Notes: generated by a model from the letters alone, not told the origin. Counted from the stretch's first letter, positions 1 through 64,000 are shown. The stretch: DNA of 64,000 nt from an uncultured Ilumatobacteraceae bacterium (GCA_964556225.1 CAZKVJ010000005.1:125651-189650); one strand, 5' to 3'. Translations and numbers: made by a program.

Positions 1-112
1 GCCGGCATGACCGTCGGCAGAGATCACGATGTAGCGGTCACCGGCGAGCACGGCGCGGCCTCCCTGTTGCATCCCCGACCCTCTGTATCGCAGAGCAACA
101 CAGAGGCTCTCA

Positions 113-790
113 ATGCGATACAGTGTCGACGGACTCGCCATGGCTGTCAAGACCATCCGCTCCGTGGAGAACGCCTTCCGCGTGCTCGAGCTGCTCGCCG
201 AGCGGCAGCCGGCGGGCGTCTCCGCGCTCGCGCGCGAGCTCGCCATGGACAAGAACGCCGTGCAGCGGGTGCTCGTCACGCTTGGCCACGTGGGCTGGAT
301 CCGCCAGCACGGTGACGACGGCGCTTGGGTGCTCACCCATCGCGCCACCCGCGTCGCCCACCGCGCCTCGCGCGGCCTGCGTGAGATCGCCCGCCCGCAC
401 CTCGACTCGCTGCAGCAGGACACGGGTGAGACGGCGCTGCTGTGGCAGGTCGAAGGCGACCGGCTGGTGGTGGTCGACAGCGCCGACAGCGCGCACGCGC
501 TTCGCATGACCGTGCCCGCCGGGACGGAGGTGCCACTCTCGGCAAGCCGCGACCTGCTGGCCTTCGTCAACCGCCGCGACCGTGACCGGGGCTACTACCT
601 GGTCGACGACGTGTACCCGAACGCGGTGGCGGTCGGCGCCGCACTGCTCGACGAGCACGGGCGCACCATCGGAGCGCTCACGGTGGTGGGACCGCGAACC
701 CGGCTCCCGCGTACCGAGCTCGCCCGCATCGGTGGGCTCGTCGGGCCGGCCGCTGCCGCCATCTCGGCCTCGCTCGCCGCCACCCGGTGA
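113..790 (+). CDS. IclR family transcriptional regulator
   Basis: N-terminal wHTH pattern (SVENAFRVLELLAE...GVSALARELAMDKNAVQRVL) followed by an IclR-type effector domain. An alternative ATG at 140 is possible. Confidence 0.85.
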   Translation: MRYSVDGLAMAVKTIRSVENAFRVLELLAERQPAGVSALARELAMDKNAVQRVLVTLGHVGWIRQHGDDGAWVLTHRATRVAHRASRGLREIARPHLDSLQQDTGETALLWQVEGDRLVVVDSADSAHALRMTVPAGTEVPLSASRDLLAFVNRRDRDRGYYLVDDVYPNAVAVGAALLDEHGRTIGALTVVGPRTRLPRTELARIGGLVGPAAAAISASLAATR

Positions 791-803
791 CCCGGGCGGC
801 CGG

Positions 804-1766
804 TCAGGAGCCGAGCTCACCGAGGTCGATCGTCTCCACCGGCAGCAGCTCGACGGTGACCTCGGCGGGATCGATCCCGCCAGCGATCAGCGCCGCACGC
901 AGCCCGTCGGCGCCAGGAGCGGGGAGCGGTCCGGCGAGCGCCACGATGACCCGCCCCCGACGGGTCGCGGTGTCGATCACCTGCCACCCGGTCGGCTCCC
1001 CCCACGAGGCGGCCACATCGCGGACCCGCTCCTCGCGACTGGTCTCGGAGGCGATGCGGGCCGACGAGCCGGCCAGTGTCACGCCGACGACCGCGACGCT
1101 GGCGGCCACGAGCAGCACGGCGTTGCGGCGGTTCACGGCACGGCGCTCGGCCGTCTGCGGTGGCGGCACCAGACGGTGCACGCGGTACAGCGCCATCACC
1201 ACCATGCCCACCCCGATGATGGCGACCACGTTCGTGACGAACAGCAGCAGCGCCCCGGCGGCCTCGTCGACCTCGCCCGATTCGAGCGTCAGGCCGACGA
1301 CGGTGAGCGGCGGCACGAGGGAGATCGCGATGGCGACACCCGGCAGCGTGTCGGAGATGTCGCGCCGGACGAGCGCGATGGACCCGACCGCTCCGGTCGC
1401 CAGCGCGGCCAAGAGGTCGATGAGGCGTGGGTTCACCCGCCCGGCGACCTGCGGGCTGTTGGCGGCGACCACGTCGTGCGCGACGGCCGCCCCGACCAGC
1501 CAGCCGATTGCAATGGCGCTCAGCGCCCCGGCCAGCACCAACCCGATCGAGCGCAGCAGGTTCGCACGGTCGCCGAGCACGACGGCGAGCATCGTGCCCT
1601 GGATCGGGATCATGAGCGGGGCCACGATCATCGCCCCGATCACCGTGGCCGTGGAGTCCGCGACCACACCTGCCGACGCGATCACGGACGCCAGCGTCAG
1701 CAGGATCCAGAACCGGCTGAGGCGCGCCCGGATCTCGGGGCCTTCGAAGAACACGGCGTCCCGCAT
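804..1766 (-). CDS. DUF389 family membrane protein
   Basis: Multi-TM protein with typical DUF389/TIGR00341-like sequence (GAMIVAPLMIPI..., PGVAIAISLVPPL). I chose the start at ATG 1766 (MRDAVFF). The longer 411-aa ORF would overlap the neighbouring gene. Confidence 0.7.
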   Translation of the reverse strand: MRDAVFFEGPEIRARLSRFWILLTLASVIASAGVVADSTATVIGAMIVAPLMIPIQGTMLAVVLGDRANLLRSIGLVLAGALSAIAIGWLVGAAVAHDVVAANSPQVAGRVNPRLIDLLAALATGAVGSIALVRRDISDTLPGVAIAISLVPPLTVVGLTLESGEVDEAAGALLLFVTNVVAIIGVGMVVMALYRVHRLVPPPQTAERRAVNRRNAVLLVAASVAVVGVTLAGSSARIASETSREERVRDVAASWGEPTGWQVIDTATRRGRVIVALAGPLPAPGADGLRAALIAGGIDPAEVTVELLPVETIDLGELGS

Positions 1767-1815
1767 GTGGGACAGCTCCTGGCGGGCGATGCTCGGCACG
1801 GCGATCAGCGCTCCG

Positions 1816-2721
1816 TCACGGTTGGCAGTGGGCGACCACGTCGGCGGCGAAGCGCTCGATGGACGGCCGGTACACCTCCGGTGAGCGTCGAACCCCGTCC
1901 GGCGACTGCGCCGCCACATCACGGTCGAGCGCCCACGGGACGCACAAAGTGCCCGTGATGCCGAGCTCCTCCTCGGCGCGACGGAACAGGTCCGGCTCGG
2001 GCATGGCGTACAGCCCGCAGATGATCTCGAAGCCGTCACCGGACCTGCCGTACTCGTGGAGGAACCCCTTCAGGCGCCCGACGTGATGGACGGCGTCGTC
2101 CCAGCCGTACGCGTTGCCGATCCAGCCGTCGCACAGCCGAGCCGCGCGGCGCAGCGCGGCGTCGGTGTGACCACCGCCGTAGATGGGCACCGGCTCGCTC
2201 GGGTGGGGCTCCATCATCACCGCCGGGATGTCGTAGTGCTCGCCGTGGTGCTCGACCCAGCCGCCCTGCCAGAGCGCCCGCAGCGCCGGGATCATCTCGT
2301 TCAGCCGCCGCCCTCGCGACTCGTAGTCCTGGCCCTGGAGGTCGAACTCCTCCTTCATCCAGCCCGCACCCGCTCCGAGAGCCACCCGGTTGTCCGAGAG
2401 CACGGCGGCGGTGGCGACCTCCTTCGCCAGCTGCAACAACGGCCGGTGCGGCGCGACGTAGATGTTGGTCGTGAAGCGCAGCTGCTCCGTGACCGCCGCC
2501 ATGGCACCGATGAGCACCCACGGATCGGGCCACGACGTCTCTGGCTCCCAGATCGGACGCCCGTCGGGGTGGGGCGAGTACGGGTACCGGCTCTGCAGGT
2601 CGCGCGGGTACACGAGGTGGTCCGACACCATGACGCCGTGGTAGCCGGCGTCGTCGAGCAGCGGGGCGATGGCGAGCACCTCGCGGGTGTCCATGAAGGC
2701 GGTGGCGCACCAGAACCTCAT
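1816..2721 (-). CDS. LLM class (luciferase-like) F420-dependent oxidoreductase
   Basis: [11 protein letters not shown]...VMVSDHL...FTTNIYVAP is typical of the TIGR03619-like LLM family. The start ATG at 2721 overlaps the stop of the upstream SDR (ATGA). Confidence 0.75.
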
Positions 2722-3515
2722 GCCGGCACCTCCGCCGCCGGCAGCGGATGTGGGTGGGCAAACGGCTGGAGGACGGCGTCGGTCCCGCCGTCGACGAACA
2801 GCACCTGCCCCACGAGGTAGCTCGACCGAGGAGACAGCAAGAACGCGATCACCTCGGCGATCTCCTCGGGCCGTCCCCAGCGCCCGATCGGGATGGGGAT
2901 GGCGTCGAGCGCGTCCTGCATCCCTTCGATCTCCAGGAGCGGTCGCGTCATCCCGGTGTCGATCACCCCCGGCGCCACGGCGTTGACCCGGATCCCGGTG
3001 CCGATCCACTCTGGCGCGACGGCGTGTGAGCGCACCCAGAACGCCAGTGCCAGCTTGCCGGCGGGGTAGGCGTTCCAGCCGGCATCACGGAAGTGGGCGA
3101 GCGCCGCCGTCTCGTCGCCGTCGAGGTACACCCGGGCGTCGTCCGTCGAGAGCCCCGCGGTCATCGTGGTCGAGTTCGACGAGACCAGGACCACCGCCGG
3201 GTCCGTGCCGTGTGCGAGCGCGCCGTGCAAACCGTCGAGCAGCGCCATCACGCCGAAGTAGTTGACGCTGACCGTGAGCTCGGCCGGCACCAGGCCGCCC
3301 ACCCCGGCCGCCGGCACGAGCCCGTCGAGCACGCCCCCACAGGCCGCCAGCACGCCGTCGACCGCGGCACGCCGGCCGGCCGGTGCGGACAGGTCGGCGA
3401 GGATCTCGGCGTCGTGCACGTCGACGCCGATGACCCGATGGCCGTCGGCCGCGAGGTGGCGGGCGGTCGCCGCCCCGATCCCCGACGCCGACCCCGTGAC
3501 GCAGTAGGTCCCCAT
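2718..3515 (-). CDS. SDR family oxidoreductase
   Basis: Rossmann motif [13 protein letters not shown], a YxxxK-like AYPAGKLA, and C-terminal [18 protein letters not shown]. Start at ATG 3515 (MGTYCVTG). Confidence 0.85.
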
Positions 3516-3590
3516 CGCTCCCCTTGTCCCCCGACTGTCGGACCGTCTCGATCGGCCGACATCCTGCCAGATGGCGACAACCACTCACCG

Positions 3591-3607
3591 TAGTTGTCTG
3601 ACAACTA
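3591..3607. promoter_or_regulatory. Perfect 8+1+8 palindrome TAGTTGTC-T-GACAACTA (candidate operator)
   Basis: Read directly from the sequence. It lies in the divergent gap between the SDR operon (minus) and the peptidase gene (plus), immediately upstream of a TTGACA hexamer. Confidence 0.5.
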
Positions 3608-3613
3608 TCTGCG

Positions 3614-3642
3614 TTGACAATGGGCCGGAGGGAGCAGATGCT
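3614..3642 (+). promoter_or_regulatory. Candidate sigma-70-type promoter (TTGACA - 17 nt - GATGCT)
   Basis: TTGACA at 3614-3619 and a TANNNT-like hexamer at 3637-3642 with a 17-nt spacer, about 65 nt upstream of the peptidase start. Confidence 0.35.
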
Positions 3643-3707
3643 GGATCCCGTCCACGGGGAAGCCGAGCGATCCGCCCGCTCTGGAGGCTCGGCAGGAAGG
3701 AGCTTCC

Positions 3708-4814
3708 ATGACCAGTCCCTCGTTGGATCTGGGGGTCCTGCGCACCGCGCTCGCCGAGGCCGGTGCACCCTGGGTCCAGGCCTACACGTCGATGACGGCG
3801 CTCACCGAGGACGATCGCGTGATCCGCCTCGGTGTGCCGCCCACCCCCGGCCTCGCCGAGGCCGACCTCGAAGCGGACGTGGAGCATGCGACCGCCATGG
3901 CCACGGAGGCCACGGCCGACGCCGTCGGCGCGCCGGCGGCGTTCGACCTGCGCAACGTCAGCGGGGTCAGCTACTCCACCGCGGTGCGCGACCAGGGCAG
4001 CTGCGGCTCGTGCGTGGCGTTCGGCGTGGTCGCCACCATGGAGGGCGTCGGCCGCTTCACGACCGGGCGTCCCGCCCTGCCCGTCGACTTGTCCGAAGCC
4101 CACCTCTTCTACTGCCACGGCGCGGCCGCCGGTGCCCGCTGTGGCACGGGGTGGTGGCCGGACCAGGCCTGCAACGCGGCGAGGGACCAGGGCGTCGCCT
4201 TCGAGGACTACTTCCCGTACGTCGCTGGCGACCGGGCCTGCGGGGTCAACGCCGACTGGCCGAACCACCGCGCCAACGTCGTGGCCTGGCAGTACCTGAA
4301 CGCCAACCCGGCCGGGATGAAGGACCACATCTCCCGCTACGGCGCGATCACCGCCTGCCTCGACGTTTACCAGGACTTTTTCAGCTACGGCTCCGGGGTC
4401 TACCGCCACGTGACCGGCTCGTACGCCGGCGGGCACTGCGTGTCGCTGATCGGCTACGACGACGCCGCCGGGTGCTGGATCGGCAAGAACAGCTGGGGGA
4501 CGGGCTGGGGTGACGGCGGCTACTTCCGCATCGCCTACGGCCAGTGCCGCATCGAGAGCTACCAGACCATCGGCATCCAGGGTGTGCGCTTCCGGACCTG
4601 GTGGCCCAACCAGGTCGTGCAGGGCCTGTGGAGCAACGAGCACGACAACAACATCTGGATGTACGGCTCTGCCCGCGGCTGGCTGAAGGTGGACGGCGCC
4701 GCCGTGCCCACGGGCGTGGGGATGCTCCACGAGCTGGCCGCCGCCAAGGCCGGCGCCCGTGCCTTCGGGCTCTTCGAGGACAACGGCACCGCCGTCCAGC
4801 TCTACGCCTGGTGA
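3708..4814 (+). CDS. Papain-like (C1 family) cysteine peptidase with extra C-terminal domain, no signal peptide
   Basis: VRDQGSCGSCVAFG (Gln/Cys), GGHCVSLIGYDD (His) and IGKNSWGTGWGDGGYFRI (Asn) are near-identical to the papain motifs. SD GGAAGGAG lies 5 nt upstream of the ATG. About 80 aa precede the catalytic domain and about 72 aa follow it. Confidence 0.9.
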   Translation: MTSPSLDLGVLRTALAEAGAPWVQAYTSMTALTEDDRVIRLGVPPTPGLAEADLEADVEHATAMATEATADAVGAPAAFDLRNVSGVSYSTAVRDQGSCGSCVAFGVVATMEGVGRFTTGRPALPVDLSEAHLFYCHGAAAGARCGTGWWPDQACNAARDQGVAFEDYFPYVAGDRACGVNADWPNHRANVVAWQYLNANPAGMKDHISRYGAITACLDVYQDFFSYGSGVYRHVTGSYAGGHCVSLIGYDDAAGCWIGKNSWGTGWGDGGYFRIAYGQCRIESYQTIGIQGVRFRTWWPNQVVQGLWSNEHDNNIWMYGSARGWLKVDGAAVPTGVGMLHELAAAKAGARAFGLFEDNGTAVQLYAW

Positions 4815-4841
4815 GCGTCGACAACGAAAGAGGTGAGGGAG

Positions 4842-5264
4842 ATGCCCAGTCAGCAGCGAGGCCGCCCCGAGGGGCTCCCGCCCACGAACGGCGGCGGAGT
4901 CGCCGTCGCCGTCGGCGAGTCGCGACCAGGCGACCTGACCGTCGAGAGCCTCGGCGGTGACCTGGCCGAGACGTCGATGTCGGCGCCGAGCGCAGGGCCA
5001 CCGGCCGCCGTCACGGAGGGCGCCGGGGCCGGGGCCGTGACGGCCACCTGGCGCTCGGGCCAGGTCACGGCGCTGTGGTCCATCAACGAGGTCCGCAACG
5101 CCTGGATCCACGTCGCCGGCGTGGGCTGGAGGAAGATCTTCAACGGTCGCGACGGTGCGTTCATGGCGCTCACCGCGCTGGCGTCACAGGCTCGCCAGAC
5201 CGGCCGTTCGATCAACTTCCGGGAGGAGGCCGACGGGATGGTGCACGAGATCTATCTCTGGTGA
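4842..5264 (+). CDS. Hypothetical protein; its C-terminal ~72 aa are paralogous to the C-terminal domain of the upstream C1 peptidase
   Basis: Gly/Ala/Pro-rich N-terminus, then TWRSGQVTALWSINEVRNAWIHVAGVGWRKI...GMVHEIYLW, which aligns with the peptidase tail TWWPNQVVQGLWSNEHDNNIWMYGSARGWLKV...GTAVQLYAW. ATG at 4842 (the track ORF starts at GTG 4833). Confidence 0.6.
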   Translation: MPSQQRGRPEGLPPTNGGGVAVAVGESRPGDLTVESLGGDLAETSMSAPSAGPPAAVTEGAGAGAVTATWRSGQVTALWSINEVRNAWIHVAGVGWRKIFNGRDGAFMALTALASQARQTGRSINFREEADGMVHEIYLW

Positions 5265-5274
5265 CATCCGGGGC

Positions 5275-5709
5275 TCAGCCGCCGAGGACCTTCGACATCC
5301 AGATCGAGTCCTCGGCGGTGAACCCCAGACGGGTGTAGAGCCGGCGCGCCGCATCGTTCGGCCGCTCCGTCTCCAGCACGATCCGCTTGACGCCCCGAGC
5401 GCGGAGGTCGTCCTCGATGACCCGCATCGCCGCGCTGGCCTTCCCGCGTCCCCGCGATCGCACGTAGATCTCGTCCAGCACCACGTCGAGACCGCCGATC
5501 TCGACCGACCACCCCCACGTGACGACGGCGTAGCCGTCGTCGTCGCCGATCATCCAGACCACGCCGAGCGAGTCATCGGCCAGCAGCGGCTCCAGGCCCG
5601 CCCGCGCGACGCCGGCGTCGAACTCGTGGCCGTCGGCCTCGCAGTACTCCGCCACGAGCACCAGCAAGGTCGCCAGGTCATCGGGCACCGCCCGGCGCAC
5701 GTTCGTCAC
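5275..5709 (-). CDS. GNAT family N-acetyltransferase
   Basis: Acetyl-CoA binding motif YVRSRGRGKASAAM and C-terminal RRLYTRLGF. GTG start at 5709 chosen (VTNVRRAVPDD). Confidence 0.8.
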   Translation of the reverse strand: MTNVRRAVPDDLATLLVLVAEYCEADGHEFDAGVARAGLEPLLADDSLGVVWMIGDDDGYAVVTWGWSVEIGGLDVVLDEIYVRSRGRGKASAAMRVIEDDLRARGVKRIVLETERPNDAARRLYTRLGFTAEDSIWMSKVLGG

Positions 5710-5719
5710 GGCGACGACA

Positions 5720-6028
5720 CTACGGGGTCGCGGTGACCAGCAGCTCTCGCGTCTCGGCGGGCGCGACGCCGGTCTCCCACGGGCGGCGCAGCGACAGCTC
5801 GAGCACCCCCTCGCCACTGCCGTACACCCGGAAGGTCAGCCGCCGGGTCGCCGCCGCCCCGGGCGCGGCCCCAGCGAGCCGATGCTCGTCGTGCGACAGG
5901 TCCAAGAACTCGGGGCACGCATCGACCTGCCACACGAACCCGGTCGAGGCGTTCTCCGATAGCACCAGCACCAGCTCGTCGCCGTCACCGACGCTGACCG
6001 AGGACTGGGTCGAGATGTCGTGGCGCAT
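5720..6028 (-). CDS. Chagasin-family (MEROPS I42) cysteine-peptidase inhibitor-like protein
   Basis: 102 aa with no signal peptide. It has an L2-like motif NASTGFVW (consensus NPTTGY/F), an L6-like RRPWE (RPW/F), and a degenerate L4 (PGAAAT versus GxGG). SD GGAGGG lies upstream of ATG 6028. Confidence 0.7.
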   Translation of the reverse strand: MRHDISTQSSVSVGDGDELVLVLSENASTGFVWQVDACPEFLDLSHDEHRLAGAAPGAAATRRLTFRVYGSGEGVLELSLRRPWETGVAPAETRELLVTATP

Positions 6029-6043
6029 CGTCCCTCCGTGCTC

Positions 6044-6394
6044 TCAGCCCGCTTGGTGCAGCTCCACCAGGTTCCCGCACGGGTCACGAAGGAACGCCTG
6101 GCGGCCGCTCCCGATCGGCGACGGGTCGCTCACCGTGACGCCGCCGGCTCGCAGCTCCACCACGGCGGTGTCGACATCGGCCACCAGCACCGCGAAGTGG
6201 GGGCCGGGCGTCTCCGGCACCGGCCCCTCGATGAGATGGAGCTGCTGACCGCCGGCGTCGAGCCAGGCGCCGCCGATCCCCAGCGCGGGGCGGTCCGGGC
6301 GTTCGACGAGCCCGAGCACCTCGACGTAGAAGCGCCGGGCGGCCTCGACGTCGTCGACGTTGATGGACACGTGGTGCACGGCGAGCGGTCGCAC
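6044..6394 (-). CDS. VOC (glyoxalase/bleomycin resistance) family protein
   Basis: HHVSINVDDVEAARRFYVEVLGL...PHFAVLVADVD...FLRDPCGNLVEL. Only the last 116 codons of the 551-aa track ORF are used (GTG 6394). Confidence 0.8.
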   Translation of the reverse strand: MRPLAVHHVSINVDDVEAARRFYVEVLGLVERPDRPALGIGGAWLDAGGQQLHLIEGPVPETPGPHFAVLVADVDTAVVELRAGGVTVSDPSPIGSGRQAFLRDPCGNLVELHQAG

Positions 6395-6508
6395 CGGACG
6401 ATCTTCGCGCCGGCATCCTCCCACGGGAAGGCGAATCGAGTGCGATCTCACGCTCCCACGACGGGAGCTCGCACTCGGATCGCCTGCCCGCTTCGGCGGC
6501 CACCCCCG

Positions 6509-6529
6509 TATCTGACAGACTGTCAGATA
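6509..6529. promoter_or_regulatory. Perfect 10+1+10 palindrome TATCTGACAG-A-CTGTCAGATA (candidate operator)
   Basis: Read directly. It is centred in the divergent intergenic region between the VOC-chagasin-GNAT operon (minus) and the acyl-CoA dehydrogenase operon (plus). Confidence 0.6.
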
Positions 6530-6580
6530 CCAGTCGGCCGGGGGACGAGCCGGCAGGGACGCTCGGGAGGTCCGCGCTGC

Positions 6581-7786
6581 ATGCACATCGGTGACTCGCC
6601 GGACGAGGCCGCGTTCCGCGCCGAGGCCCGCGCCTGGCTGGCCGCCCACGCGGCGCCACGCATCGCCGGCACGGTGCCGGAGTCGGTCGAGCTGGCCGAG
6701 CATGTGAAGCGGTGCAAGGAGTGGCAGGCCACGCTGTTCGAGGGCGGCTGGGCCGGCATCACCTGGCCGGGCGCGTTCGGAGGACGGGGGCTCTCGGCCA
6801 TCCAGGCCGCGATCTTCGCCGAGGAGCAGGCCCAGTTCGACGTCTCGGTGGGGGCCTTCGCCGTGTCGATCGGCATGGTCGGCCCGACGCTGATGGCCCA
6901 CGGCACGCCCGAGCAGCAGCACCGCTTCCTCGAGCCCATGCTGCGCGGCGACCACATCTGGTGCCAGCTCTTCAGCGAGCCCGGGGCCGGCAGCGACCTC
7001 GCCTCGCTCGCCACGCGCGCCGTGCTCGATGGTGACACCTGGGTCGTCAACGGCCAGAAGGTCTGGACCTCGTTCGGGCAGTTCGCCGACTACGGGATCC
7101 TGCTGGCCCGCACCGACCCGGACGTGCCCAAGCACGCCGGCATCACGTACTTCGTCGTCGACATGCGAACCCCGGGCATCGAGGTGCGACCGCTGACGCA
7201 GATCACCGGCGTCGCTCACTTCAACGAGGTGTTCCTCACCGACGTGCGGATCCCGGCCGAGAACGTGGTGGGCGCCGTCGGCGACGGCTGGAAGGTGGCG
7301 AGCACCACGCTCGCCAGCGAGCGGGCGTTCATCGGCTCCGGTGGCGGGTCGTGGACGGTGCCGGAGCTGATCGAGCTCGCCCGGCGCACGGGGCGCGCCG
7401 CCGATCCGGTCGTGCGCCAGGCGCTGATGCGCGCCCACTGCCGCGCTGGCGCGCTCACCTACCTCGGCTACCGCATGCGCACGGCGATGTCGTTGCAGCG
7501 GATGCCCGGCCCGGAGATGCTGGTGATGAAGCTGTTCCTCGCCCGGCACTGGGCGGCCACGCTCGACACCGCGATGGAGGTCCTCGGCGCCGAGGGGCTG
7601 CTGTGGGGCGACGATGCGCTCGACGACGGACGCTGGCAGCAGTCGCTGCTCAGCCAGTTCGCGGTGCGTCTCGGTGGCGGCACCGACGAGGTGCAGCACA
7701 ACATCATCGGTGAGCGCGGCCTCGGACTTCCCCGTGAGCCAGCGCTCGACAAGGGCGTCCCCTGGAGAGATCTGGTGCGGTCATGA
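6581..7786 (+). CDS. Acyl-CoA dehydrogenase (FadE-like, putative alpha subunit of a heteromeric ACAD)
   Basis: Typical ACAD N, middle and C domains (WCQLFSEPGAGSD, TWVVNGQKVWTS, GGGTDEVQHNIIGERGLGLP). ATG at 6581. Confidence 0.9.
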   Translation: MHIGDSPDEAAFRAEARAWLAAHAAPRIAGTVPESVELAEHVKRCKEWQATLFEGGWAGITWPGAFGGRGLSAIQAAIFAEEQAQFDVSVGAFAVSIGMVGPTLMAHGTPEQQHRFLEPMLRGDHIWCQLFSEPGAGSDLASLATRAVLDGDTWVVNGQKVWTSFGQFADYGILLARTDPDVPKHAGITYFVVDMRTPGIEVRPLTQITGVAHFNEVFLTDVRIPAENVVGAVGDGWKVASTTLASERAFIGSGGGSWTVPELIELARRTGRAADPVVRQALMRAHCRAGALTYLGYRMRTAMSLQRMPGPEMLVMKLFLARHWAATLDTAMEVLGAEGLLWGDDALDDGRWQQSLLSQFAVRLGGGTDEVQHNIIGERGLGLPREPALDKGVPWRDLVRS

Positions 7787-8730
7787 GCCACCCTGCGCAC
7801 GACGACTTCTACGAGCAGCTGCAGCGCTTCGTGGGCCTGGAGATCGGCCCGCCGACGCCGGCTCCCGACGAGGTCAACGTGGCGATGATCCGCCACTGGT
7901 GCGAGGCCATGGGCGACGAGAACCCGGTGTACGTCGACCCCGAGGCCGCCGCCGCGAGCGTGCACGGCGGGCTCGTGGCCCCACCCACGATGCTGCAGGC
8001 GTGGGTCATGGTGGGCGTGAAGGGGCCGTCGCGGGGTGGTGACGGTCCGTACGAGCAGATGAACGAGCTGCTGTTCAGCCGGGGCTTCACGAGCGTCGTC
8101 GCCACCAACAGCGAGCAGACGTACCAGCGCTACCTCCGCCCCGGCGACCGGCTCACGATGCGCACGGTCATCGACTCGATCAGCCCGGAGAAGACCACTG
8201 CGCTCGGCACCGGCCACTTCGTGACCACCCGTCAGGATTACTTCGAAGCCGGCGGCGAGCTGGTCGGCTCGATGCTGTTCCGGATCCTGCGGTTCCGCCC
8301 CCCGGCCGCCACGAAGCCCGCGCCCGTGCCCCGGCCCCAGCCGGCCACCACCCATGACAACCGGTGGTGGTTCGAGGCCGTCGGCGAGGGCCGGCTCCTC
8401 ATCCAGCGCTGCACGGGGTGCGGGCGGCTGCGGTTCCCGACGGGCCCGATGTGCCCGGTGTGTCACTCGCTCGGCTGGGACTCGGTCGAAGCGGCGGGCA
8501 CGGGCACGATCCACAGCTTCGTCGTCACCCACTTCCCACAGGTGCCCGGCCTGGAGTACCCGCTCCCGATCGTCCTCGTCGAGCTGGACGAAGGGGTGCG
8601 GATGGTGATGAACACCGTCGACACGCCGAACGATCGCCTGGAGATCGGTGCCCCCGTGACGATCGAGATCCGCGATGCCGGTCCCGGGATGAAGCTGCCG
8701 TTCGCCCGAGTGGAGGGAGGGTCACGATGA
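7783..8730 (+). CDS. Hotdog (MaoC N-terminal-like) dehydratase fused to a DUF35 OB-fold/zinc-ribbon domain (ChsH2-like)
   Basis: The N-terminal half is hotdog-like (MIRHWCEAMGDENPVY). The C-terminal half has CTGCGRLRFPTGPMCPVCHS (4-Cys ribbon) plus an OB fold. ATGA overlap with the upstream ACAD. Confidence 0.8.
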   Translation: MSHPAHDDFYEQLQRFVGLEIGPPTPAPDEVNVAMIRHWCEAMGDENPVYVDPEAAAASVHGGLVAPPTMLQAWVMVGVKGPSRGGDGPYEQMNELLFSRGFTSVVATNSEQTYQRYLRPGDRLTMRTVIDSISPEKTTALGTGHFVTTRQDYFEAGGELVGSMLFRILRFRPPAATKPAPVPRPQPATTHDNRWWFEAVGEGRLLIQRCTGCGRLRFPTGPMCPVCHSLGWDSVEAAGTGTIHSFVVTHFPQVPGLEYPLPIVLVELDEGVRMVMNTVDTPNDRLEIGAPVTIEIRDAGPGMKLPFARVEGGSR

Positions 8731-9860
8731 ACTTCGACCTCGACGACGAGCAGCAGGCCGTGCACGACCTGGCCGCGCAGGTCTTCGCCGGAGAGGCGCC
8801 CCCGGAGCGGGTGCGGGCGGTCGAGCGCGATCCCGACCCCGGGCGGCAGGGCTTCGACCGCAACCTCTGGCAGGCGCTCGCGACCACCGGTCTGCTGGGC
8901 CTGGTCGTGCCGGCGCAGTACGGCGGCAGCGGCAAGGACATGGTCGAGCTCGTCCTGATGCTCGAACAGCAAGGCCGCTGGGTCGCGCCGGTGCCGCTGT
9001 GGGGCACGCTGTGTGCAGCCATGACGATCGCCGAGTGGGGCACCGACGACCAGCGGGCACGCCTCCTGCCGGCGGTGGCGGCGGGCGACACGGTGCTGTC
9101 GAGCGCGCTCGCCGAGCCCGGCGCGAACGACGTCCTCCACCCGAGCGTCATGGCCACACCGGCGCAGGGTGATGGTGGCTGGCGGCTGACGGGCTGGAAG
9201 CCGTCGGTGCCGTTCGGGCGCCACGCCGACGTCGTGCTCGTCCCCGCCCGACGGCCCGACGGCAGCGTGCTGATCGCGCTCGTCGACCTCCACGGTCCGG
9301 GCGTCACGGTGGAACCGGTGCGCACGACGAACCACGAGCCCCAGGCCCACCTCGCTCTCGACGTGCTCGTCGAGGAGGGCGACGTGCTCGGCGGCGAGAG
9401 CGCCGACGGGCTGGGCGCGCTCACCTGGCTCTTCGAGCGGGCCCTCACCGGACTGTGCGCGCTGGCGCTCGGCGTGGCGCAGGGTTCGCTGGCGCTGACC
9501 GCCGAACACGTGTCCCACCGCATCCAGTTCGGCAAGCCGCTCTCGTCGTTCCAGGCGGTGGGCCAGCGTGCCGCCGACGGGTACATCACCACCGAGGCCA
9601 TGCGGGTCACCACGCTGAACGCCGCATGGCGCCTGGCGGAGGGCCTCGACGCCCGGCGTGACGTGCTGAGCGCCGCGTTCTGGGCCACCGAGGGCGGTCA
9701 GCAGGTGGTGCTCGCCGGCCAGCACCTCCACGGCGGCGTCGGTGCCGACATCGACTACCCCGTCCACCGCTACTTCCTCTGGGGCACCCAGCTCGGCACC
9801 GAGCTCGGGGCCGCCAGCGCCCACCTCGCCCGCCTGGGCCGACTGATCGCGACCGGATGA
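8727..9860 (+). CDS. Acyl-CoA dehydrogenase family protein (FadE-like, putative second subunit)
   Basis: ACAD fold (GLLGLVVPAQYGG, FGKPLSSFQAV, HLHGGVGADIDYPVHRYF). The HGG(V/I)G signature is typical of partner subunits of heteromeric steroid ACADs. ATGA overlap on both sides. Confidence 0.85.
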   Translation: MNFDLDDEQQAVHDLAAQVFAGEAPPERVRAVERDPDPGRQGFDRNLWQALATTGLLGLVVPAQYGGSGKDMVELVLMLEQQGRWVAPVPLWGTLCAAMTIAEWGTDDQRARLLPAVAAGDTVLSSALAEPGANDVLHPSVMATPAQGDGGWRLTGWKPSVPFGRHADVVLVPARRPDGSVLIALVDLHGPGVTVEPVRTTNHEPQAHLALDVLVEEGDVLGGESADGLGALTWLFERALTGLCALALGVAQGSLALTAEHVSHRIQFGKPLSSFQAVGQRAADGYITTEAMRVTTLNAAWRLAEGLDARRDVLSAAFWATEGGQQVVLAGQHLHGGVGADIDYPVHRYFLWGTQLGTELGAASAHLARLGRLIATG

Positions 9861-10294
9861 TGCCCACCTCACCCCGCCGAAGCTCACCCCGCCACGACGA
9901 CGTCCAGGTCGGCGACGAGCTGGCGCCGCTGTCGATCCCGCTCACCCGCACGCTGATCGTGTCGACGGCGATCGCCAGCCGTGACTACCAGGAGGTCCAC
10001 CACGACCCGGACCTCGCCCGCGAGCGCGGCAGCAAGGACATCATCATGAACATCCTGACGACGAACGGCTTCGTCGGGCGCTACGTCACGGACTGGGCCG
10101 GGCCGGACGCGATCATCCGCAGCGTCAAGATCCGCCTCGGCGTGCCGAACTACCCGGGCGACACCATGGTGATGACGGGCACCGTCACCGCCAAGGACGC
10201 CGCCACCGTCACCGTGGCCGTCCGGGGGGCCAACCAGCTCGGCGACCACGTGAACGCCACGGTCGAGCTGACCCTGCCGGGAGGTGCGCACTGA
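9857..10294 (+). CDS. MaoC family (R)-specific enoyl-CoA hydratase (ChsH1-like)
   Basis: Single hotdog domain with ASRDYQEVHHDPDLARERG (hydratase-2 motif region). Confidence 0.8.
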   Translation: MMPTSPRRSSPRHDDVQVGDELAPLSIPLTRTLIVSTAIASRDYQEVHHDPDLARERGSKDIIMNILTTNGFVGRYVTDWAGPDAIIRSVKIRLGVPNYPGDTMVMTGTVTAKDAATVTVAVRGANQLGDHVNATVELTLPGGAH

Positions 10295-11472
10295 TGCCGA
10301 ACCGGCTGGGCGGGCGCACCGCGATCGTCGGCATCGGCGCCACCGAGTTCTCGAAGGACTCGGGGCGCAGCGAGATGAGCCTCGCCTGTGAGGCGGTGCT
10401 GGCGGCCATCACCGATGCCGGGCTGTCGCCGTCCGAGGTCGACGGGATGGTCAGCTACACGGCCGACAACAACCCGGACATCGAGATCGCCCGCCATGTC
10501 GGCATCGGCGAGCTGCGCCACTTCAGCCGGGTCCACTACGGCGGCGGGGCGGCCTGCGGCACCGTGGCCATGGCGGCCATGGCCGTGGCCACCGGTGCCG
10601 CCGACGTCGTGGTGTGCTACCGGGCGTTCAACGAGCGCAGCGGCCGGCGCTTCGGTGCCGGGGTGCAGGACCTGGGCACCGACGCCACGGCCGAGCGGGC
10701 GCAGTTCTCGTGGACCACCCCGTTCGGGCTGCTCACGCCGGCCAGCTGGGTGGCGATGGTGGCCCGGCGCTACATGCACGTCTCGGGCGCCACCAGCGAG
10801 GACTTCGGCCGGGTCGCCGTGGCCGACCGCCGCCACGCCGCCACCAACCCGGCGGCCTGGTTCTACGGCCAGCCCATCACCCTGGCCGACCACCAGGCCA
10901 GCCGGTGGATCGTCGAGCCGCTCCACCTGCTCGACTGCTGCCAGGAGAGCGACGGGGCGCAAGCGCTGGTGGTCACGTCCGTCGAGCGGGCACGCGACCT
11001 CCCGAACCCGGCGGCGGTGGTCACCGCGGCGGCCCAGGGCGCCGGCGCCGAGCAGTGGACGATGACCAGCTTCTACCGCGATGACATCGCCCAGCTCCCG
11101 GAGATGGGGCTGGTGGCGCGAGAGCTGTGGGGTTCGTCGGGGCTGTCCCCGGCCGACATCCAGACCGCCGTGCTGTACGACCACTTCACGCCCTACGTGC
11201 TGATGCAGCTCGAGGAGTTCGGCTTCTGCGGTCGTGGCGAGGCGAAGGACTTCCTTCGCGACGGCGCCATCGAGCTCGGCGGTCGCCTCCCGATCAACAC
11301 CCACGGCGGCCAGCTCGGCGAGGCGTACATCCACGGGATGAACGGCATCGCCGAGGGCGTCCGCCAGGTGCGCGGCACCAGCGTCAACCAGGTGCCCGAT
11401 GTCCACAACGTGCTCGTCACCGCTGGCACCGGCGTGCCCACCAGCGGTCTGATCCTGTCCAGCGCGAGATGA
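10294..11472 (+). CDS. Thiolase-like lipid-transfer protein (Ltp2/SCP-x thiolase-like, putative retro-aldolase)
   Basis: Thiolase-fold protein of the Ltp class, lacking obvious classical thiolase Cys motifs (AIVGIGATEFSK..., NTHGGQLGEAYIHGMNG). TGATG junction with the upstream gene. Confidence 0.8.
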   Translation: MPNRLGGRTAIVGIGATEFSKDSGRSEMSLACEAVLAAITDAGLSPSEVDGMVSYTADNNPDIEIARHVGIGELRHFSRVHYGGGAACGTVAMAAMAVATGAADVVVCYRAFNERSGRRFGAGVQDLGTDATAERAQFSWTTPFGLLTPASWVAMVARRYMHVSGATSEDFGRVAVADRRHAATNPAAWFYGQPITLADHQASRWIVEPLHLLDCCQESDGAQALVVTSVERARDLPNPAAVVTAAAQGAGAEQWTMTSFYRDDIAQLPEMGLVARELWGSSGLSPADIQTAVLYDHFTPYVLMQLEEFGFCGRGEAKDFLRDGAIELGGRLPINTHGGQLGEAYIHGMNGIAEGVRQVRGTSVNQVPDVHNVLVTAGTGVPTSGLILSSAR

Positions 11473-11485
11473 ACGGAGCCCTGTC

Positions 11486-12718
11486 GTGACCACCGGATCG
11501 CTCAACCCCGTCCTCGAGTTCGAGACCCTCGACATCATCTCGAACGCCGCCTACCGGAACGGGCCGCCGCACGAGCTGTTCACCCTGATGCGCCGCGAGG
11601 CGCCGATCCTGCGCGCCCGGGGCATCGAGGAGGGCTTCCCCGAGTGGTTCTGGGCCGTCACCCGCCACGCCGACGTGATCGAGGTCAGCCGCAAGTTCCA
11701 GCTGTACTCGTCGGCTCGCAAGGGCGCCCTCATGATGGAAGAGCGCCCGGACCTCGACGTGGCCCGGATGATGATCGACACCGACCCGCCGGAGCACACC
11801 CGCCTGCGGATGCTCGTCAACCGGGGCTTCACGCCGAAGCAGATCCGTCTGCTCGAGGACCACTACCGCGACGTCTCGGCTCGTCTGGTCGACGAGGCGA
11901 TGGCCGAGGGCACGGTCGAGTTCGTGACGAAGGTGTCGAGCGAGCTGCCGCTGATCGCCATCGCCGAGCTGATGGGCATCCCGGTCGAGGACCGCCGGAT
12001 GGTGTTCGAGTGGTCGAACCGGATGATCGGCGCCCAGGACCCCGACTACGCCGGCTCCGACCCCGACGACGCCGCCAACGCCGCCGCCGAGCTCTACATG
12101 TACGCCAACCAGCTCGCCGCCGACCGCCGCCTGAACCCGAAGAACGACATCGTCACCACGCTCATCTCCGCCGAGGGGGACGACCAGCTGAGCGAGCACG
12201 AGTTCGACCTGTTCGCCCTGCTGTTCGCGGTGGCCGGCAACGAGACCACCCGCAACGGCATCAGCCACGGCCTGCTCGCGCTCCTCGAGCACCCCGAGGC
12301 GTTCGAGACCCTGAAGGACGACCCGTCGAAGATCGCCGCCGGCATCGAGGAGATGCTCCGCTGGGGCACGCCCGTGAACCACTTCCGCCGCACCGCCACG
12401 TGCGACGTGGAGCTGCACGGGGTGGAGATCGAAGAGGGCGACCCCGTCGCGATGTTCTACGTGTCGGCCAACCGCGACGAGGACGTGTTCGACGACCCGT
12501 TCCGCTTCGACGTGCTGCGAGAGCCGAACCCCCACCTCACGTTCGGCGGCGGCGGACCGCACTTCTGCCTCGGCTCGAACCTGGCCCGCCTCGAGATGCG
12601 GATCATCTTCGAGGAGCTGCTGGCCCGGGTGAACCGCATCGAGCTGGCCGGCGAGGTCACCCGGCTCCACTCCAGCTTCATCCACGGCATCAAGCAGCTG
12701 CCGGTGCGCCTCTCCTGA
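11486..12718 (+). CDS. Cytochrome P450
   Basis: I-helix AGNETTR, EEMLRW (ExxR) and heme loop FGGGGPHFCLG. GTG start 13 nt after the thiolase stop. Confidence 0.93.
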   Translation: MTTGSLNPVLEFETLDIISNAAYRNGPPHELFTLMRREAPILRARGIEEGFPEWFWAVTRHADVIEVSRKFQLYSSARKGALMMEERPDLDVARMMIDTDPPEHTRLRMLVNRGFTPKQIRLLEDHYRDVSARLVDEAMAEGTVEFVTKVSSELPLIAIAELMGIPVEDRRMVFEWSNRMIGAQDPDYAGSDPDDAANAAAELYMYANQLAADRRLNPKNDIVTTLISAEGDDQLSEHEFDLFALLFAVAGNETTRNGISHGLLALLEHPEAFETLKDDPSKIAAGIEEMLRWGTPVNHFRRTATCDVELHGVEIEEGDPVAMFYVSANRDEDVFDDPFRFDVLREPNPHLTFGGGGPHFCLGSNLARLEMRIIFEELLARVNRIELAGEVTRLHSSFIHGIKQLPVRLS

Positions 12719-12757
12719 GGTGGACGACGCTGCGCCACAGCATGCTGCAGTATTTGC

Positions 12758-13150
12758 ATGCTGACGGAGCGGCTCCCAGTGCTCATCGGTGCCGAGCAGC
12801 GCCGCCGCCTCGAAGCCGAGGCTGCACGGAGCGCCACGTCCGCTCGCCACGCTGGTCCGGGAGGCGATCGACGCCGCGCTCTTGCCCACGGGCCTCCGGT
12901 GCCGTGGTGGTCGATACGACGGTGCTGTTCCACGCGCTCGGCCGCGAACACCCGCGGCGCGAACCCTCCCACGACCTCGTGCGGGCGATCGACAACGGGC
13001 AGGTCAACGCAACCACGACGGTCGAGGTCATCGAGGAGCTCGCCCACGTGCGCGCCGGCGAACCGACCGGGCCGAGACCGCCCTGCGTGCCGGCGAGCAC
13101 GCCGCCCCGTTACCCCTCGTCACGGGACTCCCCAGGTCCCGCTCCTGCCG
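12758..13150 (+). pseudogene. Decayed vapBC-like type II TA remnant (RHH antitoxin + PIN toxin, frameshifted and truncated)
   Basis: The RHH-like MLTERLPVLIGAEQRRRLEAEAARS continues as ATLVREAIDAAL only after a frameshift near 12840. The PIN-like VVVDTTVLFHALG...TTTVEVIEELAHVRA (from 12904) shifts frame again near 13055 (RRTDRAETALRAGEHAAPLPLV). It then runs into the 3' end of the convergent CoA-transferase. Confidence 0.45.
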
Positions 13151-13159
13151 GTACAGAGC

Positions 13160-14350
13160 TCAGCCGAAGGCGCCCCGAGTGTGCAGGTCAGCGATGTCGT
13201 CCCAGGTGAGGCCGGCCTCGAGGAGCACCTCTTCGGTGTGCTGGCCGAGCTCGGGTGCGACCACCCCGGGCTGGGGCGGGGTCTCCGACATCTGCAGTGG
13301 CGAGCCGACCATGGTGAGCGGCCCGAACGTGGGGTGGTCGGCAGTGAACAGGTAGCCATTGGCCCAGACCTGCGGGTCGGTGGCCACGTCGGCGTAGTTC
13401 CGCACCGGGGCGAAGCGGATGCCGGCGGCCTTGAGGATCTCGCACCACTCATGGGTGGTGCGCCCGTGGAACGTGGTCTCGAGCTCCGCGAACAGCTGTC
13501 GCTTCGTGTCGCCGGTGTAGAGGATCCCCTGGAAGCGAGGGTCGGTGAACAGGTCCTCACGCTCGATCGCCCGGTAGAAGGCCTCGCGGGCCGGCAGCGG
13601 GACGCCGACCAGCGCGATCCAGCCATCGGCGGTGCGGAAGATGCCGTACGCGGCGTGGATCAGCGGGTGGCCGCGGTTCGCCCGGCCAGGAAGCGAACCG
13701 GTGAGGAAGTAGTGCGTGTACTCGGCCGCCTGGGCGTAGATCTGGCCGCCGATCAGCGAGACCTCGACCTTCTGACCCTGGCCGGTGCGCTCGCGCCAGA
13801 GCAGCGCGGCCAGGATCCCCACGGCGAGGTGCTGGGAGGCGATGTGGTCGGCGATGGTGGCGCCCACCGGCGTGACCTCGCCGCCGTCGGCGCCGGTGGT
13901 GGCGATCAGGCCGCCGGCCGCCTGACCGGCGATGTCGGCGCCCTCCCGGTCGGCCTCCGGACCGAGCGAGCCGTGCAGGCTGCCGGCGCCGTACACGATG
14001 CGGGGGTTCACGGCCGACAGGTCCTCGTAGCCCAGACCCCAGGCCTCCATCGTGCCGGGCTTGAAGTTGCTGATCACCACGTCGGCGGAGGCGGCCAGGC
14101 GCAGGAACGCCTCGCGGCCGCCCTCCGTGCGCACGTCGAGGGCCACGCTGCGCTTGTCGCGATTCAGCGCCAGGAAGTAGGCGCTGCGCGGGTCGCCCTC
14201 GTCGACGATGATCCAGCGGGCCTGCTCACCGAAGCCCGGCAGCTCGACTTTGACCACGTCGGCGCCCAGATCGGCGAGCATCGCCGCCGCCTGCGGCCCC
14301 TGCACCAGCAGACCGATCTCCAGAACCCGGATCCCATCGAGCGCCCCCAT
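13160..14350 (-). CDS. CaiB/BaiF family (family III) CoA-transferase / racemase-like protein
   Basis: MGALDGIRVLEIG...GPQAAAMLADLGADVVKVE is typical of family III CoA-transferases. ATG at 14350. Confidence 0.88.
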   Translation of the reverse strand: MGALDGIRVLEIGLLVQGPQAAAMLADLGADVVKVELPGFGEQARWIIVDEGDPRSAYFLALNRDKRSVALDVRTEGGREAFLRLAASADVVISNFKPGTMEAWGLGYEDLSAVNPRIVYGAGSLHGSLGPEADREGADIAGQAAGGLIATTGADGGEVTPVGATIADHIASQHLAVGILAALLWRERTGQGQKVEVSLIGGQIYAQAAEYTHYFLTGSLPGRANRGHPLIHAAYGIFRTADGWIALVGVPLPAREAFYRAIEREDLFTDPRFQGILYTGDTKRQLFAELETTFHGRTTHEWCEILKAAGIRFAPVRNYADVATDPQVWANGYLFTADHPTFGPLTMVGSPLQMSETPPQPGVVAPELGQHTEEVLLEAGLTWDDIADLHTRGAFG

Positions 14351-14381
14351 GCAGAGCGACGCTACCCAACCCACCCCCTCC

Positions 14382-14433
14382 ACTTCTGACGGAGTGTCAT
14401 CGCTCGTAGAGCGATCTTTCCCGCAGAGAACTG
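14382..14433 (-). promoter_or_regulatory. 52-nt structured leader element, copy 1 (candidate cis-regulatory RNA)
   Basis: The minus-strand read is CAGTTCTCTGCGGGAAAGATCGCTCTACGAGCGATGACACTCCGTCAGAAGT. It is 46/52 identical to 23367-23418. It has a 7-bp stem ATCGCTC/GAGCGAT with a 3-nt loop, a basal helix CTGCGG/CCG(T)CAG, and is followed by GGAGG. Confidence 0.5.
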
Positions 14434-14454
14434 GGGGCGTGGGAGACTCCCGGC

Positions 14455-15984
14455 GTGACCGGGCCGGTGCTGCTGGACGGGGGGGCCGCCTCCATCGCCG
14501 ACGTGGTGGCCGTGGCGCGCCACGACCGTCCGGTCGAGATCGGTCCGGCGGCCCGGGCAGCGATGGCCGCCAGCCGCGCCCGGGTCGAGCAGCTCGCGGC
14601 GTCCGAGATCCCCGCCTACGGCATCTCCACCGGCTTCGGATCGCTCGCCAACCGGCACATCCCCGTGGAGCACCGCCTGGCGCTGCAGCGCTCGCTGGTG
14701 CGCTCCCACGCCGCCGGCATGGGCGAACCGGTCGAGCGCGAGGTCGTCCGGGCGATGATGATGCTGCGCCTGCGGACCCTGTGCACCGGCCACACGGGTG
14801 TCCGTCCCGAGCTGGCCGACGCGCTGGCCGGCCTGCTCAACGCCGGCATCACCCCGGTGGTGCGCGAGCACGGCTCGCTCGGGTGCAGCGGCGACCTGGC
14901 CCCGCTCGCCCACGTGGCGCTCGTGCTCACCGGCGAGGGCGAGGCCACCGGACCGGACGGATCGACCGGACCGGTCCCCGCGCTGCTCGCCGCCGCAGGG
15001 CTCGAGCCGGTGGAGCTCCGCGAGAAGGAGGGCCTGGCGCTCATCAACGGCACCGACGGCATGCTCGGGATGCTGTGCCTCGCTTGCGACGACCTGGCCG
15101 AGCTGCTCCGGGCCGCCGACGTCGCGGCCGCGCTCAGCGTCGAGGCGCTGCTCGGCACCGACCAGGTCTTCCTTCCGGAGCTGCAGGCACTGCGCCCCCA
15201 TCCGGGCCAGGCGGCGAGCGCCGCCAACCTGCTGGCACTGCTCGCCGGCTCGGCGATGGTGGCCTCGCACCGCGAGGGCGACCTACGGGTGCAGGACGCC
15301 TACTCGCTGCGCTGCCATCCCCAGGTCGCCGGAGCGGTCCGCGACACGCTGGTGTTCGCGGTGCAGACCGCCGAGCGTGAGCTGGCGGCGGCGATCGACA
15401 ACCCGGCCGTGCTCCACGACGGCCGGGTCAGCTCCAGCGGCAACTTCCACGGCGCGCCCGTCGGCTACGCCTGCGACTTCCTCGCCATCGCCGCCGCCGA
15501 CCTCGGCGCCATCGCCGAACGGCGCACCGACCGCCACCTCGACCGCAACCGATCACACGGCCTGGCGCCGTTCCTGGCCGAGGACCCCGGCGTGGACTCG
15601 GGCTACATGATCGCCCACTACACCCAGGCGGCGATGGTGGCCGAGAACCGCCGCCTCGCCGCACCGGCCAGCGTCGACTCGATCCCGACGTCGGCCATGC
15701 AGGAGGACCACGTCTCGATGGGCTGGGGCGCCGCCCGCAAGCTGCGCCAGGTGCTCGACAACCTCACCCGGATCGTCGCCATCGAGCTGGCGACGGCCGC
15801 TCGCGCTGCCGCCCTGCGGGCACCGCTCGCGAGCTCGGCCCCGCTCGCCGCCGCCCGCGCCGCCATCGACGCCGCTGCCCACGGACCGGGACCCGACCGC
15901 TTCCTGTCGCCCGAGCTGCGGGCCGTCGAGGACCTCGTGCGGTCACGAGCCATCACCTCCGCCGTCGGCACCGAGCTTCGCTGA
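14455..15984 (+). CDS. hutH: Histidine ammonia-lyase
   Basis: Full-length HAL similarity (YGISTGFGSLA, GSLGCSGDLAPLAH MIO region, NFHGAP, QEDHVSMG). GTG start. Confidence 0.93.
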   Translation: MTGPVLLDGGAASIADVVAVARHDRPVEIGPAARAAMAASRARVEQLAASEIPAYGISTGFGSLANRHIPVEHRLALQRSLVRSHAAGMGEPVEREVVRAMMMLRLRTLCTGHTGVRPELADALAGLLNAGITPVVREHGSLGCSGDLAPLAHVALVLTGEGEATGPDGSTGPVPALLAAAGLEPVELREKEGLALINGTDGMLGMLCLACDDLAELLRAADVAAALSVEALLGTDQVFLPELQALRPHPGQAASAANLLALLAGSAMVASHREGDLRVQDAYSLRCHPQVAGAVRDTLVFAVQTAERELAAAIDNPAVLHDGRVSSSGNFHGAPVGYACDFLAIAAADLGAIAERRTDRHLDRNRSHGLAPFLAEDPGVDSGYMIAHYTQAAMVAENRRLAAPASVDSIPTSAMQEDHVSMGWGAARKLRQVLDNLTRIVAIELATAARAAALRAPLASSAPLAAARAAIDAAAHGPGPDRFLSPELRAVEDLVRSRAITSAVGTELR

Positions 15985-16005
15985 GGAGATTCCAGGAGAC
16001 TGACC

Positions 16006-17664
16006 ATGACCTCGGCCCCACGCACCGTCCGCTCACCGCGAGGCGCCACCCGAACGTGCGCCACCTGGCCGATCGAGGCCGCCTACCGGATGCTGCAGAA
16101 CAACCTCGACCCGGAGGTGGCCGAGCACCCGGCCGAGCTGGTCGTCTACGGCGGCACCGGCAAGGCGGCGCGCGACTGGGCCAGCTTCGACGCCATCTGC
16201 CGCACCCTCACGACGCTGCAGCCCGACGAGACGCTGCTCGTCCAGAGCGGCAAGCCGGTCGGCGTGATGCGCACCCACGAGTGGGCGCCCCGGGTCCTGA
16301 TCGCCAACTCCAACCTGGTCGGGGACTGGGCCACGTGGGACGAGTTCCGCCGGCTCGAGGCCATGGGGCTGATGATGTACGGCCAGATGACCGCCGGCTC
16401 CTGGATCTACATCGGCACCCAGGGCATCCTCCAGGGCACCTACGAGACGTTCGCCGCCGTGGCCGCCAAGCGCTTCGGCGGTTCGCTCACGGGCACCATC
16501 ACCCTGACGGGTGGCGTGGGCGGGATGGGTGGCGCCCAGCCGCTCGCCATCACCATGAACGGCGGCGTGGCGATCTGCCCGGACGTCGACCCGACCCGCA
16601 TCGAGCGCCGCATCCAGACCCGCTACCTCGACACCGTCGCCCACGATCTCGACGAGGCGCTGCGCCTGGCGGAGCAGGCCCGTACCGATGGCCGGGCGCT
16701 GTCCATCGGCCTGGTCGCCAACTGCGCCGACGTCTACCCCCGTCTGCTGGCCGCCGGCGCCCCGATCGACGTCGTCACCGACCAGACCAGCGCTCACGAC
16801 CCACTCGCCTACGTCCCCGAGGGCCTGTCCCTGGAGGAGGCGGCCGAGCTGCGTCGCGCCGACCCCGACGAGTACATCCGCCGGGCGAGGACCTCGATGG
16901 CCGAGCACTGCGCCGCCATGGTGGGGTTCCAGGAGCGTGGCGCCGAGGTCTTCGACTACGGCAACAGCCTGCGGGCCGAGGCCATGCTCGGCGGCTTCGA
17001 CCGGGCGATGGAGTACCCCGGCTTCGTGCCCGCCTACATCCGGCCGCTGTTCTGCGAGGGCAAGGGCCCGTTCCGGTGGGCGGCGCTGTCCGGCGACCCG
17101 GCCGACATCGCCGCCACTGACCGGGCCGTGCTCGAGACCTTCCCCGACAACGACGCGCTCGCCCGCTGGATCCGCATGGCCGGCGAGCGGGTCGCCTTCC
17201 AGGGGCTGCCGGCGCGCATCTGCTGGCTCGGCTACGGCGAGCGCGACCGCATGGGGCTGCGGTTCAACGAGATGGTCGCCGACGGCACCGTCAGCGCCCC
17301 GATCGTCATCGGCCGCGACCACCTCGACTGCGGGTCGGTCGCCTCGCCGTACCGGGAGACGGAGGCGATGCTCGACGGCTCGGACGCCATCGCCGACTGG
17401 CCGCTGCTGAACGCCATGGTCAACGTCGCCTCCGGTGCCAGCTGGGTCAGCATCCACCACGGCGGCGGCGTGGGCATCGGCCGCTCGATCCACGCCGGGC
17501 AGGTGGCCGTGGCCGATGGCACGGAGCTGGCCGCGCAGAAGCTCGAACGGGTGCTCACGAACGACCCCGGCATGGGGGTGATCCGCCACGTCGACGCCGG
17601 CTACGACCAGGCCGCTGTGGTGGCCGAGGAGCGGGGCGTGCGGATCCCGATGCGCGAGGGCTGA
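16006..17664 (+). CDS. hutU: Urocanate hydratase
   Basis: Characteristic sequence throughout ([51 protein letters not shown]). Confidence 0.95.
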
Positions 17665-17666
17665 GG

Positions 17667-18242
17667 GTGGCGGTCCGCCCGATCCTGACCATCGGACACC
17701 CGGTGCTGCGCGAGCGCGCTCGCGAGGTGGGCGCCGAGGAGCTCGCCTCACCGGACGTGCAGGCACTGGTCGACGACCTGGTCGACACCATGCGCCACGC
17801 CAGCGGGGCCGGGCTCGCCGCGCCGCAGGTCGGCGTGCCGCTGCGGATCGCGGTGGCCGAGGTGACGCACAACCCGCGCTACCCGTACAAGCCGCCGATC
17901 CCGCTGACCGTGGTGGTGAACCCCGTCATCGAGCCGCTCGACGGCGAGCTGGTCGAGATCAACGAGGGCTGCCTGTCCGTGCCCGATCTGCGCGGCAGCG
18001 TGATGCGCCACGTGAGCATCCGGCTCCGGTTCCTCGACCGTCACGGCGTGCCTCACGACGAGGTGCGTCGCGGCCTGACCGCGGGCACGTTCCAGCACGA
18101 GTGCGACCACCTCGACGGCACGCTGTTCGTCGACCGGGTCGTCGACACCAGGACGCTCACGACCTGGGAGCAGTTCGAGCGATTCCACCGCGCCGCGTTC
18201 GTCGAGCGCATCACCGCCTTCGTGGAGCGCGTCGGGTCGTGA
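17667..18242 (+). CDS. def: Peptide deformylase family metallohydrolase embedded in the hut operon
   Basis: All three PDF motifs are present: GAGLAAPQVG, EGCLSVP and QHECDHLDG. GTG start 2 nt after the hutU stop, and the stop overlaps the hutF GTG (GTGA). Confidence 0.85.
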   Translation: MAVRPILTIGHPVLRERAREVGAEELASPDVQALVDDLVDTMRHASGAGLAAPQVGVPLRIAVAEVTHNPRYPYKPPIPLTVVVNPVIEPLDGELVEINEGCLSVPDLRGSVMRHVSIRLRFLDRHGVPHDEVRRGLTAGTFQHECDHLDGTLFVDRVVDTRTLTTWEQFERFHRAAFVERITAFVERVGS

Positions 18243-19576
18243 CGACCGCCGCGACCACGACATGGTGCGAGCTGGCCTGGCTCGGAGGGACGACGCCGGC
18301 GGCGGGCGTCGTGGTGGACGTCGAGGGCGAGCACATCACCGCGGTGCGCGCCGGTGTCGCCACCCCACCCGCCGGCGCCACGGTCCGCCGGGGCCTCACG
18401 CTGCCCGGCATGGCGAACGCCCACAGCCACGCGTTCCACCGGGCGCTGCGCGGGCGGACCCACGGGGGCACCGGATCGTTCTGGACGTGGCGGGACCAGA
18501 TGTACGCCGTCGCCGCCGACCTCGACCCCGATCGCTACCGGCGCCTGGCCACAGCGGTGTTCGCCGAGACGGTGCTGGCCGGCTTCACGGCCGTGGGCGA
18601 GTTCCACTACCTGCACCACGATCCCGCGGGCCGCCCCTACGCCGAGCCGAACGCCATGGGCGACGCGCTCGTGGACGCAGCCGCCACCGCCGGCATCCGC
18701 CTGACGCTGCTCGACACCTGCTACCTGCACGGTGGCATCGGCCAGGAGCTGAACGAGGTCCAGCGCCGGTTCGCCGACGCGAGCGTCGACGCCTGGGCGG
18801 CCCGGGCGGCGGATCGGCGGGAGCCACCCCACGTCCGCCTCGGCGCCGCCGTGCACTCGGTGCGGGCCTGCACACCGGGCGAGATCCGCACCGTGGCGGC
18901 GTGGGCCACGAAGCGCGCGGCGCCCCTCCACGCCCACGTGAGCGAGCAGCCCGCCGAGAACGAGGCGTGCCGGGCCGCGTACGCGACGACACCGACCGGG
19001 GTGCTGTCCGCGGCCGGCGCGCTGGGCGAGCGGTTCACCGCCGTTCACGCGACGCACCTCGGCCCGTCCGACGTGGAGGCCCTTGCCACCGGGTCGGTGT
19101 GCCTGTGCCCGACGACGGAGCGCGACCTCGCCGACGGGATCGGACCCGCCGGCGCGCTGGCCGCCGCCGGCGCCCGGCTGTGCATCGGCAGCGACTCGCA
19201 CGCCGTCATCGACCCGTTCGAGGAAGCCCGGGCGGTCGAGCTCGACGAGCGGCTTGCCACGGGCGCCCGCGGCACGCTCGGCGTCGAGACGCTCGCCGCG
19301 GTCGCCACCGTCAACGGCCACGGCGCGCTCGGCTGGTCCGATGCCGGACGCATCGAGGTCGGCTGGCGCGCCGACCTGGTGACGGTGTCGCTCGACAGCG
19401 TCCGCCTCGCCGGCACGCCCCCGGCCGACGCGCTGGCCGGCGCGCTCTACGCCGCCGGAGCGTGCGACGTGACCCACGTGGTCGTCGGCGGGCGCGAGGT
19501 GGTGACCGACGGCCACCACGCTCGCCTCGACGTGGCCGCCGAGCTCACGGCGGTCATCCGAGAGGTGCTCGGGTGA
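18239..19576 (+). CDS. hutF: Formimidoylglutamate deiminase
   Basis: Amidohydrolase with HutF-type N-terminus (PGMANAHSHAFHRALRGRT...GSFWTWRDQMY). GTG 18239 is in frame inside the track ORF 18101..19576. Confidence 0.85.
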   Translation: MTTAATTTWCELAWLGGTTPAAGVVVDVEGEHITAVRAGVATPPAGATVRRGLTLPGMANAHSHAFHRALRGRTHGGTGSFWTWRDQMYAVAADLDPDRYRRLATAVFAETVLAGFTAVGEFHYLHHDPAGRPYAEPNAMGDALVDAAATAGIRLTLLDTCYLHGGIGQELNEVQRRFADASVDAWAARAADRREPPHVRLGAAVHSVRACTPGEIRTVAAWATKRAAPLHAHVSEQPAENEACRAAYATTPTGVLSAAGALGERFTAVHATHLGPSDVEALATGSVCLCPTTERDLADGIGPAGALAAAGARLCIGSDSHAVIDPFEEARAVELDERLATGARGTLGVETLAAVATVNGHGALGWSDAGRIEVGWRADLVTVSLDSVRLAGTPPADALAGALYAAGACDVTHVVVGGREVVTDGHHARLDVAAELTAVIREVLG

Positions 19577-20826
19577 TCGACGTCGACCTGATGGTGCGCA
19601 GTGCCCACGAGCTGCTCACCTGCCACGGTCCGCCCACCGGAGTGCGCCGGCCGATCGCCGTCGAGGTGATCCCGGATGGCGCGGTCGCCGTCCGCGACGG
19701 CAGCATCGTCGCCGTCGGTCCGACCGCCGACATCGATGTCCGCTATCGCGGCGCCGCCACCATCGACGCCACCGGACAGCTGGTGACCCCCGGCTTGGTG
19801 GACCCCCACACCCACCTCGTCCACGCCGGGTCCCGCCACCACGAGTGGGAGCACCGCGTCGCCGGGACCCCCTGGACCGGGCGACCGGCCGGCATCGCCT
19901 CGAGCGTGGTCGCCACCCGGGCCGCCACCGACGACGAGCTCACCGCGCACGCACTCGCCGACCTCGACGTCGCCCTGGCCCACGGCACGACGACGCTCGA
20001 GGCCAAGTCCGGCTACGGCCTGGACCACGACACCGAGCTGCGCCTGCTGCGCATCGCCACCCACCTGCATCACCCCGTCGAGGTGATCCCCACGTTCCTC
20101 GGTGCCCACGTCGTGCCGCCCGAGATGGCCGACCGGCGCAACGAGTACGTGCAGCAGGTGATCGGGATGCTGCCCGAGGCACGCCCGCTCACGGAGTGGT
20201 GCGACGTCTGGTGTGACCCGGTTGCGTTCAGCGCCGACGAGGCAGCCCGGATCCTCACCGCCGCCCGGGCCGCCGGCTTCGGCTGCCGGGTGCACGCCGA
20301 CCAGACCGGCTGCGCGGGCGGCACGGGCCTCGCCGTGCGCGCTGGGGCGGCATCGGTCGACCACCTCGACGAGGTGTCCGACGCCGACCTCGCGCTGCTC
20401 GGGGGCAGCGACACCGTCGCCGTGCTGCTGCCCGGCTGCACGCTGCACCTGCTCCAGGCCGGCCAACGGGACTGGCCGGCGTGGGCCCGGCGGGTGATGG
20501 ACAGCGGCGCGGTGGTGGCGCTCTCCACCGACTACAACCCGGGCAGCTGCCCCACGCTGTCCCTGCCGGTGGTGATGGGACTCGCCGCCCGCCTCTACCG
20601 GATGCGCACCGCCGAGATCTGGTACGGCGTCACGCTCAACGCCGCCGCCGCGCTGCGCCGGGCTGATCGCATCGGCAGCCTCGCCCCGGGCAAGCAGGCC
20701 GACCTGGTGCTGTGGTCGGTGCCGGAGCACGGCATGGTCGTGCACCGCTTCGGCACGAACCTCGTCGACACCGTCGTGAAGCGAGGCCAGGTCGTGGTCA
20801 GCGCTGGTGCCGTCGTGCGTGCGTGA
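19573..20826 (+). CDS. hutI: Imidazolonepropionase
   Basis: TPGLVDPHTHLV, LEAKSGYGL, TFLGAH, VHADQ and STDYNPGS are typical HutI motifs. GTGA overlap with hutF. Confidence 0.92.
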   Translation: MIDVDLMVRSAHELLTCHGPPTGVRRPIAVEVIPDGAVAVRDGSIVAVGPTADIDVRYRGAATIDATGQLVTPGLVDPHTHLVHAGSRHHEWEHRVAGTPWTGRPAGIASSVVATRAATDDELTAHALADLDVALAHGTTTLEAKSGYGLDHDTELRLLRIATHLHHPVEVIPTFLGAHVVPPEMADRRNEYVQQVIGMLPEARPLTEWCDVWCDPVAFSADEAARILTAARAAGFGCRVHADQTGCAGGTGLAVRAGAASVDHLDEVSDADLALLGGSDTVAVLLPGCTLHLLQAGQRDWPAWARRVMDSGAVVALSTDYNPGSCPTLSLPVVMGLAARLYRMRTAEIWYGVTLNAAAALRRADRIGSLAPGKQADLVLWSVPEHGMVVHRFGTNLVDTVVKRGQVVVSAGAVVRA

Positions 20827-21703
20827 CCCGAACTTCGGCCAGGGGGCGGCGCTCGGCCAGGTTGAGCGGCACGTGGCTCCCATCGGCGCGCTGCAGCACC
20901 AGCTCGTCGCACGCGAACGCCGCCGCGGCCGCCGGCGTGCGCGCTAGCAGCGTCGCCATCACCTCGGCCGCCTGCACCGACAGCTCCTGCAGCGAACGGT
21001 GGCGATGGCGGCGGGTGCCGAGGTCGACCTGAGCGATCGCCTCCGCCCCGAACCGCCCGGCGACGTCGATCACCATCCCGATCTCGGCGCCCCAGCCCTC
21101 GACGATGGGGATGGCCTCCATGGCGCTGCGCCGGCCGGCGAACTCGCCCGACAAGGGCTGCTCCAGCCCCGTGAGCTCGGGGAAGTAGAGCGACAGCAGC
21201 GGCCGGGCGACCAGCTCGGTGGTGCGCCCACCTCCGCCGTACTCGGTCGGGCGGTGGTAGCTGGCCTTCACCAGTGCCACCTTCGCGCCGGCCACCAGCG
21301 GCGCCAGCAGCCGCACCACCCAGCGTGGCTCGAAGCTGGTGATGTCGCCGTCGCACCACACGACCAGATCGCCGTGGCTGGCCGCGAGCGTCGCCCACAG
21401 GGCGTTGCCCTTGCCGTGGCCGACGCCGTAGGTGTGGTGGACGTCCTCGATGGACACGACCGTCGCCCCGGCGTCGGCGGCGACGCGCGCCGAGTCGTCG
21501 GTGCTGCGGTCGTCGAGGACGATCAGCTCGTCGACCACGCCGGTGCGCTCGATGAGCGTCGTGCGCACCGCGGTGACCAGGGAGCCGATCGTGGCCACCT
21601 CGTTCCGGCACGGGATGCACATCGAGACCGACCGCCCGGCCTTCGCCTCGACCACCCGGGCCGCGGTCCACCGCGCCGGGTCGAACGTCGTCACGGCGCT
21701 CAT
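20798..21703 (-). CDS. gpgS: Glucosyl-3-phosphoglycerate synthase (GT81)
   Basis: GT-A fold with VSMCIPCRNE, LIVLDDRSTDDS, GKGNALW, CDGDI and RTTELVARPLL, resembling mycobacterial GpgS. Confidence 0.8.
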   Translation of the reverse strand: MSAVTTFDPARWTAARVVEAKAGRSVSMCIPCRNEVATIGSLVTAVRTTLIERTGVVDELIVLDDRSTDDSARVAADAGATVVSIEDVHHTYGVGHGKGNALWATLAASHGDLVVWCDGDITSFEPRWVVRLLAPLVAGAKVALVKASYHRPTEYGGGGRTTELVARPLLSLYFPELTGLEQPLSGEFAGRRSAMEAIPIVEGWGAEIGMVIDVAGRFGAEAIAQVDLGTRRHRHRSLQELSVQAAEVMATLLARTPAAAAAFACDELVLQRADGSHVPLNLAERRPLAEVRVTHARRHQR

Positions 21704-21732
21704 CGGGCCCCGCCACGGTACGGTGCACCGCC

Positions 21733-22482
21733 GTGCTGCTCTATGGCGTCGTCAACGCCAGCCCCGACTCGCTGAACACCGACTCGATCGCCTCGACGCC
21801 GGAGGCCGCCCTGGCGCGGGCCCGGTCGCTGCTCGCCGACGGGGCCGATGCCATCGACCTCGGCGGGCAGGGCTCGACCGACGTCGCCGAGGTGGTCGCC
21901 TGGCAGGCGGAGTGGGCGCGGCTCGAAGCGATCGTCCCCGCGCTCGCCACGCTCGGCGTCGACGTGAGCGTCGACACGTGGCGACCCGAGGTGGCCCGGC
22001 GCGCCCTCCAGGCCGGTGCCACGGTGCTGAACGCCGCCGACGGGATGCAGGCCGACGCCATGTGGGAGGTGGCTGCCGACTTCGACGTGCCGATCGTGGT
22101 GCCGTTCCTGTCCGGACCCAACCCGCGCCAGATGGCGATGGTGGAGTCGGATCCGATCGAAGCGATCCTCTCGTTCTTCGAGGAGCGCCTGGCCGCCGCC
22201 GACCGCTACGGCCTGCGGCACCGGTGCATCGTGGACCCGGGAACGGGGTTCGCCCCGCCGAACTGGCCGTGGGAGCAGCGCTACGTGTATCAGAAGCGCG
22301 TCTACTCGAACCTGTCCGAGCTGCGCCGCTTCGGCCTGCCGCTGTACATCGCGCTGCCGTGGAAGGAGACGGCCCAGCACGACGAGCTGCTCGAGATCGT
22401 GGTGCGCCAGCAGCCCGAGTTCGGCCGCGCCCACTACCCGGCCAAGGTCCGCGCCACCGAACGGCGCCTCGGCCTCGGCTGA
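21733..22482 (+). CDS. Dihydropteroate synthase-like pterin-binding protein (FolP2-like)
   Basis: VVNASPDSLNTDS, GADAIDLGGQGS, VSVDTW, LNAADG and IVDPGTGF are DHPS-fold motifs. GTG start. It is divergent from gpgS. Confidence 0.75.
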   Translation: MLLYGVVNASPDSLNTDSIASTPEAALARARSLLADGADAIDLGGQGSTDVAEVVAWQAEWARLEAIVPALATLGVDVSVDTWRPEVARRALQAGATVLNAADGMQADAMWEVAADFDVPIVVPFLSGPNPRQMAMVESDPIEAILSFFEERLAAADRYGLRHRCIVDPGTGFAPPNWPWEQRYVYQKRVYSNLSELRRFGLPLYIALPWKETAQHDELLEIVVRQQPEFGRAHYPAKVRATERRLGLG

Positions 22483-22504
22483 CCCCGACTCGACCGGCAT
22501 CGCC

Positions 22505-23347
22505 TCACGCACCGAGCGGACCCCGCGGGTGCACCCCCATCGGCGGGAGCGTCGCGTCCCAGCCGTCCGGGCATCGCTCCGGTGCGATCTCGGCCAGCGG
22601 GGCCAGCACGAACCGGCGCTGCGCGTACCGGGGGTGGGGCACCACCAGCTCCGGGCTGTCGATGCGGATGTCGTCGTACATCAGCAGGTCGACGTCGAGC
22701 GTGCGTGGTCCCCAGTGCACGATCCGCTGGCGGTGTGCCGCGGCCTCGATCCGCTGGCACCGGCGCATGAAGGCGAAGGGGTCGAGCGAGGTCTCCACGA
22801 CCACAGCCATGTTCAGGTACGCACCCTGTCCGTCGGGGCCGCCAACCGGATCCGTCTCGAACACCTGCGACTGGGCCACGACGTCGCCCAGCTCGGCGAT
22901 CCCGTAGCGCAGGAACGCCTCGCGGTCGCCAAGGTTCGACCCGAGCGCCACGTACGCCCGGTGCACGGAGTGCGGCACCACCTCGACATCGGCGCGGGTG
23001 CGGCGGATCTGCACCGCGGTGGCCTCGACGTCCTCCGGGATCGGGGGGCGGAGCTTGGTGACGGTGACCTCCACGGCATCGACCCGGTCGAAGGCCAGCA
23101 CCTCCTCGGCCACCCGATGGGCGAGGCGCTCCAGCAGGAGGTCCTTGGCCTCGCGCACCAGCGAGGCGACGCGCTCGGCGACGGCCCCGTAGTTGGCGGT
23201 GTCGCCCAGCTCGTCGCTGCGTCCAGCGTCACGCAGGTCGACCTCGAGCGAGAGGTCGACGCGCAACGGCTGGGCGGCCTCGCGCTCGTGGGACAGGACC
23301 CCCACCACCGCCACGACCCGCAGGCCCTGGATCTCGATCCGGTCCAT
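22505..23347 (-). CDS. folBK: Bifunctional dihydroneopterin aldolase / HPPK (FolB-FolK fusion)
   Basis: The N-terminal ~120 aa are FolB-like (IEIQGLRVVAVVGVLSHEREAAQPLRVDLSLEVDL). The C-terminal part is HPPK (AYVALGSNLGD, GPRTLDVDLL, LVVPHPR). Confidence 0.88.
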   Translation of the reverse strand: MDRIEIQGLRVVAVVGVLSHEREAAQPLRVDLSLEVDLRDAGRSDELGDTANYGAVAERVASLVREAKDLLLERLAHRVAEEVLAFDRVDAVEVTVTKLRPPIPEDVEATAVQIRRTRADVEVVPHSVHRAYVALGSNLGDREAFLRYGIAELGDVVAQSQVFETDPVGGPDGQGAYLNMAVVVETSLDPFAFMRRCQRIEAAAHRQRIVHWGPRTLDVDLLMYDDIRIDSPELVVPHPRYAQRRFVLAPLAEIAPERCPDGWDATLPPMGVHPRGPLGA

Positions 23348-23366
23348 TCGACCCCCTCACCTCCCA

Positions 23367-23418
23367 ACTTCTGACGGAGTGTCATCGCTCTGGGAGCGAT
23401 CTTTGCCGCAAACAACTG
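23367..23418 (-). promoter_or_regulatory. 52-nt structured leader element, copy 2 (candidate cis-regulatory RNA upstream of folB-folK)
   Basis: The minus-strand read is CAGTTGTTTGCGGCAAAGATCGCTCCCAGAGCGATGACACTCCGTCAGAAGT. It starts 15 nt after the gatB stop codon and ends 19 nt before the folBK ATG. GGGAGGTGA (SD) follows directly. Confidence 0.5.
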
Positions 23419-23433
23419 CAAGCGCAGGTCGGG

Positions 23434-24870
23434 TCAGCCATTCGTGGCGCGGCGCTGCTGCAGCAGCGCCGTCACCGCCTTGCCATCGGCCTTGCCCTTG
23501 GACGACCTCATGATGGCACCGACCAGCGCGCCCGCTGCCTTGTCCTCGCCAGCGGCGTACTTCGCCCAGGCGTCGGGCTGGGCGGCGATCGCCTCGTCCA
23601 CCAACGACTCCAGCGCGCCGGTGTCGATCGCCTCGAAGCCCTTGGCCGCGGCGATCGCCGCCGGGTCGCCGCCTCCGGCATCGAGCAGCTCGGCCAGCAC
23701 CGCCTTGGCCTGGGTGGCAGTCAGCTTCCCACCGGCCTCCAGCGCGGCCAGCGCCGCCAGGTCGCTCGCCGGCACTCCCGGCGTCGGGCCCTCCTCGGCG
23801 TACGCCTGCTGCACGTGGACCAGCACCCGCCCGGCGTCGCCACCGGCATCGATGGCCGCCAGCACGTAGTCGTCCTGTCCCCGCTCGACCACCACCATGA
23901 CCGCCTCGCTGTCGGCGGCCGCTCCGGTCGCTGCGGCCAGCCGGGCCCGGCGCGCCGCCGGCAGCATCGGCAGCGAGTCACGGACCTCGGCGATCCACGC
24001 CTCGTCCGGTGCCAGCGGCACCAGGTCCGGCTCGAGGAAGTACCGGTAGTCGTCGGCGTCCTCCTTCGAGCGCAGCATGTGCGTACGCCCATCGGTCTCG
24101 TCCCAGTGACGGGTCTCCTGACGCACCGGCTCACCGGCCTCGAGCAGGTCGATCTGGCGCCGGGCCTCGTACTCGATCGCCCGTCCCAGCGAGCGGACCG
24201 AGTTCACGTTCTTGATCTCGCAGCGGGTGCCGAGCTCCTCGCCAGGCCGGCGCACCGACACGTTGGCGTCGACGCGCATCGAGCCCTCCTCCATCTTGGC
24301 GTCGGAGGCGCCGATGGCGACCAGGATCGCCCGCAGCTCGGTGACGTACTGGCGGGCCTGCTCGACGGTGCGGATGTCCGGCCGCCCGACGATCTCCACC
24401 AGCGGCACGCCGGCGCGGTTGAAGTCGATGAGCGAGTAGTCGCTGCCGTGGATCCGCCCGCCGGCCCCGCCGTAGTGGGTGGACTTCCCGGTGTCCTCCT
24501 CGAGGTGGACCCGCTCGATGCCGATGCGGGTGCCGTCGGGCAGCGCCAGCCACCCGTCGACGTTCAGCGGCTGGTCGTACTGGCTGATCTGATACGCCTT
24601 GGGAAGGTCCGGGTAGAAGTAGTTCTTCCGGTGGAACGTGCTCGGCTGCACCTGGCAGTTCAGTGCAAGGCCGATCATCATCGCCAGCTCCACCGCCCGG
24701 CGGTTCAGCACCGGCAAGGCGCCAGGCAAGCCGAGGCTGACCGGGTCGATGTGCGTGTTCGGGTCGTCACCGAAGCGGTTCGGGCTGGCGCTGAACAGCT
24801 TGGTGCGGGTGGCCAGCTCGACGTGTACCTCGAGCCCGACCACCATCTCCCATCCGTCGATCGTGGTCAT
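23434..24870 (-). CDS. gatB: Asp-tRNA(Asn)/Glu-tRNA(Gln) amidotransferase subunit B
   Basis: [24 protein letters not shown] and DANVSVR are canonical GatB sequences. Confidence 0.95.
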
Positions 24871-26309
24871 GACCCGACTCCTGCGCGTTCGAGGGCGGCC
24901 GCCACCCGGAACATCACCGCCTCGCCGAGCATGGGCGCCAGCACCTGCACGCCGACCGGCAGGCCGCCCGCACCGGTGCCGAACGGCACGCTCATCCCCG
25001 GATGGCCGGCCAGGTTCGTCGGGATGGTGTAGGTGTCGCAGAGGTACATCGCCAGCGGGTTGTCGGTCTTGGCGCCGAGCGGGAAGGCGACGGTCGGCGA
25101 CGTCGGTGTCAGCAGCACGTCCGCGCTGCGATACGCGGCGTCGAAGTCCTGGGCGATCAGCCGGCGGACCTTCAGCGCCTTGCCGTAGTAGGCGTCGTAG
25201 TAGCCGGCCGACAGGGCGTACGTGCCGAGCATGATGCGACGCTTCACCTCTGCTCCGAAGCCCGCCTCACGGGTGGCGGCGTACATGGCGTTGGTGTCCG
25301 CGGCCGGCACCCGCAAGCCGTAGCGGACGCCGTCGTAGCGGGCCAGGTTGCTGCTGGCCTCCGCCGGCGCGACCAGGTAGTAGGCGGTGAGCCCGTACGT
25401 GAACGCCGGCACCTGCACGTCGACCATCGTGGCGCCGGCGGCGCGCAGGGCGTCGAAGGCGGCCTCCAGCCGCTCGAGCACATCGGCGTCGGCGCCGCCC
25501 GGCAGGTCGACGATCCGTCCGACCCTCAGGCCCTCCACACCCTGGTCGAGCACCGTCGACAGCGCAGGGGCAGGTTGCGGGATGGACGTGGAGTCGTGCG
25601 GATCGTGGCCGCCGATCACCTCCAGCAGCGCGGCGGCGTCGGCAACGGTCGTGGCGAACGGACCGATCTGGTCGAGGCTCGACGCGAACGCCACCAGGCC
25701 CCAGCGCGACACCAGGCCGTAGGTGGGCTTGACGCCGACGACGCCGCACAGCGCGGCGGGTTGGCGGATCGACCCGCCAGTGTCGCTGCCGAGCGACACG
25801 GGGGCGAACCCGGCCGCCACGGCGGCGGCGCTGCCACCGCTGCTGCCGCCGGGGACGCGCGAGGTGTCGTGGGGGTTGCGGGTGGGCCCGAACGCCGAGT
25901 TCTCGGTGCTCGACCCCATGGCGAACTCGTCCAGGTTCGTCTTGCCGATCGCCACGGCGCCGGCGGCGGCCAGCCGCTTCACGACGGTGGCGTCGTACGG
26001 CGGGCGCCACCCCTCGAGGATTCGGCTGCTGCAGGTGGTCGGCACCCCGCGGGTGCACAGGTTGTCCTTCAGCGCGATCGGCACCCCGGCCAGCGGTCCC
26101 GGGTCCTCGCCCCGCGCCACCTGCTCGTCGACGGCGGCGGCGGCGGCACGGGCCGGCTCGGCCATGACCAGGTTGAACGCGTGCACCTCCGGTTCGCGCT
26201 CGGCGATGCGGACGAGGTGCTCGTCGAGCACGTCCAGCGCCCGCCGGCGTCCGGCGCGCACGTCGGCGGCGATCGCGAGCGCCGTCGTGGCACCCGGCCC
26301 GGCGGTCAC
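24867..26309 (-). CDS. gatA: Asp-tRNA(Asn)/Glu-tRNA(Gln) amidotransferase subunit A
   Basis: Amidase signature [14 protein letters not shown]...[16 protein letters not shown] overlap with gatB. Confidence 0.95.
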
Positions 26310-26608
26310 AGCTCCATCCCGATGATCGGCGGCACCCGGAAGCGGCCGTCCTCGGCGTCAGGGGCAGCCGCCAGCACCTCGTCGCGGTCGAGCGTGTCCG
26401 CCTCGACGTCGTCGCGCAGCACATTCACGAGCGGGTAGGGCTGGTTCATCGGCGCCACGTCATCGAGGTCGAGCGCGTCGATGTCGGCGAAGTGGTCGAG
26501 CATGCTGGCGAGCTGGCGGGTGTAGACCTCGATCTCCTCGGCGCTCAGCTCCAGTCGGGCGAGCTTGGCCACCTTCACGATCTCGGCGCCGGTGATACGT
26601 TCGGACAC
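26306..26608 (-). CDS. gatC: Asp-tRNA(Asn)/Glu-tRNA(Gln) amidotransferase subunit C
   Basis: 100 aa, [24 protein letters not shown] start. It overlaps the gatA start. Confidence 0.9.
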
Positions 26609-26663
26609 GGGGTCCGATGCTACGGCTCAGATGGGCCGGATGATGCCCGCAACCGATCGTCCC

Positions 26664-26743
26664 TCGCTCGCTCGTTCTGGGCACATCGCGCCGACCGCCC
26701 GGCTCAACCACCAGGTCGGACGTCGGGCCCGCGTGCCCAGAAC
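26664..26743 (-). terminator. Long imperfect hairpin (11-bp outer stem GTTCTGGGCAC / GTGCCCAGAAC, inner CCGACC/GGTCGG)
   Basis: Read directly. It sits just downstream of the alpha-galactosidase stop (minus strand) and upstream of gatC. There is no U-tract. Confidence 0.3.
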
Positions 26744-26769
26744 GGATGCACACCGCCGCGGCGCGCCCC

Positions 26770-28914
26770 TCACGGCGACTCGACGGCTTGCAGGTGGATC
26801 AGCGCGGCCGACTCGGGGAGCAGCGGCGGGGGGCGCACGCCGGCGGCGGCCAGCTGGCGGCCGGTGAGCACAACACCGTCGGCCATCCATGCCGGCTCCC
26901 CCCACGTGAGGCCGCCGAGCTCGCCCGGCAGGCGCAAGCGTGTCAGCCGATAGCTACGGTCGGCGTGGAGGCCGGGGAGGCGCAGCGGCCCGGGCACCAG
27001 CGGTCCCGACGTGGCCAGCTGCACGTACGCCACCACCGCCGCCGACCGGTCGGCCGCGTACACGCCGTGCGCCAGCGTGGCCGGGTCATCGAGGTCGAAG
27101 CGCACCACGTCGCCGCCGTGCAGCAGCGGGCGCAGCTCCTTGTGCAGCGCGATCGCGGCCGCCAGCACCTGGCGCTCGTGGTCGTCCATGGCGAGCAGGT
27201 CGGCCTCCACGCCGAGGTGCCCGAACAGCGCGGTGACCGCCCGGAACGCCATGCGGTGGCGGCGCCCGGTGGTGTGCGCGGTGCCCGGACCGATGTGGGC
27301 GCCCATCACCTCCGGCGGCACGAGCATCGACGTGCCTCGCTGGATGAGCTGGCGCTCCAAGGCGTCGTTGCAGTCGCTGGTCCACACCCGCACCGCCCGA
27401 CGCAGCACCTCGAGGTCGATGCGCCCCCCGCCGGAGGCGCAGCTCTCCAGCTCGACGCCGGGGTGACGGGCGGCCAGCTCGTCCATCAGCCGGTACACGG
27501 CCTGGGTCTGGCGGTGCGTGCCGGCCGCGCCGCTCGCGCCGCTGCCCTGCGCGTGGTCCCGGTTCATGTCCCACTTCACGAACGCGATGTCGTGATCGCG
27601 CAGCAGCGCGTCGAGCTGGGTGAGCACGTGGTCGAACGCCTCGGGCCGGCCCAGGTCGAGGACCAGCTGGTTGCGACCCAGCACCGCCTCGTAGCCCTGC
27701 GTCGCCAACGCCCACTCGGGGTGAGCCCGGTAGAGGTCGCTGTCGGGGTTCACCATCTCCGGCTCCACCCAGATCCCGAACTCCATCCCCAGGGCCCGCA
27801 CGTGGTCGATGAGAGGGGTGAGACCGTCGGGGTACACCTCGGCGTCCACCCACCAGTCGCCGAGCCCGGCTCGGTCGTCACGGCGGCCGTGGAACCAGCC
27901 GTCGTCGAGCACGAAGCGCTCGGCACCGACCTCGGCAGCGGCGGCGGCCAACCGGAACAGCCGGTCGAGGTCGTGGTCGAAGTACTGCGCCTCCCATGTG
28001 TTGACGAGCACCGGGCGGGGACGGTCCGGACCCGGGTGGTGCGGGCGAGCGCGCTGGAAGCGGTGGAAGCGCCAGCTTGCCGGCGTCAGACCGTCCGCGG
28101 AGTGCACGGCGATCACCTGTGGGGTGCGGTACGACTCGCCCGGCGCGAGGACCACCTCGCCGGGGTGCAGGAGCTCGCCGAGCTGCAGGCACCGCCGCCC
28201 GTCGGCCAGGCGCTCGGCGGCGACCGAGTGGTTCCCGCTCCAGGCGAGGTGGGCGCCCCACACCTCGCCGCTCCACTCCCCGAAGCCGGTGGTCCCGGCC
28301 CAGACCAGCGGCAGGTGATCATGGGATGTCCGGCCCCTGCGGTTCTCGGCCACCCAGTTGCCGTCGGCCCACGCCCGGCGCTGTGGCTGCGCCTCGCGAC
28401 ACCAGCGGCCGGTGAAGGTCACCAGCTCGGCAGCGTGCGACGTCAGCGGGAGCGTGACGTCGAGGCGCTCGAGGAGATAGCGGGTGCTGCCTCGGTTCTC
28501 GAGGGTCAGCGCGACCACGAGCGCCTCCGACGACGGGTCGAGTGCGACCTCCGACACCAGCGAGAGCCCGGCCGCCTCGTCGAGCGACCGAGCGACCAGC
28601 CGGGTGCCCTCGACCTCGTGACCGGCCGGCACGAATCGGGGCGCCCACGCCACCCCACCCGGACGGTGGCCGGCGAGGCCGGGACGACCCGGGTAGCCGG
28701 CACCGTGCTCGGGCACCAGTGACAGCGGGGCGTCGCGGTCGAGCCCGGCGAAGCCCACGGGTCGGTCGAGGGATCGAGCCAGCGCGTCGAGATCGACGCC
28801 CGCGCCGAGGCTGGCGCCCCAGTGGAGGATCGCCGGCACGCCGGTGCCGCAGTCGAGGATCACGCTCGTGGTCGCGGTCGCGAGGTGGACCAGGTCCGCA
28901 CGGTCGGGGAGCAC
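26770..28914 (-). CDS. Alpha-galactosidase (GH36)
   Basis: FVLDDGWF, FGIWVEPEMVNPDS, VKWDMNRD and CASGGGRID are canonical GH36 motifs. GTG start. Confidence 0.92.
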   Translation of the reverse strand: MLPDRADLVHLATATTSVILDCGTGVPAILHWGASLGAGVDLDALARSLDRPVGFAGLDRDAPLSLVPEHGAGYPGRPGLAGHRPGGVAWAPRFVPAGHEVEGTRLVARSLDEAAGLSLVSEVALDPSSEALVVALTLENRGSTRYLLERLDVTLPLTSHAAELVTFTGRWCREAQPQRRAWADGNWVAENRRGRTSHDHLPLVWAGTTGFGEWSGEVWGAHLAWSGNHSVAAERLADGRRCLQLGELLHPGEVVLAPGESYRTPQVIAVHSADGLTPASWRFHRFQRARPHHPGPDRPRPVLVNTWEAQYFDHDLDRLFRLAAAAAEVGAERFVLDDGWFHGRRDDRAGLGDWWVDAEVYPDGLTPLIDHVRALGMEFGIWVEPEMVNPDSDLYRAHPEWALATQGYEAVLGRNQLVLDLGRPEAFDHVLTQLDALLRDHDIAFVKWDMNRDHAQGSGASGAAGTHRQTQAVYRLMDELAARHPGVELESCASGGGRIDLEVLRRAVRVWTSDCNDALERQLIQRGTSMLVPPEVMGAHIGPGTAHTTGRRHRMAFRAVTALFGHLGVEADLLAMDDHERQVLAAAIALHKELRPLLHGGDVVRFDLDDPATLAHGVYAADRSAAVVAYVQLATSGPLVPGPLRLPGLHADRSYRLTRLRLPGELGGLTWGEPAWMADGVVLTGRQLAAAGVRPPPLLPESAALIHLQAVESP

Positions 28915-28928
28915 CGGCCCACGTTACG

Positions 28929-29769
<841 letters not shown>

Positions 29770-29780
<11 letters not shown>

Positions 29781-30660
29781 CGGGCTCGTCCCCGCCGACC
29801 GCCTCGGCCGGCTCCTCGGCCGGCTCGTCGGGCGCCGGCTGCAGGGCGGGCGGCAGCGGGGCGGTCTGGCCGCGGTGGCGGGCCCAGTCGATGACCAAGA
29901 ACGCGAGCGACCCGACGATCAGCACGAGGGCCATCCACTGGTTGAGCCGCAGCCCGCCGCCCTCCTTGGCCGGGTCGATGCGCAACCCCTCGATCCAGAA
30001 GCGCCCGAGCCCGTAGCCCAGCGTGTAGAAGGCCAGCAGGCGGCCCGGCCACAGCCGGAACCGGCGGTCGATCCACAGCAGCACGAACATCAGTGCCAGG
30101 TTCCAGAGCGACTCGTAGAGGAAGGTGGGGTGGAACGTGGTGCCGGCCGGATAGCCGGCCGCGATCGCCTTGTCGTCGGACACCTCCAGCGCCCACGGCA
30201 GGTCCGTGGGGCGCCCGAACAGCTCCTGGTTCCACCAGTTGCCGATGCGCCCGATCGCCTGTGCCAGCGCCAGCGCCGGGGCCACGCAGTTGAGCCCCCA
30301 GCCGAGCGGGATGTGGCGGTGCCGCCCGGCCAGCAGACCGACGACCACCCCGAGGAAGATGCCGCCGGGGATGCCGAGACCGCCCTCCCAGATGCGAACG
30401 ATCTTGCCCGGGTCGTCCTCGAACAGCTGCCAGTCCGTGATCACGTGGTACAGGCGCGCCCCGATGACGCCCGCCGGCACGGCCCACAGCGCGATGTAGC
30501 TGACGTCGTCGCGGGTGCCGATGCCCTTCTCCTCGAAGCGCCGCCCCGCCAGCCACACCGCGGCGATCACCCCGATCGCGATCATCAGCCCGTACGCGTT
30601 GAGCTGCAGCGGGCCGATCTCGAGCGTGCCCGACGACGGGCTCGGGATGGTCGCGAGCAT
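29770..30660 (-). CDS. lgt: Prolipoprotein diacylglyceryl transferase
   Basis: GPLQLNAYGLMIAIG, GGLGIPGG, GRIGNWWNQELFG and HPTFLYESLWN are Lgt signatures. Confidence 0.93.
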
Positions 30661-30703
30661 GGCGGTGTTCTATCGCGCCAGGGCGCGCATCGCCCGGCAC
30701 GGA

Positions 30704-30719
30704 TTGACCCGCCGGTCAA
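30704..30719. promoter_or_regulatory. Inverted repeat TTGACC-CGCC-GGTCAA (candidate TetR operator)
   Basis: Read directly. It lies 21 nt upstream of the TetR gene start, in the divergent lgt/TetR gap. Confidence 0.45.
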
Positions 30720-30739
30720 GGGCTGGTTGACTCCCGGCC

Positions 30740-31354
30740 ATGGCAGGGGCCACGCGCTTGACGGAGCAGGGCCGCGAGCGCAAGCAGCAGCTGCTCGACG
30801 CCGCGTCGGAGCTGTTCGCCAGCCGCGGCTACGAGTCGACCCGCATCGCCGACATCTGCGCCGCGGCGGGGGTGGCCAAGGGGCTCTTCTACTGGTACTT
30901 CGACACCAAGGACAGCCTCTTCGCCGAGCTGGTGCGCAGCATGCGCCTGGCGCTGCGCCGGGCCCAAGCCGCGGCCATGGACCCCCGGACCGACCCGGTG
31001 GCCCGCATCCGAGCCGGCTCCGAGGCCACCATGCGCTTCATGGCCGAGCATCGCGCCTACTACGCGCTCTTGGACCACGAGCGTGTCGGCACCCACGACC
31101 CTGCGGTGGCCGACACCTTGAGCGAGGGCGCCGAGGTCTATGCCAGCGACGTCGAGCGGTTGGTGCGCGAGGGTCAGGCGCTCGGGCTGATCCCCGACGC
31201 CGATCCGCGCCTCATCGCCGCCGGTGTGGTGGGAACGGTGTCGAGCTTCGGACACGCGATGCGCTCCGGACGGCTCACCCAGGATCCCGACGAGCTCGCC
31301 GCCTTCGTGGGCGAGTGGGTCGAGCGGGCCGTCGCGGGGACCCGGCCCGGCTGA
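30740..31354 (+). CDS. TetR/AcrR family transcriptional regulator
   Basis: N-terminal HTH LLDAASELFASRGYESTRIADICAAAGVAKGLFYWYF. Confidence 0.9.
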   Translation: MAGATRLTEQGRERKQQLLDAASELFASRGYESTRIADICAAAGVAKGLFYWYFDTKDSLFAELVRSMRLALRRAQAAAMDPRTDPVARIRAGSEATMRFMAEHRAYYALLDHERVGTHDPAVADTLSEGAEVYASDVERLVREGQALGLIPDADPRLIAAGVVGTVSSFGHAMRSGRLTQDPDELAAFVGEWVERAVAGTRPG

Positions 31355-31359
31355 CCAGC

Positions 31360-33130
31360 TCAGGCCTCGTCGGCCACGCTCACCCCGGCGACGGGGGTCG
31401 GGTCCTCGTGACGGAGCCACGACTCGAACGCCGCCACCACCCCGGGGTCGAACTTGGTGCCGGCCTGGGCGACGATGTAGCGAGCCGCTTCCTCGTGCGA
31501 CCACGGTCCCCGGTGCGTGCGACGGGAGACCAGCGCGTCGTAGACGTCGGCCACGGCGACGATGCGAGCCGACAGCGGGATGTCGGTACCGGCGAGCCCG
31601 GCCGGATAGCCCGAGCCGTCCCAGCGCTCGTGGTGCGCGACGGCCACCTCGGCGGCGAGCTGCACCAACGGCAACGTGCTGCCCCCCAGGATCTGGGCGC
31701 CGATCTCGGTGTGGCGCTGCACCTCGCGGCGGTCGTCGGGGGTGAGCGGCCCGGGGTTGTGGAGGATCCGCTCGGAGATCCCCAGCTTGCCGATGTCGTG
31801 CAGGCGTGCCGCCCGTCGCAGCTGCTCGGCCCACAGCGGCGACTGCGCCAGGCGCAGGGCCAGGTCGGCGGCCAGGTCGCCCACGCGGCAGTGGTGGGCG
31901 AGCTCGTTCGGCGCGTCGCCCTCGGCGAGCGCGGCCAGGCGCTCCAGCGCGGCGAGCTGGAAGGTCTCGATCGACGAGGTGCGCCCCTGCACCAGCTCCT
32001 CGAGCTCGGTGGTGCGCAGGCGCAGGATCTCCGCCTGCTGGCGGGCCTGTTCGGTGTCGTGCGCGATCTGGAGGGTCCGGATCCGAAGGTCCGTGCCCTC
32101 GTTGAACAGCGCCAGGTTGACCTCGAAGCGCGCCTCTTGGTGGGCCAGCGCCTCCTCGAAGCGGCCCAGCGTCTTGAGCGTGTTGGCCAGCTCGGTGTGC
32201 ACCTCGAGCTCGGTGGACTTCGAACCAGCCAGCTTCGAGTCCGAGCCAGCCGCTCGGGCCATCTCCAGCGCCTGCTCGAGATGCTCGAGCGCCCGCTCGC
32301 CGTCGCCGCCGGCGGTGGCACAGCGTCCCAGGTTCAGCTGGATCTCGGCTCGCGCCAGCGGGTTGGCCTCGCCGCCGTCTGCCTCACTGCGGTCGAGGGC
32401 GTCGATGGCCTGGACCAAGAGGTCCTCCGCGCCGCGCACGTCGCCGAGGCCGAGGAACACCTTCCCGAGGATGTTCAGAACGTCGGGCACGAAGGCCGGG
32501 GCGTGGGTACGGGACAGCTCGAGCGCTTGCTCGCCCAGGCTCGCCGCCAGCAGATACTCCCGTCGCTCGGCGCGGATCATCGCCATGTTGGCCAGAGTGA
32601 GCGCATCGAAGTCCGGGCGCTCGAGCACGCGGTTCGCCGCCAGCGCCGCCTCGTAGGTGACCACCGCCCGGTCGGTGTCGCCGAGCGCCTGGTAGATGGA
32701 GGCGACGGCGTTCAGCAGGTTGCCCTCGTCGACCCGATGGTCCGTAGCCCGGTAGCGGTCGACGGCATCGAGGCAGCACGACAGGGCTTCGCTGTAGTTC
32801 CCGGCGCCGAACTGCACGATCCCCATGAGGTTCAGCGCCCACGCGAGGACCACGTTGGCGCCGGCTTCCATGGCCAGGTCACGGGCTTCGACGGCGAGGG
32901 CGAAGGCCTCGTCGGCCTTCCCGGCGTAGTACTGCAGCGACGCCAGCCGGTAGAGGGCCTCGGCCTCGCCGGCACGGTCGCCGTGAGCGTGGGCGAGCGA
33001 GCGGGCCTGCTGCACGAGCACCAGCGCGGCCGCCGGATCGGTCTGTTCGTGGTGGCGCGCCCGAGCCAGCAGGTCGCGCACCTCGTGCGATCCCTGCCCG
33101 GGAGTGGTGACGACGCCGTGTCCCGCCAAC
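31360..33130 (-). CDS. TPR-repeat protein with C-terminal HD-GYP domain (putative c-di-GMP phosphodiesterase/signalling protein)
   Basis: Repeated TPR-like helices are followed by HDIGKLGI and HHERWDGSGYPAGL. I prefer the TTG start at 33130, preceded by GGGAGGAGG. The track ORF extends to 33465. Confidence 0.8.
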
Positions 33131-33268
33131 GTTGCCTCCTCCCACGTTCTCGGCGGACACCGAGAACCGTACGAGACGACGCAGTGTAGCGCAGTGACCG
33201 CTATCTGTGGCAAGTCCTCCACTCCGGGCGGTCGTCGGTCGCGCGCCTCGTATCGTGGCGAACGACCC

Positions 33269-34177
33269 ATGCCTCGTTCCTTTTCGTCCTCGCAAGCGTC
33301 GTCGCGGCGAGAGATCGATGCCTCGGCGCTGACTGCCTTCGCACCGCTGCTCGCCCTGGCCCCGCTGTGGGTGCTCGCGGTCGCGCTGATCTGGTGGCCG
33401 CTGCAGCTCGTGTGGGCGGTGCCCTTCGTGTGGTTCGCCGCCGGGCTCCTCGCGGCGGGAGTCATCCTGTTCTGGCGTCCCGCCCAGCGCCTGGTGCTGA
33501 CCCGCCTGCTCGGGGCACGAACGCCTCACCCGGCCGAGCGCGGCCGTCTGGTGCCGGCATGGAAGGCGGTCGCGCAGGCGAACCACCTGCCACCGGAGCG
33601 GTACGTGCTCGCCGTCATCGACGACGACGAGGTGAACGCCTTCGCCTGCGGCGGCCACCTGGTGGTCGTCAGCTCCTACGCCGTGGCCGCGCTCGCTCCC
33701 GACGAGCTGCGCGGGGTGCTCGCCCACGAGCTGAGCCACCACCTGGGCTCACACACCGTCGCCCTGACGATCGCCCAGTGGCTCAGCCTTCCGATCCTCG
33801 TGCTGGCACGGATCGGCTTCTTCCTGCAAAACGTCGCCCAGGCGGCGTCGGAGACCTTCGCCCGCAACTCGGCCAGCCTCGAGGCGCTCGGCCGGGTCGT
33901 GGCGCTCCTGCTCAACACCGTGGCATGGGTCTTCCTCGCCGGTCTGCTGGCGGCGAACGCCATCGGCAACGTCGTCGGCCGATCCGCCGAGTTCCAGGCC
34001 GACCGCCGCGCGGTCGAGATGGGGTACGGACCCGAGCTGGCTCGTGCCCTCCGGCGGGTCCTGGCCAGCGGTGCCGGCGGCCGGCCACGGTCGACCTCGG
34101 AGCGGCTCTTCGCGTCGCACCCTCCGGCCCGCACTCGGGTCGCTCGGATCGAGGCGCTGCTGCGCGCCCGGCGATGA
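33269..34177 (+). CDS. M48 family (HtpX-like) membrane metalloprotease
   Basis: HELSHH (HExxH), TM segments before and after it, and C-terminal HPPARTRV. ATG at 33269. Confidence 0.85.
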   Translation: MPRSFSSSQASSRREIDASALTAFAPLLALAPLWVLAVALIWWPLQLVWAVPFVWFAAGLLAAGVILFWRPAQRLVLTRLLGARTPHPAERGRLVPAWKAVAQANHLPPERYVLAVIDDDEVNAFACGGHLVVVSSYAVAALAPDELRGVLAHELSHHLGSHTVALTIAQWLSLPILVLARIGFFLQNVAQAASETFARNSASLEALGRVVALLLNTVAWVFLAGLLAANAIGNVVGRSAEFQADRRAVEMGYGPELARALRRVLASGAGGRPRSTSERLFASHPPARTRVARIEALLRARR

Positions 34178-34188
34178 GCGGGCGGTCC

Positions 34189-34689
34189 TCAGGCCTCGGC
34201 CGCGAGCCGGTCGAGCTCGGCTTCGACCTCGGCCCGGCTCACCTCGCCCAGCTCCCACCACCCGATGGTGCCGTCGGGCATCACGATCAGCGTCGCCGGC
34301 AGGACCGGCACCTTCACGGCCGAGGTGAGCATCCCCTCGGGGTCGCGGTACATCGGGAAGGTCACGCCGATCTCGTCGAGGAAGTCGAGCGCAGCCTCGG
34401 GGTCGTCGCCGTTGTTCACGCCGACGACGGCGACCTCACCACCTCGGGCCTCGCTCAGCGCCTGCAGCCCCGGCAGCTCCTCGCGGCAGGGCTTGCACGA
34501 CACCGACCACACCGACACCACGGTCGGCACCTCACCGACGATCGACGACGTGTCGACCGTGCTCCCGTCGGCGAGACGCTCGATCTCGACCGACGGCCAG
34601 GGGTCGCGCCCGGAGGATGACGAGCCGTCGTCGTCGCCGCACCCGGCGACCGCGACCAGGGTGAGCGCTGCGATCAGCAGCCGGCGCAT
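34189..34689 (-). CDS. TlpA/ResA-like thiol-disulfide oxidoreductase lipoprotein
   Basis: Lipobox LVAVAGC and thioredoxin motif WSVSCKPCREELP. Confidence 0.85.
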   Translation of the reverse strand: MRRLLIAALTLVAVAGCGDDDGSSSSGRDPWPSVEIERLADGSTVDTSSIVGEVPTVVSVWSVSCKPCREELPGLQALSEARGGEVAVVGVNNGDDPEAALDFLDEIGVTFPMYRDPEGMLTSAVKVPVLPATLIVMPDGTIGWWELGEVSRAEVEAELDRLAAEA

Positions 34690-35135
34690 CAGCTCACCTG
34701 GATCGTGACGGTGTCGTGGTCGCCGACCGTGCAGGCGCCCTGGTAGCGGCCCGGCTCGAAGAACGTCACGTCGGTCGTCTCGCCGGCGCGCACCACGATC
34801 GGGCCGAACTGATGGGTCGTCTCGTCCTGGTTCTCGACGACGATCGTGTCACCGACGACGAGGTCGAGGTACTCGGGGATCACGTCGTCGACGAGCTGGC
34901 CGGACTGCATGCGCTCGGCCGTCCCGGGCGGGATCACGTAGGTGATCGTCTGCGGCGCCCGGGTGGGCGTGCGGGGCGTGGAGGCCTCGTCGTCGGAGCT
35001 GGTCGCGATCGCCAGCGCGATCGCCGCGCCGATCACGGCGAGCGGAACGAGCACGATCACGGCGAGCACCCACCAGGTGCGCCCGCGCGCTTCGTCGCGC
35101 TGCTCGTCGAGGACCTCCACGCCCTGCTCGCTCAT
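34689..35135 (-). CDS. Membrane-anchored hypothetical protein, possibly cupredoxin-like
   Basis: One TM helix followed by a ~90-aa beta-rich domain with spaced His/Cys/His (THQFGP...GACTVGDH). It is translationally coupled to TlpA (shared A of TGATG). Confidence 0.5.
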   Translation of the reverse strand: MSEQGVEVLDEQRDEARGRTWWVLAVIVLVPLAVIGAAIALAIATSSDDEASTPRTPTRAPQTITYVIPPGTAERMQSGQLVDDVIPEYLDLVVGDTIVVENQDETTHQFGPIVVRAGETTDVTFFEPGRYQGACTVGDHDTVTIQVS

Positions 35136-35151
35136 GTCCGGGCGCTCACGG

Positions 35152-35700
35152 TCACGGTGCCATCTCCTGGACGGGCACGTCGAGGGTCGTGGTGGCGCCG
35201 CTCTCGAAGGTCAGCGTCACCTCGATGGTGGTGCCGGTCTCGAGGGGGGCGACGAGGTCGAGCAGCATGATGTGGTAGCCGCCCGGCTCGAGGGCGACGG
35301 CCTCTCCGGCGGGCAGGTCGATCTTGTCGACGGGCCGCATGGTCATCGCCATCGCGTCCACTGCGGAGTCGGCGGGCGTCCCCATGCCGGTGCCCTCGGT
35401 CATCACGACCGTCTCGTGGATCTCCACCGTACCGGCCACTTCGGCCGGCACGGACGCGCCGACGAGGGCATCGTCGACGGGAGACGTGATCACCATGTAC
35501 ACGGCACCTCGGTCGGTGGCCATGGGGCTCGTACGGGCCCACGCACCATCGACGGTGATCTCGCCGGCGGTCGCCTCTGAGCCGGCCGGCGCCTCGGTGG
35601 TGTCGCTGTCGTCGTCGTCACCACAGCCTGCCAGCAGCAGGCCGAGGCCGACGATGCCGGCCAGCAGGCCGGTGCGGAGGCGGTGGGGGGTGGGGGTCAT
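35152..35700 (-). CDS. Copper chaperone PCu(A)C lipoprotein
   Basis: Lipobox LLLAGC, a Met/His-rich Cu(I) motif (IHETVVMTEG...MAMTMRP) and GGYHIMLLDL. Confidence 0.85.
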   Translation of the reverse strand: MTPTPHRLRTGLLAGIVGLGLLLAGCGDDDDSDTTEAPAGSEATAGEITVDGAWARTSPMATDRGAVYMVITSPVDDALVGASVPAEVAGTVEIHETVVMTEGTGMGTPADSAVDAMAMTMRPVDKIDLPAGEAVALEPGGYHIMLLDLVAPLETGTTIEVTLTFESGATTTLDVPVQEMAP

Positions 35701-35712
35701 CCGAGTGCTCCT

Positions 35713-36333
35713 TCACTTCATCTCGTTGAAAAGGTACGCAAGATCGTCGGCCATCACCTCGGGGGTCACCCCGAACGGCCATTCCACGACGACCACGCCG
35801 CGGTCGTCGACGACGTAAGCGGCGGCGGTGTGCGACACCTCGACCGTGCCATCAGACAGCGTGCTGACCGTCGAGGAGGCCAGGAACGCCTCCTCCACCT
35901 CGACCAGCTGTTCGGAGTCCTCCGTGCGCAGTGCGTGGTAGCGGTCGGAGAACGACGACAGGTACAGGCTCAGGATCTCGCCGGTGTCTCGCTCGGGGTC
36001 GACGGTGACCATCGCCAGGTCGACCCGGTCCGCCTCGTCGGGGTCCAGGCGCGCCTTGGCCTGCTTCAGGGCGGTCATCGTGGTGGGGCACAAGTCCGGG
36101 CAGTTCGTGTAACCGAAGTAGACGACGAGCAGCTCTCCTGGCCGGGCCGCGAACGTGAACGGCGTCGGCTCCTCGCCCTGCGCCAAGTCCGTCTCCTCGG
36201 GGATGGACACCTCGGCCACCACGAGCGGATCGTCCCGCACGATGCCCTTCAGCCCGGTGGCGTCGTCGTCACCACCACCGCAGGCCACGGCGAGCAGACA
36301 CAAGAACGCTTCGGCCCACGCTGCTCGTCTCAT
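35713..36333 (-). CDS. SCO1/SenC family copper-binding lipoprotein
   Basis: YFGYTNCPDLCPTT (CxxxC) plus a downstream His. Lipobox LAVACGG. ATG at 36333 chosen. Confidence 0.88.
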   Translation of the reverse strand: MRRAAWAEAFLCLLAVACGGGDDDATGLKGIVRDDPLVVAEVSIPEETDLAQGEEPTPFTFAARPGELLVVYFGYTNCPDLCPTTMTALKQAKARLDPDEADRVDLAMVTVDPERDTGEILSLYLSSFSDRYHALRTEDSEQLVEVEEAFLASSTVSTLSDGTVEVSHTAAAYVVDDRGVVVVEWPFGVTPEVMADDLAYLFNEMK

Positions 36334-36434
36334 TGGGACAGTCTGGACGATCAGCCCTCGACGCGCGAGAGGACCTTCGTCCATGCCGCCGGGGGCCTTG
36401 GCCCCGGCGCGCTGCCGGTAGCGTCGCAGACGCC

Positions 36435-37478
36435 ATGACCAGCACCGGAGCCGATCCGTTCCTGTCCGCCTGCCGCGGTCTGCCCGCCCGCCACACGCCC
36501 GTGTGGTTCATGCGTCAGGCCGGGCGCAGCCTTCCCGAGTACCGAGCGGTGCGCGGCGAGGGCAGCATCCTTCGGGCGATCGAGCAACCGGAGCTGGCAG
36601 CCGAGATCACCCTCCAACCGGTGCGCCGCTACGGCGTGGACGCCGCAGTCCTCTACAGCGACATCGTGGTCCCCGCGTTCGCCGTCGGGTTCGGCATCGA
36701 CGTCGCGCCCGGCACCGGCCCCGTCGCCGGAACGCCGTTCCGCTCGGCCAGCGACCTGGCTCGCCTGCGCCCGCTGGAGCCGGACACCGATGTGCCGTAC
36801 GTGCTCGAGACGGTGCGCATCCTGGCCGGCGAGCTGTCGGTCCCCCTGCTGGCGTTCGCCGGCGCACCCTTCACCGTCGCCAGCTACCTCGTCGAGGGTC
36901 GGCCGTCGCGCACCTACGAGCACACCAAGGCGCTCATGCGCACCGATCCGACCACCTGGCACGACCTGCTCGAACGGCTCGTCCAGCACGCCGTAGCCTC
37001 GATCCGAGCCCAGCTCGACGCCGGAGCGGGCGCGTTCCAGCTGTTCGACTCGTGGGCCGGCGCGCTCTCCCGCCGTGACTACGACCGGTTCGTGTTCGAG
37101 CACTCCCGACGGGTCTTCACCGAGCTGACCGAGAGCCACCCCGAGGTTCCGGGCATCCACTTCGGGGTCGGCTGCGACCACCTCCTCGAGTCGATGCATG
37201 CCGCCGGCGCTCGGGTCATCGGTCTCGACTGGCGCACGTCGATCACCGCCGCCCGGTCCCGCCTCGGACCCGACACCATCGTGCAGGGCAACCTCGACCC
37301 GGCGCTGGTGCTCGCTGGCCCGCAGGTGGCACTGGCCGCCACCGACGACGTCCTCGACGACAACGGCGGGCACCCTGGTCACATCTTCAACCTCGGCCAC
37401 GGGGTGCAGGTGGGCACCGACCCCACCGTGCTCGAGGCGGTGGTGGAGCGCGTGCACACCCGGACGGCCCGGCCGTGA
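36435..37478 (+). CDS. hemE: Uroporphyrinogen decarboxylase
   Basis: TPVWFMRQAGRSLPEYR, LQPVRRYGVDAAVLYSDI and FDSWAG. Confidence 0.93.
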   Translation: MTSTGADPFLSACRGLPARHTPVWFMRQAGRSLPEYRAVRGEGSILRAIEQPELAAEITLQPVRRYGVDAAVLYSDIVVPAFAVGFGIDVAPGTGPVAGTPFRSASDLARLRPLEPDTDVPYVLETVRILAGELSVPLLAFAGAPFTVASYLVEGRPSRTYEHTKALMRTDPTTWHDLLERLVQHAVASIRAQLDAGAGAFQLFDSWAGALSRRDYDRFVFEHSRRVFTELTESHPEVPGIHFGVGCDHLLESMHAAGARVIGLDWRTSITAARSRLGPDTIVQGNLDPALVLAGPQVALAATDDVLDDNGGHPGHIFNLGHGVQVGTDPTVLEAVVERVHTRTARP

Positions 37479-38386
37479 CCACCGCCGTCGTGCTCATGTC
37501 GTACGGCACGCCGCCGACGCGCGAAGAGATCGAGCCGTACTACACCGACATCCGGCGCGGCCGGCCACCGACGCCAGAGCAGCTCGCCGACCTGACCGCT
37601 CGGTATGACGCGATCGGTGGCATCTCGCCCCTCGCGGAGCGGACCGAGGGGCAGCGGACTGCCCTCGCCGCTGCGCTCGACGCCCGCGCCCCGGGCAAGT
37701 TCACGGTGCTGCTCGGCACCAAGCACGCCACGCCGTCGATCGAGGATGCCGTACACCGAGCGCTCGCCGGCGGGGCGACGCGCATCGTCGCCCTCGTCCT
37801 GGCCCCTCACTACTCGCAGCTGTCGGTGGGCGAGTACCTGGCGCGGGTGCGTGCGGCCGCCGGACCGGTCGAGGTGGTCGGCATCGAGAGCTGGGCGACC
37901 GAGCCGGCCTTCGTCGACTTCCTGGCGCGCGAGGTCGCCACTGGCGTGGCCGCCATGCCCGCCCACACCAAGGTCCTCTTCACCGCCCACTCGCTCCCCG
38001 AGCGCATCCTCGCCACCGGTGACCGTTACCCCGACGAGGTGCGCGCCACGGCGACGGCCGTGGCAGCCCGGGCGGGGCTGGCCGGCTGGACCAGCTGGGC
38101 GGTGGCATGGCAGTCCGCCGGGCGCACGCCCGAGCCGTGGATCGGCCCCGACGTGCTCACCGTGATCGACGACCTCGCCGCCAGCGAGAACGCATCGGGG
38201 GTCCTCGTCTGCGCCTGCGGCTTCGTGGCCGACCACCTCGAGGTGCTCTACGACCTCGACATCGAGGCCCGAGCCCGGGCCGAGCGCGTCGGGCTCACGT
38301 TCGCTCGCACCGCGTGCGTCAACGACGATCCGGCGGTGATGGGTGCCCTGGCCGAGCGAATCATCACCGCCGGAAGGTCGAAGTGA
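37475..38386 (+). CDS. hemH: Ferrochelatase (coproporphyrin ferrochelatase type)
   Basis: VVLMSYGTP, LAPHYS, FTAHSLP and ACGFVADHLEVLYDLD. GTGA overlap with hemE. Confidence 0.9.
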   Translation: MTTAVVLMSYGTPPTREEIEPYYTDIRRGRPPTPEQLADLTARYDAIGGISPLAERTEGQRTALAAALDARAPGKFTVLLGTKHATPSIEDAVHRALAGGATRIVALVLAPHYSQLSVGEYLARVRAAAGPVEVVGIESWATEPAFVDFLAREVATGVAAMPAHTKVLFTAHSLPERILATGDRYPDEVRATATAVAARAGLAGWTSWAVAWQSAGRTPEPWIGPDVLTVIDDLAASENASGVLVCACGFVADHLEVLYDLDIEARARAERVGLTFARTACVNDDPAVMGALAERIITAGRSK

Positions 38387-39804
38387 CCGAGGCGACCATC
38401 GACCTCTCCGCACGACACGTCGTGGTCGTCGGCGCCGGCATCACCGGGCTCACCACGGCCTACCGGCTGTGCCAGGGCGAGCATCCCCCGACGATCACCG
38501 TGCTCGAGGCCGGCGAGCGCGTGGGCGGCAAGATCCTCACCAGTGCGTTCGCCGGCCGGCCTGCGGTGGACGAAGGCGGCGACGCCTACCTCGTGCGGGT
38601 GCCGTGGGCGGGCGCCCTCGCCCGCGAGCTCGGACTCGGCGACACGCTCACCTCCCCCGCCACGACCGGGGCGTCGATCTGGCATCGCCGGATGCACCCC
38701 ATACCGGAGGGGCTCCTGCTCGGGGTCCCGGCCGGCGCCGGCTCGCTCGCTCGGGGCTCGCTGCTCACGTGGCCGGGCAAGCTCAGGGCGGCGGCCGAGC
38801 CGCTGCTGCCCCGCACCGTCGTCGGGCCGGACCCTGACCACGACAACATCGGCACCTGGGTGCGGGCGCGCTTCGGCGACCAGGTCCACGAGCTCCTCGT
38901 GGACCCGCTCGTCGGCAGCATCTACGGTGCCGACACCGACCGCTTCAGCCTCGGCGCCGTGCCCCAGCTCGCCGACCTGGCGCGCGACCGCAGCGCCCTG
39001 CTGGGGGCACGGCGACGCCGCCGGGCGGCCACGGCGGGCGGACCGATCTTCGAGGTGCCCCGCGCCGGCATGGGCGCACTGGTCCGCGAGCTCACCGCCC
39101 GGCTCGGCGCCGCAGGGGTCACCGTGCGCACCGGCGCGCCGGTGACGGCCATCGAGCCGGGCGCGGGCCGTTACCGCGTCGACGGCATCGACGCCGACGC
39201 CGTGGTGATCGCCAGCCCGGCGCGGCCGAGCGCGGCGATGGTCCGCCCGCTGTCGGCCGACGCCGCCGCGCTGATGGGCGCCGTCGACCACGCCGGTGTC
39301 GTCATGGTCACCGTGCGGCTGCCGGCGAGCGAGCTGGCCGCGCCACTCCCGGGCACCGGCTACCTGGTGCCCAAGGCGGAACAGCGCACCGTGACGGCGG
39401 TGTCGTTCGGGTCGAACAAGTGGGAGCACTGGCGGCCCGCCGACGGGTCGGCCGTGCTGAGGGTGTCGCTCGGGCGGGACGGGCTGGTGCTCGACGACTG
39501 GGACGACGAGCGGCTGCTGACGGCAGCCCTCGACGAGACCGCCACCCACCTGCGGCCACTCCTGCGCTCCACGGTGCTCAGCCCCACCGAGGTGCGGATC
39601 TCACGCTGGCCGGGCGCGTTCCCCCAGTACCGGCCCGGCCACCTGCAGCGCGTCGAGCGGCTCGAGCGGGTGCTCGCCGATGCTGCGCCGGGCGTGGTGG
39701 TGGCCGGCGCCAGCCATCGGGGGATGGGCGTGCCGGCGTGCATCCAGCAGGCGGGCGCAGCGGCCGACGCCGTGCGCCGGCACCTCGCCGGGACGCCCGG
39801 TTGA
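38383..39804 (+). CDS. hemY: Protoporphyrinogen/coproporphyrinogen III oxidase (HemY/CgoX type)
   Basis: FAD motif VVVVGAGITGLTTAYRL, GGKI, and C-terminal GVVVAGASHRGMGVPACI. GTGA overlap with hemH. Confidence 0.88.
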   Translation: MTEATIDLSARHVVVVGAGITGLTTAYRLCQGEHPPTITVLEAGERVGGKILTSAFAGRPAVDEGGDAYLVRVPWAGALARELGLGDTLTSPATTGASIWHRRMHPIPEGLLLGVPAGAGSLARGSLLTWPGKLRAAAEPLLPRTVVGPDPDHDNIGTWVRARFGDQVHELLVDPLVGSIYGADTDRFSLGAVPQLADLARDRSALLGARRRRRAATAGGPIFEVPRAGMGALVRELTARLGAAGVTVRTGAPVTAIEPGAGRYRVDGIDADAVVIASPARPSAAMVRPLSADAAALMGAVDHAGVVMVTVRLPASELAAPLPGTGYLVPKAEQRTVTAVSFGSNKWEHWRPADGSAVLRVSLGRDGLVLDDWDDERLLTAALDETATHLRPLLRSTVLSPTEVRISRWPGAFPQYRPGHLQRVERLERVLADAAPGVVVAGASHRGMGVPACIQQAGAAADAVRRHLAGTPG

Positions 39805-39824
39805 CGGCGTGCGAAGATGGCGGG

Positions 39825-40472
39825 ATGACGCGTCGTGGCGCCACCTCGGTGACGCTGGCCCTGCTGGGGGTCGTGGCCGTCGCGCTCACCGGGTGCGGTA
39901 CCGAAGGTAGCGCTGAGACCATCGCGTCCGACGCCATCATGGCCACGACGACGACTGCCGTTGCGACACCGACCACCACTGCGCCCCGCCCCACGACCCC
40001 GCCCACGACGGAGGGGCCGACCACCACCACCAGCACGCTCCCCCAGCCCATCCCCCCGCCGCCGGAGGGGGCGACGGAGCCGCTCACGCTGATCGGCGGC
40101 ATCGAGATCCCCACCCTCGGGGTGACGAAGTGGCTCTACGAGGGCATCACGATCCCGACGCTCGACCACGGCCCCGGCCACTGGCCCGGCAGCGCCATGC
40201 CCGGCCAGCCCGGCAACGTGGTGATCGCCGGCCACCGCACCAGCAAGGACCACCCGTTCCGCGACATCGACCGCCTCGTCGCCGGTGACCCCATCATCGT
40301 CACCACCGACCAGGGCAGCTACACCTATCGAGTGATCGGCACCATGGTCGTCGACCCGGAGGCGCTGTGGATCACGACGCAAACACCCGAACCGCACCTG
40401 ACCCTGTTCGCCTGCCATCCGCCGGGCTCCACCCGCCAACGCCTCATCGTCTACGCCGAGCTCGCGGCGTGA
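39825..40472 (+). CDS. Sortase family transpeptidase (membrane/lipobox-anchored, Thr/Pro-rich linker)
   Basis: GNVVIAGHRT (His), TLFACHPPGS (TLxTC-like Cys) and RQRLIVYA (Arg). Confidence 0.8.
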   Translation: MTRRGATSVTLALLGVVAVALTGCGTEGSAETIASDAIMATTTTAVATPTTTAPRPTTPPTTEGPTTTTSTLPQPIPPPPEGATEPLTLIGGIEIPTLGVTKWLYEGITIPTLDHGPGHWPGSAMPGQPGNVVIAGHRTSKDHPFRDIDRLVAGDPIIVTTDQGSYTYRVIGTMVVDPEALWITTQTPEPHLTLFACHPPGSTRQRLIVYAELAA

Positions 40473-41947
40473 TCCCTGCGCTGGCCCTCGGGGCCGGGCT
40501 GCTCGTGGCGCTCTCGTTGCCGCCGTGGGGCTGGTGGCCGCTCTCGTTCATCGGCGTGGCGCTGTTCGCCGGCGCACTCGATGCCCGCGGTGGCGCAGCG
40601 TCGGCGAGGCGACGGTTCCTCTACGGGCTCCTGTTCGGCATCGGCTGGCTGGCACCGGCGATGGCCTGGATGTGGTTCCTGTCGGCGCCCGGCTACGTGG
40701 CGGCCACGCTCGTGTTCGCGTCACTCCACGGCTTGGCCGAGGTCGTCGCCCCGGCGACCGGCCGGTGGCGGGTGATCGGGCGGCCCGCCGCACACACCCT
40801 CGTCGAGGCGCTGCGATTCAGCTTCCCGTTCGGCGGCGTCCCGCTGGCCAGCCTGGCCATCGCCCAGGCCGCCGGCCCGCTGGCCCCGATCGTGCGGGTC
40901 GGCGGTGCCATCCTCCTCACCTGGGTGGTGTTCCAGATCGGGTTCTCGCTCGGCACCCGGGTCAGCGCGTCGCGGTCGCTTCGCCGGCCGTCGCTCGACC
41001 TGACCCCGCTGTGGGGGCTGGCCGGCGCCGGCGCGGTGCTGCTGCTGGCGTTCGTCGCCCCTCAGGGCCACGGAACGGGCCAGGTGCTGCGCATCGCCGC
41101 GGTCCAAGGCGGTGGCCCCCAGGGCACCCACGCCATCGACACCGACGCTCGTGAGGTCGTCGAGCGGCACCTGGCCGCCACGCGGGCCATCCCCGCCTCC
41201 GAGGACCTCGACCTGGTGGTGTGGCCCGAGAACGTGATCGACGTCGTCTCGTTCGCCACCAGCCAGGAGCTGGGCGAGGTGACCGAGCAGGCCGAGCGGC
41301 TGGGGGTCCCGGTGCTCGTCGGCATCACCGAGGACGCCGGCGACTCCTTCGTCAACGCCCAGGTCGTGGTCCTGCCGAGCGGTGAGGTGTCGAGCCGGTA
41401 CGAGAAAGTGCGCCGGGTGCCCTTCGGCGAGTACATGCCGCTGCGGGGCCTGCTGGCGGCGATCGGCGCACCGGTCGACCGGGTGCCCCGTGACGCGCGA
41501 CCGGGGACCGGCCCGGCCGTGCTCGAGACCCCCGCCGGGACGATGGCGGTGGTGATCTCGTGGGAGGTCTTCTTCGGCGGGCGGGTCCGTGAGGGCGTCA
41601 CCGAGGGCGGCGGCGTGGTCCTGAACCCGACCAACGGCTCGAGCTACACCGGCACGATCCTGCAGACCCAGCAAGTGGCGTCGTCCCGGCTGCGCGCCCT
41701 GGAGAGCGGGCGGTGGGTGGTCCAGGTCTCCCCCACCGGGTTCAGCGCGTTCGTGTCGCCGGGCGCCGACGTCGTCGACCGCACCGCCGTCAGCGAGCAG
41801 GCGGTCATCGTCCACGACGTCGAGGTGCACTCCGGGCTGACCTGGTACCACCGCATCGACGACGCCCCGGTCATCGTGGCGGCGTTCGCCACGCTGGTCG
41901 TCACGATCGTCGCGACCCGCCGGGCGGCGTCTCGATCATCAGGGTGA
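40469..41947 (+). CDS. lnt: Apolipoprotein N-acyltransferase homologue (CN-hydrolase domain with Ser at the nucleophile position)
   Basis: The N-terminal part is polytopic membrane. The CN-hydrolase part has VVWPENV (Glu) and YEKVRRVPFGEYMP (Lys), but VVISWEVFF where E. coli has ICYE. GTGA overlap with the sortase gene. Confidence 0.8.
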   Translation: MIPALALGAGLLVALSLPPWGWWPLSFIGVALFAGALDARGGAASARRRFLYGLLFGIGWLAPAMAWMWFLSAPGYVAATLVFASLHGLAEVVAPATGRWRVIGRPAAHTLVEALRFSFPFGGVPLASLAIAQAAGPLAPIVRVGGAILLTWVVFQIGFSLGTRVSASRSLRRPSLDLTPLWGLAGAGAVLLLAFVAPQGHGTGQVLRIAAVQGGGPQGTHAIDTDAREVVERHLAATRAIPASEDLDLVVWPENVIDVVSFATSQELGEVTEQAERLGVPVLVGITEDAGDSFVNAQVVVLPSGEVSSRYEKVRRVPFGEYMPLRGLLAAIGAPVDRVPRDARPGTGPAVLETPAGTMAVVISWEVFFGGRVREGVTEGGGVVLNPTNGSSYTGTILQTQQVASSRLRALESGRWVVQVSPTGFSAFVSPGADVVDRTAVSEQAVIVHDVEVHSGLTWYHRIDDAPVIVAAFATLVVTIVATRRAASRSSG

Positions 41948-42374
41948 CCGGCCCGTCGTTCACGAGCGCGACTCGCATGGCCGCCCGGAAGCGCCCCGTG
42001 GCCACGGTCGCACCCAGCCGCCTGAGCTCGTCGACCACCGCGTGGACCAGCGGCTCGGCCTGCTCCGGTCTCGCTGCGCGCGACCAGCCCGGTCGGCGTC
42101 CTCTGGTCGCATCGCCGTAGAGCGTGAACTGGCTCACCACCAGCACCGCGCCCGTCGTGTCGGCGACGGCCCGGTTCATCACCCCGGCGTCGTCGTCGAA
42201 CACCCGCAGGTTCCACAGCTTGCCGGCCAGCCAGCGAGCCTCGGCCTCGGTGTCGTCGTGGGTGACGCCGATCAGGGCCAACAGCCCGGGACCGATCCGC
42301 CCGACCACGTCGGACCGCTCGCCGTCGACCACCTCGACCGACGCCTCCGTGACCCGCTGGACGAGCGCTCGCAC
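41901..42374 (-). CDS. dtd: D-aminoacyl-tRNA deacylase
   Basis: MRALVQRV, SQFTLYGD and NDGPVTL. Confidence 0.92.
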   Translation of the reverse strand: MRALVQRVTEASVEVVDGERSDVVGRIGPGLLALIGVTHDDTEAEARWLAGKLWNLRVFDDDAGVMNRAVADTTGAVLVVSQFTLYGDATRGRRPGWSRAARPEQAEPLVHAVVDELRRLGATVATGRFRAAMRVALVNDGPVTLMIETPPGGSRRS

Positions 42375-42415
42375 GGGCCGATGATGCCCGATCCGCGAGC
42401 GCGAGACTGCACGGC

Positions 42416-43240
42416 GTGCACGACGTGGTGGTGCTGAGCGCCGAGGGGGTGCGGGCCGAGGTCGTGCCCTCCTGCGGCGGCCGGCTCGGCGCGCTGACGA
42501 TCGCCGGACTCGACGTGCTGGTCACCGGGACGCCGGGTGACGACCCGCTGCAATGGGGCTGCTACCCGATGGTCCCCTGGGCCGGGCGGGTGCGACGCGG
42601 CAGGTTCCGCTTCGCCGGCGTCGACCACGAGCTGGAACCCAACCTCCCACCCCATGCCATCCACGGCACCGGGTTCCGGCGCGCCTGGGACGTCGTGACA
42701 GCCTCACCCGGACGGGTCGACATGGTCACCGACCTCGGTCCCGGCTGGCCGCTCGGCGGGACAGCCACGAGTCGCATCGAGCTCACGGCCCAGGGTCTGC
42801 GGTGGGAGCTGGCGGTGGTCGCCGACCGGCGACCGATGCCCGCCCAGGTCGGGTGGCATCCCTGGTTCGTCAAGCCGGCGGCAGCCGATCTGCGCTTCGC
42901 CCGGATGCTCGTGCGCGACGACGACGGGATCCCGACCGGTGAGACGATCCCGCCCCCGCCGGGGCCGTGGGACGACTGCTTCGAGGAGCCACTGGCACCG
43001 CTGCGCCTCCGCTACGGCGCTGCGAGCACCGCCCTCGACGTGGAGGTGAGCTCCGACTGCTCCTGCTGGGTGGTCTACGACCAGCCCCACCATGCCACCT
43101 GTGTCGAGCCGCAGTCAGGTCCTCCGGACGGGCTCACGATCCGTCCGGACGTGCTGGCTGCCGGGGACCGCCTGGCGCGCTGGATGCAGATCACCTGGCA
43201 CCGGGACGCCGGCACCGCTCCCTCGCCTACCGTCCGGTAG
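42416..43240 (+). CDS. Aldose 1-epimerase family protein
   Basis: GGRLGALTI, YPMVPWAGRV and HAIHGTGF are typical of the short aldose-epimerase family. GTG start. Confidence 0.75.
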   Translation: MHDVVVLSAEGVRAEVVPSCGGRLGALTIAGLDVLVTGTPGDDPLQWGCYPMVPWAGRVRRGRFRFAGVDHELEPNLPPHAIHGTGFRRAWDVVTASPGRVDMVTDLGPGWPLGGTATSRIELTAQGLRWELAVVADRRPMPAQVGWHPWFVKPAAADLRFARMLVRDDDGIPTGETIPPPPGPWDDCFEEPLAPLRLRYGAASTALDVEVSSDCSCWVVYDQPHHATCVEPQSGPPDGLTIRPDVLAAGDRLARWMQITWHRDAGTAPSPTVR

Positions 43241-43265
43241 CGGGCCGCCGATAGGCTGATCAGCC

Positions 43266-44558
43266 ATGCGTCCCGCCGTGGACCCTGACGCGCCGCTGCA
43301 CATCGCCTACCTGACCTACCGGGGAAAGCCGCACGTGGGCGGGCAGGGCGTGTACACCCGCCACCTCACCAAGGCCCTCGTGGACCTCGGCCACCAGGTC
43401 GAGGTCCTGGCCGGCCAGCCGTACCCCGTGCTCGACGAGCGGGTCCCGATGACGAAGCTGGCGAGCCTCGACATCTTCAACGACCACTACCCCGGACGGC
43501 TGCCCGCCTACTGGGAGCACAAGAGCTGGGCCGACGTGGTCGAGACCGCCCAGTTCCTGACCGGGACGTTCAGCGAACCGCTGTCGTTCAGCGTCCGGGC
43601 GTACCAGGAGCTGAAGCGACGGACGGGGGAGTTCGACCTGATCCACGACAACCAGTGCCTCGGCTACGGGATGCTGGCGCTGGAGAAGCTGATCCCCACG
43701 ATCGTCACCCTGCACCACCCCATCACGAAAGACCGTGAGCTCGAGATCAGCCACGCGCCGAACTGGCGCAAGCGGATGTCGGTCAGCCGCTGGTACTCGT
43801 TCGTGAAGATGCAGGGCCGCGTCGCCAGCCGGATGCCGCGCATCGTGGTGGTGAGCGAGAACTCCATCAAGGACATCCACGCCGACATGGGCGTCTCCTA
43901 CGACCGGATGCGCCTGGTCCCCGTGGGGGTCGACCCGGATCTGTTCCGCCCACTGCCGGGCGTCGCCCGCACCCCCGGCCGGCTCATCACCACGGCGTCC
44001 GCCGACGTGGCGCTGAAGGGCCTGTCGTACCTGCTCGAGGCCGTCGCCAAGCTCCGCACCGAGCGCGACGTCACGCTCACCATCATCGGCAAGCCCAAGC
44101 CGGGCAAGTCCGCCGACCTCATCGACCAGCTCGGCCTGCGCGACCAAATCGAGTTCGTGTCCGGCGTGCCCGACGAGCGCATCGTCGAGCTCTACGCCGA
44201 GGCCGAGCTGGCGGTGGTCCCCAGCCTCTACGAGGGGTTCAGCCTGCCGGCCATCGAGGCGATGAGCACCGGCATCTGCCTCGTCGCCACCGACGGCGGC
44301 GCGCTGCCCGAGGTCACCGGACGCGACGGTGAGACGGTGCTGTCCTGCCCGGCCGGCGACGCCGATGCGCTCGCCACCGCGATCCAGCGGGGGCTTGACC
44401 ATCCCGAGCTGCGCGACCGGATCGGCGCGGCGGGGCGCCAGCGCGTCGTCGAGCGGTGGAGCTGGCGGCACTGCGCGCAGCAGACGGTCGACCAGTACCG
44501 CGAGGTGCTGGCGATGCCACAGAACGTGGAGAAGCTGCGCCGGAACGGTCGGCTCTGA
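43266..44558 (+). CDS. Glycosyltransferase family 4 (GT-B)
   Basis: HVGGQGVYTRHL, and a C-terminal EGFSLPAIEAMSTG (E-x7-E region). Confidence 0.88.
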   Translation: MRPAVDPDAPLHIAYLTYRGKPHVGGQGVYTRHLTKALVDLGHQVEVLAGQPYPVLDERVPMTKLASLDIFNDHYPGRLPAYWEHKSWADVVETAQFLTGTFSEPLSFSVRAYQELKRRTGEFDLIHDNQCLGYGMLALEKLIPTIVTLHHPITKDRELEISHAPNWRKRMSVSRWYSFVKMQGRVASRMPRIVVVSENSIKDIHADMGVSYDRMRLVPVGVDPDLFRPLPGVARTPGRLITTASADVALKGLSYLLEAVAKLRTERDVTLTIIGKPKPGKSADLIDQLGLRDQIEFVSGVPDERIVELYAEAELAVVPSLYEGFSLPAIEAMSTGICLVATDGGALPEVTGRDGETVLSCPAGDADALATAIQRGLDHPELRDRIGAAGRQRVVERWSWRHCAQQTVDQYREVLAMPQNVEKLRRNGRL

Positions 44559-44568
44559 GGATCGACCC

Positions 44569-45336
44569 GTGCTGACCGTCCGCTTCGACCGGCTGGGGCT
44601 CGTGCCCGGCGACCTGTTCCTCGACGCCGGGGCCGGCTTCGGCCGTCACGCCTTCGAGGCGGCGCGGCGAGGCGCCCGGGTCGTCGCGCTCGACTACGCC
44701 GCCGACGAGGTCGACGGGACGCGAGCCACCTTCGGCGGCATGGTCGACGCAGGCGAGATCCCCCTCAGCCGCTACGTCGGCGTGCTCCGGGGTGACGCCA
44801 CCCGGCTCCCCTTCCCCGAGGCCACGTTCGACCGCGTGGTCACCAGCGAGGTGCTCGAGCACATCCAAGACGACGTGACCGCGCTCTCCGAGCTGGTCCG
44901 GGTGCTCCGACCCGGCGGGACCCTGGCCGTCACGGTTCCCACCTGGTGGCCCGAGAAGGTCAACTGGATGCTGTCCGACGACTACCACGCGCCGGCGGTC
45001 ACCGGCGGGCACGTGCGGATCTACTCGGAGACCGAGCTGCGGGCGAAGCTCCGAGCCGCCGGGCTCGACCTGGTCGGGAGCCACCACGCGCACGCCCTGC
45101 ACACGCCGTACTGGTGGCTGCGCTGCGCCGTCGGGCCGCGCAACGACGACCACCCCGCCGTGCGGACGTACCGGCGGTTCCTCGAGTGGGACATCGTCCG
45201 CCAACCGCGCAGCACCAAGGTCGCCGAGCGGGTCCTGTCCCCGATGCTCGGCAAGAGCCTGGTGCTGTACGGCCACAAGCCGGGCACCCACCGCGGCCGC
45301 GTGCGCGCTCGCGCCACGCTCGGGAGCGCCGGGTGA
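44569..45336 (+). CDS. Class I SAM-dependent methyltransferase
   Basis: Motif I LDAGAGFGRH, post-I VVALDY, and LRPGGTLAVTVP. GTG start. Confidence 0.85.
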   Translation: MLTVRFDRLGLVPGDLFLDAGAGFGRHAFEAARRGARVVALDYAADEVDGTRATFGGMVDAGEIPLSRYVGVLRGDATRLPFPEATFDRVVTSEVLEHIQDDVTALSELVRVLRPGGTLAVTVPTWWPEKVNWMLSDDYHAPAVTGGHVRIYSETELRAKLRAAGLDLVGSHHAHALHTPYWWLRCAVGPRNDDHPAVRTYRRFLEWDIVRQPRSTKVAERVLSPMLGKSLVLYGHKPGTHRGRVRARATLGSAG

Positions 45337-46358
45337 GCCGGCTCCCGGACCTGCCCGGGGTCCTCAGCGCCGAGGAGGTGGCGACGACGGCCGAGTCCAT
45401 CACCGCCCTGCAGCTGGCCAACGGGATGATCCCGTGGTTCGAGGGCGGGCACTGCGATCCGTGGAACCACGTCGAGACCGCCATGGCGCTCGACGTGGCC
45501 GGCCGCCACCAGGAAGCCGAGCGGGCCTACGAGTGGCTGGTGGCGACCCAGCGACCCGACGGCGCGTGGCACAACTACTACCGCTCGGACGGCAGCGTCG
45601 AGGACGCCAAGCTCGACACGAACGTGTGCGCCTACGTGGCCGCCGGCGTGTGGCACCACTGGCTGTGCACGTGGGACCGGGCGTTCGTCGACCACCTCTG
45701 GCCGACGGTGGAGCGGGCCCTCGACTGGGTGCTCACCCTCCAGCAGCGCGACGGGACGATCCTCTGGGCGCGCGAGGAGGAGTCGTGCCCCTGGGACTAC
45801 GCGCTGCTCACCGGCTCGTGCTCCATCTGGCACGCCCTGGAGTGCGGGGTGCGCCTGGCCGACCTCATCAACGAGCCGAGAGCCCACTGGGCGCTGGCAG
45901 CACACGACCTGCGCACCGCCATCGTCGAGCAGCCCGAGGCCTTCGAGCCGAAGGTGCGCTGGGCGATGGACTGGTACTACCCCGTGCTCACCGGCGCCCT
46001 TCGGGGCGAGGGTGCCAAGGCCCGCCTGGCCGAGAGCTGGGACCTGTTCGTCCTCGACGGGCGGGGCGTGCGCTGCGTCAACGACGAGCCGTGGGTGACG
46101 GCGGCGGAGACCGCCGAGTGCTCGCTCGCTCACGCCGCGATCGGCGACCTGGACACGGCGATCGACCTACTGCGCTGGACCCGAGCCCACCGCTGCGACG
46201 ACGGCGCCTACACCACGGGCCTGGTGTACCCCGAGCAGACCACGTTCCCGGCCGCCGAGCGCACCGCCTACACCAGCGCCGCCGTCATCCTCGCCGCCGA
46301 CGCCATCGACCGGGCCTCCAACGCCTCGGCGCTGTTCCTCCACACCGAACCCGACTGA
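45333..46358 (+). CDS. Alpha/alpha-toroid protein (prenyltransferase/squalene-oxidase-repeat-like or glycoside-hydrolase-like)
   Basis: Repeated Trp/Asp-rich helical hairpins (QLANGMIPWFEGG, TQRPDGAWHNYY, LQQRDGTILWA). GTGA overlap with the methyltransferase. Confidence 0.6.
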   Translation: MSRLPDLPGVLSAEEVATTAESITALQLANGMIPWFEGGHCDPWNHVETAMALDVAGRHQEAERAYEWLVATQRPDGAWHNYYRSDGSVEDAKLDTNVCAYVAAGVWHHWLCTWDRAFVDHLWPTVERALDWVLTLQQRDGTILWAREEESCPWDYALLTGSCSIWHALECGVRLADLINEPRAHWALAAHDLRTAIVEQPEAFEPKVRWAMDWYYPVLTGALRGEGAKARLAESWDLFVLDGRGVRCVNDEPWVTAAETAECSLAHAAIGDLDTAIDLLRWTRAHRCDDGAYTTGLVYPEQTTFPAAERTAYTSAAVILAADAIDRASNASALFLHTEPD

Positions 46359-46369
46359 ACGTCGGGTTC
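46347..46369 (+). terminator. Perfect 9-bp hairpin GAACCCGAC-TGAAC-GTCGGGTTC spanning the stop codon
   Basis: Read directly. The loop contains the TGA of the 45333..46358 gene. There is no clear U-tract. Confidence 0.4.
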
Positions 46370-46381
46370 TATGCGGCGAAG

Positions 46382-46398
46382 CCTGCGCTGAACGCAGG
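46382..46398. terminator. Hairpin CCTGCG-CTGAA-CGCAGG in a convergent intergenic gap
   Basis: Read directly. It lies between convergent genes ending at 46358 (+) and 46418 (-). Confidence 0.35.
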
Positions 46399-46417
46399 GA
46401 TCGACGCCCGAACGCGA

Positions 46418-48249
<1,832 letters not shown>

Positions 48250-48306
48250 GGAGGGGAGACCGTACCCGCCTGCGGGGGTCCGTGGCACCCGTGCCAACAT
48301 GGCCGG

Positions 48307-49161
48307 ATGCCGACCGCGTTGGACGACCTGGTCACGTTGCTCGACCTGGAGGCCATCGAGGTCAACGTCTTCCGGGGACGGTCGCCGGACGAGAACCGCC
48401 AGCGGGTGTTCGGCGGCCAGGTCGCCGGGCAAGCCCTCGTGGCCGCCGGGCGCACGATCGACGAGTTCGGCCGGTCGGTGCACTCGCTCCATGCCTACTT
48501 CCTGCGGCCGGGCGACCCGACCATCCCGATCCTCTACGAGGTCGACCGGGTGCGCGACGGGCGCAGCTTCTCCACCCGCCGGGTGATGGCGATCCAGCAC
48601 GGCGAGGCCATCTTCGTGCTCCACGCCAGCTTCCACGTGCACGAGCCCGGGCTCGACCACCAGGTGCCCATGCCCGACGGTGTCCCGGACCCCGAGTCGC
48701 TGCCGGACTTCAAGACCCGTATGGCGCCGCACCGCGAGCGGCTGGGCGAGATGTACGACCGGCCCCGTCCGATCGACCTTCGCTACGTCGACGCCGACCC
48801 CATGAGCCGGCGAGGCGTCCCCTCGCCCGGGCAGCGGGTGTGGCTGCGCGCCGACGGCCGGCTGCCCGACGACTCCGTGCTGCACACGTGCATCGTCACG
48901 TACGCCTCCGACATGACGCTGCTCGACACCAGCCTGCTGCCGTTCGGGCTGGCGTGGGGTGACCCCGGCGTGCAGATGGCGAGCCTCGACCACGCCATGT
49001 GGTTCCACCGTCCCTTCCGAGCCGACGAGTGGCTGCTCTACGACCAGTGGGCCATCTCCACCTCGAACGCTCGGGGGCTGGCCGGTGGCTCCATCTTCAA
49101 CCGGTCCGGCGAGCTGGTGGTCACCGTGGTCCAAGAGGGTCTGGCCCGAGTGCCGCGATGA
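48307..49161 (+). CDS. tesB: Acyl-CoA thioesterase II
   Basis: LLDLEAIEVNVFRG, VFGGQVAGQAL, HSLHAYFLRPGD and SLDHAMWFH. Confidence 0.9.
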   Translation: MPTALDDLVTLLDLEAIEVNVFRGRSPDENRQRVFGGQVAGQALVAAGRTIDEFGRSVHSLHAYFLRPGDPTIPILYEVDRVRDGRSFSTRRVMAIQHGEAIFVLHASFHVHEPGLDHQVPMPDGVPDPESLPDFKTRMAPHRERLGEMYDRPRPIDLRYVDADPMSRRGVPSPGQRVWLRADGRLPDDSVLHTCIVTYASDMTLLDTSLLPFGLAWGDPGVQMASLDHAMWFHRPFRADEWLLYDQWAISTSNARGLAGGSIFNRSGELVVTVVQEGLARVPR

Positions 49162-50444
49162 GGAGCCACCGCGTCCTCGCTGGCGCCGTCGCGCTCATGG
49201 CCGCTGCCTCGGCGTGCGGCGGCGACGGCGCTGGGAACACCGCTCTGACCGAACCGGCGGCATCGGCCGCCCCAGCACCGAGCACCACGAGTGACTCCAG
49301 CGTGCCGGCCACCGAGGTGTCGACGACCACCGTCCCGGCCACCATCGCCCCCACAACGGCCGCCCCGACCACGACCGCGCCGGGTCCGGGCCCCGAGCCG
49401 ACCGCCGCGCTCGTGGAGGTCGCACGGGCCGACCAGCCCGTGGACCTGGCGGTGCGTCCCGGCGACCCGGCGCTCTACGTCGTGGAGCGCGCCGGCCGGG
49501 TGCGCCCGCTCCGGGACGGCGAGCTCGGCCCACCGGTGCTCGACATGACGGCGCTCACCCGGGCCGGCGGTGAGCGGGGGCTGCTCGGCCTGGCCTTCTC
49601 CCCCGACGGCTCGCTGGCGTATGTCAACTACACGGACCGCGCCGGCGACACGGTGGTGGCCGAGCACCCCGTCGGCGCCGATGGCACATTCGGCACCGCC
49701 CGCGTGCTGTTGACCATCGCCCAGCCGTATGCGAACCACAACGGCGGCGGCATGGCCACGGGCCCCGATGGTCTGCTCTACATCGGCACCGGCGACGGAG
49801 GGAGCCAGGGCGATCCGCAGCGGCGGGCCCTCGACGTGCGCCAGCTGCTCGGGAAGATGCTGCGGATCGATCCCACGCCGAGCGCCACCGCTGCGTACAC
49901 GATCCCGGCCGACAACCCGTTCCTCGCCGTCGCCGGCGCCCGCCCGGAGCTGTGGTCCCTCGGGCTGCGCAACCCGTGGCGGTTCTCGTTCGACCGAGAC
50001 ACGGGGGATCTGTGGATCGCCGACGTCGGCGCCTCGGCGGTGGAGGAGGTCGACGTGGCCTGGGCCGACGAGGGCGGCGGAGGTGGGCTGAGCTTCGGCT
50101 GGAGCGCGTTCGAGGGCGATGAGCGGCGCAACACGGACATGCCCGCCGAGGGCCACACCCCACCCTTCTACACGTACCCGCACGGCGACCTGGGGTGCTC
50201 GATCAGCGGCGGTGCCCGCTACCGGGGCACGGCGCTGGCCGCGCTCGGCGGCTGGTACGTGTTCAGCGACTACTGCTCGACGCTGGTGCGCGCCCTCGAG
50301 GTGCAGCCCGACCGGACCCTCGGACGGGTGGTCACCCTGGCCCAGGCGGGTGGACAGGTGAGCGCCGTGCGCGAGGGCACCGGCGGGGAGCTGTACGTGC
50401 TGCGCCTCGACGGGCCGATCCTGCAGGTGGTGCCGGCCGGCTGA
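49158..50444 (+). CDS. PQQ-dependent sugar (glucose/sorbosone) dehydrogenase lipoprotein
   Basis: Lipobox AAASACGG, beta-propeller motifs HNGGGMATGPDGLLYIGTGDGG and GLRNPWRFSFD. ATGA overlap with tesB. Confidence 0.85.
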   Translation: MRSHRVLAGAVALMAAASACGGDGAGNTALTEPAASAAPAPSTTSDSSVPATEVSTTTVPATIAPTTAAPTTTAPGPGPEPTAALVEVARADQPVDLAVRPGDPALYVVERAGRVRPLRDGELGPPVLDMTALTRAGGERGLLGLAFSPDGSLAYVNYTDRAGDTVVAEHPVGADGTFGTARVLLTIAQPYANHNGGGMATGPDGLLYIGTGDGGSQGDPQRRALDVRQLLGKMLRIDPTPSATAAYTIPADNPFLAVAGARPELWSLGLRNPWRFSFDRDTGDLWIADVGASAVEEVDVAWADEGGGGGLSFGWSAFEGDERRNTDMPAEGHTPPFYTYPHGDLGCSISGGARYRGTALAALGGWYVFSDYCSTLVRALEVQPDRTLGRVVTLAQAGGQVSAVREGTGGELYVLRLDGPILQVVPAG

Positions 50445-50453
50445 CGCCAGGGC

Positions 50454-51458
50454 TCAGCGGCGAGCCCCCATGAACATGCCCTTCAGGTCGTCGTAGTGCT
50501 CGATGCAGTGGCCGGCGCCGAGCACCACCGCCTCGAGCGGCATCGGCGACATCTTGACCGGGACCTGCGTCTCGCGCTCGATGCGCTGCGCCAGCCCCCG
50601 CAGCAGCCCGCCCCCACCAACGAGGTACATGCCCCGCACCAGGAAGTCCTGAGCCAGCTCGGGCGGCGCCTTGGCCAGACAGCGGATCACCGACTGGACC
50701 ACCGACGACACCACATCGTCGATGGCGAAGCGGATCTCCTCCGGGGTGATGACGACCGTCTTGGGCAGGCCCGTCATCAGGTCACGGCCACGAACCTCGG
50801 CCTGGGCCTCGTCCGGGGTGGGGTCGGCCGACCCGATGGCGACCTTGATCTCCTCGGCGGTGCGCTCGCCGATCGCGATGCCGCGCTCACGGCGCACGAA
50901 GGACTGGATGGCGGCGTCGATGTCGAAGCTGCCGACGCGGACCGCCTCGAGGGCCACGATGCCGCCCAGGGAGATCACCGCCGTCTCGCTGGTGCCGCCA
51001 CCGATGTCGATCACCATGTTGCCGACCGGCTCGTCGATCGGCAGGTCGGCACCGATCGCGGCCGCCATCGGCTGCTCGATGAGCTGCGCGTCGGCGGCGC
51101 CTGCCCGCCGGGCGGCGTCGGTCACCGCCCGCCGCTCGACCTCGGTGATCGCCGACGGCACGCAGATGACCACCTTCGGGCGGGTGAAGCGCGAGACGCC
51201 CACCCGTTGGAGCAGCAGACGGATCATGCGCTCGGTGATCTCGAAGTCCGTGATGGCCCCGCCGCGCAGCGGGCGGACCGCGACGATGTAGCCGGGCGTG
51301 CGTCCGATCATCTGCCAGGCCTCGTGCCCGGTGGCGAGGACCTCGCCGGTCTGGCGGTTCAAGGCGATGACCGACGGCTCGTTGAGGACGATCCCACGGC
51401 CCTTCATGTACACGAGCGTGTTCGCCGTGCCGAGGTCGATCGCGAGGTCACGGGCCAT
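50454..51458 (-). CDS. mreB: Rod shape-determining protein MreB
   Basis: DLGTANTLVY, DIGGGTSE and the actin-fold motifs throughout. Confidence 0.95.
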   Translation of the reverse strand: MARDLAIDLGTANTLVYMKGRGIVLNEPSVIALNRQTGEVLATGHEAWQMIGRTPGYIVAVRPLRGGAITDFEITERMIRLLLQRVGVSRFTRPKVVICVPSAITEVERRAVTDAARRAGAADAQLIEQPMAAAIGADLPIDEPVGNMVIDIGGGTSETAVISLGGIVALEAVRVGSFDIDAAIQSFVRRERGIAIGERTAEEIKVAIGSADPTPDEAQAEVRGRDLMTGLPKTVVITPEEIRFAIDDVVSSVVQSVIRCLAKAPPELAQDFLVRGMYLVGGGGLLRGLAQRIERETQVPVKMSPMPLEAVVLGAGHCIEHYDDLKGMFMGARR

Positions 51459-51461
51459 GGC

Positions 51462-51674
51462 TCAGGCGTCCTTCCCGCGGGTTCGGGGCTCTCCGTTGGA
51501 ACGGGTCGGGCGGACCCGGTCGATCACCTCGCGACGGGCCTCCGGTGACAGCGCGCTGATGTGACGCTGGAACTGGGCGACGCCATCGTCGGTCCGGGGG
51601 CGCCGGCGGGCCGCCACGACGAGCACCAGGCCCGCGACGGCGGCGATGCCCCCGAACACGTAGACGGCGGTCAT
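51462..51674 (-). CDS. Small single-TM hypothetical protein (70 aa)
   Basis: An N-terminal TM helix followed by a basic tail. ATGA overlap with the moaE stop, and it ends 3 nt before the mreB start. Confidence 0.45.
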   Translation of the reverse strand: MTAVYVFGGIAAVAGLVLVVAARRRPRTDDGVAQFQRHISALSPEARREVIDRVRPTRSNGEPRTRGKDA

Positions 51675-52165
51675 CGGCGGCCCTCGACGGTGGAGGCCTC
51701 GACCGTGCCGGCCTCGACGATGTCGTGGCTGGCCGTGCTCCAGTCCGACCCGGTGTCCCAGACCTCGTGCTTCCAGATCGGCACGGTCGCCTTCAGGGCG
51801 TCGATGGCGTAGCGGGCCGCCGCGAACGCCTCGGGCCGGTGAGGCGCTGACACCACGGCGAGAACCGAGGACTCCCCGACCTCGAGGCGCCCCGTGCGGT
51901 GCACGAGCACGATCCGCCCCGTCGCCGGCCAGCGCGTCCGGATCTCGTCGGCGATCGCAGCCAGCCGGGGCTGTGCCTGCTCCTCGTAGGCCTCGTACGT
52001 GAGGTGCTCCACGCCCTCACGGCCCTCGGCGTGGTCGCGCACGGTGCCGGAGAAGAGCACGACCGCGCCACAGTCCGCACGCACGGCCCAGTCGTAGGCC
52101 GCGCCGGCGTCGAGGGGGGCATCGGTGAGACCCAACCAGGTCTCGCCCTGCTCAGGGGCCTGCAC
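51671..52165 (-). CDS. moaE: Molybdopterin synthase catalytic subunit
   Basis: GAVVLFSGTVRDH, LTYEAYE, and SAPHR...A..YAIDALKATVPIWKHE. Confidence 0.9.
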   Translation of the reverse strand: MQAPEQGETWLGLTDAPLDAGAAYDWAVRADCGAVVLFSGTVRDHAEGREGVEHLTYEAYEEQAQPRLAAIADEIRTRWPATGRIVLVHRTGRLEVGESSVLAVVSAPHRPEAFAAARYAIDALKATVPIWKHEVWDTGSDWSTASHDIVEAGTVEASTVEGRR

Positions 52166-52232
52166 GACCAGGGATGGTATCGCCCGGGCGCGATGCCACC
52201 TGTGCTGTCGGGCTCACTACGCTCGCTCCTTC

Positions 52233-53372
52233 GTGGGCGACGACGAGTGGGACGACGACGGGAGCCCCGCTCCCCTGCCGCCACACGAGCGGTCCTGGCG
52301 GCATCCCTCCGAGCTCGGCGGGGTGGCGCCGACGGCAGCGGTCATGTCCCCGCCCCGGCCGGGACGGGGCGTGGTCCTGGTCGCCGGAGCTCTGGGAATC
52401 GTCCTCGTGGTCGGTCTGGCCCGTCTGCTGCTGCCACCGGACGGGTCCGCGCCGGGTACCGTCTCGGCGACCGGCTCCGACGCCGCCGTCGCCGCCTCCC
52501 TCTCGGCCACGACCCCGCCGTCGAACGCCGACACCTCCGGGCGTCCCTCGGTGACGGCGGTGCTGCCCGCCAGCGACGACCGTCCCAGTGCCGTGGCCAT
52601 CGGCGTAGGCAACGTGCTGCTCACCACCGCCGCGGCCGTCGACGGCCGAACGCAGCTGACGGTCGAGCTGGCAGGGGGCGAGGTCGTGTCCGCCGACGTG
52701 GTCACGGTCGATCAGGACGCCGGCATCGCCGTGCTCGAGGCCGAGGCGAAGCTGCAACCCGTAACGACGGCCGCCGCGCCGAGCGGTGGTGACGAGGTGA
52801 CGGTGCTGGTCGGTGAGGGTGTCCAGGCCGTCGTGTCCGTCGACGCCGACGGCGTGCTGTGGCTGCGGCCGTTCGTCGGGGAGGGCCCGATGGAGGGCAC
52901 GCCGGTCCTGAACGACGACGGCGACGTGGTCGGGCTGTGCAGCCGCACCGGCAGCGGCCGGTCTCGCCTCGTCCCGGTCGACATCGAGATCGACACGAAC
53001 CTCGACAAGGACGCGGCGTCGACGACCTCGACGGTCGCGCCGGCCGACCACCGCCCGTGGCTCGGCATCTCGGCGACCAGGACCGCTGAGGGGACCCCCG
53101 CCTCGACGACGGCGCCGACCGATGGCGCTCCGGGTGGGGTGCTCATCGGAGGGGTCATGGACGCCAGCCCGGCTGCCGCCGCCGGGCTCGTCGCCGGCGA
53201 CGTGATCCTCACCGTCGACGGGGAGGACGTGGCGTCCATCGAGGCGCTCGCCGAGATGATCGCCGATCGCCAGCCGGGCGACCAGGTCGTGCTCGGCGTC
53301 CGGCCGGCCGCCGACCCGACCACGGTGCTCGAGATCACCGTGCCGCTCGGGCACTGGCCGGTCGCGGCCTGA
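52233..53372 (+). CDS. Membrane-anchored HtrA-like protein with PDZ domain, with catalytic His and Ser apparently replaced
   Basis: WRHPSE N-terminal motif and one TM. The S1C-like core has LLTTAAAV (versus LTNAHVV), DAGIAVLE (Asp kept) and MEGTPVLN (versus NSGGPLVN). C-terminal PDZ (GVLIGGVMDASPAAAAGLVAGDVILTVDG). GTG 52233 chosen. Confidence 0.65.
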   Translation: MGDDEWDDDGSPAPLPPHERSWRHPSELGGVAPTAAVMSPPRPGRGVVLVAGALGIVLVVGLARLLLPPDGSAPGTVSATGSDAAVAASLSATTPPSNADTSGRPSVTAVLPASDDRPSAVAIGVGNVLLTTAAAVDGRTQLTVELAGGEVVSADVVTVDQDAGIAVLEAEAKLQPVTTAAAPSGGDEVTVLVGEGVQAVVSVDADGVLWLRPFVGEGPMEGTPVLNDDGDVVGLCSRTGSGRSRLVPVDIEIDTNLDKDAASTTSTVAPADHRPWLGISATRTAEGTPASTTAPTDGAPGGVLIGGVMDASPAAAAGLVAGDVILTVDGEDVASIEALAEMIADRQPGDQVVLGVRPAADPTTVLEITVPLGHWPVAA

Positions 53373-53380
53373 GACGCGCC

Positions 53381-54373
53381 TCAGCGTCGGCGACGCCGGC
53401 GGACGGCCTGCACGCCGACCACCGAGGCGACCACCCCGACGACCAGCGACAGGACCATCGCCCCGAGCGCGAGCTCCTGCTTGCGCTTCGGGGTGAGCAT
53501 CGTGAACCAGCGTGCCTCGGTGCCCTCGACGTAGGCCTGCTCGTTGGTGACACGAGGTCGCCAGCCCTCGGCTCGGAGGCGGTCGTTCGCGACCAGCCAC
53601 GGCCAGCGGGTGTAGGGCCGCAGGCCCGGTGGGATCGGGCCGCGCTGGAAGCGCCACCGGAGGTCGGCCAACGCATCGGCGAACGGCGACGGGAGGCGCA
53701 GCCGTGGCGGGCTGCCGGCGAGTGAGCGGACGGTCGCGGCGTCGATCCAGCCATCCGGCGCCACGTTGTAGACGCCGTCGAGGCCGGAGGTCACTGCCAG
53801 CACGACGGCGTCGGCCAGGTCGTCGAGGTGGAGGTACTGCGAGGGCGCATCGTCCTCGCCGGCGCGCTGTCCGATCCCAGCGGCCAGCGCCCTCACGAGC
53901 CCGGACGTGCCGTCGGCGGCCATCGCCGGGACCGGGCGCAGCACGGCCACCTGCCGGCAGGGGCCGGAGCGGCGCCAGTCGTCGACGAGCTGCTCCACGG
54001 CCGCCAGCTGACGGGCGAACACGAAGCCGGCATCCGGGCGAAGCGGCGCGTCCTCGGTGAGCGGGACCGGGTTGTTCGGCCAGGCCCCATAGACCATGGC
54101 CGAGGACAGGAGCACGAGCCGGTGCACCTGGCCGGCATCGAGGCGGCCCAGCAGCTCGGCGGTGCCGTCGATGGCACTGCTGCGCCGGCGGGCCAGTCGG
54201 TCGTGGTCGCCGGCCCGGAGGTGCACGACCACCGCGGTGCCCTCGGGCAGGTCGTCGCCGGCCAGGTCGTCGATGGCGTGGGGCTCGTAGCCGGGGAGCT
54301 CGCGCAGGCGGTCGATCACCCGCCGGCCGAGACCGCCCGCCGACCCCGTGACGGCCACGACGACACCGGTCAT
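53381..54373 (-). CDS. NAD-dependent epimerase/dehydratase family protein with C-terminal TM anchor
   Basis: VAVTGSAGGLGRRV Rossmann motif, and a C-terminal hydrophobic helix followed by RRRRRR. ATG at 54373. Confidence 0.75.
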   Translation of the reverse strand: MTGVVVAVTGSAGGLGRRVIDRLRELPGYEPHAIDDLAGDDLPEGTAVVVHLRAGDHDRLARRRSSAIDGTAELLGRLDAGQVHRLVLLSSAMVYGAWPNNPVPLTEDAPLRPDAGFVFARQLAAVEQLVDDWRRSGPCRQVAVLRPVPAMAADGTSGLVRALAAGIGQRAGEDDAPSQYLHLDDLADAVVLAVTSGLDGVYNVAPDGWIDAATVRSLAGSPPRLRLPSPFADALADLRWRFQRGPIPPGLRPYTRWPWLVANDRLRAEGWRPRVTNEQAYVEGTEARWFTMLTPKRKQELALGAMVLSLVVGVVASVVGVQAVRRRRRR

Positions 54374-54432
54374 GGCGCCGAGGCTAACCCCCGCCCGGCG
54401 TGAGCCGCCCGGTCCACCCGTAGCATCACGCC

Positions 54433-55605
54433 ATGGCCGACCAGGATCCCGACGACCTCCCCTTCGGAGGGCTGCCGGTGTTCGGCGATCTGGCACGAGC
54501 GTTCGCGGCGCAGGGGCCGCTCCACTGGGACGCCGCCCGGCAGTTCGCCGTGCTCACCGCCACGGGCGGCACGCCCGAGCCGAACGTCGACCCGGCCGTG
54601 CGCTTCGCGCTCGACGAGCTGGCCCGCATCGCCGACCCGCACGTGCAGGCCGTCAGCGGGCTGGCGACCGGGCCCGACGGGCGGACGCCGGCCATCGTGC
54701 CGGTCACGCCGGGGGTGTGGGCCCAGCGCACGCTCGAGGCGTACCGCCCGCTGTTCACGGAGCTGGCCACCTCGCTCGCACCGGCCCCGGCCGACGACGA
54801 CGAGACCACCGACCCCGCCGCGGCCATGTTCGCCGGGTTGAGCCGGATGATGGCACCGGCGATGCTCGGCATGGCCGTGGGCTCGATGGTCGGCCAGCTG
54901 GCTCGCCGGGCGTTCGGGCAGTACGACCTGCCGATCCCGCGGCCGGTCGCCGACGAGCTCCTCGTCGTGACCGACGCCATCGACTCGTTCGCGTCCGAGT
55001 GGGAGCTGGCCGTCGACGAGATGCGGCTGTGGGTGGTCACCCAGGAGCTCACGGGCCACGCGCTGCTGCGGGTGGCGCACCTTCGCGACCGCCTCACGGA
55101 CCTGGTCCGCCGACACGTCGGCGCGTTCCGCCCGGATCCGTCGGCCGTCGTCGACAAGCTGGGAGGGCTCGAGCTCACCAGCGGCGACCCGATGAGCGCC
55201 CTCAACGCCGTGCTCGGCGATCCGGAGGTGCTGCTCGGCGCCGTGCGCACGCCCGAGCAGGATGCGCTGGCGCCCGCCCTCGACGCCATCGTGGCGCTGG
55301 TCGTGGGCTACGTCGACCACGTGGTCGACGCGGTCGCATCGCGCGTGCTCGGCGGCGGAGGCCGCATCGCCGAGGCCGTCCGGCGGCGCCGGGTCGAGGC
55401 CTCACCCGACGACGTGTTCGTCGAGCGGCTGCTGGGCCTGCGCCTCACCCGCGAACAGGTCCAGCGCGGCCGGGCCTTCGTCGACGGCGTCATCGAGCGG
55501 GCCGGCAGCGACGGGCTGACGCCGCTGCTCATCGACGCCGGCGCGCTGCCGACCCCGGCCGAGCTCGACGCCCCCGGCCTGTGGTTGGCCCGCCTCGAGC
55601 TCTGA
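54433..55605 (+). CDS. Zincin-like (DUF2342/TIGR03624-type) putative hydrolase
   Basis: Overall family-like sequence. The region RLWVVTQELTGHALL sits where I expect RLW..HE.TH. Confidence 0.55.
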   Translation: MADQDPDDLPFGGLPVFGDLARAFAAQGPLHWDAARQFAVLTATGGTPEPNVDPAVRFALDELARIADPHVQAVSGLATGPDGRTPAIVPVTPGVWAQRTLEAYRPLFTELATSLAPAPADDDETTDPAAAMFAGLSRMMAPAMLGMAVGSMVGQLARRAFGQYDLPIPRPVADELLVVTDAIDSFASEWELAVDEMRLWVVTQELTGHALLRVAHLRDRLTDLVRRHVGAFRPDPSAVVDKLGGLELTSGDPMSALNAVLGDPEVLLGAVRTPEQDALAPALDAIVALVVGYVDHVVDAVASRVLGGGGRIAEAVRRRRVEASPDDVFVERLLGLRLTREQVQRGRAFVDGVIERAGSDGLTPLLIDAGALPTPAELDAPGLWLARLEL

Positions 55606-56779
55606 GCACCGACAGGCGCACCGTCGACACCGTGGCCGCCGCCAGGGCCACGGCCATCACCACGAAGCCCGCCACGCCGGGCAGGTCGGCGAGCACGGCG
55701 ACCGCCCCCGCCACCACCCAGGCCAGCTGGAAGCGCAGCTCGAAGCGGGCGAACGCCCGACCCCGGTTGGCGTCGGGCGCGTCGCGCTGCACGATCGAAT
55801 CGAAGGCGAGCCGGCCGAGGGCAGCACCGCCGTTGACCGCCGGTGCCAGCAGGACACCAGCCAGCACGCTGCCGAACACGGCGGCGAGCAGCGACGCCAC
55901 CGTGACGAACCCGAGCACGATCACGAGGATGCGCTCCTCCCGGAGCTGCGTGCGGATCAGCGGTGCGAGCGCGTTGGCACCAACAGTGGCCAGGGCCGAC
56001 AGGGTCAACGCCAGCGCGAACCAGAACATCGCCGCCGACTGGTCCCGCAGCCAGAACGCGAGCAGGAAGAACAAGAACCCCACGGCCGCCCGCAGCACCG
56101 TCATCACGAACGCGCCCTGCACCACGCTCGGGGAGTGGAGCTCTTCGACCTCGATGTCCGGCTCGGGCCCGGCCGCCACCACCTGTCGGGGCAGCGCGAA
56201 CGCCGTGACCAGTGCCCCCGCGAACAAGGCGGCGTCCACCAGCAGCGTCGCGTCGACGCCCACGATCTTCTGCACCAGCGCTGCCGGCATGACGATGACG
56301 CCGCCGACCACGCCGGACAAGAGGGCGAGCTTGCTGTTCGCCTCGACCAGCTCGGTGTGGTGGCCCACGACCGTCGGCACCAGCGCCGCCTTGGACACGT
56401 AGTAGGTCTTCTGGAGCACGAGCGCCGCGAACACCAGGGGGAAGAGCACCAGGTCATCCACCCGTCCGAGCATCAGCAGCGCGATGACGACGCGCCCGGC
56501 GGCGGTGACGATGACGACCATCCGCCGACCGCCTCGCATCCGGTCAATGACGGGGCCGATCGTCGGCGCCACCACGGCGAAGGGCAGGAAGCTCACCAGG
56601 AGGAACAGCAGAACCTTGCCCCGGGCGGCGTCCGGGCTGATGGACAAGAACAGCGAGTCGGCCAGCGCGACGGTCATCACGGCGTCGCCCGCCGCCATCA
56701 ACGAGTGGGTCCGGGCCAGACGCTGGAACGGCGTCACCAGCATCCGGGCCGACTCGCGGGGCGTGGGCACGCGCCGCAT
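55529..56779 (-). CDS. MFS transporter
   Basis: About 12 predicted TM helices and a DRMRGGRR loop motif (D-R-x-G-R-R). An alternative start at 56743 is possible. Confidence 0.8.
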   Translation of the reverse strand: MRRVPTPRESARMLVTPFQRLARTHSLMAAGDAVMTVALADSLFLSISPDAARGKVLLFLLVSFLPFAVVAPTIGPVIDRMRGGRRMVVIVTAAGRVVIALLMLGRVDDLVLFPLVFAALVLQKTYYVSKAALVPTVVGHHTELVEANSKLALLSGVVGGVIVMPAALVQKIVGVDATLLVDAALFAGALVTAFALPRQVVAAGPEPDIEVEELHSPSVVQGAFVMTVLRAAVGFLFFLLAFWLRDQSAAMFWFALALTLSALATVGANALAPLIRTQLREERILVIVLGFVTVASLLAAVFGSVLAGVLLAPAVNGGAALGRLAFDSIVQRDAPDANRGRAFARFELRFQLAWVVAGAVAVLADLPGVAGFVVMAVALAAATVSTVRLSVLRARGGPTTGRGRRARPGSAARRRR

Positions 56780-56794
56780 GCTACGAGCGGCCGG

Positions 56795-57493
56795 TCAGCG
56801 CGGACGTTCGTACTTGTAGCCGAGCCCCCGGATGGTGACGATCCTCGTCGGGTTGGCCGGATCCGTCTCGATCTTGGAGCGCAGGCGCTTCACGTGCACG
56901 TCGAGCGTCTTGGTGTCGCCCACGTAGTCGCGCCCCCACACCCGGTCGATGAGCGTCTCACGAGGGAGCACCCGCCCGGCGTTGGCCAGCAGCAGGTGGA
57001 GCAGCTCGAACTCCTTCAGCGGGAGTGCCACGACCTCGCCCCGCACCACCACTTCGTGCTGGTCGGGGTCCAACATCACATCGCCGACCGTCAGCGCCGC
57101 GCCCGTCAGCTCGGTGGCGCCGTCCAGCGGCGCCCGTCTCAGCACGGCCCGCATGCGGGCGACCAGCTCACGCAGGCGGTAGGGCTTGGTGACGTAGTCG
57201 TCGGCGCCGACCTCGAGCCCGACGACCGTGTCGATCTCGCCGCCCTTGGCGGTGACCATGATGATGGGCACCTGGGAGCGCTTGCGCAGCTGGCGGCAGA
57301 CGTCGATGCCCGAGATCCGCGGGAGCATCACGTCGAGCAGGACGAGATCGGGCTGCACGACGTCGAACACGTCGAGCGCCTGGGCCCCGTCTCTGGCAAC
57401 CTCGACCTGGAAGCCCTCGCGCTTGAGGCCGACGGTCAGCGCGTCGATGAAGGACTCCTCGTCCTCGACCACGAGGACGGTGGGGGTGGTCAT
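56795..57493 (-). CDS. regX3: OmpR/PhoB-family response regulator (RegX3/PhoP-like)
   Basis: VLVVEDEESF, LLDVMLP, GADDYVTKPY, and the winged helix LDVHVKRLRSKIE...IVTIRGLGY. Confidence 0.88.
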   Translation of the reverse strand: MTTPTVLVVEDEESFIDALTVGLKREGFQVEVARDGAQALDVFDVVQPDLVLLDVMLPRISGIDVCRQLRKRSQVPIIMVTAKGGEIDTVVGLEVGADDYVTKPYRLRELVARMRAVLRRAPLDGATELTGAALTVGDVMLDPDQHEVVVRGEVVALPLKEFELLHLLLANAGRVLPRETLIDRVWGRDYVGDTKTLDVHVKRLRSKIETDPANPTRIVTIRGLGYKYERPR

Positions 57494-58656
57494 GGGGGAC
57501 TCCCTGGTGCAGGTGCGATGGGGACGTGGACGGCGGCGGGGATCCGGAGCCGGAACGTGGAGCCGACGCCCTCGGCCGAGGTGACGGTGACCTCTCCACC
57601 GTGGTTCGACGCCACGTGGCGCACGATGGCCAGCCCGAGCCCGGTGCCGCCGGTCGCGCGGCTGCGGCCCTTGTCGACCCGGTAGAAGCGCTCGAAGATC
57701 CGGTCGAGGTCGCGCTCGGGGATCCCGATGCCGTGGTCGGCGACCTCGAAGTCGACCCAGGGACCGGCGCCAGCGGCGCACACGAGAACCTCGCTGCCGG
57801 CCTCGCTGTACTTGACGGAGTTCTCCACGAGGTTGCCCAATGCCGACACCAGCTGGCGGCGGTCGCCGAGCGCGACCAGGCCCTCTTGGGGCTCACGGAC
57901 CTCGAGGTGGATGTCGCACGCCCGCGCCAGCGGGGCAACGCGCTCACAGGCTTCGAGCAGCACCTGGTGGACATCAACGGCGGCGCGGATCGCAGCACCG
58001 CCGAGCTCGATCCGGGAGAGCTCGAGGAGGTCGTCGATGGTGCGCGCGACCCGGTGGGCCTCGTCGACCATCTTCAACGACAGCCGGCGCATGTCACTGG
58101 TGTCGTCGGCGTCGGCGACCGCCTCGGCCAGCACGCCGAGGGCGCCGACCGGCGTCTTGAGCTCGTGGCTGATGTTCGCCACGAAGTCCGTGCGGACCGA
58201 GTCGAGCCGGGAGCGCTCGGTGATGTCCTCGATGGTGACGACGCCACCGCCCTGACCCAGGGGCGCCCCGTGGACCACCACGACCCGTCTCGGCGGACCG
58301 CTGAGCTCGACCACCCGCTCGGGCCGCGCGCCACCGATCGCTGCGGCCATCACCTCGTCGATCGCCCTGGCCACGAGCAGGTCACCGGGGCGCGAGGCGC
58401 CCGGATGCTGCGCCGCAGCGTTCCGGAGTCGGACGGTGCCGTCCGTGTCGGCCAGTACCACGCCGACCGACAGCGCATCGAGCGCGGCCCGCACCCGTCG
58501 CAGCTCGCCCTCGGCCCGACCGATCCGGACGTCGGCGGAACGCACCTCGGCCGCGTGCGCCTGGCACCCGTCCAGGTCCGTGCGGCACCGACGCCACCCG
58601 AGCGCGAACGGAACGGCACCGACGAGCACGCCGATGGCCAGCCCGAGCAGAAGCAC
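57490..58656 (-). CDS. senX3: Sensor histidine kinase (SenX3/PhoR-like) with PAS domain
   Basis: H-box FVANISHELKTP, N-box NLVENSVKYS and G-boxes DHGIGI/GTGLGLAIV. Overlaps the response regulator start. Confidence 0.88.
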   Translation of the reverse strand: MLLLGLAIGVLVGAVPFALGWRRCRTDLDGCQAHAAEVRSADVRIGRAEGELRRVRAALDALSVGVVLADTDGTVRLRNAAAQHPGASRPGDLLVARAIDEVMAAAIGGARPERVVELSGPPRRVVVVHGAPLGQGGGVVTIEDITERSRLDSVRTDFVANISHELKTPVGALGVLAEAVADADDTSDMRRLSLKMVDEAHRVARTIDDLLELSRIELGGAAIRAAVDVHQVLLEACERVAPLARACDIHLEVREPQEGLVALGDRRQLVSALGNLVENSVKYSEAGSEVLVCAAGAGPWVDFEVADHGIGIPERDLDRIFERFYRVDKGRSRATGGTGLGLAIVRHVASNHGGEVTVTSAEGVGSTFRLRIPAAVHVPIAPAPGSPP

Positions 58657-58663
58657 GCCCGGC

Positions 58664-59374
58664 TCAGCCCTCCGGCTCGATCACCGGCATGCCGTCCGTG
58701 TCGTCGCCGAACTCCCGGTGCTGGCGCAGCGTGCCGGTCGCGATGTAGGCCACCCTCTCGGACATGTTCACGGCGTGGTCGCCGATGCGCTCGTAGAACC
58801 GGGCCACGACAGCCAGTTGAACCGCCACGGGGAGGTCGACGCGATCCTTGGCGTAGACCTCCATGATGGCCTGGATGAAGTCACGCTGGAGCTGGTCGAG
58901 ATAGGAGTCCATGTCGTCGACCGCAGCTGCCTTTGCGGCGTCGCCCTCCACGAACGCCTCGAGCGCTGCCTCGTACAGCTGGCGGGCCTGGTCACCCATC
59001 TGAGCGATGATCCCCCGAAGCTTCGGGTCCAGCGAGTGCCCGTAGATGCGCCGCGCCGCTCTGCAGATGTTCACGCACAGATCGGCACTGCGCTCGAGCT
59101 CGGCGACGATCTTGACGATGGCCACGAGCTGGCGGAGATCGCTGGCCACCGGCGCCTGCAGGGCGATCAGCTGGTAGCAGTGCTCTTCCAGCTCGAGGCT
59201 GCGGGCGTTGATGTCGGGGTCAGCCTTGACCACGTAGTCGGCACCTTCGAGGTCACCGTCGAGGAGCACCGCCGTGGCCCTCGGGATCTCGTCGATCACG
59301 GTGGCGGCCAGCCGAGCCAGCTCGTCGCGCACGACGTCGAGCTCGTGGTGGAAGCTGGTGCGGAGCTCGCTCAT
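58664..59374 (-). CDS. phoU: Phosphate signalling complex protein PhoU
   Basis: Two PhoU repeats (ELERSADL..., FYERIGDHAVN). The start shares 1 nt with the pstB stop. Confidence 0.92.
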   Translation of the reverse strand: MSELRTSFHHELDVVRDELARLAATVIDEIPRATAVLLDGDLEGADYVVKADPDINARSLELEEHCYQLIALQAPVASDLRQLVAIVKIVAELERSADLCVNICRAARRIYGHSLDPKLRGIIAQMGDQARQLYEAALEAFVEGDAAKAAAVDDMDSYLDQLQRDFIQAIMEVYAKDRVDLPVAVQLAVVARFYERIGDHAVNMSERVAYIATGTLRQHREFGDDTDGMPVIEPEG

Positions 59375-60249
59375 CAGCCGAACCGCCCGGTCACGTACGC
59401 CTCGGTCCGCGCGTCGGACGGATTGGAGAAGATCCGGTCGGTGCGGTCGTACTCCACGAGGAGCCCGGTCCGGCGGTCGCTCTCCGGGTTCACCTCCGTG
59501 GTGAAGAACGCGGTGCGGTCGCTGACCCGGGCCGCCTGTTGCATGTTGTGGGTCACGATGACGATCGTGTACTGCTGCTTGATCTCCCGCATGAGGTCCT
59601 CGATCCTCGCCGTGGCGATCGGGTCGAGCGCCGAGCAGGGCTCGTCCATCAGGATCACCTCCGGCTCCACGGCGATGGCACGGGCGATGCAGAGCCGCTG
59701 CTGCTGACCACCCGACAGACCCAGAGCGGACTGCTTCAGACGATCCTTCACCTCGTCCCACAGGGCCGCGCCCCGTAGGCTCTGCTCCACGACCTCGTCG
59801 AGCCGGGCCTTCTTGCGCTCCCCGTTCACCCGGGGCCCGTAGGCCACGTTGTCGAAGATGCTCTTCGGGAACGGGTTCGGCTTCTGGAAGACCATGCCGA
59901 TCCGCCGGCGGACCTCACCGGCCTCCGCGTCGGGCCCGTACAGGTCGACGCCGTGGTAGCGGATCGTGCCGCTCACCCGCGCCCCTGGGATGAGGTCGTT
60001 CATCCGGTTGAAGCAGCGGATCATGGTCGACTTGCCGCAGCCGGAGGGACCGATGAACGCCGTGATCTCGGACTGATAGATGTTCACCGAGACGTTGCGC
60101 ACAGCGCGGAAGTCACCGTAGTACACGTCGACGTCGTCGACGGTGAACACCGGCGTCCCGGTCTCCGTGGCCAGATCGGCCCGGGCGGCGTCCTGTCGGG
60201 TCGAGTCCATGGCGATGTGGCCGAAGTCTTGCACGATGTTGACGTCCAT
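59374..60249 (-). CDS. pstB: Phosphate ABC transporter ATP-binding protein
   Basis: Walker [10 protein letters not shown], signature LSGGQQQRL and Walker B ILMDEP. A downstream ATG (MDSTRQ) is an alternative start. Confidence 0.95.
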
Positions 60250-60253
60250 GGGT

Positions 60254-61168
60254 TCAGGTCCGCTTCTGGAAGTGGTTGCGGATGACGATGGCGACGCTGT
60301 TCAGGAGCAGCAGCATGGCGAGCAGCACGATGATGGCGGCCGCGGCGATGGCGTGGAACTCGGTCTTCGCGTCGCTCGAGTACTTGAAGATCAGGAGGGG
60401 GAGCACGGTGTAGCTGCTGTCGAGTCCCTGAGGGTTGAACGTGACGAACGCGAGCGCACCGAGCAGCAGCAGCGGGGCCGACTCGCCGAGCGCCCTTGAG
60501 ACCGACAGGATGCTCGCCGTGGCAATCCCGGGGATAGCTGAGGGCAGCACCGACCGCCACACGGTCTGCCACTTGGTCGCCCCTAGCGCCAGCGACCCCT
60601 CACGGTAGGACGGGGGGACGGCTCGGATCGCCTCACGCGAGGCGATGATCACGACCGGGAGGACCAGCAGCGTGAGCACCAGCGCCGCGCTGCCGACCGT
60701 GAAGCCCCAGCTGAACGGACCGCGTACGATGAAGGCGAGGCCGAGCATGCCGTAGACCACCGCCGGGACGCCGGCGAGGTTCTGGATGTTCAGGGCGATC
60801 AGCCGGTTGTACCAGCGGTCGTGGCGGGCGAACTCCTCGAGGTAGAGCGCCGTGCCGACCCCGAACGGCAGCGACAAGATGGCGGCCAGGCCGACCACCC
60901 AGAGCGAGCCGAAGATGGCCGACTGGATCCCGGCCCGGGCCGGGCGCGCCGATGGCATGTTCCCGAGGAGGTCCAAGTTGAGGTGGTCCCAACCCTGGAC
61001 GAGCGTCGTGATGATCAGGGTTCCGAGGGTGCCGAGCGACAGCAGGATGCTGAACAACAAGAACCCCTTGAACAGCCCGTCCCGGACGCGCCGAGCCCGG
61101 CTGACCTTCCGGCTGAGGTCGACGGTCGGAACGGCAACGTCACCAGGATCGATGAAGGTAGTGGTCAT
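60254..61168 (-). CDS. pstA: Phosphate ABC transporter permease PstA
   Basis: Permease with the EAA-like motif [14 protein letters not shown]. Confidence 0.9.
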
Positions 61169-62118
61169 TCGTACTGCTCCCGGAAGCGTCGAACGATGGC
61201 GTTGCTGACCATGTTGAGCACGAGCGTGATCACGAACAGCACCAACCCGACGGCGAAGATCGTCTTGTAGCCGGTGGAGCCGGTCGGCTGGTCGCCGATG
61301 CCGGCGAACCCGATGAAGCCCGCCATCGTCTGCACGCCTTGACCTGGGTTCGAGGTGAGTCGCGGGTTGCTGCCCGCCACCATCAGCGCGATCGTCGTCT
61401 CACCGACGGCTCGGGCCACGGCGAGGACCACGGCGGCGATGATCCCCGACAGCGCGGCCCTGAACACGACCCCCGTGCAGACCTCACGCCGGGTGGCGCC
61501 CAGCGCGAACGCGCCCTCCCGCAGCCCGCCCGGAACGGCGGACATCGCGTCCTCCGACAGGCTGGCGACGGTCGGCACGATGAGCATGCCCGTCACCAGG
61601 CCCGCGCCGAGCGCCGTGTAGGCGGACACGTCACCGAACGGCCAGAACCGGCCGACGAGGTCCGGGTTCACGAAGTAGAGCCCGAAGAACCCGAAGACCA
61701 CCGTAGGGATGCCGGCCAGGATCTCCAGGATCGGCTTGAGGATCCTCCTCACCCCAGGGTGCGCGTACTCGCTGAGGTAGAACGCGGCCCCGAGACCGAT
61801 CGGCACGGCCACGAACAGGGCAATCGACGAGACCATCAGGCTGCCGACCACGATCGGGATCACCCCGAACTGCGCCGGATTGAACAGCGGCGCCCACGTA
61901 GTGCCACTGAAGAAATCAGCCGGCGAAACCTCGGAGAAGAACTCGATCGCCGGCGGGAGGAGGGCGACGACGATGAGGATGGTCACCCCCACCATCAGCG
62001 CTGCCGTCGTGAACAGGCTCGCCCGAACGACCGCCTGCACCCAGTATCGACGCCGGTCGGTGCCGGTGGGGAGCAAGCTCCCCACCGGCACCGGCTCGGC
62101 AACCTGTGGTACCGCCAC
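61165..62118 (-). CDS. pstC: Phosphate ABC transporter permease PstC
   Basis: Permease with REGAFALGATRREV. Overlaps the pstA start. Confidence 0.9.
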   Translation of the reverse strand: MAVPQVAEPVPVGSLLPTGTDRRRYWVQAVVRASLFTTAALMVGVTILIVVALLPPAIEFFSEVSPADFFSGTTWAPLFNPAQFGVIPIVVGSLMVSSIALFVAVPIGLGAAFYLSEYAHPGVRRILKPILEILAGIPTVVFGFFGLYFVNPDLVGRFWPFGDVSAYTALGAGLVTGMLIVPTVASLSEDAMSAVPGGLREGAFALGATRREVCTGVVFRAALSGIIAAVVLAVARAVGETTIALMVAGSNPRLTSNPGQGVQTMAGFIGFAGIGDQPTGSTGYKTIFAVGLVLFVITLVLNMVSNAIVRRFREQYE

Positions 62119-62119
62119 C

Positions 62120-63193
62120 TCAGCCCGCCTGGAGCGCCGCCAGCTCGTCGAGCGCCACCTGCTTCTGCTCGTCGGTGAGCGGCACGAACAACGCCTCAGA
62201 GGTGATGCTCTCGGAGTTGTCGAGGTAGAACTGCACGAACCCGGCGACCTCGGGCCGCTCCGCAGCCGACTCCTTCACGTAGATGTACAGCTCTCGGCCG
62301 AGCGGGGTGTACTCGCCGGACTGCACCGTCTCGGTGCTCGGGAAGACGCAGCCCGCACCATCGTCGATCGCAACACCCTTCACACTGCCCTCGTTCTCCA
62401 GGAGGTAGGACAACCCGAAGTATCCCATGGCACCCTTGTCGCCGGCGACGCCCGTGACGGTGACGTTGTCATCCTCCGACGGGTTGTAGTCGGTGCGGGT
62501 CGCACCCTCCTCACCGTTGATGGCGGCCGTGAAGTAGTCGAAGGTGCCAGAGTCGCTGCCAGCGCCGAACAGGGTGAGTGCCTGGTCGGGGAACGAGGGG
62601 TCGACCTCGTTCCAGTTGCTGACCGTGCTCTCCGGCGCCCAGATGGCGTTGAGCTGCTCCACGGTCAGGCACTCGGCCCAGTCGTTCTCGGGGTTGACCA
62701 CGACGGAGAGACCGTCGTTGGCCACCACCACCTCGAAGTACTCGATGCCATTCCCGGCGCAGGCATCGATCTCCTCCTGCTTGATCTGGCGCGACGCCAT
62801 CGAAATGTCGGTCTCGTCGTTGCAGAACTTCTCGAAGCCGCCGCCGGTGCCCGACGTCCCCACGGTCACCTGCACGTTGCCGCCGGTCTCGTTCTGGAAG
62901 TCCTCGGCGGCGAGCGAGATGAGCGGGGTCACCGTGCTCGAGCCGTCGATGCGGATCTCGCCCGAGAGCTCGCTCAGATCCGTCTCACCACCGCCCTGCG
63001 TACCGGCAGGGGCTTGCGTACCGGCGGGGGCTTGCGTACCGGCGGGGGCTTGCGTACCGGCCGGCTCGTCGGCGTCGTCGTCATCGCCGCATGCGGCGGC
63101 GACCATCGCCAGGGTCACGACACCCGCGATGGCCGCCACACGCCGCCACCTGATCATCTTGCTGTTCACGTTGCTGTTCACGCTGGTGTTCAC
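62120..63193 (-). CDS. pstS: Phosphate-binding lipoprotein PstS
   Basis: Lipobox MVAAACG and GSSTVTPL. The GTG start at 63193 is preceded by AAGGAGGAG at 8-nt spacing. An internal ATG at 63157 is the alternative. Confidence 0.9.
   Translation of the reverse strand: MNTSVNSNVNSKMIRWRRVAAIAGVVTLAMVAAACGDDDDADEPAGTQAPAGTQAPAGTQAPAGTQGGGETDLSELSGEIRIDGSSTVTPLISLAAEDFQNETGGNVQVTVGTSGTGGGFEKFCNDETDISMASRQIKQEEIDACAGNGIEYFEVVVANDGLSVVVNPENDWAECLTVEQLNAIWAPESTVSNWNEVDPSFPDQALTLFGAGSDSGTFDYFTAAINGEEGATRTDYNPSEDDNVTVTGVAGDKGAMGYFGLSYLLENEGSVKGVAIDDGAGCVFPSTETVQSGEYTPLGRELYIYVKESAAERPEVAGFVQFYLDNSESITSEALFVPLTDEQKQVALDELAALQAG
62995..63066 (-). repeat. 4 x 18-nt in-frame tandem repeat inside pstS (encodes PAGTQA x4 in the post-lipobox linker)
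   Basis: The plus-strand units are ctgcgtaccggcaggggc, ttgcgtaccggcgggggc, ttgcgtaccggcgggggc and ttgcgtaccggccggctc. Confidence 0.9.
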
Positions 63194-63196
63194 GCT
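63161..63196 (-). repeat. 3 x 12-nt tandem repeat at the pstS 5' end (GTGAACAGCAAC-like, encodes VN(T/S)(S/N) x3)
   Basis: The plus-strand units are gctgttcacgtt, gctgttcacgct and ggtgttcacgct. Confidence 0.85.
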
Positions 63197-63264
63197 CTCA
63201 TCTCCTCCTTGGGGGGTGAACCAACGCCGGCACCGTAGAGAGCACAGGTGGCGTCACGAAGTGG

Positions 63265-63308
63265 CCCCGATGAACGCAGGTTGAACGAACACGGAAGGAT
63301 GAGTGAAC
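63265..63308 (-). promoter_or_regulatory. Candidate PHO boxes: four 11-nt direct repeat units upstream of pstS
   Basis: The minus-strand read is GTTCACTCATC CTTCCGTGTTC GTTCAACCTGC GTTCATCGGGG. Three units start with GTTCA at exact 11-nt phasing, 72-115 nt upstream of the pstS GTG. Confidence 0.5.
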
Positions 63309-63309
63309 G

Positions 63310-64000
63310 TCAGCGCAGCCAGCGCCGACGGCGGCGGCGGTGGACGCCGTCCCAGGCCGGAATCCAGCTCGTGCGCCGGCGGGAGATCTCGTCGCGCTCG
63401 GCCATGACGAGCTGACCGAGGACGAACGCCTCGGCCGGCGTGCGCCCGTCCATGTGGGTCCGCAGCCATGCCTCCGTGACGGCGGCATCGTTCAGCTCGC
63501 CGAGCTCGTCCTGCAGCTGACCGACGGCCGCAGCATGACGCGCCGCGTCGGGGTCCACCAGTGCCGCCGCATCGGCGGCGTAGCGGAAGCGCTTCGCCCG
63601 GATCCGCAGGGCATGGATGCATTCGATGTCGACCGTCTCCGGGCCGGCCCGGAGCACACGGCGCGCGGCCTTGTCCATCGGCCGCCAGGCGCCAGCGGCA
63701 TGGGCGGCGAACACCTTGTCGGCCGGCGCATCGGCGGCCGGGGTGAGGTGTGGGTCCGCCGCTGCGGCCACGAGCCGGTCGAGCAGCGTGAGGTAGCGGG
63801 CGGAGTCCATCACCGCCGCCAGCTCGGCGACGGCCGCCTCGCGCTGGTCGGCGAGCTCGTCGACCAGGAACGTGGCGTCGGCCTGTTCTGCCGGCTCCAG
63901 TCGGGAGATCATGTCGCGCAAGCGCATCTCCATGACGTCGGCGTCGCGCACGGCCCCGAGGGCGGCGGCCACCCACCGCAGCTCGTCACGCAGCGCAGCG
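63310..64000 (-). CDS. CHAD domain-containing protein (5' end outside the window)
   Basis: LRDELRWVAAALGAVRDADV and IHALRIRAKRFRYAAD are typical CHAD helices. The reading frame stays open to the window edge. Confidence 0.75.
   Translation of the reverse strand, partial: AALRDELRWVAAALGAVRDADVMEMRLRDMISRLEPAEQADATFLVDELADQREAAVAELAAVMDSARYLTLLDRLVAAAADPHLTPAADAPADKVFAAHAAGAWRPMDKAARRVLRAGPETVDIECIHALRIRAKRFRYAADAAALVDPDAARHAAAVGQLQDELGELNDAAVTEAWLRTHMDGRTPAEAFVLGQLVMAERDEISRRRTSWIPAWDGVHRRRRRRWLR

What the first reader, a model, noticed from the sequence alone, without database searches (positions are those of the whole stretch)
17667..18242. Peptide-deformylase homologue translationally coupled inside the histidine-utilisation operon: candidate N-formylglutamate deformylase
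hutH-hutU-[def-like]-hutF-hutI form one co-directional block. The def-like GTG lies 2 nt after the hutU stop, and the def/hutF and hutF/hutI junctions are GTGA overlaps (18239-18242 and 19573-19576). HutF (formimidoylglutamate deiminase; PGMANAHSHAF...SFWTWRDQMY) produces N-formyl-L-glutamate, which must then be deformylated to glutamate plus formate. In Pseudomonas that step is done by HutG (FGase family). From memory, Streptomyces has an M20-type amidohydrolase between hutU and hutF. No such gene is present in this window. The same slot holds a 191-aa protein with all three catalytic PDF motifs intact (GAGLAAPQ, EGCLSVP, QHECDHLDG). PDF chemistry, a metal-dependent N-formyl amidase, is exactly what the missing step needs, so a non-orthologous replacement of HutG by a Def paralogue is plausible. 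To my knowledge this has not been described. Pocket-lining positions look atypical by eye, but that is weak evidence: G-A-G in motif 1 where Ile/Val is usual, and TAGTFQHE before motif 3. The alternative is that this is simply the housekeeping def.
Basis: partly seen in the sequence, partly recalled or inferred. Interest (0 to 1): 0.7.

Follow-up and report, generated by a model that had tools for sequence, protein, structure and literature searches.

The report
Peptide deformylase homologue inside histidine-utilisation operon
In Acidimicrobiia, an intact peptide-deformylase-family gene sits inside the histidine-degradation operon, almost always abutting hutF, so it is a good but untested candidate for the pathway's missing last enzyme, N-formylglutamate deformylase.

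Summary
Window 14455-20826 (+) encodes hutH-hutU-def-hutF-hutI, with def 2 nt after the hutU stop and GTGA overlaps at def/hutF and hutF/hutI.

- **The protein.** It is a genuine PDF-family member: Pfam 158 bits, all catalytic motifs present, AF2 model TM 0.87 to Leptospira PDF.
- **The window.** It holds no FGase, M20, arginase-type HutG, second def or fmt.
- **Linkage.** All 80 closest genome loci carry hut genes next to def, and hutF is the downstream neighbour in 76. Def also lies inside two other hut gene orders, in def-hutF pairs standing alone, and in hutU-PhyH-def units. Two hutU-hutI-hutH loci that lack hutF also lack def. None of 51 loci with more distant PDFs is hut-linked.
- **The subfamily.** Def belongs to an 'AGT-type' subfamily with altered S1' residues: EcPDF I44/I128/C129 become A/G/T.

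Two caveats remain. The AGT signature also occurs in non-hut members, for example in Myxococcota. I could not test whether these genomes carry a second, housekeeping def.

The best reading is a HutG analogue (about 0.5). The main rival is an ordinary PDF. I found no prior description.

The parts
14455..15984 (+). hutH, histidine ammonia-lyase (509 aa)
   Evidence: PF00221 at 595 bits; TIGR01225 at 635 bits, above its cutoff.
16006..17664 (+). hutU, urocanate hydratase (552 aa)
   Evidence: TIGR01228 at 910 bits. The thiourocanate hydratase models score below their cutoffs.
17667..18242 (+). def-like gene: AGT-type peptide-deformylase-family protein (191 aa), candidate N-formylglutamate deformylase
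   Evidence: PF01327 at 157.8 bits. PDB best hit is LiPDF 1SV2, E 4e-42. AF2 pLDDT 95.9, with TM 0.87 to 1sv2. The GTG start lies 2 nt after the hutU stop. The N-terminus matches homologues.
17805..17828 (+). PDF motif 1, G47-A-G-L-A-A-P-Q54. A48 corresponds to EcPDF Ile44, an S1' pocket residue.
   Evidence: The role of Ile44 (AtPDF Ile42) comes from PMC3101196.
17877..17894 (+). CD-loop insertion R71-Y-P-Y-K-P76. Tyr74 is diagnostic of the AGT subfamily; Lys75 is invariant in it (A 45%, K 23% in other PDFs).
   Evidence: Invariant in 74 AGT-type sequences. In other PDFs position 74 is mostly D, E or N.
17961..17984 (+). N99 followed by PDF motif 2, E100-G-C102-L-S-V-P106. Cys102 is a metal ligand. 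N99 is the one position that separates hut-linked from non-hut AGT-type proteins.
   Evidence: N in 98% of architecture A and 83% of B/C; Y or F in non-hut AGT-type; W in other PDFs.
18069..18110 (+). R135-G-L-T-A-G140-T141-F-Q-H144-E145-C-D-H148: PDF motif 3 (HExxH) preceded by the AGT signature. G140 corresponds to EcPDF Ile128 and T141 to Cys129.
18239..19576 (+). hutF, formimidoylglutamate deiminase (445 aa). Its product is N-formyl-L-glutamate.
   Evidence: NF006681 at 603 bits (cutoff 362); TIGR02022 at 452 bits (cutoff 413). Its start overlaps the def stop as GTGA at 18239-18242.
19573..20826 (+). hutI, imidazolonepropionase (start at 19573, or at an in-frame Met a few codons downstream)
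   Evidence: TIGR01224 at 368 bits (cutoff 298), aligned from residue 34.

Best explanation
The def-like gene encodes a peptide-deformylase-fold metallo-amidase that Acidimicrobiia use as the last enzyme of the five-step Hut pathway. In that pathway HutH, HutU and HutI make formiminoglutamate, and HutF deiminates it to N-formyl-L-glutamate.

The proposal is that the Def homologue hydrolyses N-formyl-L-glutamate to glutamate plus formate. It would use the standard PDF chemistry: a metal held by Cys102, His144 and His148; Glu145 as general base; and Gln54 with the Leu103 backbone as oxyanion hole. This would make it a non-orthologous replacement of FGase-type HutG.

**Shown here:** family membership, intact catalytic residues, operon embedding and tight coupling to hutF, conservation of that coupling through operon rearrangements, and the absence of any other candidate hydrolase nearby.

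**Inferred:** the substrate. Also inferred is that the small residues at the S1' positions (A48, G140, T141), together with conserved basic or polar residues (K75, R135, N99), adapt the pocket to an acidic side chain and a free carboxylate.
For: 1. **Context in the window.** Def is coupled between hutU and hutF, and the window holds no FGase, M20 or arginase-type HutG.
2. **Genome loci.** All 80 closest species-level genome loci have hut genes beside def. hutF is the next gene in 76 of them, and in 72 it abuts def.
3. **Rearrangements.**
   - Architecture A is hutH-hutU-def-hutF-hutI.
   - Architecture B is hutC-hutU-hutF-hutI-def-hutH (L082, L094, L173).
   - Architecture C is hutU-hutF-def-hutI (L096, L101, L106, L112).
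   - Def-hutF pairs occur with no other hut gene within 10 kb (L040, L053; L043 is the same pair on a short contig).
   - hutU-PhyH-def occurs without hutF nearby (L003, L017).
   - Sources.
4. **Sampling that did not start from def.** Of four loci found through HutU, the two with hutF have def. The two without hutF (L174, L176) have none.
5. **Specificity.** In one metagenome sample, 15 of 29 AGT-type PDF loci are hut-linked against 0 of 51 other PDFs. Fisher p = 1e-8, though the loci are not phylogenetically independent.
6. **No competing candidate.** Clustering of all neighbouring ORFs shows no other conserved hydrolase family. The extra conserved genes are a PhyH-like oxygenase and a fatty-acid-desaturase-like protein.
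7. **Pocket residues.** The positions that form the hydrophobic Met-binding S1' pocket in studied PDFs (EcPDF Ile44 and Ile128; PMC3101196) are Ala and Gly here, and Cys129 is Thr.
8. **An open slot.** The other actinobacterial candidate, the Streptomyces M20 protein, was reported to have no N-formylglutamate deformylase activity (PMC3223725).
9. **General inference.** An essential, constitutively needed PDF would be oddly placed if translationally coupled inside an inducible catabolic operon.
Against: 1. The AGT signature is shared by members that are not hut-linked: Polyangium aurulentum def next to a beta-eliminating lyase, Aldedh-def, PepP-def with overlapping genes, RsgA-def-PALP, and marine Myxococcales. 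It therefore cannot be a hut-specific adaptation. Only N99, and partly R135, track hut linkage.
2. The closest characterised relatives are true peptide deformylases: LiPDF at 43-44% identity in the structural alignment (phmmer E 4e-42), plus Pseudomonas, Burkholderia and Xanthomonas PDFs. NCBIfam equivalog and subfamily models for PDF are passed.
3. All hut-linked cases found lie in one class, Acidimicrobiia. Inherited synteny explains part of the conservation.
4. Whether these genomes hold another def was not testable. If they do not, this gene must at least also be the housekeeping PDF.
5. From my own knowledge of PDF substrate studies, not checked here: PDFs work poorly on formyl-amino acids with a free carboxylate and disfavour acidic P1' residues. 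Real re-engineering of the pocket would be needed, and I could not inspect model coordinates.
Confidence: 0.5

Rival explanations
1. It is an ordinary peptide deformylase, either housekeeping or a redundant second copy. On this view it removes formyl groups from nascent proteins, and its position in the hut operon is inherited synteny within Acidimicrobiia with no role in histidine catabolism.
For: - It passes every PDF family test.
- Its subfamily occurs in other phyla in unrelated contexts. One is an overlap with a PepP-type aminopeptidase, which fits N-terminal processing.
- All hut-linked cases are from one class.
- No second def was seen in any of the 80 genome loci or the window, although those cover only about 20 kb per genome.
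Against: - Def stays with hut genes through at least three gene orders and several operon splits, and it is most faithfully attached to hutF.
- It is absent from the two hutF-less hut operons.
- No def in the 172 loci then held (L001-L172) lies near fmt.
- Translational coupling inside a catabolic operon is an odd way to express an essential enzyme (inference).
- These hutF operons would be left without any formylglutamate hydrolase nearby.
Confidence: 0.3
2. It is bifunctional: the cell's peptide deformylase, whose relaxed pocket also hydrolyses N-formylglutamate. One gene would then serve both roles, and it would have been captured by the hut operon for higher expression during growth on histidine.
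For: - Catalytic machinery is intact and similarity to true PDFs is high.
- The S1' residues are smaller.
- hut linkage is conserved.
- Non-hut members of the same subfamily sit in generic contexts.
Against: - There is no direct evidence.
- It requires basal expression independent of hut induction, and no internal promoter could be detected. The scan is uninformative at 72% G+C.
Confidence: 0.12
3. It is a small-molecule deformylase or amidase acting on a different hut-related compound. One possibility is a formyl or formimino intermediate made by the PhyH-like or desaturase-like oxygenases that often share the operon. Another is formiminoglutamate itself.
For: A PhyH-like gene lies between hutU and def in 23 of the 80 genome loci. 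A fatty-acid-desaturase-like gene occurs in 12 hut loci.
Against: - The window and most loci lack those oxygenase genes yet keep def.
- hutF is the constant partner (76 of 80), and its product is the obvious formyl-amide substrate.
Confidence: 0.08

Closest known systems
Bacterial type-1 peptide deformylase (Def, EC 3.5.1.88), especially the Leptospira interrogans PDF group with the enlarged CD loop (PDB 1SV2, 1Y6H, 1SZZ)
   Same: - Same fold: TM 0.87, rmsd about 1 Å.
- 43-44% identity in the Foldseek alignment; phmmer E 4e-42.
- All three catalytic motifs, the TMRHA segment and the RYP-containing CD-loop insertion.
   Different: - The S1' positions are A48, G140 and T141 instead of V, I and V.
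- The CD loop reads RYPYKP instead of RYPGTP.
- An aromatic residue before EGCLS is replaced by Asn in hut-linked members.
- There is a roughly 20-residue C-terminal helix extension.
- The gene is embedded in a hut operon rather than standing alone or beside fmt.
HutG, N-formylglutamate deformylase/amidohydrolase of Pseudomonas (FGase family, PF05013, EC 3.5.1.68)
   Same: - The proposed reaction is the same.
- The position in the pathway is the same: encoded with hutF in a hut cluster, downstream of formimidoylglutamate deiminase.
   Different: - No sequence or fold relationship. The only Pfam hit of the window protein is PF01327.
- The function here is inferred, not shown.
Streptomyces M20/COG0624 'alternative N-formylglutamate deformylase' candidate (SEED subsystem 'Experimental - Histidine Degradation')
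   Same: It is an actinobacterial protein proposed from comparative genomics (a SEED histidine-degradation subsystem) to fill the same missing step.
   Different: - It belongs to a different family (M20).
- The Streptomyces avermitilis protein was reported to have no deformylase activity (PMC3223725, Table 3 case 20).
- M20 genes are absent from the Acidimicrobiia hut operons. The only ones seen lie 7 kb away beside ribosomal-protein genes in L174 and L176.
Formiminoglutamase (arginase-family HutG, EC 3.5.3.8) of the four-step Hut pathway
   Same: It is the terminal enzyme of histidine utilisation and yields glutamate.
   Different: - It acts on formiminoglutamate directly and makes HutF unnecessary.
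- It is not present in the window, and these operons carry hutF.

Membership tests
Peptide deformylase family (PF01327 / TIGR00079) | Significant match to the family profile above the curated cutoffs | tested here: met
   PF01327 at 157.8 bits (cutoff 22.8). NF001159 at 164 (cutoff 125). TIGR00079 at 109.9 (cutoff 103.95, passed narrowly).
Peptide deformylase family (PF01327 / TIGR00079) | Three catalytic motifs: GxGxAAxQ; EGCLS (Cys ligand); QHExDH (two His ligands plus the catalytic Glu) | tested here: met
   G47AGLAAPQ54, E100GCLS104 and Q143HECDH148 are present. They are invariant across 74 subfamily members.
Peptide deformylase family (PF01327 / TIGR00079) | PDF alpha+beta fold | tested here: met
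   AF2 pLDDT 95.9, pTM 0.91. All 50 listed Foldseek PDB hits are PDFs, with TM 0.87 to 1sv2.
Peptide deformylase family (PF01327 / TIGR00079) | Hydrophobic S1' pocket for the Met side chain (EcPDF Ile44, Ile86, Leu125, Ile128, Cys129) | tested here: inconclusive
   Ile86 and Leu125 are kept (I98, L137). Ile44, Ile128 and Cys129 are A48, G140 and T141. Related active PDFs also vary at these positions: R and V in the 'ARV' group. No coordinates were available to measure the pocket.
Peptide deformylase family (PF01327 / TIGR00079) | Deformylation of N-formyl-Met peptides (EC 3.5.1.88) | not testable with these tools
   Needs an enzyme assay.
Housekeeping def (functional role) | Sole or primary def of the genome, often beside fmt | tested here: inconclusive
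   No fmt lies within about 10 kb of def in any of the 172 loci then held (L001-L172) or in the window. No second PDF is in those stretches.
FGase / HutG N-formylglutamate amidohydrolase family (PF05013) | Sequence membership in PF05013 | tested here: not met
   The only Pfam family hit is PF01327. It is not a member; at most it is a functional analogue.
Hut pathway, N-formylglutamate deformylase step (functional role) | Co-operonic and co-occurring with hutF, in the absence of another enzyme for the step | tested here: met
   hutF is the adjacent downstream gene in 76 of 80 loci. Three architectures and free-standing def-hutF pairs exist. Both hutF-less hut loci lack def. No FGase or M20 lies in the operons.
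Hut pathway, N-formylglutamate deformylase step (functional role) | Hydrolysis of N-formyl-L-glutamate to glutamate plus formate (EC 3.5.1.68) | not testable with these tools
   Needs an enzyme assay or genetics.

The most novel reading that the evidence does not exclude
A peptide-deformylase-fold enzyme has been recruited from protein maturation into small-molecule catabolism as the N-formylglutamate deformylase of the Acidimicrobiia Hut pathway. If so, the 'AGT-type' PDF subfamily as a whole (A/G/T at the S1' positions, RYPYKP lid) may consist of formyl-amino-acid deformylases rather than peptide deformylases. This would be the first non-ribosomal metabolic role for the PDF family. It would also fill a step for which the actinobacterial M20 candidate tested negative in 2011 (PMC3223725).
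Probability: 0.45. Interest if true: 0.75.

Novelty: new variant of a known kind. Interest (0 to 1): 0.62.

Why it matters
- **An unassigned step.** The HutF branch of histidine degradation needs a formylglutamate hydrolase. The only established one is the FGase-type HutG of Pseudomonas. The M20 candidate proposed for Actinobacteria was tested and found inactive (PMC3223725).
- **A concrete candidate.** Acidimicrobiia, including Ilumatobacteraceae, were recovered here from many soil, freshwater and marine metagenomes. A conserved, operon-embedded PDF homologue gives them a cheaply testable candidate for the step.
- **If confirmed:**
  - It would be a clear case of non-orthologous gene displacement.
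  - It would be the first catabolic, small-molecule role for the PDF fold.
  - It would give a sequence signature for re-annotating many 'peptide deformylase' genes (more than 8000 database relatives were hit).
  - It would caution against counting def paralogues as redundant antibiotic targets.
- **If refuted.** The locus would remain an unusually stable association of an essential translation-related gene with a catabolic operon.

Tried and rejected
1. **Second def or fmt in the same genomes.**
   - A six-frame PDF HMM over the window and all 80 genome loci found one PDF each.
   - tblastn with E. coli Fmt (sequence from memory) over all 172 loci found nothing.
   - Whole genomes could not be reached. 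The window's own def is indexed only on a 6-kb contig.
   - I considered spending the last protein search on a 'canonical' actinobacterial Def. I rejected this because the top 120 hits would be relatives of whatever query I supplied, not Acidimicrobiia.
2. **Metagenome scan with P0288 to replicate architecture B.** The 80 loci were still useful as a broad PDF sample, and they revealed architecture C.
3. **High-identity representatives P0149, P0177 and P0163.** They looked like actinobacterial-type N-termini but turned out to be frameshifted AGT-type genes.
4. **Promoter and terminator scan of the operon.** Nothing was found on the + strand. The scan is uninformative at 72% G+C.
5. **The extra genes as a hidden FGase.** The roughly 800-bp insert between hutU and def, and the roughly 1-kb gene between hutI and hutH in architecture C, are a PhyH-like dioxygenase (Pfam) and a fatty-acid-desaturase-like membrane protein (His-box motifs read by eye, no profile scan).
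6. **The AGT signature as a hut-specific adaptation.** Rejected, because non-hut members share it.
7. **Literature.** Seven full-text searches combined peptide deformylase with formylglutamate, histidine utilisation, hutF, urocanate hydratase or Streptomyces. None found a paper describing the linkage.

Full report
**1. The observation**

Window 14455-20826 on the + strand carries five co-directional genes.
- Profile searches identify them as hutH, hutU, a peptide-deformylase (PDF) family gene, hutF and hutI. All score above curated cutoffs.
- Reading the bases confirms the junctions. The hutU TGA is at 17662-17664 and the def GTG at 17667. The sequence GTGA at 18239-18242 holds the def stop and the hutF start.
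- The hutF/hutI GTGA at 19573-19576 exists. However, the hutI start could be an in-frame Met a few codons downstream (residue 7 of the translation), because the family model aligns only from residue 34.
- I called about 55 ORFs by GC3 and scanned them all against Pfam. There is no FGase (PF05013), no M20 peptidase, no arginase-type formiminoglutamase and no formyltransferase.
- A six-frame PDF HMM finds only this one PDF.
- The operon is flanked by a divergent CoA-transferase gene upstream and a convergent glycosyltransferase gene downstream.

**2. What the protein is**

It is unambiguously a PDF-family member.
- PF01327 scores 158 bits. The motifs G47AGLAAPQ54, E100GCLS104 and Q143HECDH148 are intact.
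- The AlphaFold2 model is confident (pLDDT 95.9). Its best structural matches are all PDFs, led by Leptospira interrogans PDF (TM 0.87).
- LiPDF is also the best sequence match among solved structures (E 4e-42).

A search of 1.84 billion cluster representatives, followed by alignments, defines a subfamily that I call AGT-type. Its features are:
- motif 1 reads GAG;
- the enlarged CD loop reads RYPYKP;
- the helix carrying HExxH is preceded by A-G-T;
- there is a C-terminal TTW...F...R...G-S helix extension.

In E. coli numbering, Ile44, Ile128 and Cys129 become Ala, Gly and Thr. Ile44 and Ile128 (AtPDF Ile42 and Ile130) are two of the residues that shape the hydrophobic S1' pocket for the Met side chain (PMC3101196). 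The AGT element is a true signature.

**3. Is the hut linkage conserved?**

- **Genome scan.** Scanning one genome per species (GTDB) with the protein gave 80 loci at 70-82% identity, all MAGs labelled Ilumatobacteraceae or Acidimicrobiia or similar. tblastn with the window's Hut proteins shows hut genes beside def in 80 of 80.
- **Neighbours.**
  - The downstream neighbour is hutF in 76, abutting or overlapping in 72.
  - The upstream neighbour is hutU in 48 and a PhyH-like dioxygenase (itself following hutU) in 23.
- **Partial units.** Where the operon is broken, def still sits with a hut gene.
  - Def-hutF pairs occur with no other hut gene within 10 kb (L040, L053; L043 is the same pair on a short contig).
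  - hutU-PhyH-def occurs without hutF nearby (L003, L017).
  - Def is separated from hutF by inserted genes in L005, L023 and L039.
- **Other gene orders.** More distant members (52-63% identity) lie in two further architectures.
  - Architecture B is hutC-hutU-hutF-hutI-def-hutH. It occurs in L082, L094 and L173. In L173 def is split over three frames in an indel-ridden assembly.
  - Architecture C is hutU-hutF-def-hutI(-x-hutH). It occurs in L096, L101, L106 and L112.
  - HutU of the architecture-B lineage is named Acidimicrobiia by NCBI. So every hut-linked case I found is within that one class.
- **Sampling that did not start from def.** Four loci were reached through HutU. The two with hutF have def. 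The two with only hutU-hutI-hutH (L174, L176, sister MAGs) have neither hutF nor def.
- **Specificity.** In the metagenome sample, 15 of 29 AGT-type loci are hut-linked, and most of the remainder are contigs too short to judge. None of the 51 loci with more distant PDFs is hut-linked. Fisher p = 1e-8, but the loci are not phylogenetically independent.
- **No other candidate.** Clustering all neighbouring ORFs of the 80 loci shows no other conserved hydrolase.

**4. What weakens the specialised-enzyme reading**

- The AGT subfamily is not confined to hut operons.
  - In the isolate Polyangium aurulentum (CP079217) it lies beside a beta-eliminating lyase.
  - Elsewhere it follows an aldehyde dehydrogenase.
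  - It overlaps a PepP-type M24 aminopeptidase.
  - It lies between rsgA and a PALP enzyme.
  - It sits in an unrelated marine Myxococcales context.
- A neighbour-joining tree places these non-hut members basal to a crown of hut-linked Acidimicrobiia sequences. This is not a robust phylogeny.
- The pocket substitutions are therefore a subfamily trait. Only Asn99 cleanly tracks hut linkage, and Arg135 partly does. The residue before the EGCLS motif is Tyr or Phe in non-hut AGT members and Trp in other PDFs.
- The closest characterised proteins are real fMet-peptide deformylases.
- The crucial question is whether the same genomes hold a separate housekeeping def, or an FGase elsewhere. I could not answer it. 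No fmt or second PDF lies within the ±10 kb that I hold.

**5. Mechanism proposed**

- HutH, HutU and HutI produce formiminoglutamate. HutF, a confident equivalog match, produces N-formyl-L-glutamate.
- The PDF homologue is translated from the same message and nearly always abuts hutF. I propose that it hydrolyses the formamide bond by the standard PDF metal-hydroxide mechanism, releasing glutamate and formate.
- Shown: family membership, intact catalytic residues, operon coupling and its conservation, and absence of alternatives nearby.
- Inferred: the substrate, and a role for the smaller S1' residues and the conserved K75, R135 and N99 in accommodating carboxylates.
- I put this reading at about 0.5. 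An ordinary PDF retained by synteny is about 0.3, a bifunctional enzyme about 0.12, and another hut-related substrate about 0.08.

**6. Comparison with what is known**

- The protein is a member of the PDF family and works like one chemically.
- It is not a member of the FGase/HutG family, since its only Pfam hit is PF01327. It would be a functional analogue.
An M20 (COG0624) protein was indeed proposed as an 'alternative N-formylglutamate deformylase' in a SEED subsystem, though the source table gives no gene position. Gerdes et al. 2011 report no deformylase activity for the S. avermitilis protein (PMC3223725, Table 3 case 20). As far as that report goes, the actinobacterial enzyme for this step is unassigned.
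- Seven full-text searches found no paper linking PDF homologues to histidine utilisation. The library lacks most subscription journals, so this is absence of evidence only.

**7. Verdict**

I rate it a new variant of a known kind, with interest 0.62.

Noticed in passing
L010:9208-9990; L005:9180-10004; 27 loci listed: A PhyH-family (PF05721, Fe/2-oxoglutarate dioxygenase-like) gene of about 260-274 aa lies between hutU and def in 23 of the 80 genome loci. It occurs somewhere in 27 loci and is absent from the window. Its role in a histidine-utilisation operon is unexplained.
   Followed up: partly
L096:9061-9972; L106:9754-10698; also L010, L012, L026, L035, L041, L042, L045, L055, L067, L101: A membrane protein of about 303-314 aa with fatty-acid-desaturase-type His boxes (HELVHGH, HxxHH, HIAHHDEP) lies between hutI and hutH in architecture C. 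It recurs in 12 hut loci. The identification is from motifs read by eye plus tblastn recurrence; no profile scan was done.
   Followed up: partly
L174:10001-14464 and L176:10001-14453: Two sister MAGs (GCA_019348135.1, GCA_019348115.1) have a compact hutU-hutI-hutH operon with neither hutF nor def. An M20 peptidase lies 7 kb upstream beside rpsF-ssb-rpsR-rplI-dnaB. How they dispose of formiminoglutamate is not visible in the locus.
   Followed up: no
L081:10001-11678; L083:8472-10579; L090:6625-8576; L087:2923-5609: Non-hut AGT-type PDFs are tightly coupled to other enzymes. These are a beta-eliminating lyase/threonine-aldolase-like gene (Polyangium aurulentum), an aldehyde dehydrogenase (3-nt gap), a PepP-type M24 aminopeptidase (4-nt overlap), and rsgA plus a PALP enzyme. 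No common theme is apparent.
   Followed up: partly
L173:14173-14745: In a 2.1-Mb ENA scaffold, the def between hutI and hutH is readable only across three frames. hutH and hutC are also split. This looks like assembly indel error rather than pseudogenisation, and the gene callers missed the def.
   Followed up: yes
window 12758-14389 (+) versus 13160-14383 (-): The long + strand ORF upstream of hutH (543 aa) has no family hit. It is overlapped by a confident family III CoA-transferase on the - strand (PF02515, 366 bits). The + ORF is almost certainly a high-G+C shadow ORF. hutH therefore has a 71-nt divergent intergenic region upstream.
   Followed up: yes
L063:10001-11811 and L068:1259-3000: In two genome loci def is followed directly by hutI, with no hutF between them. 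L068 also has an IclR-type regulator and an inverted hutH upstream. hutF may lie elsewhere in these genomes.
   Followed up: no
window 1-12718: Upstream of the hut operon is a block resembling steroid or lipid side-chain degradation: an IclR regulator, an acyl-CoA dehydrogenase, a ChsH2-like hydratase with OB fold and zinc ribbon, a MaoC dehydratase, a thiolase-like protein and a cytochrome P450. It appears unrelated to the finding.
   Followed up: no
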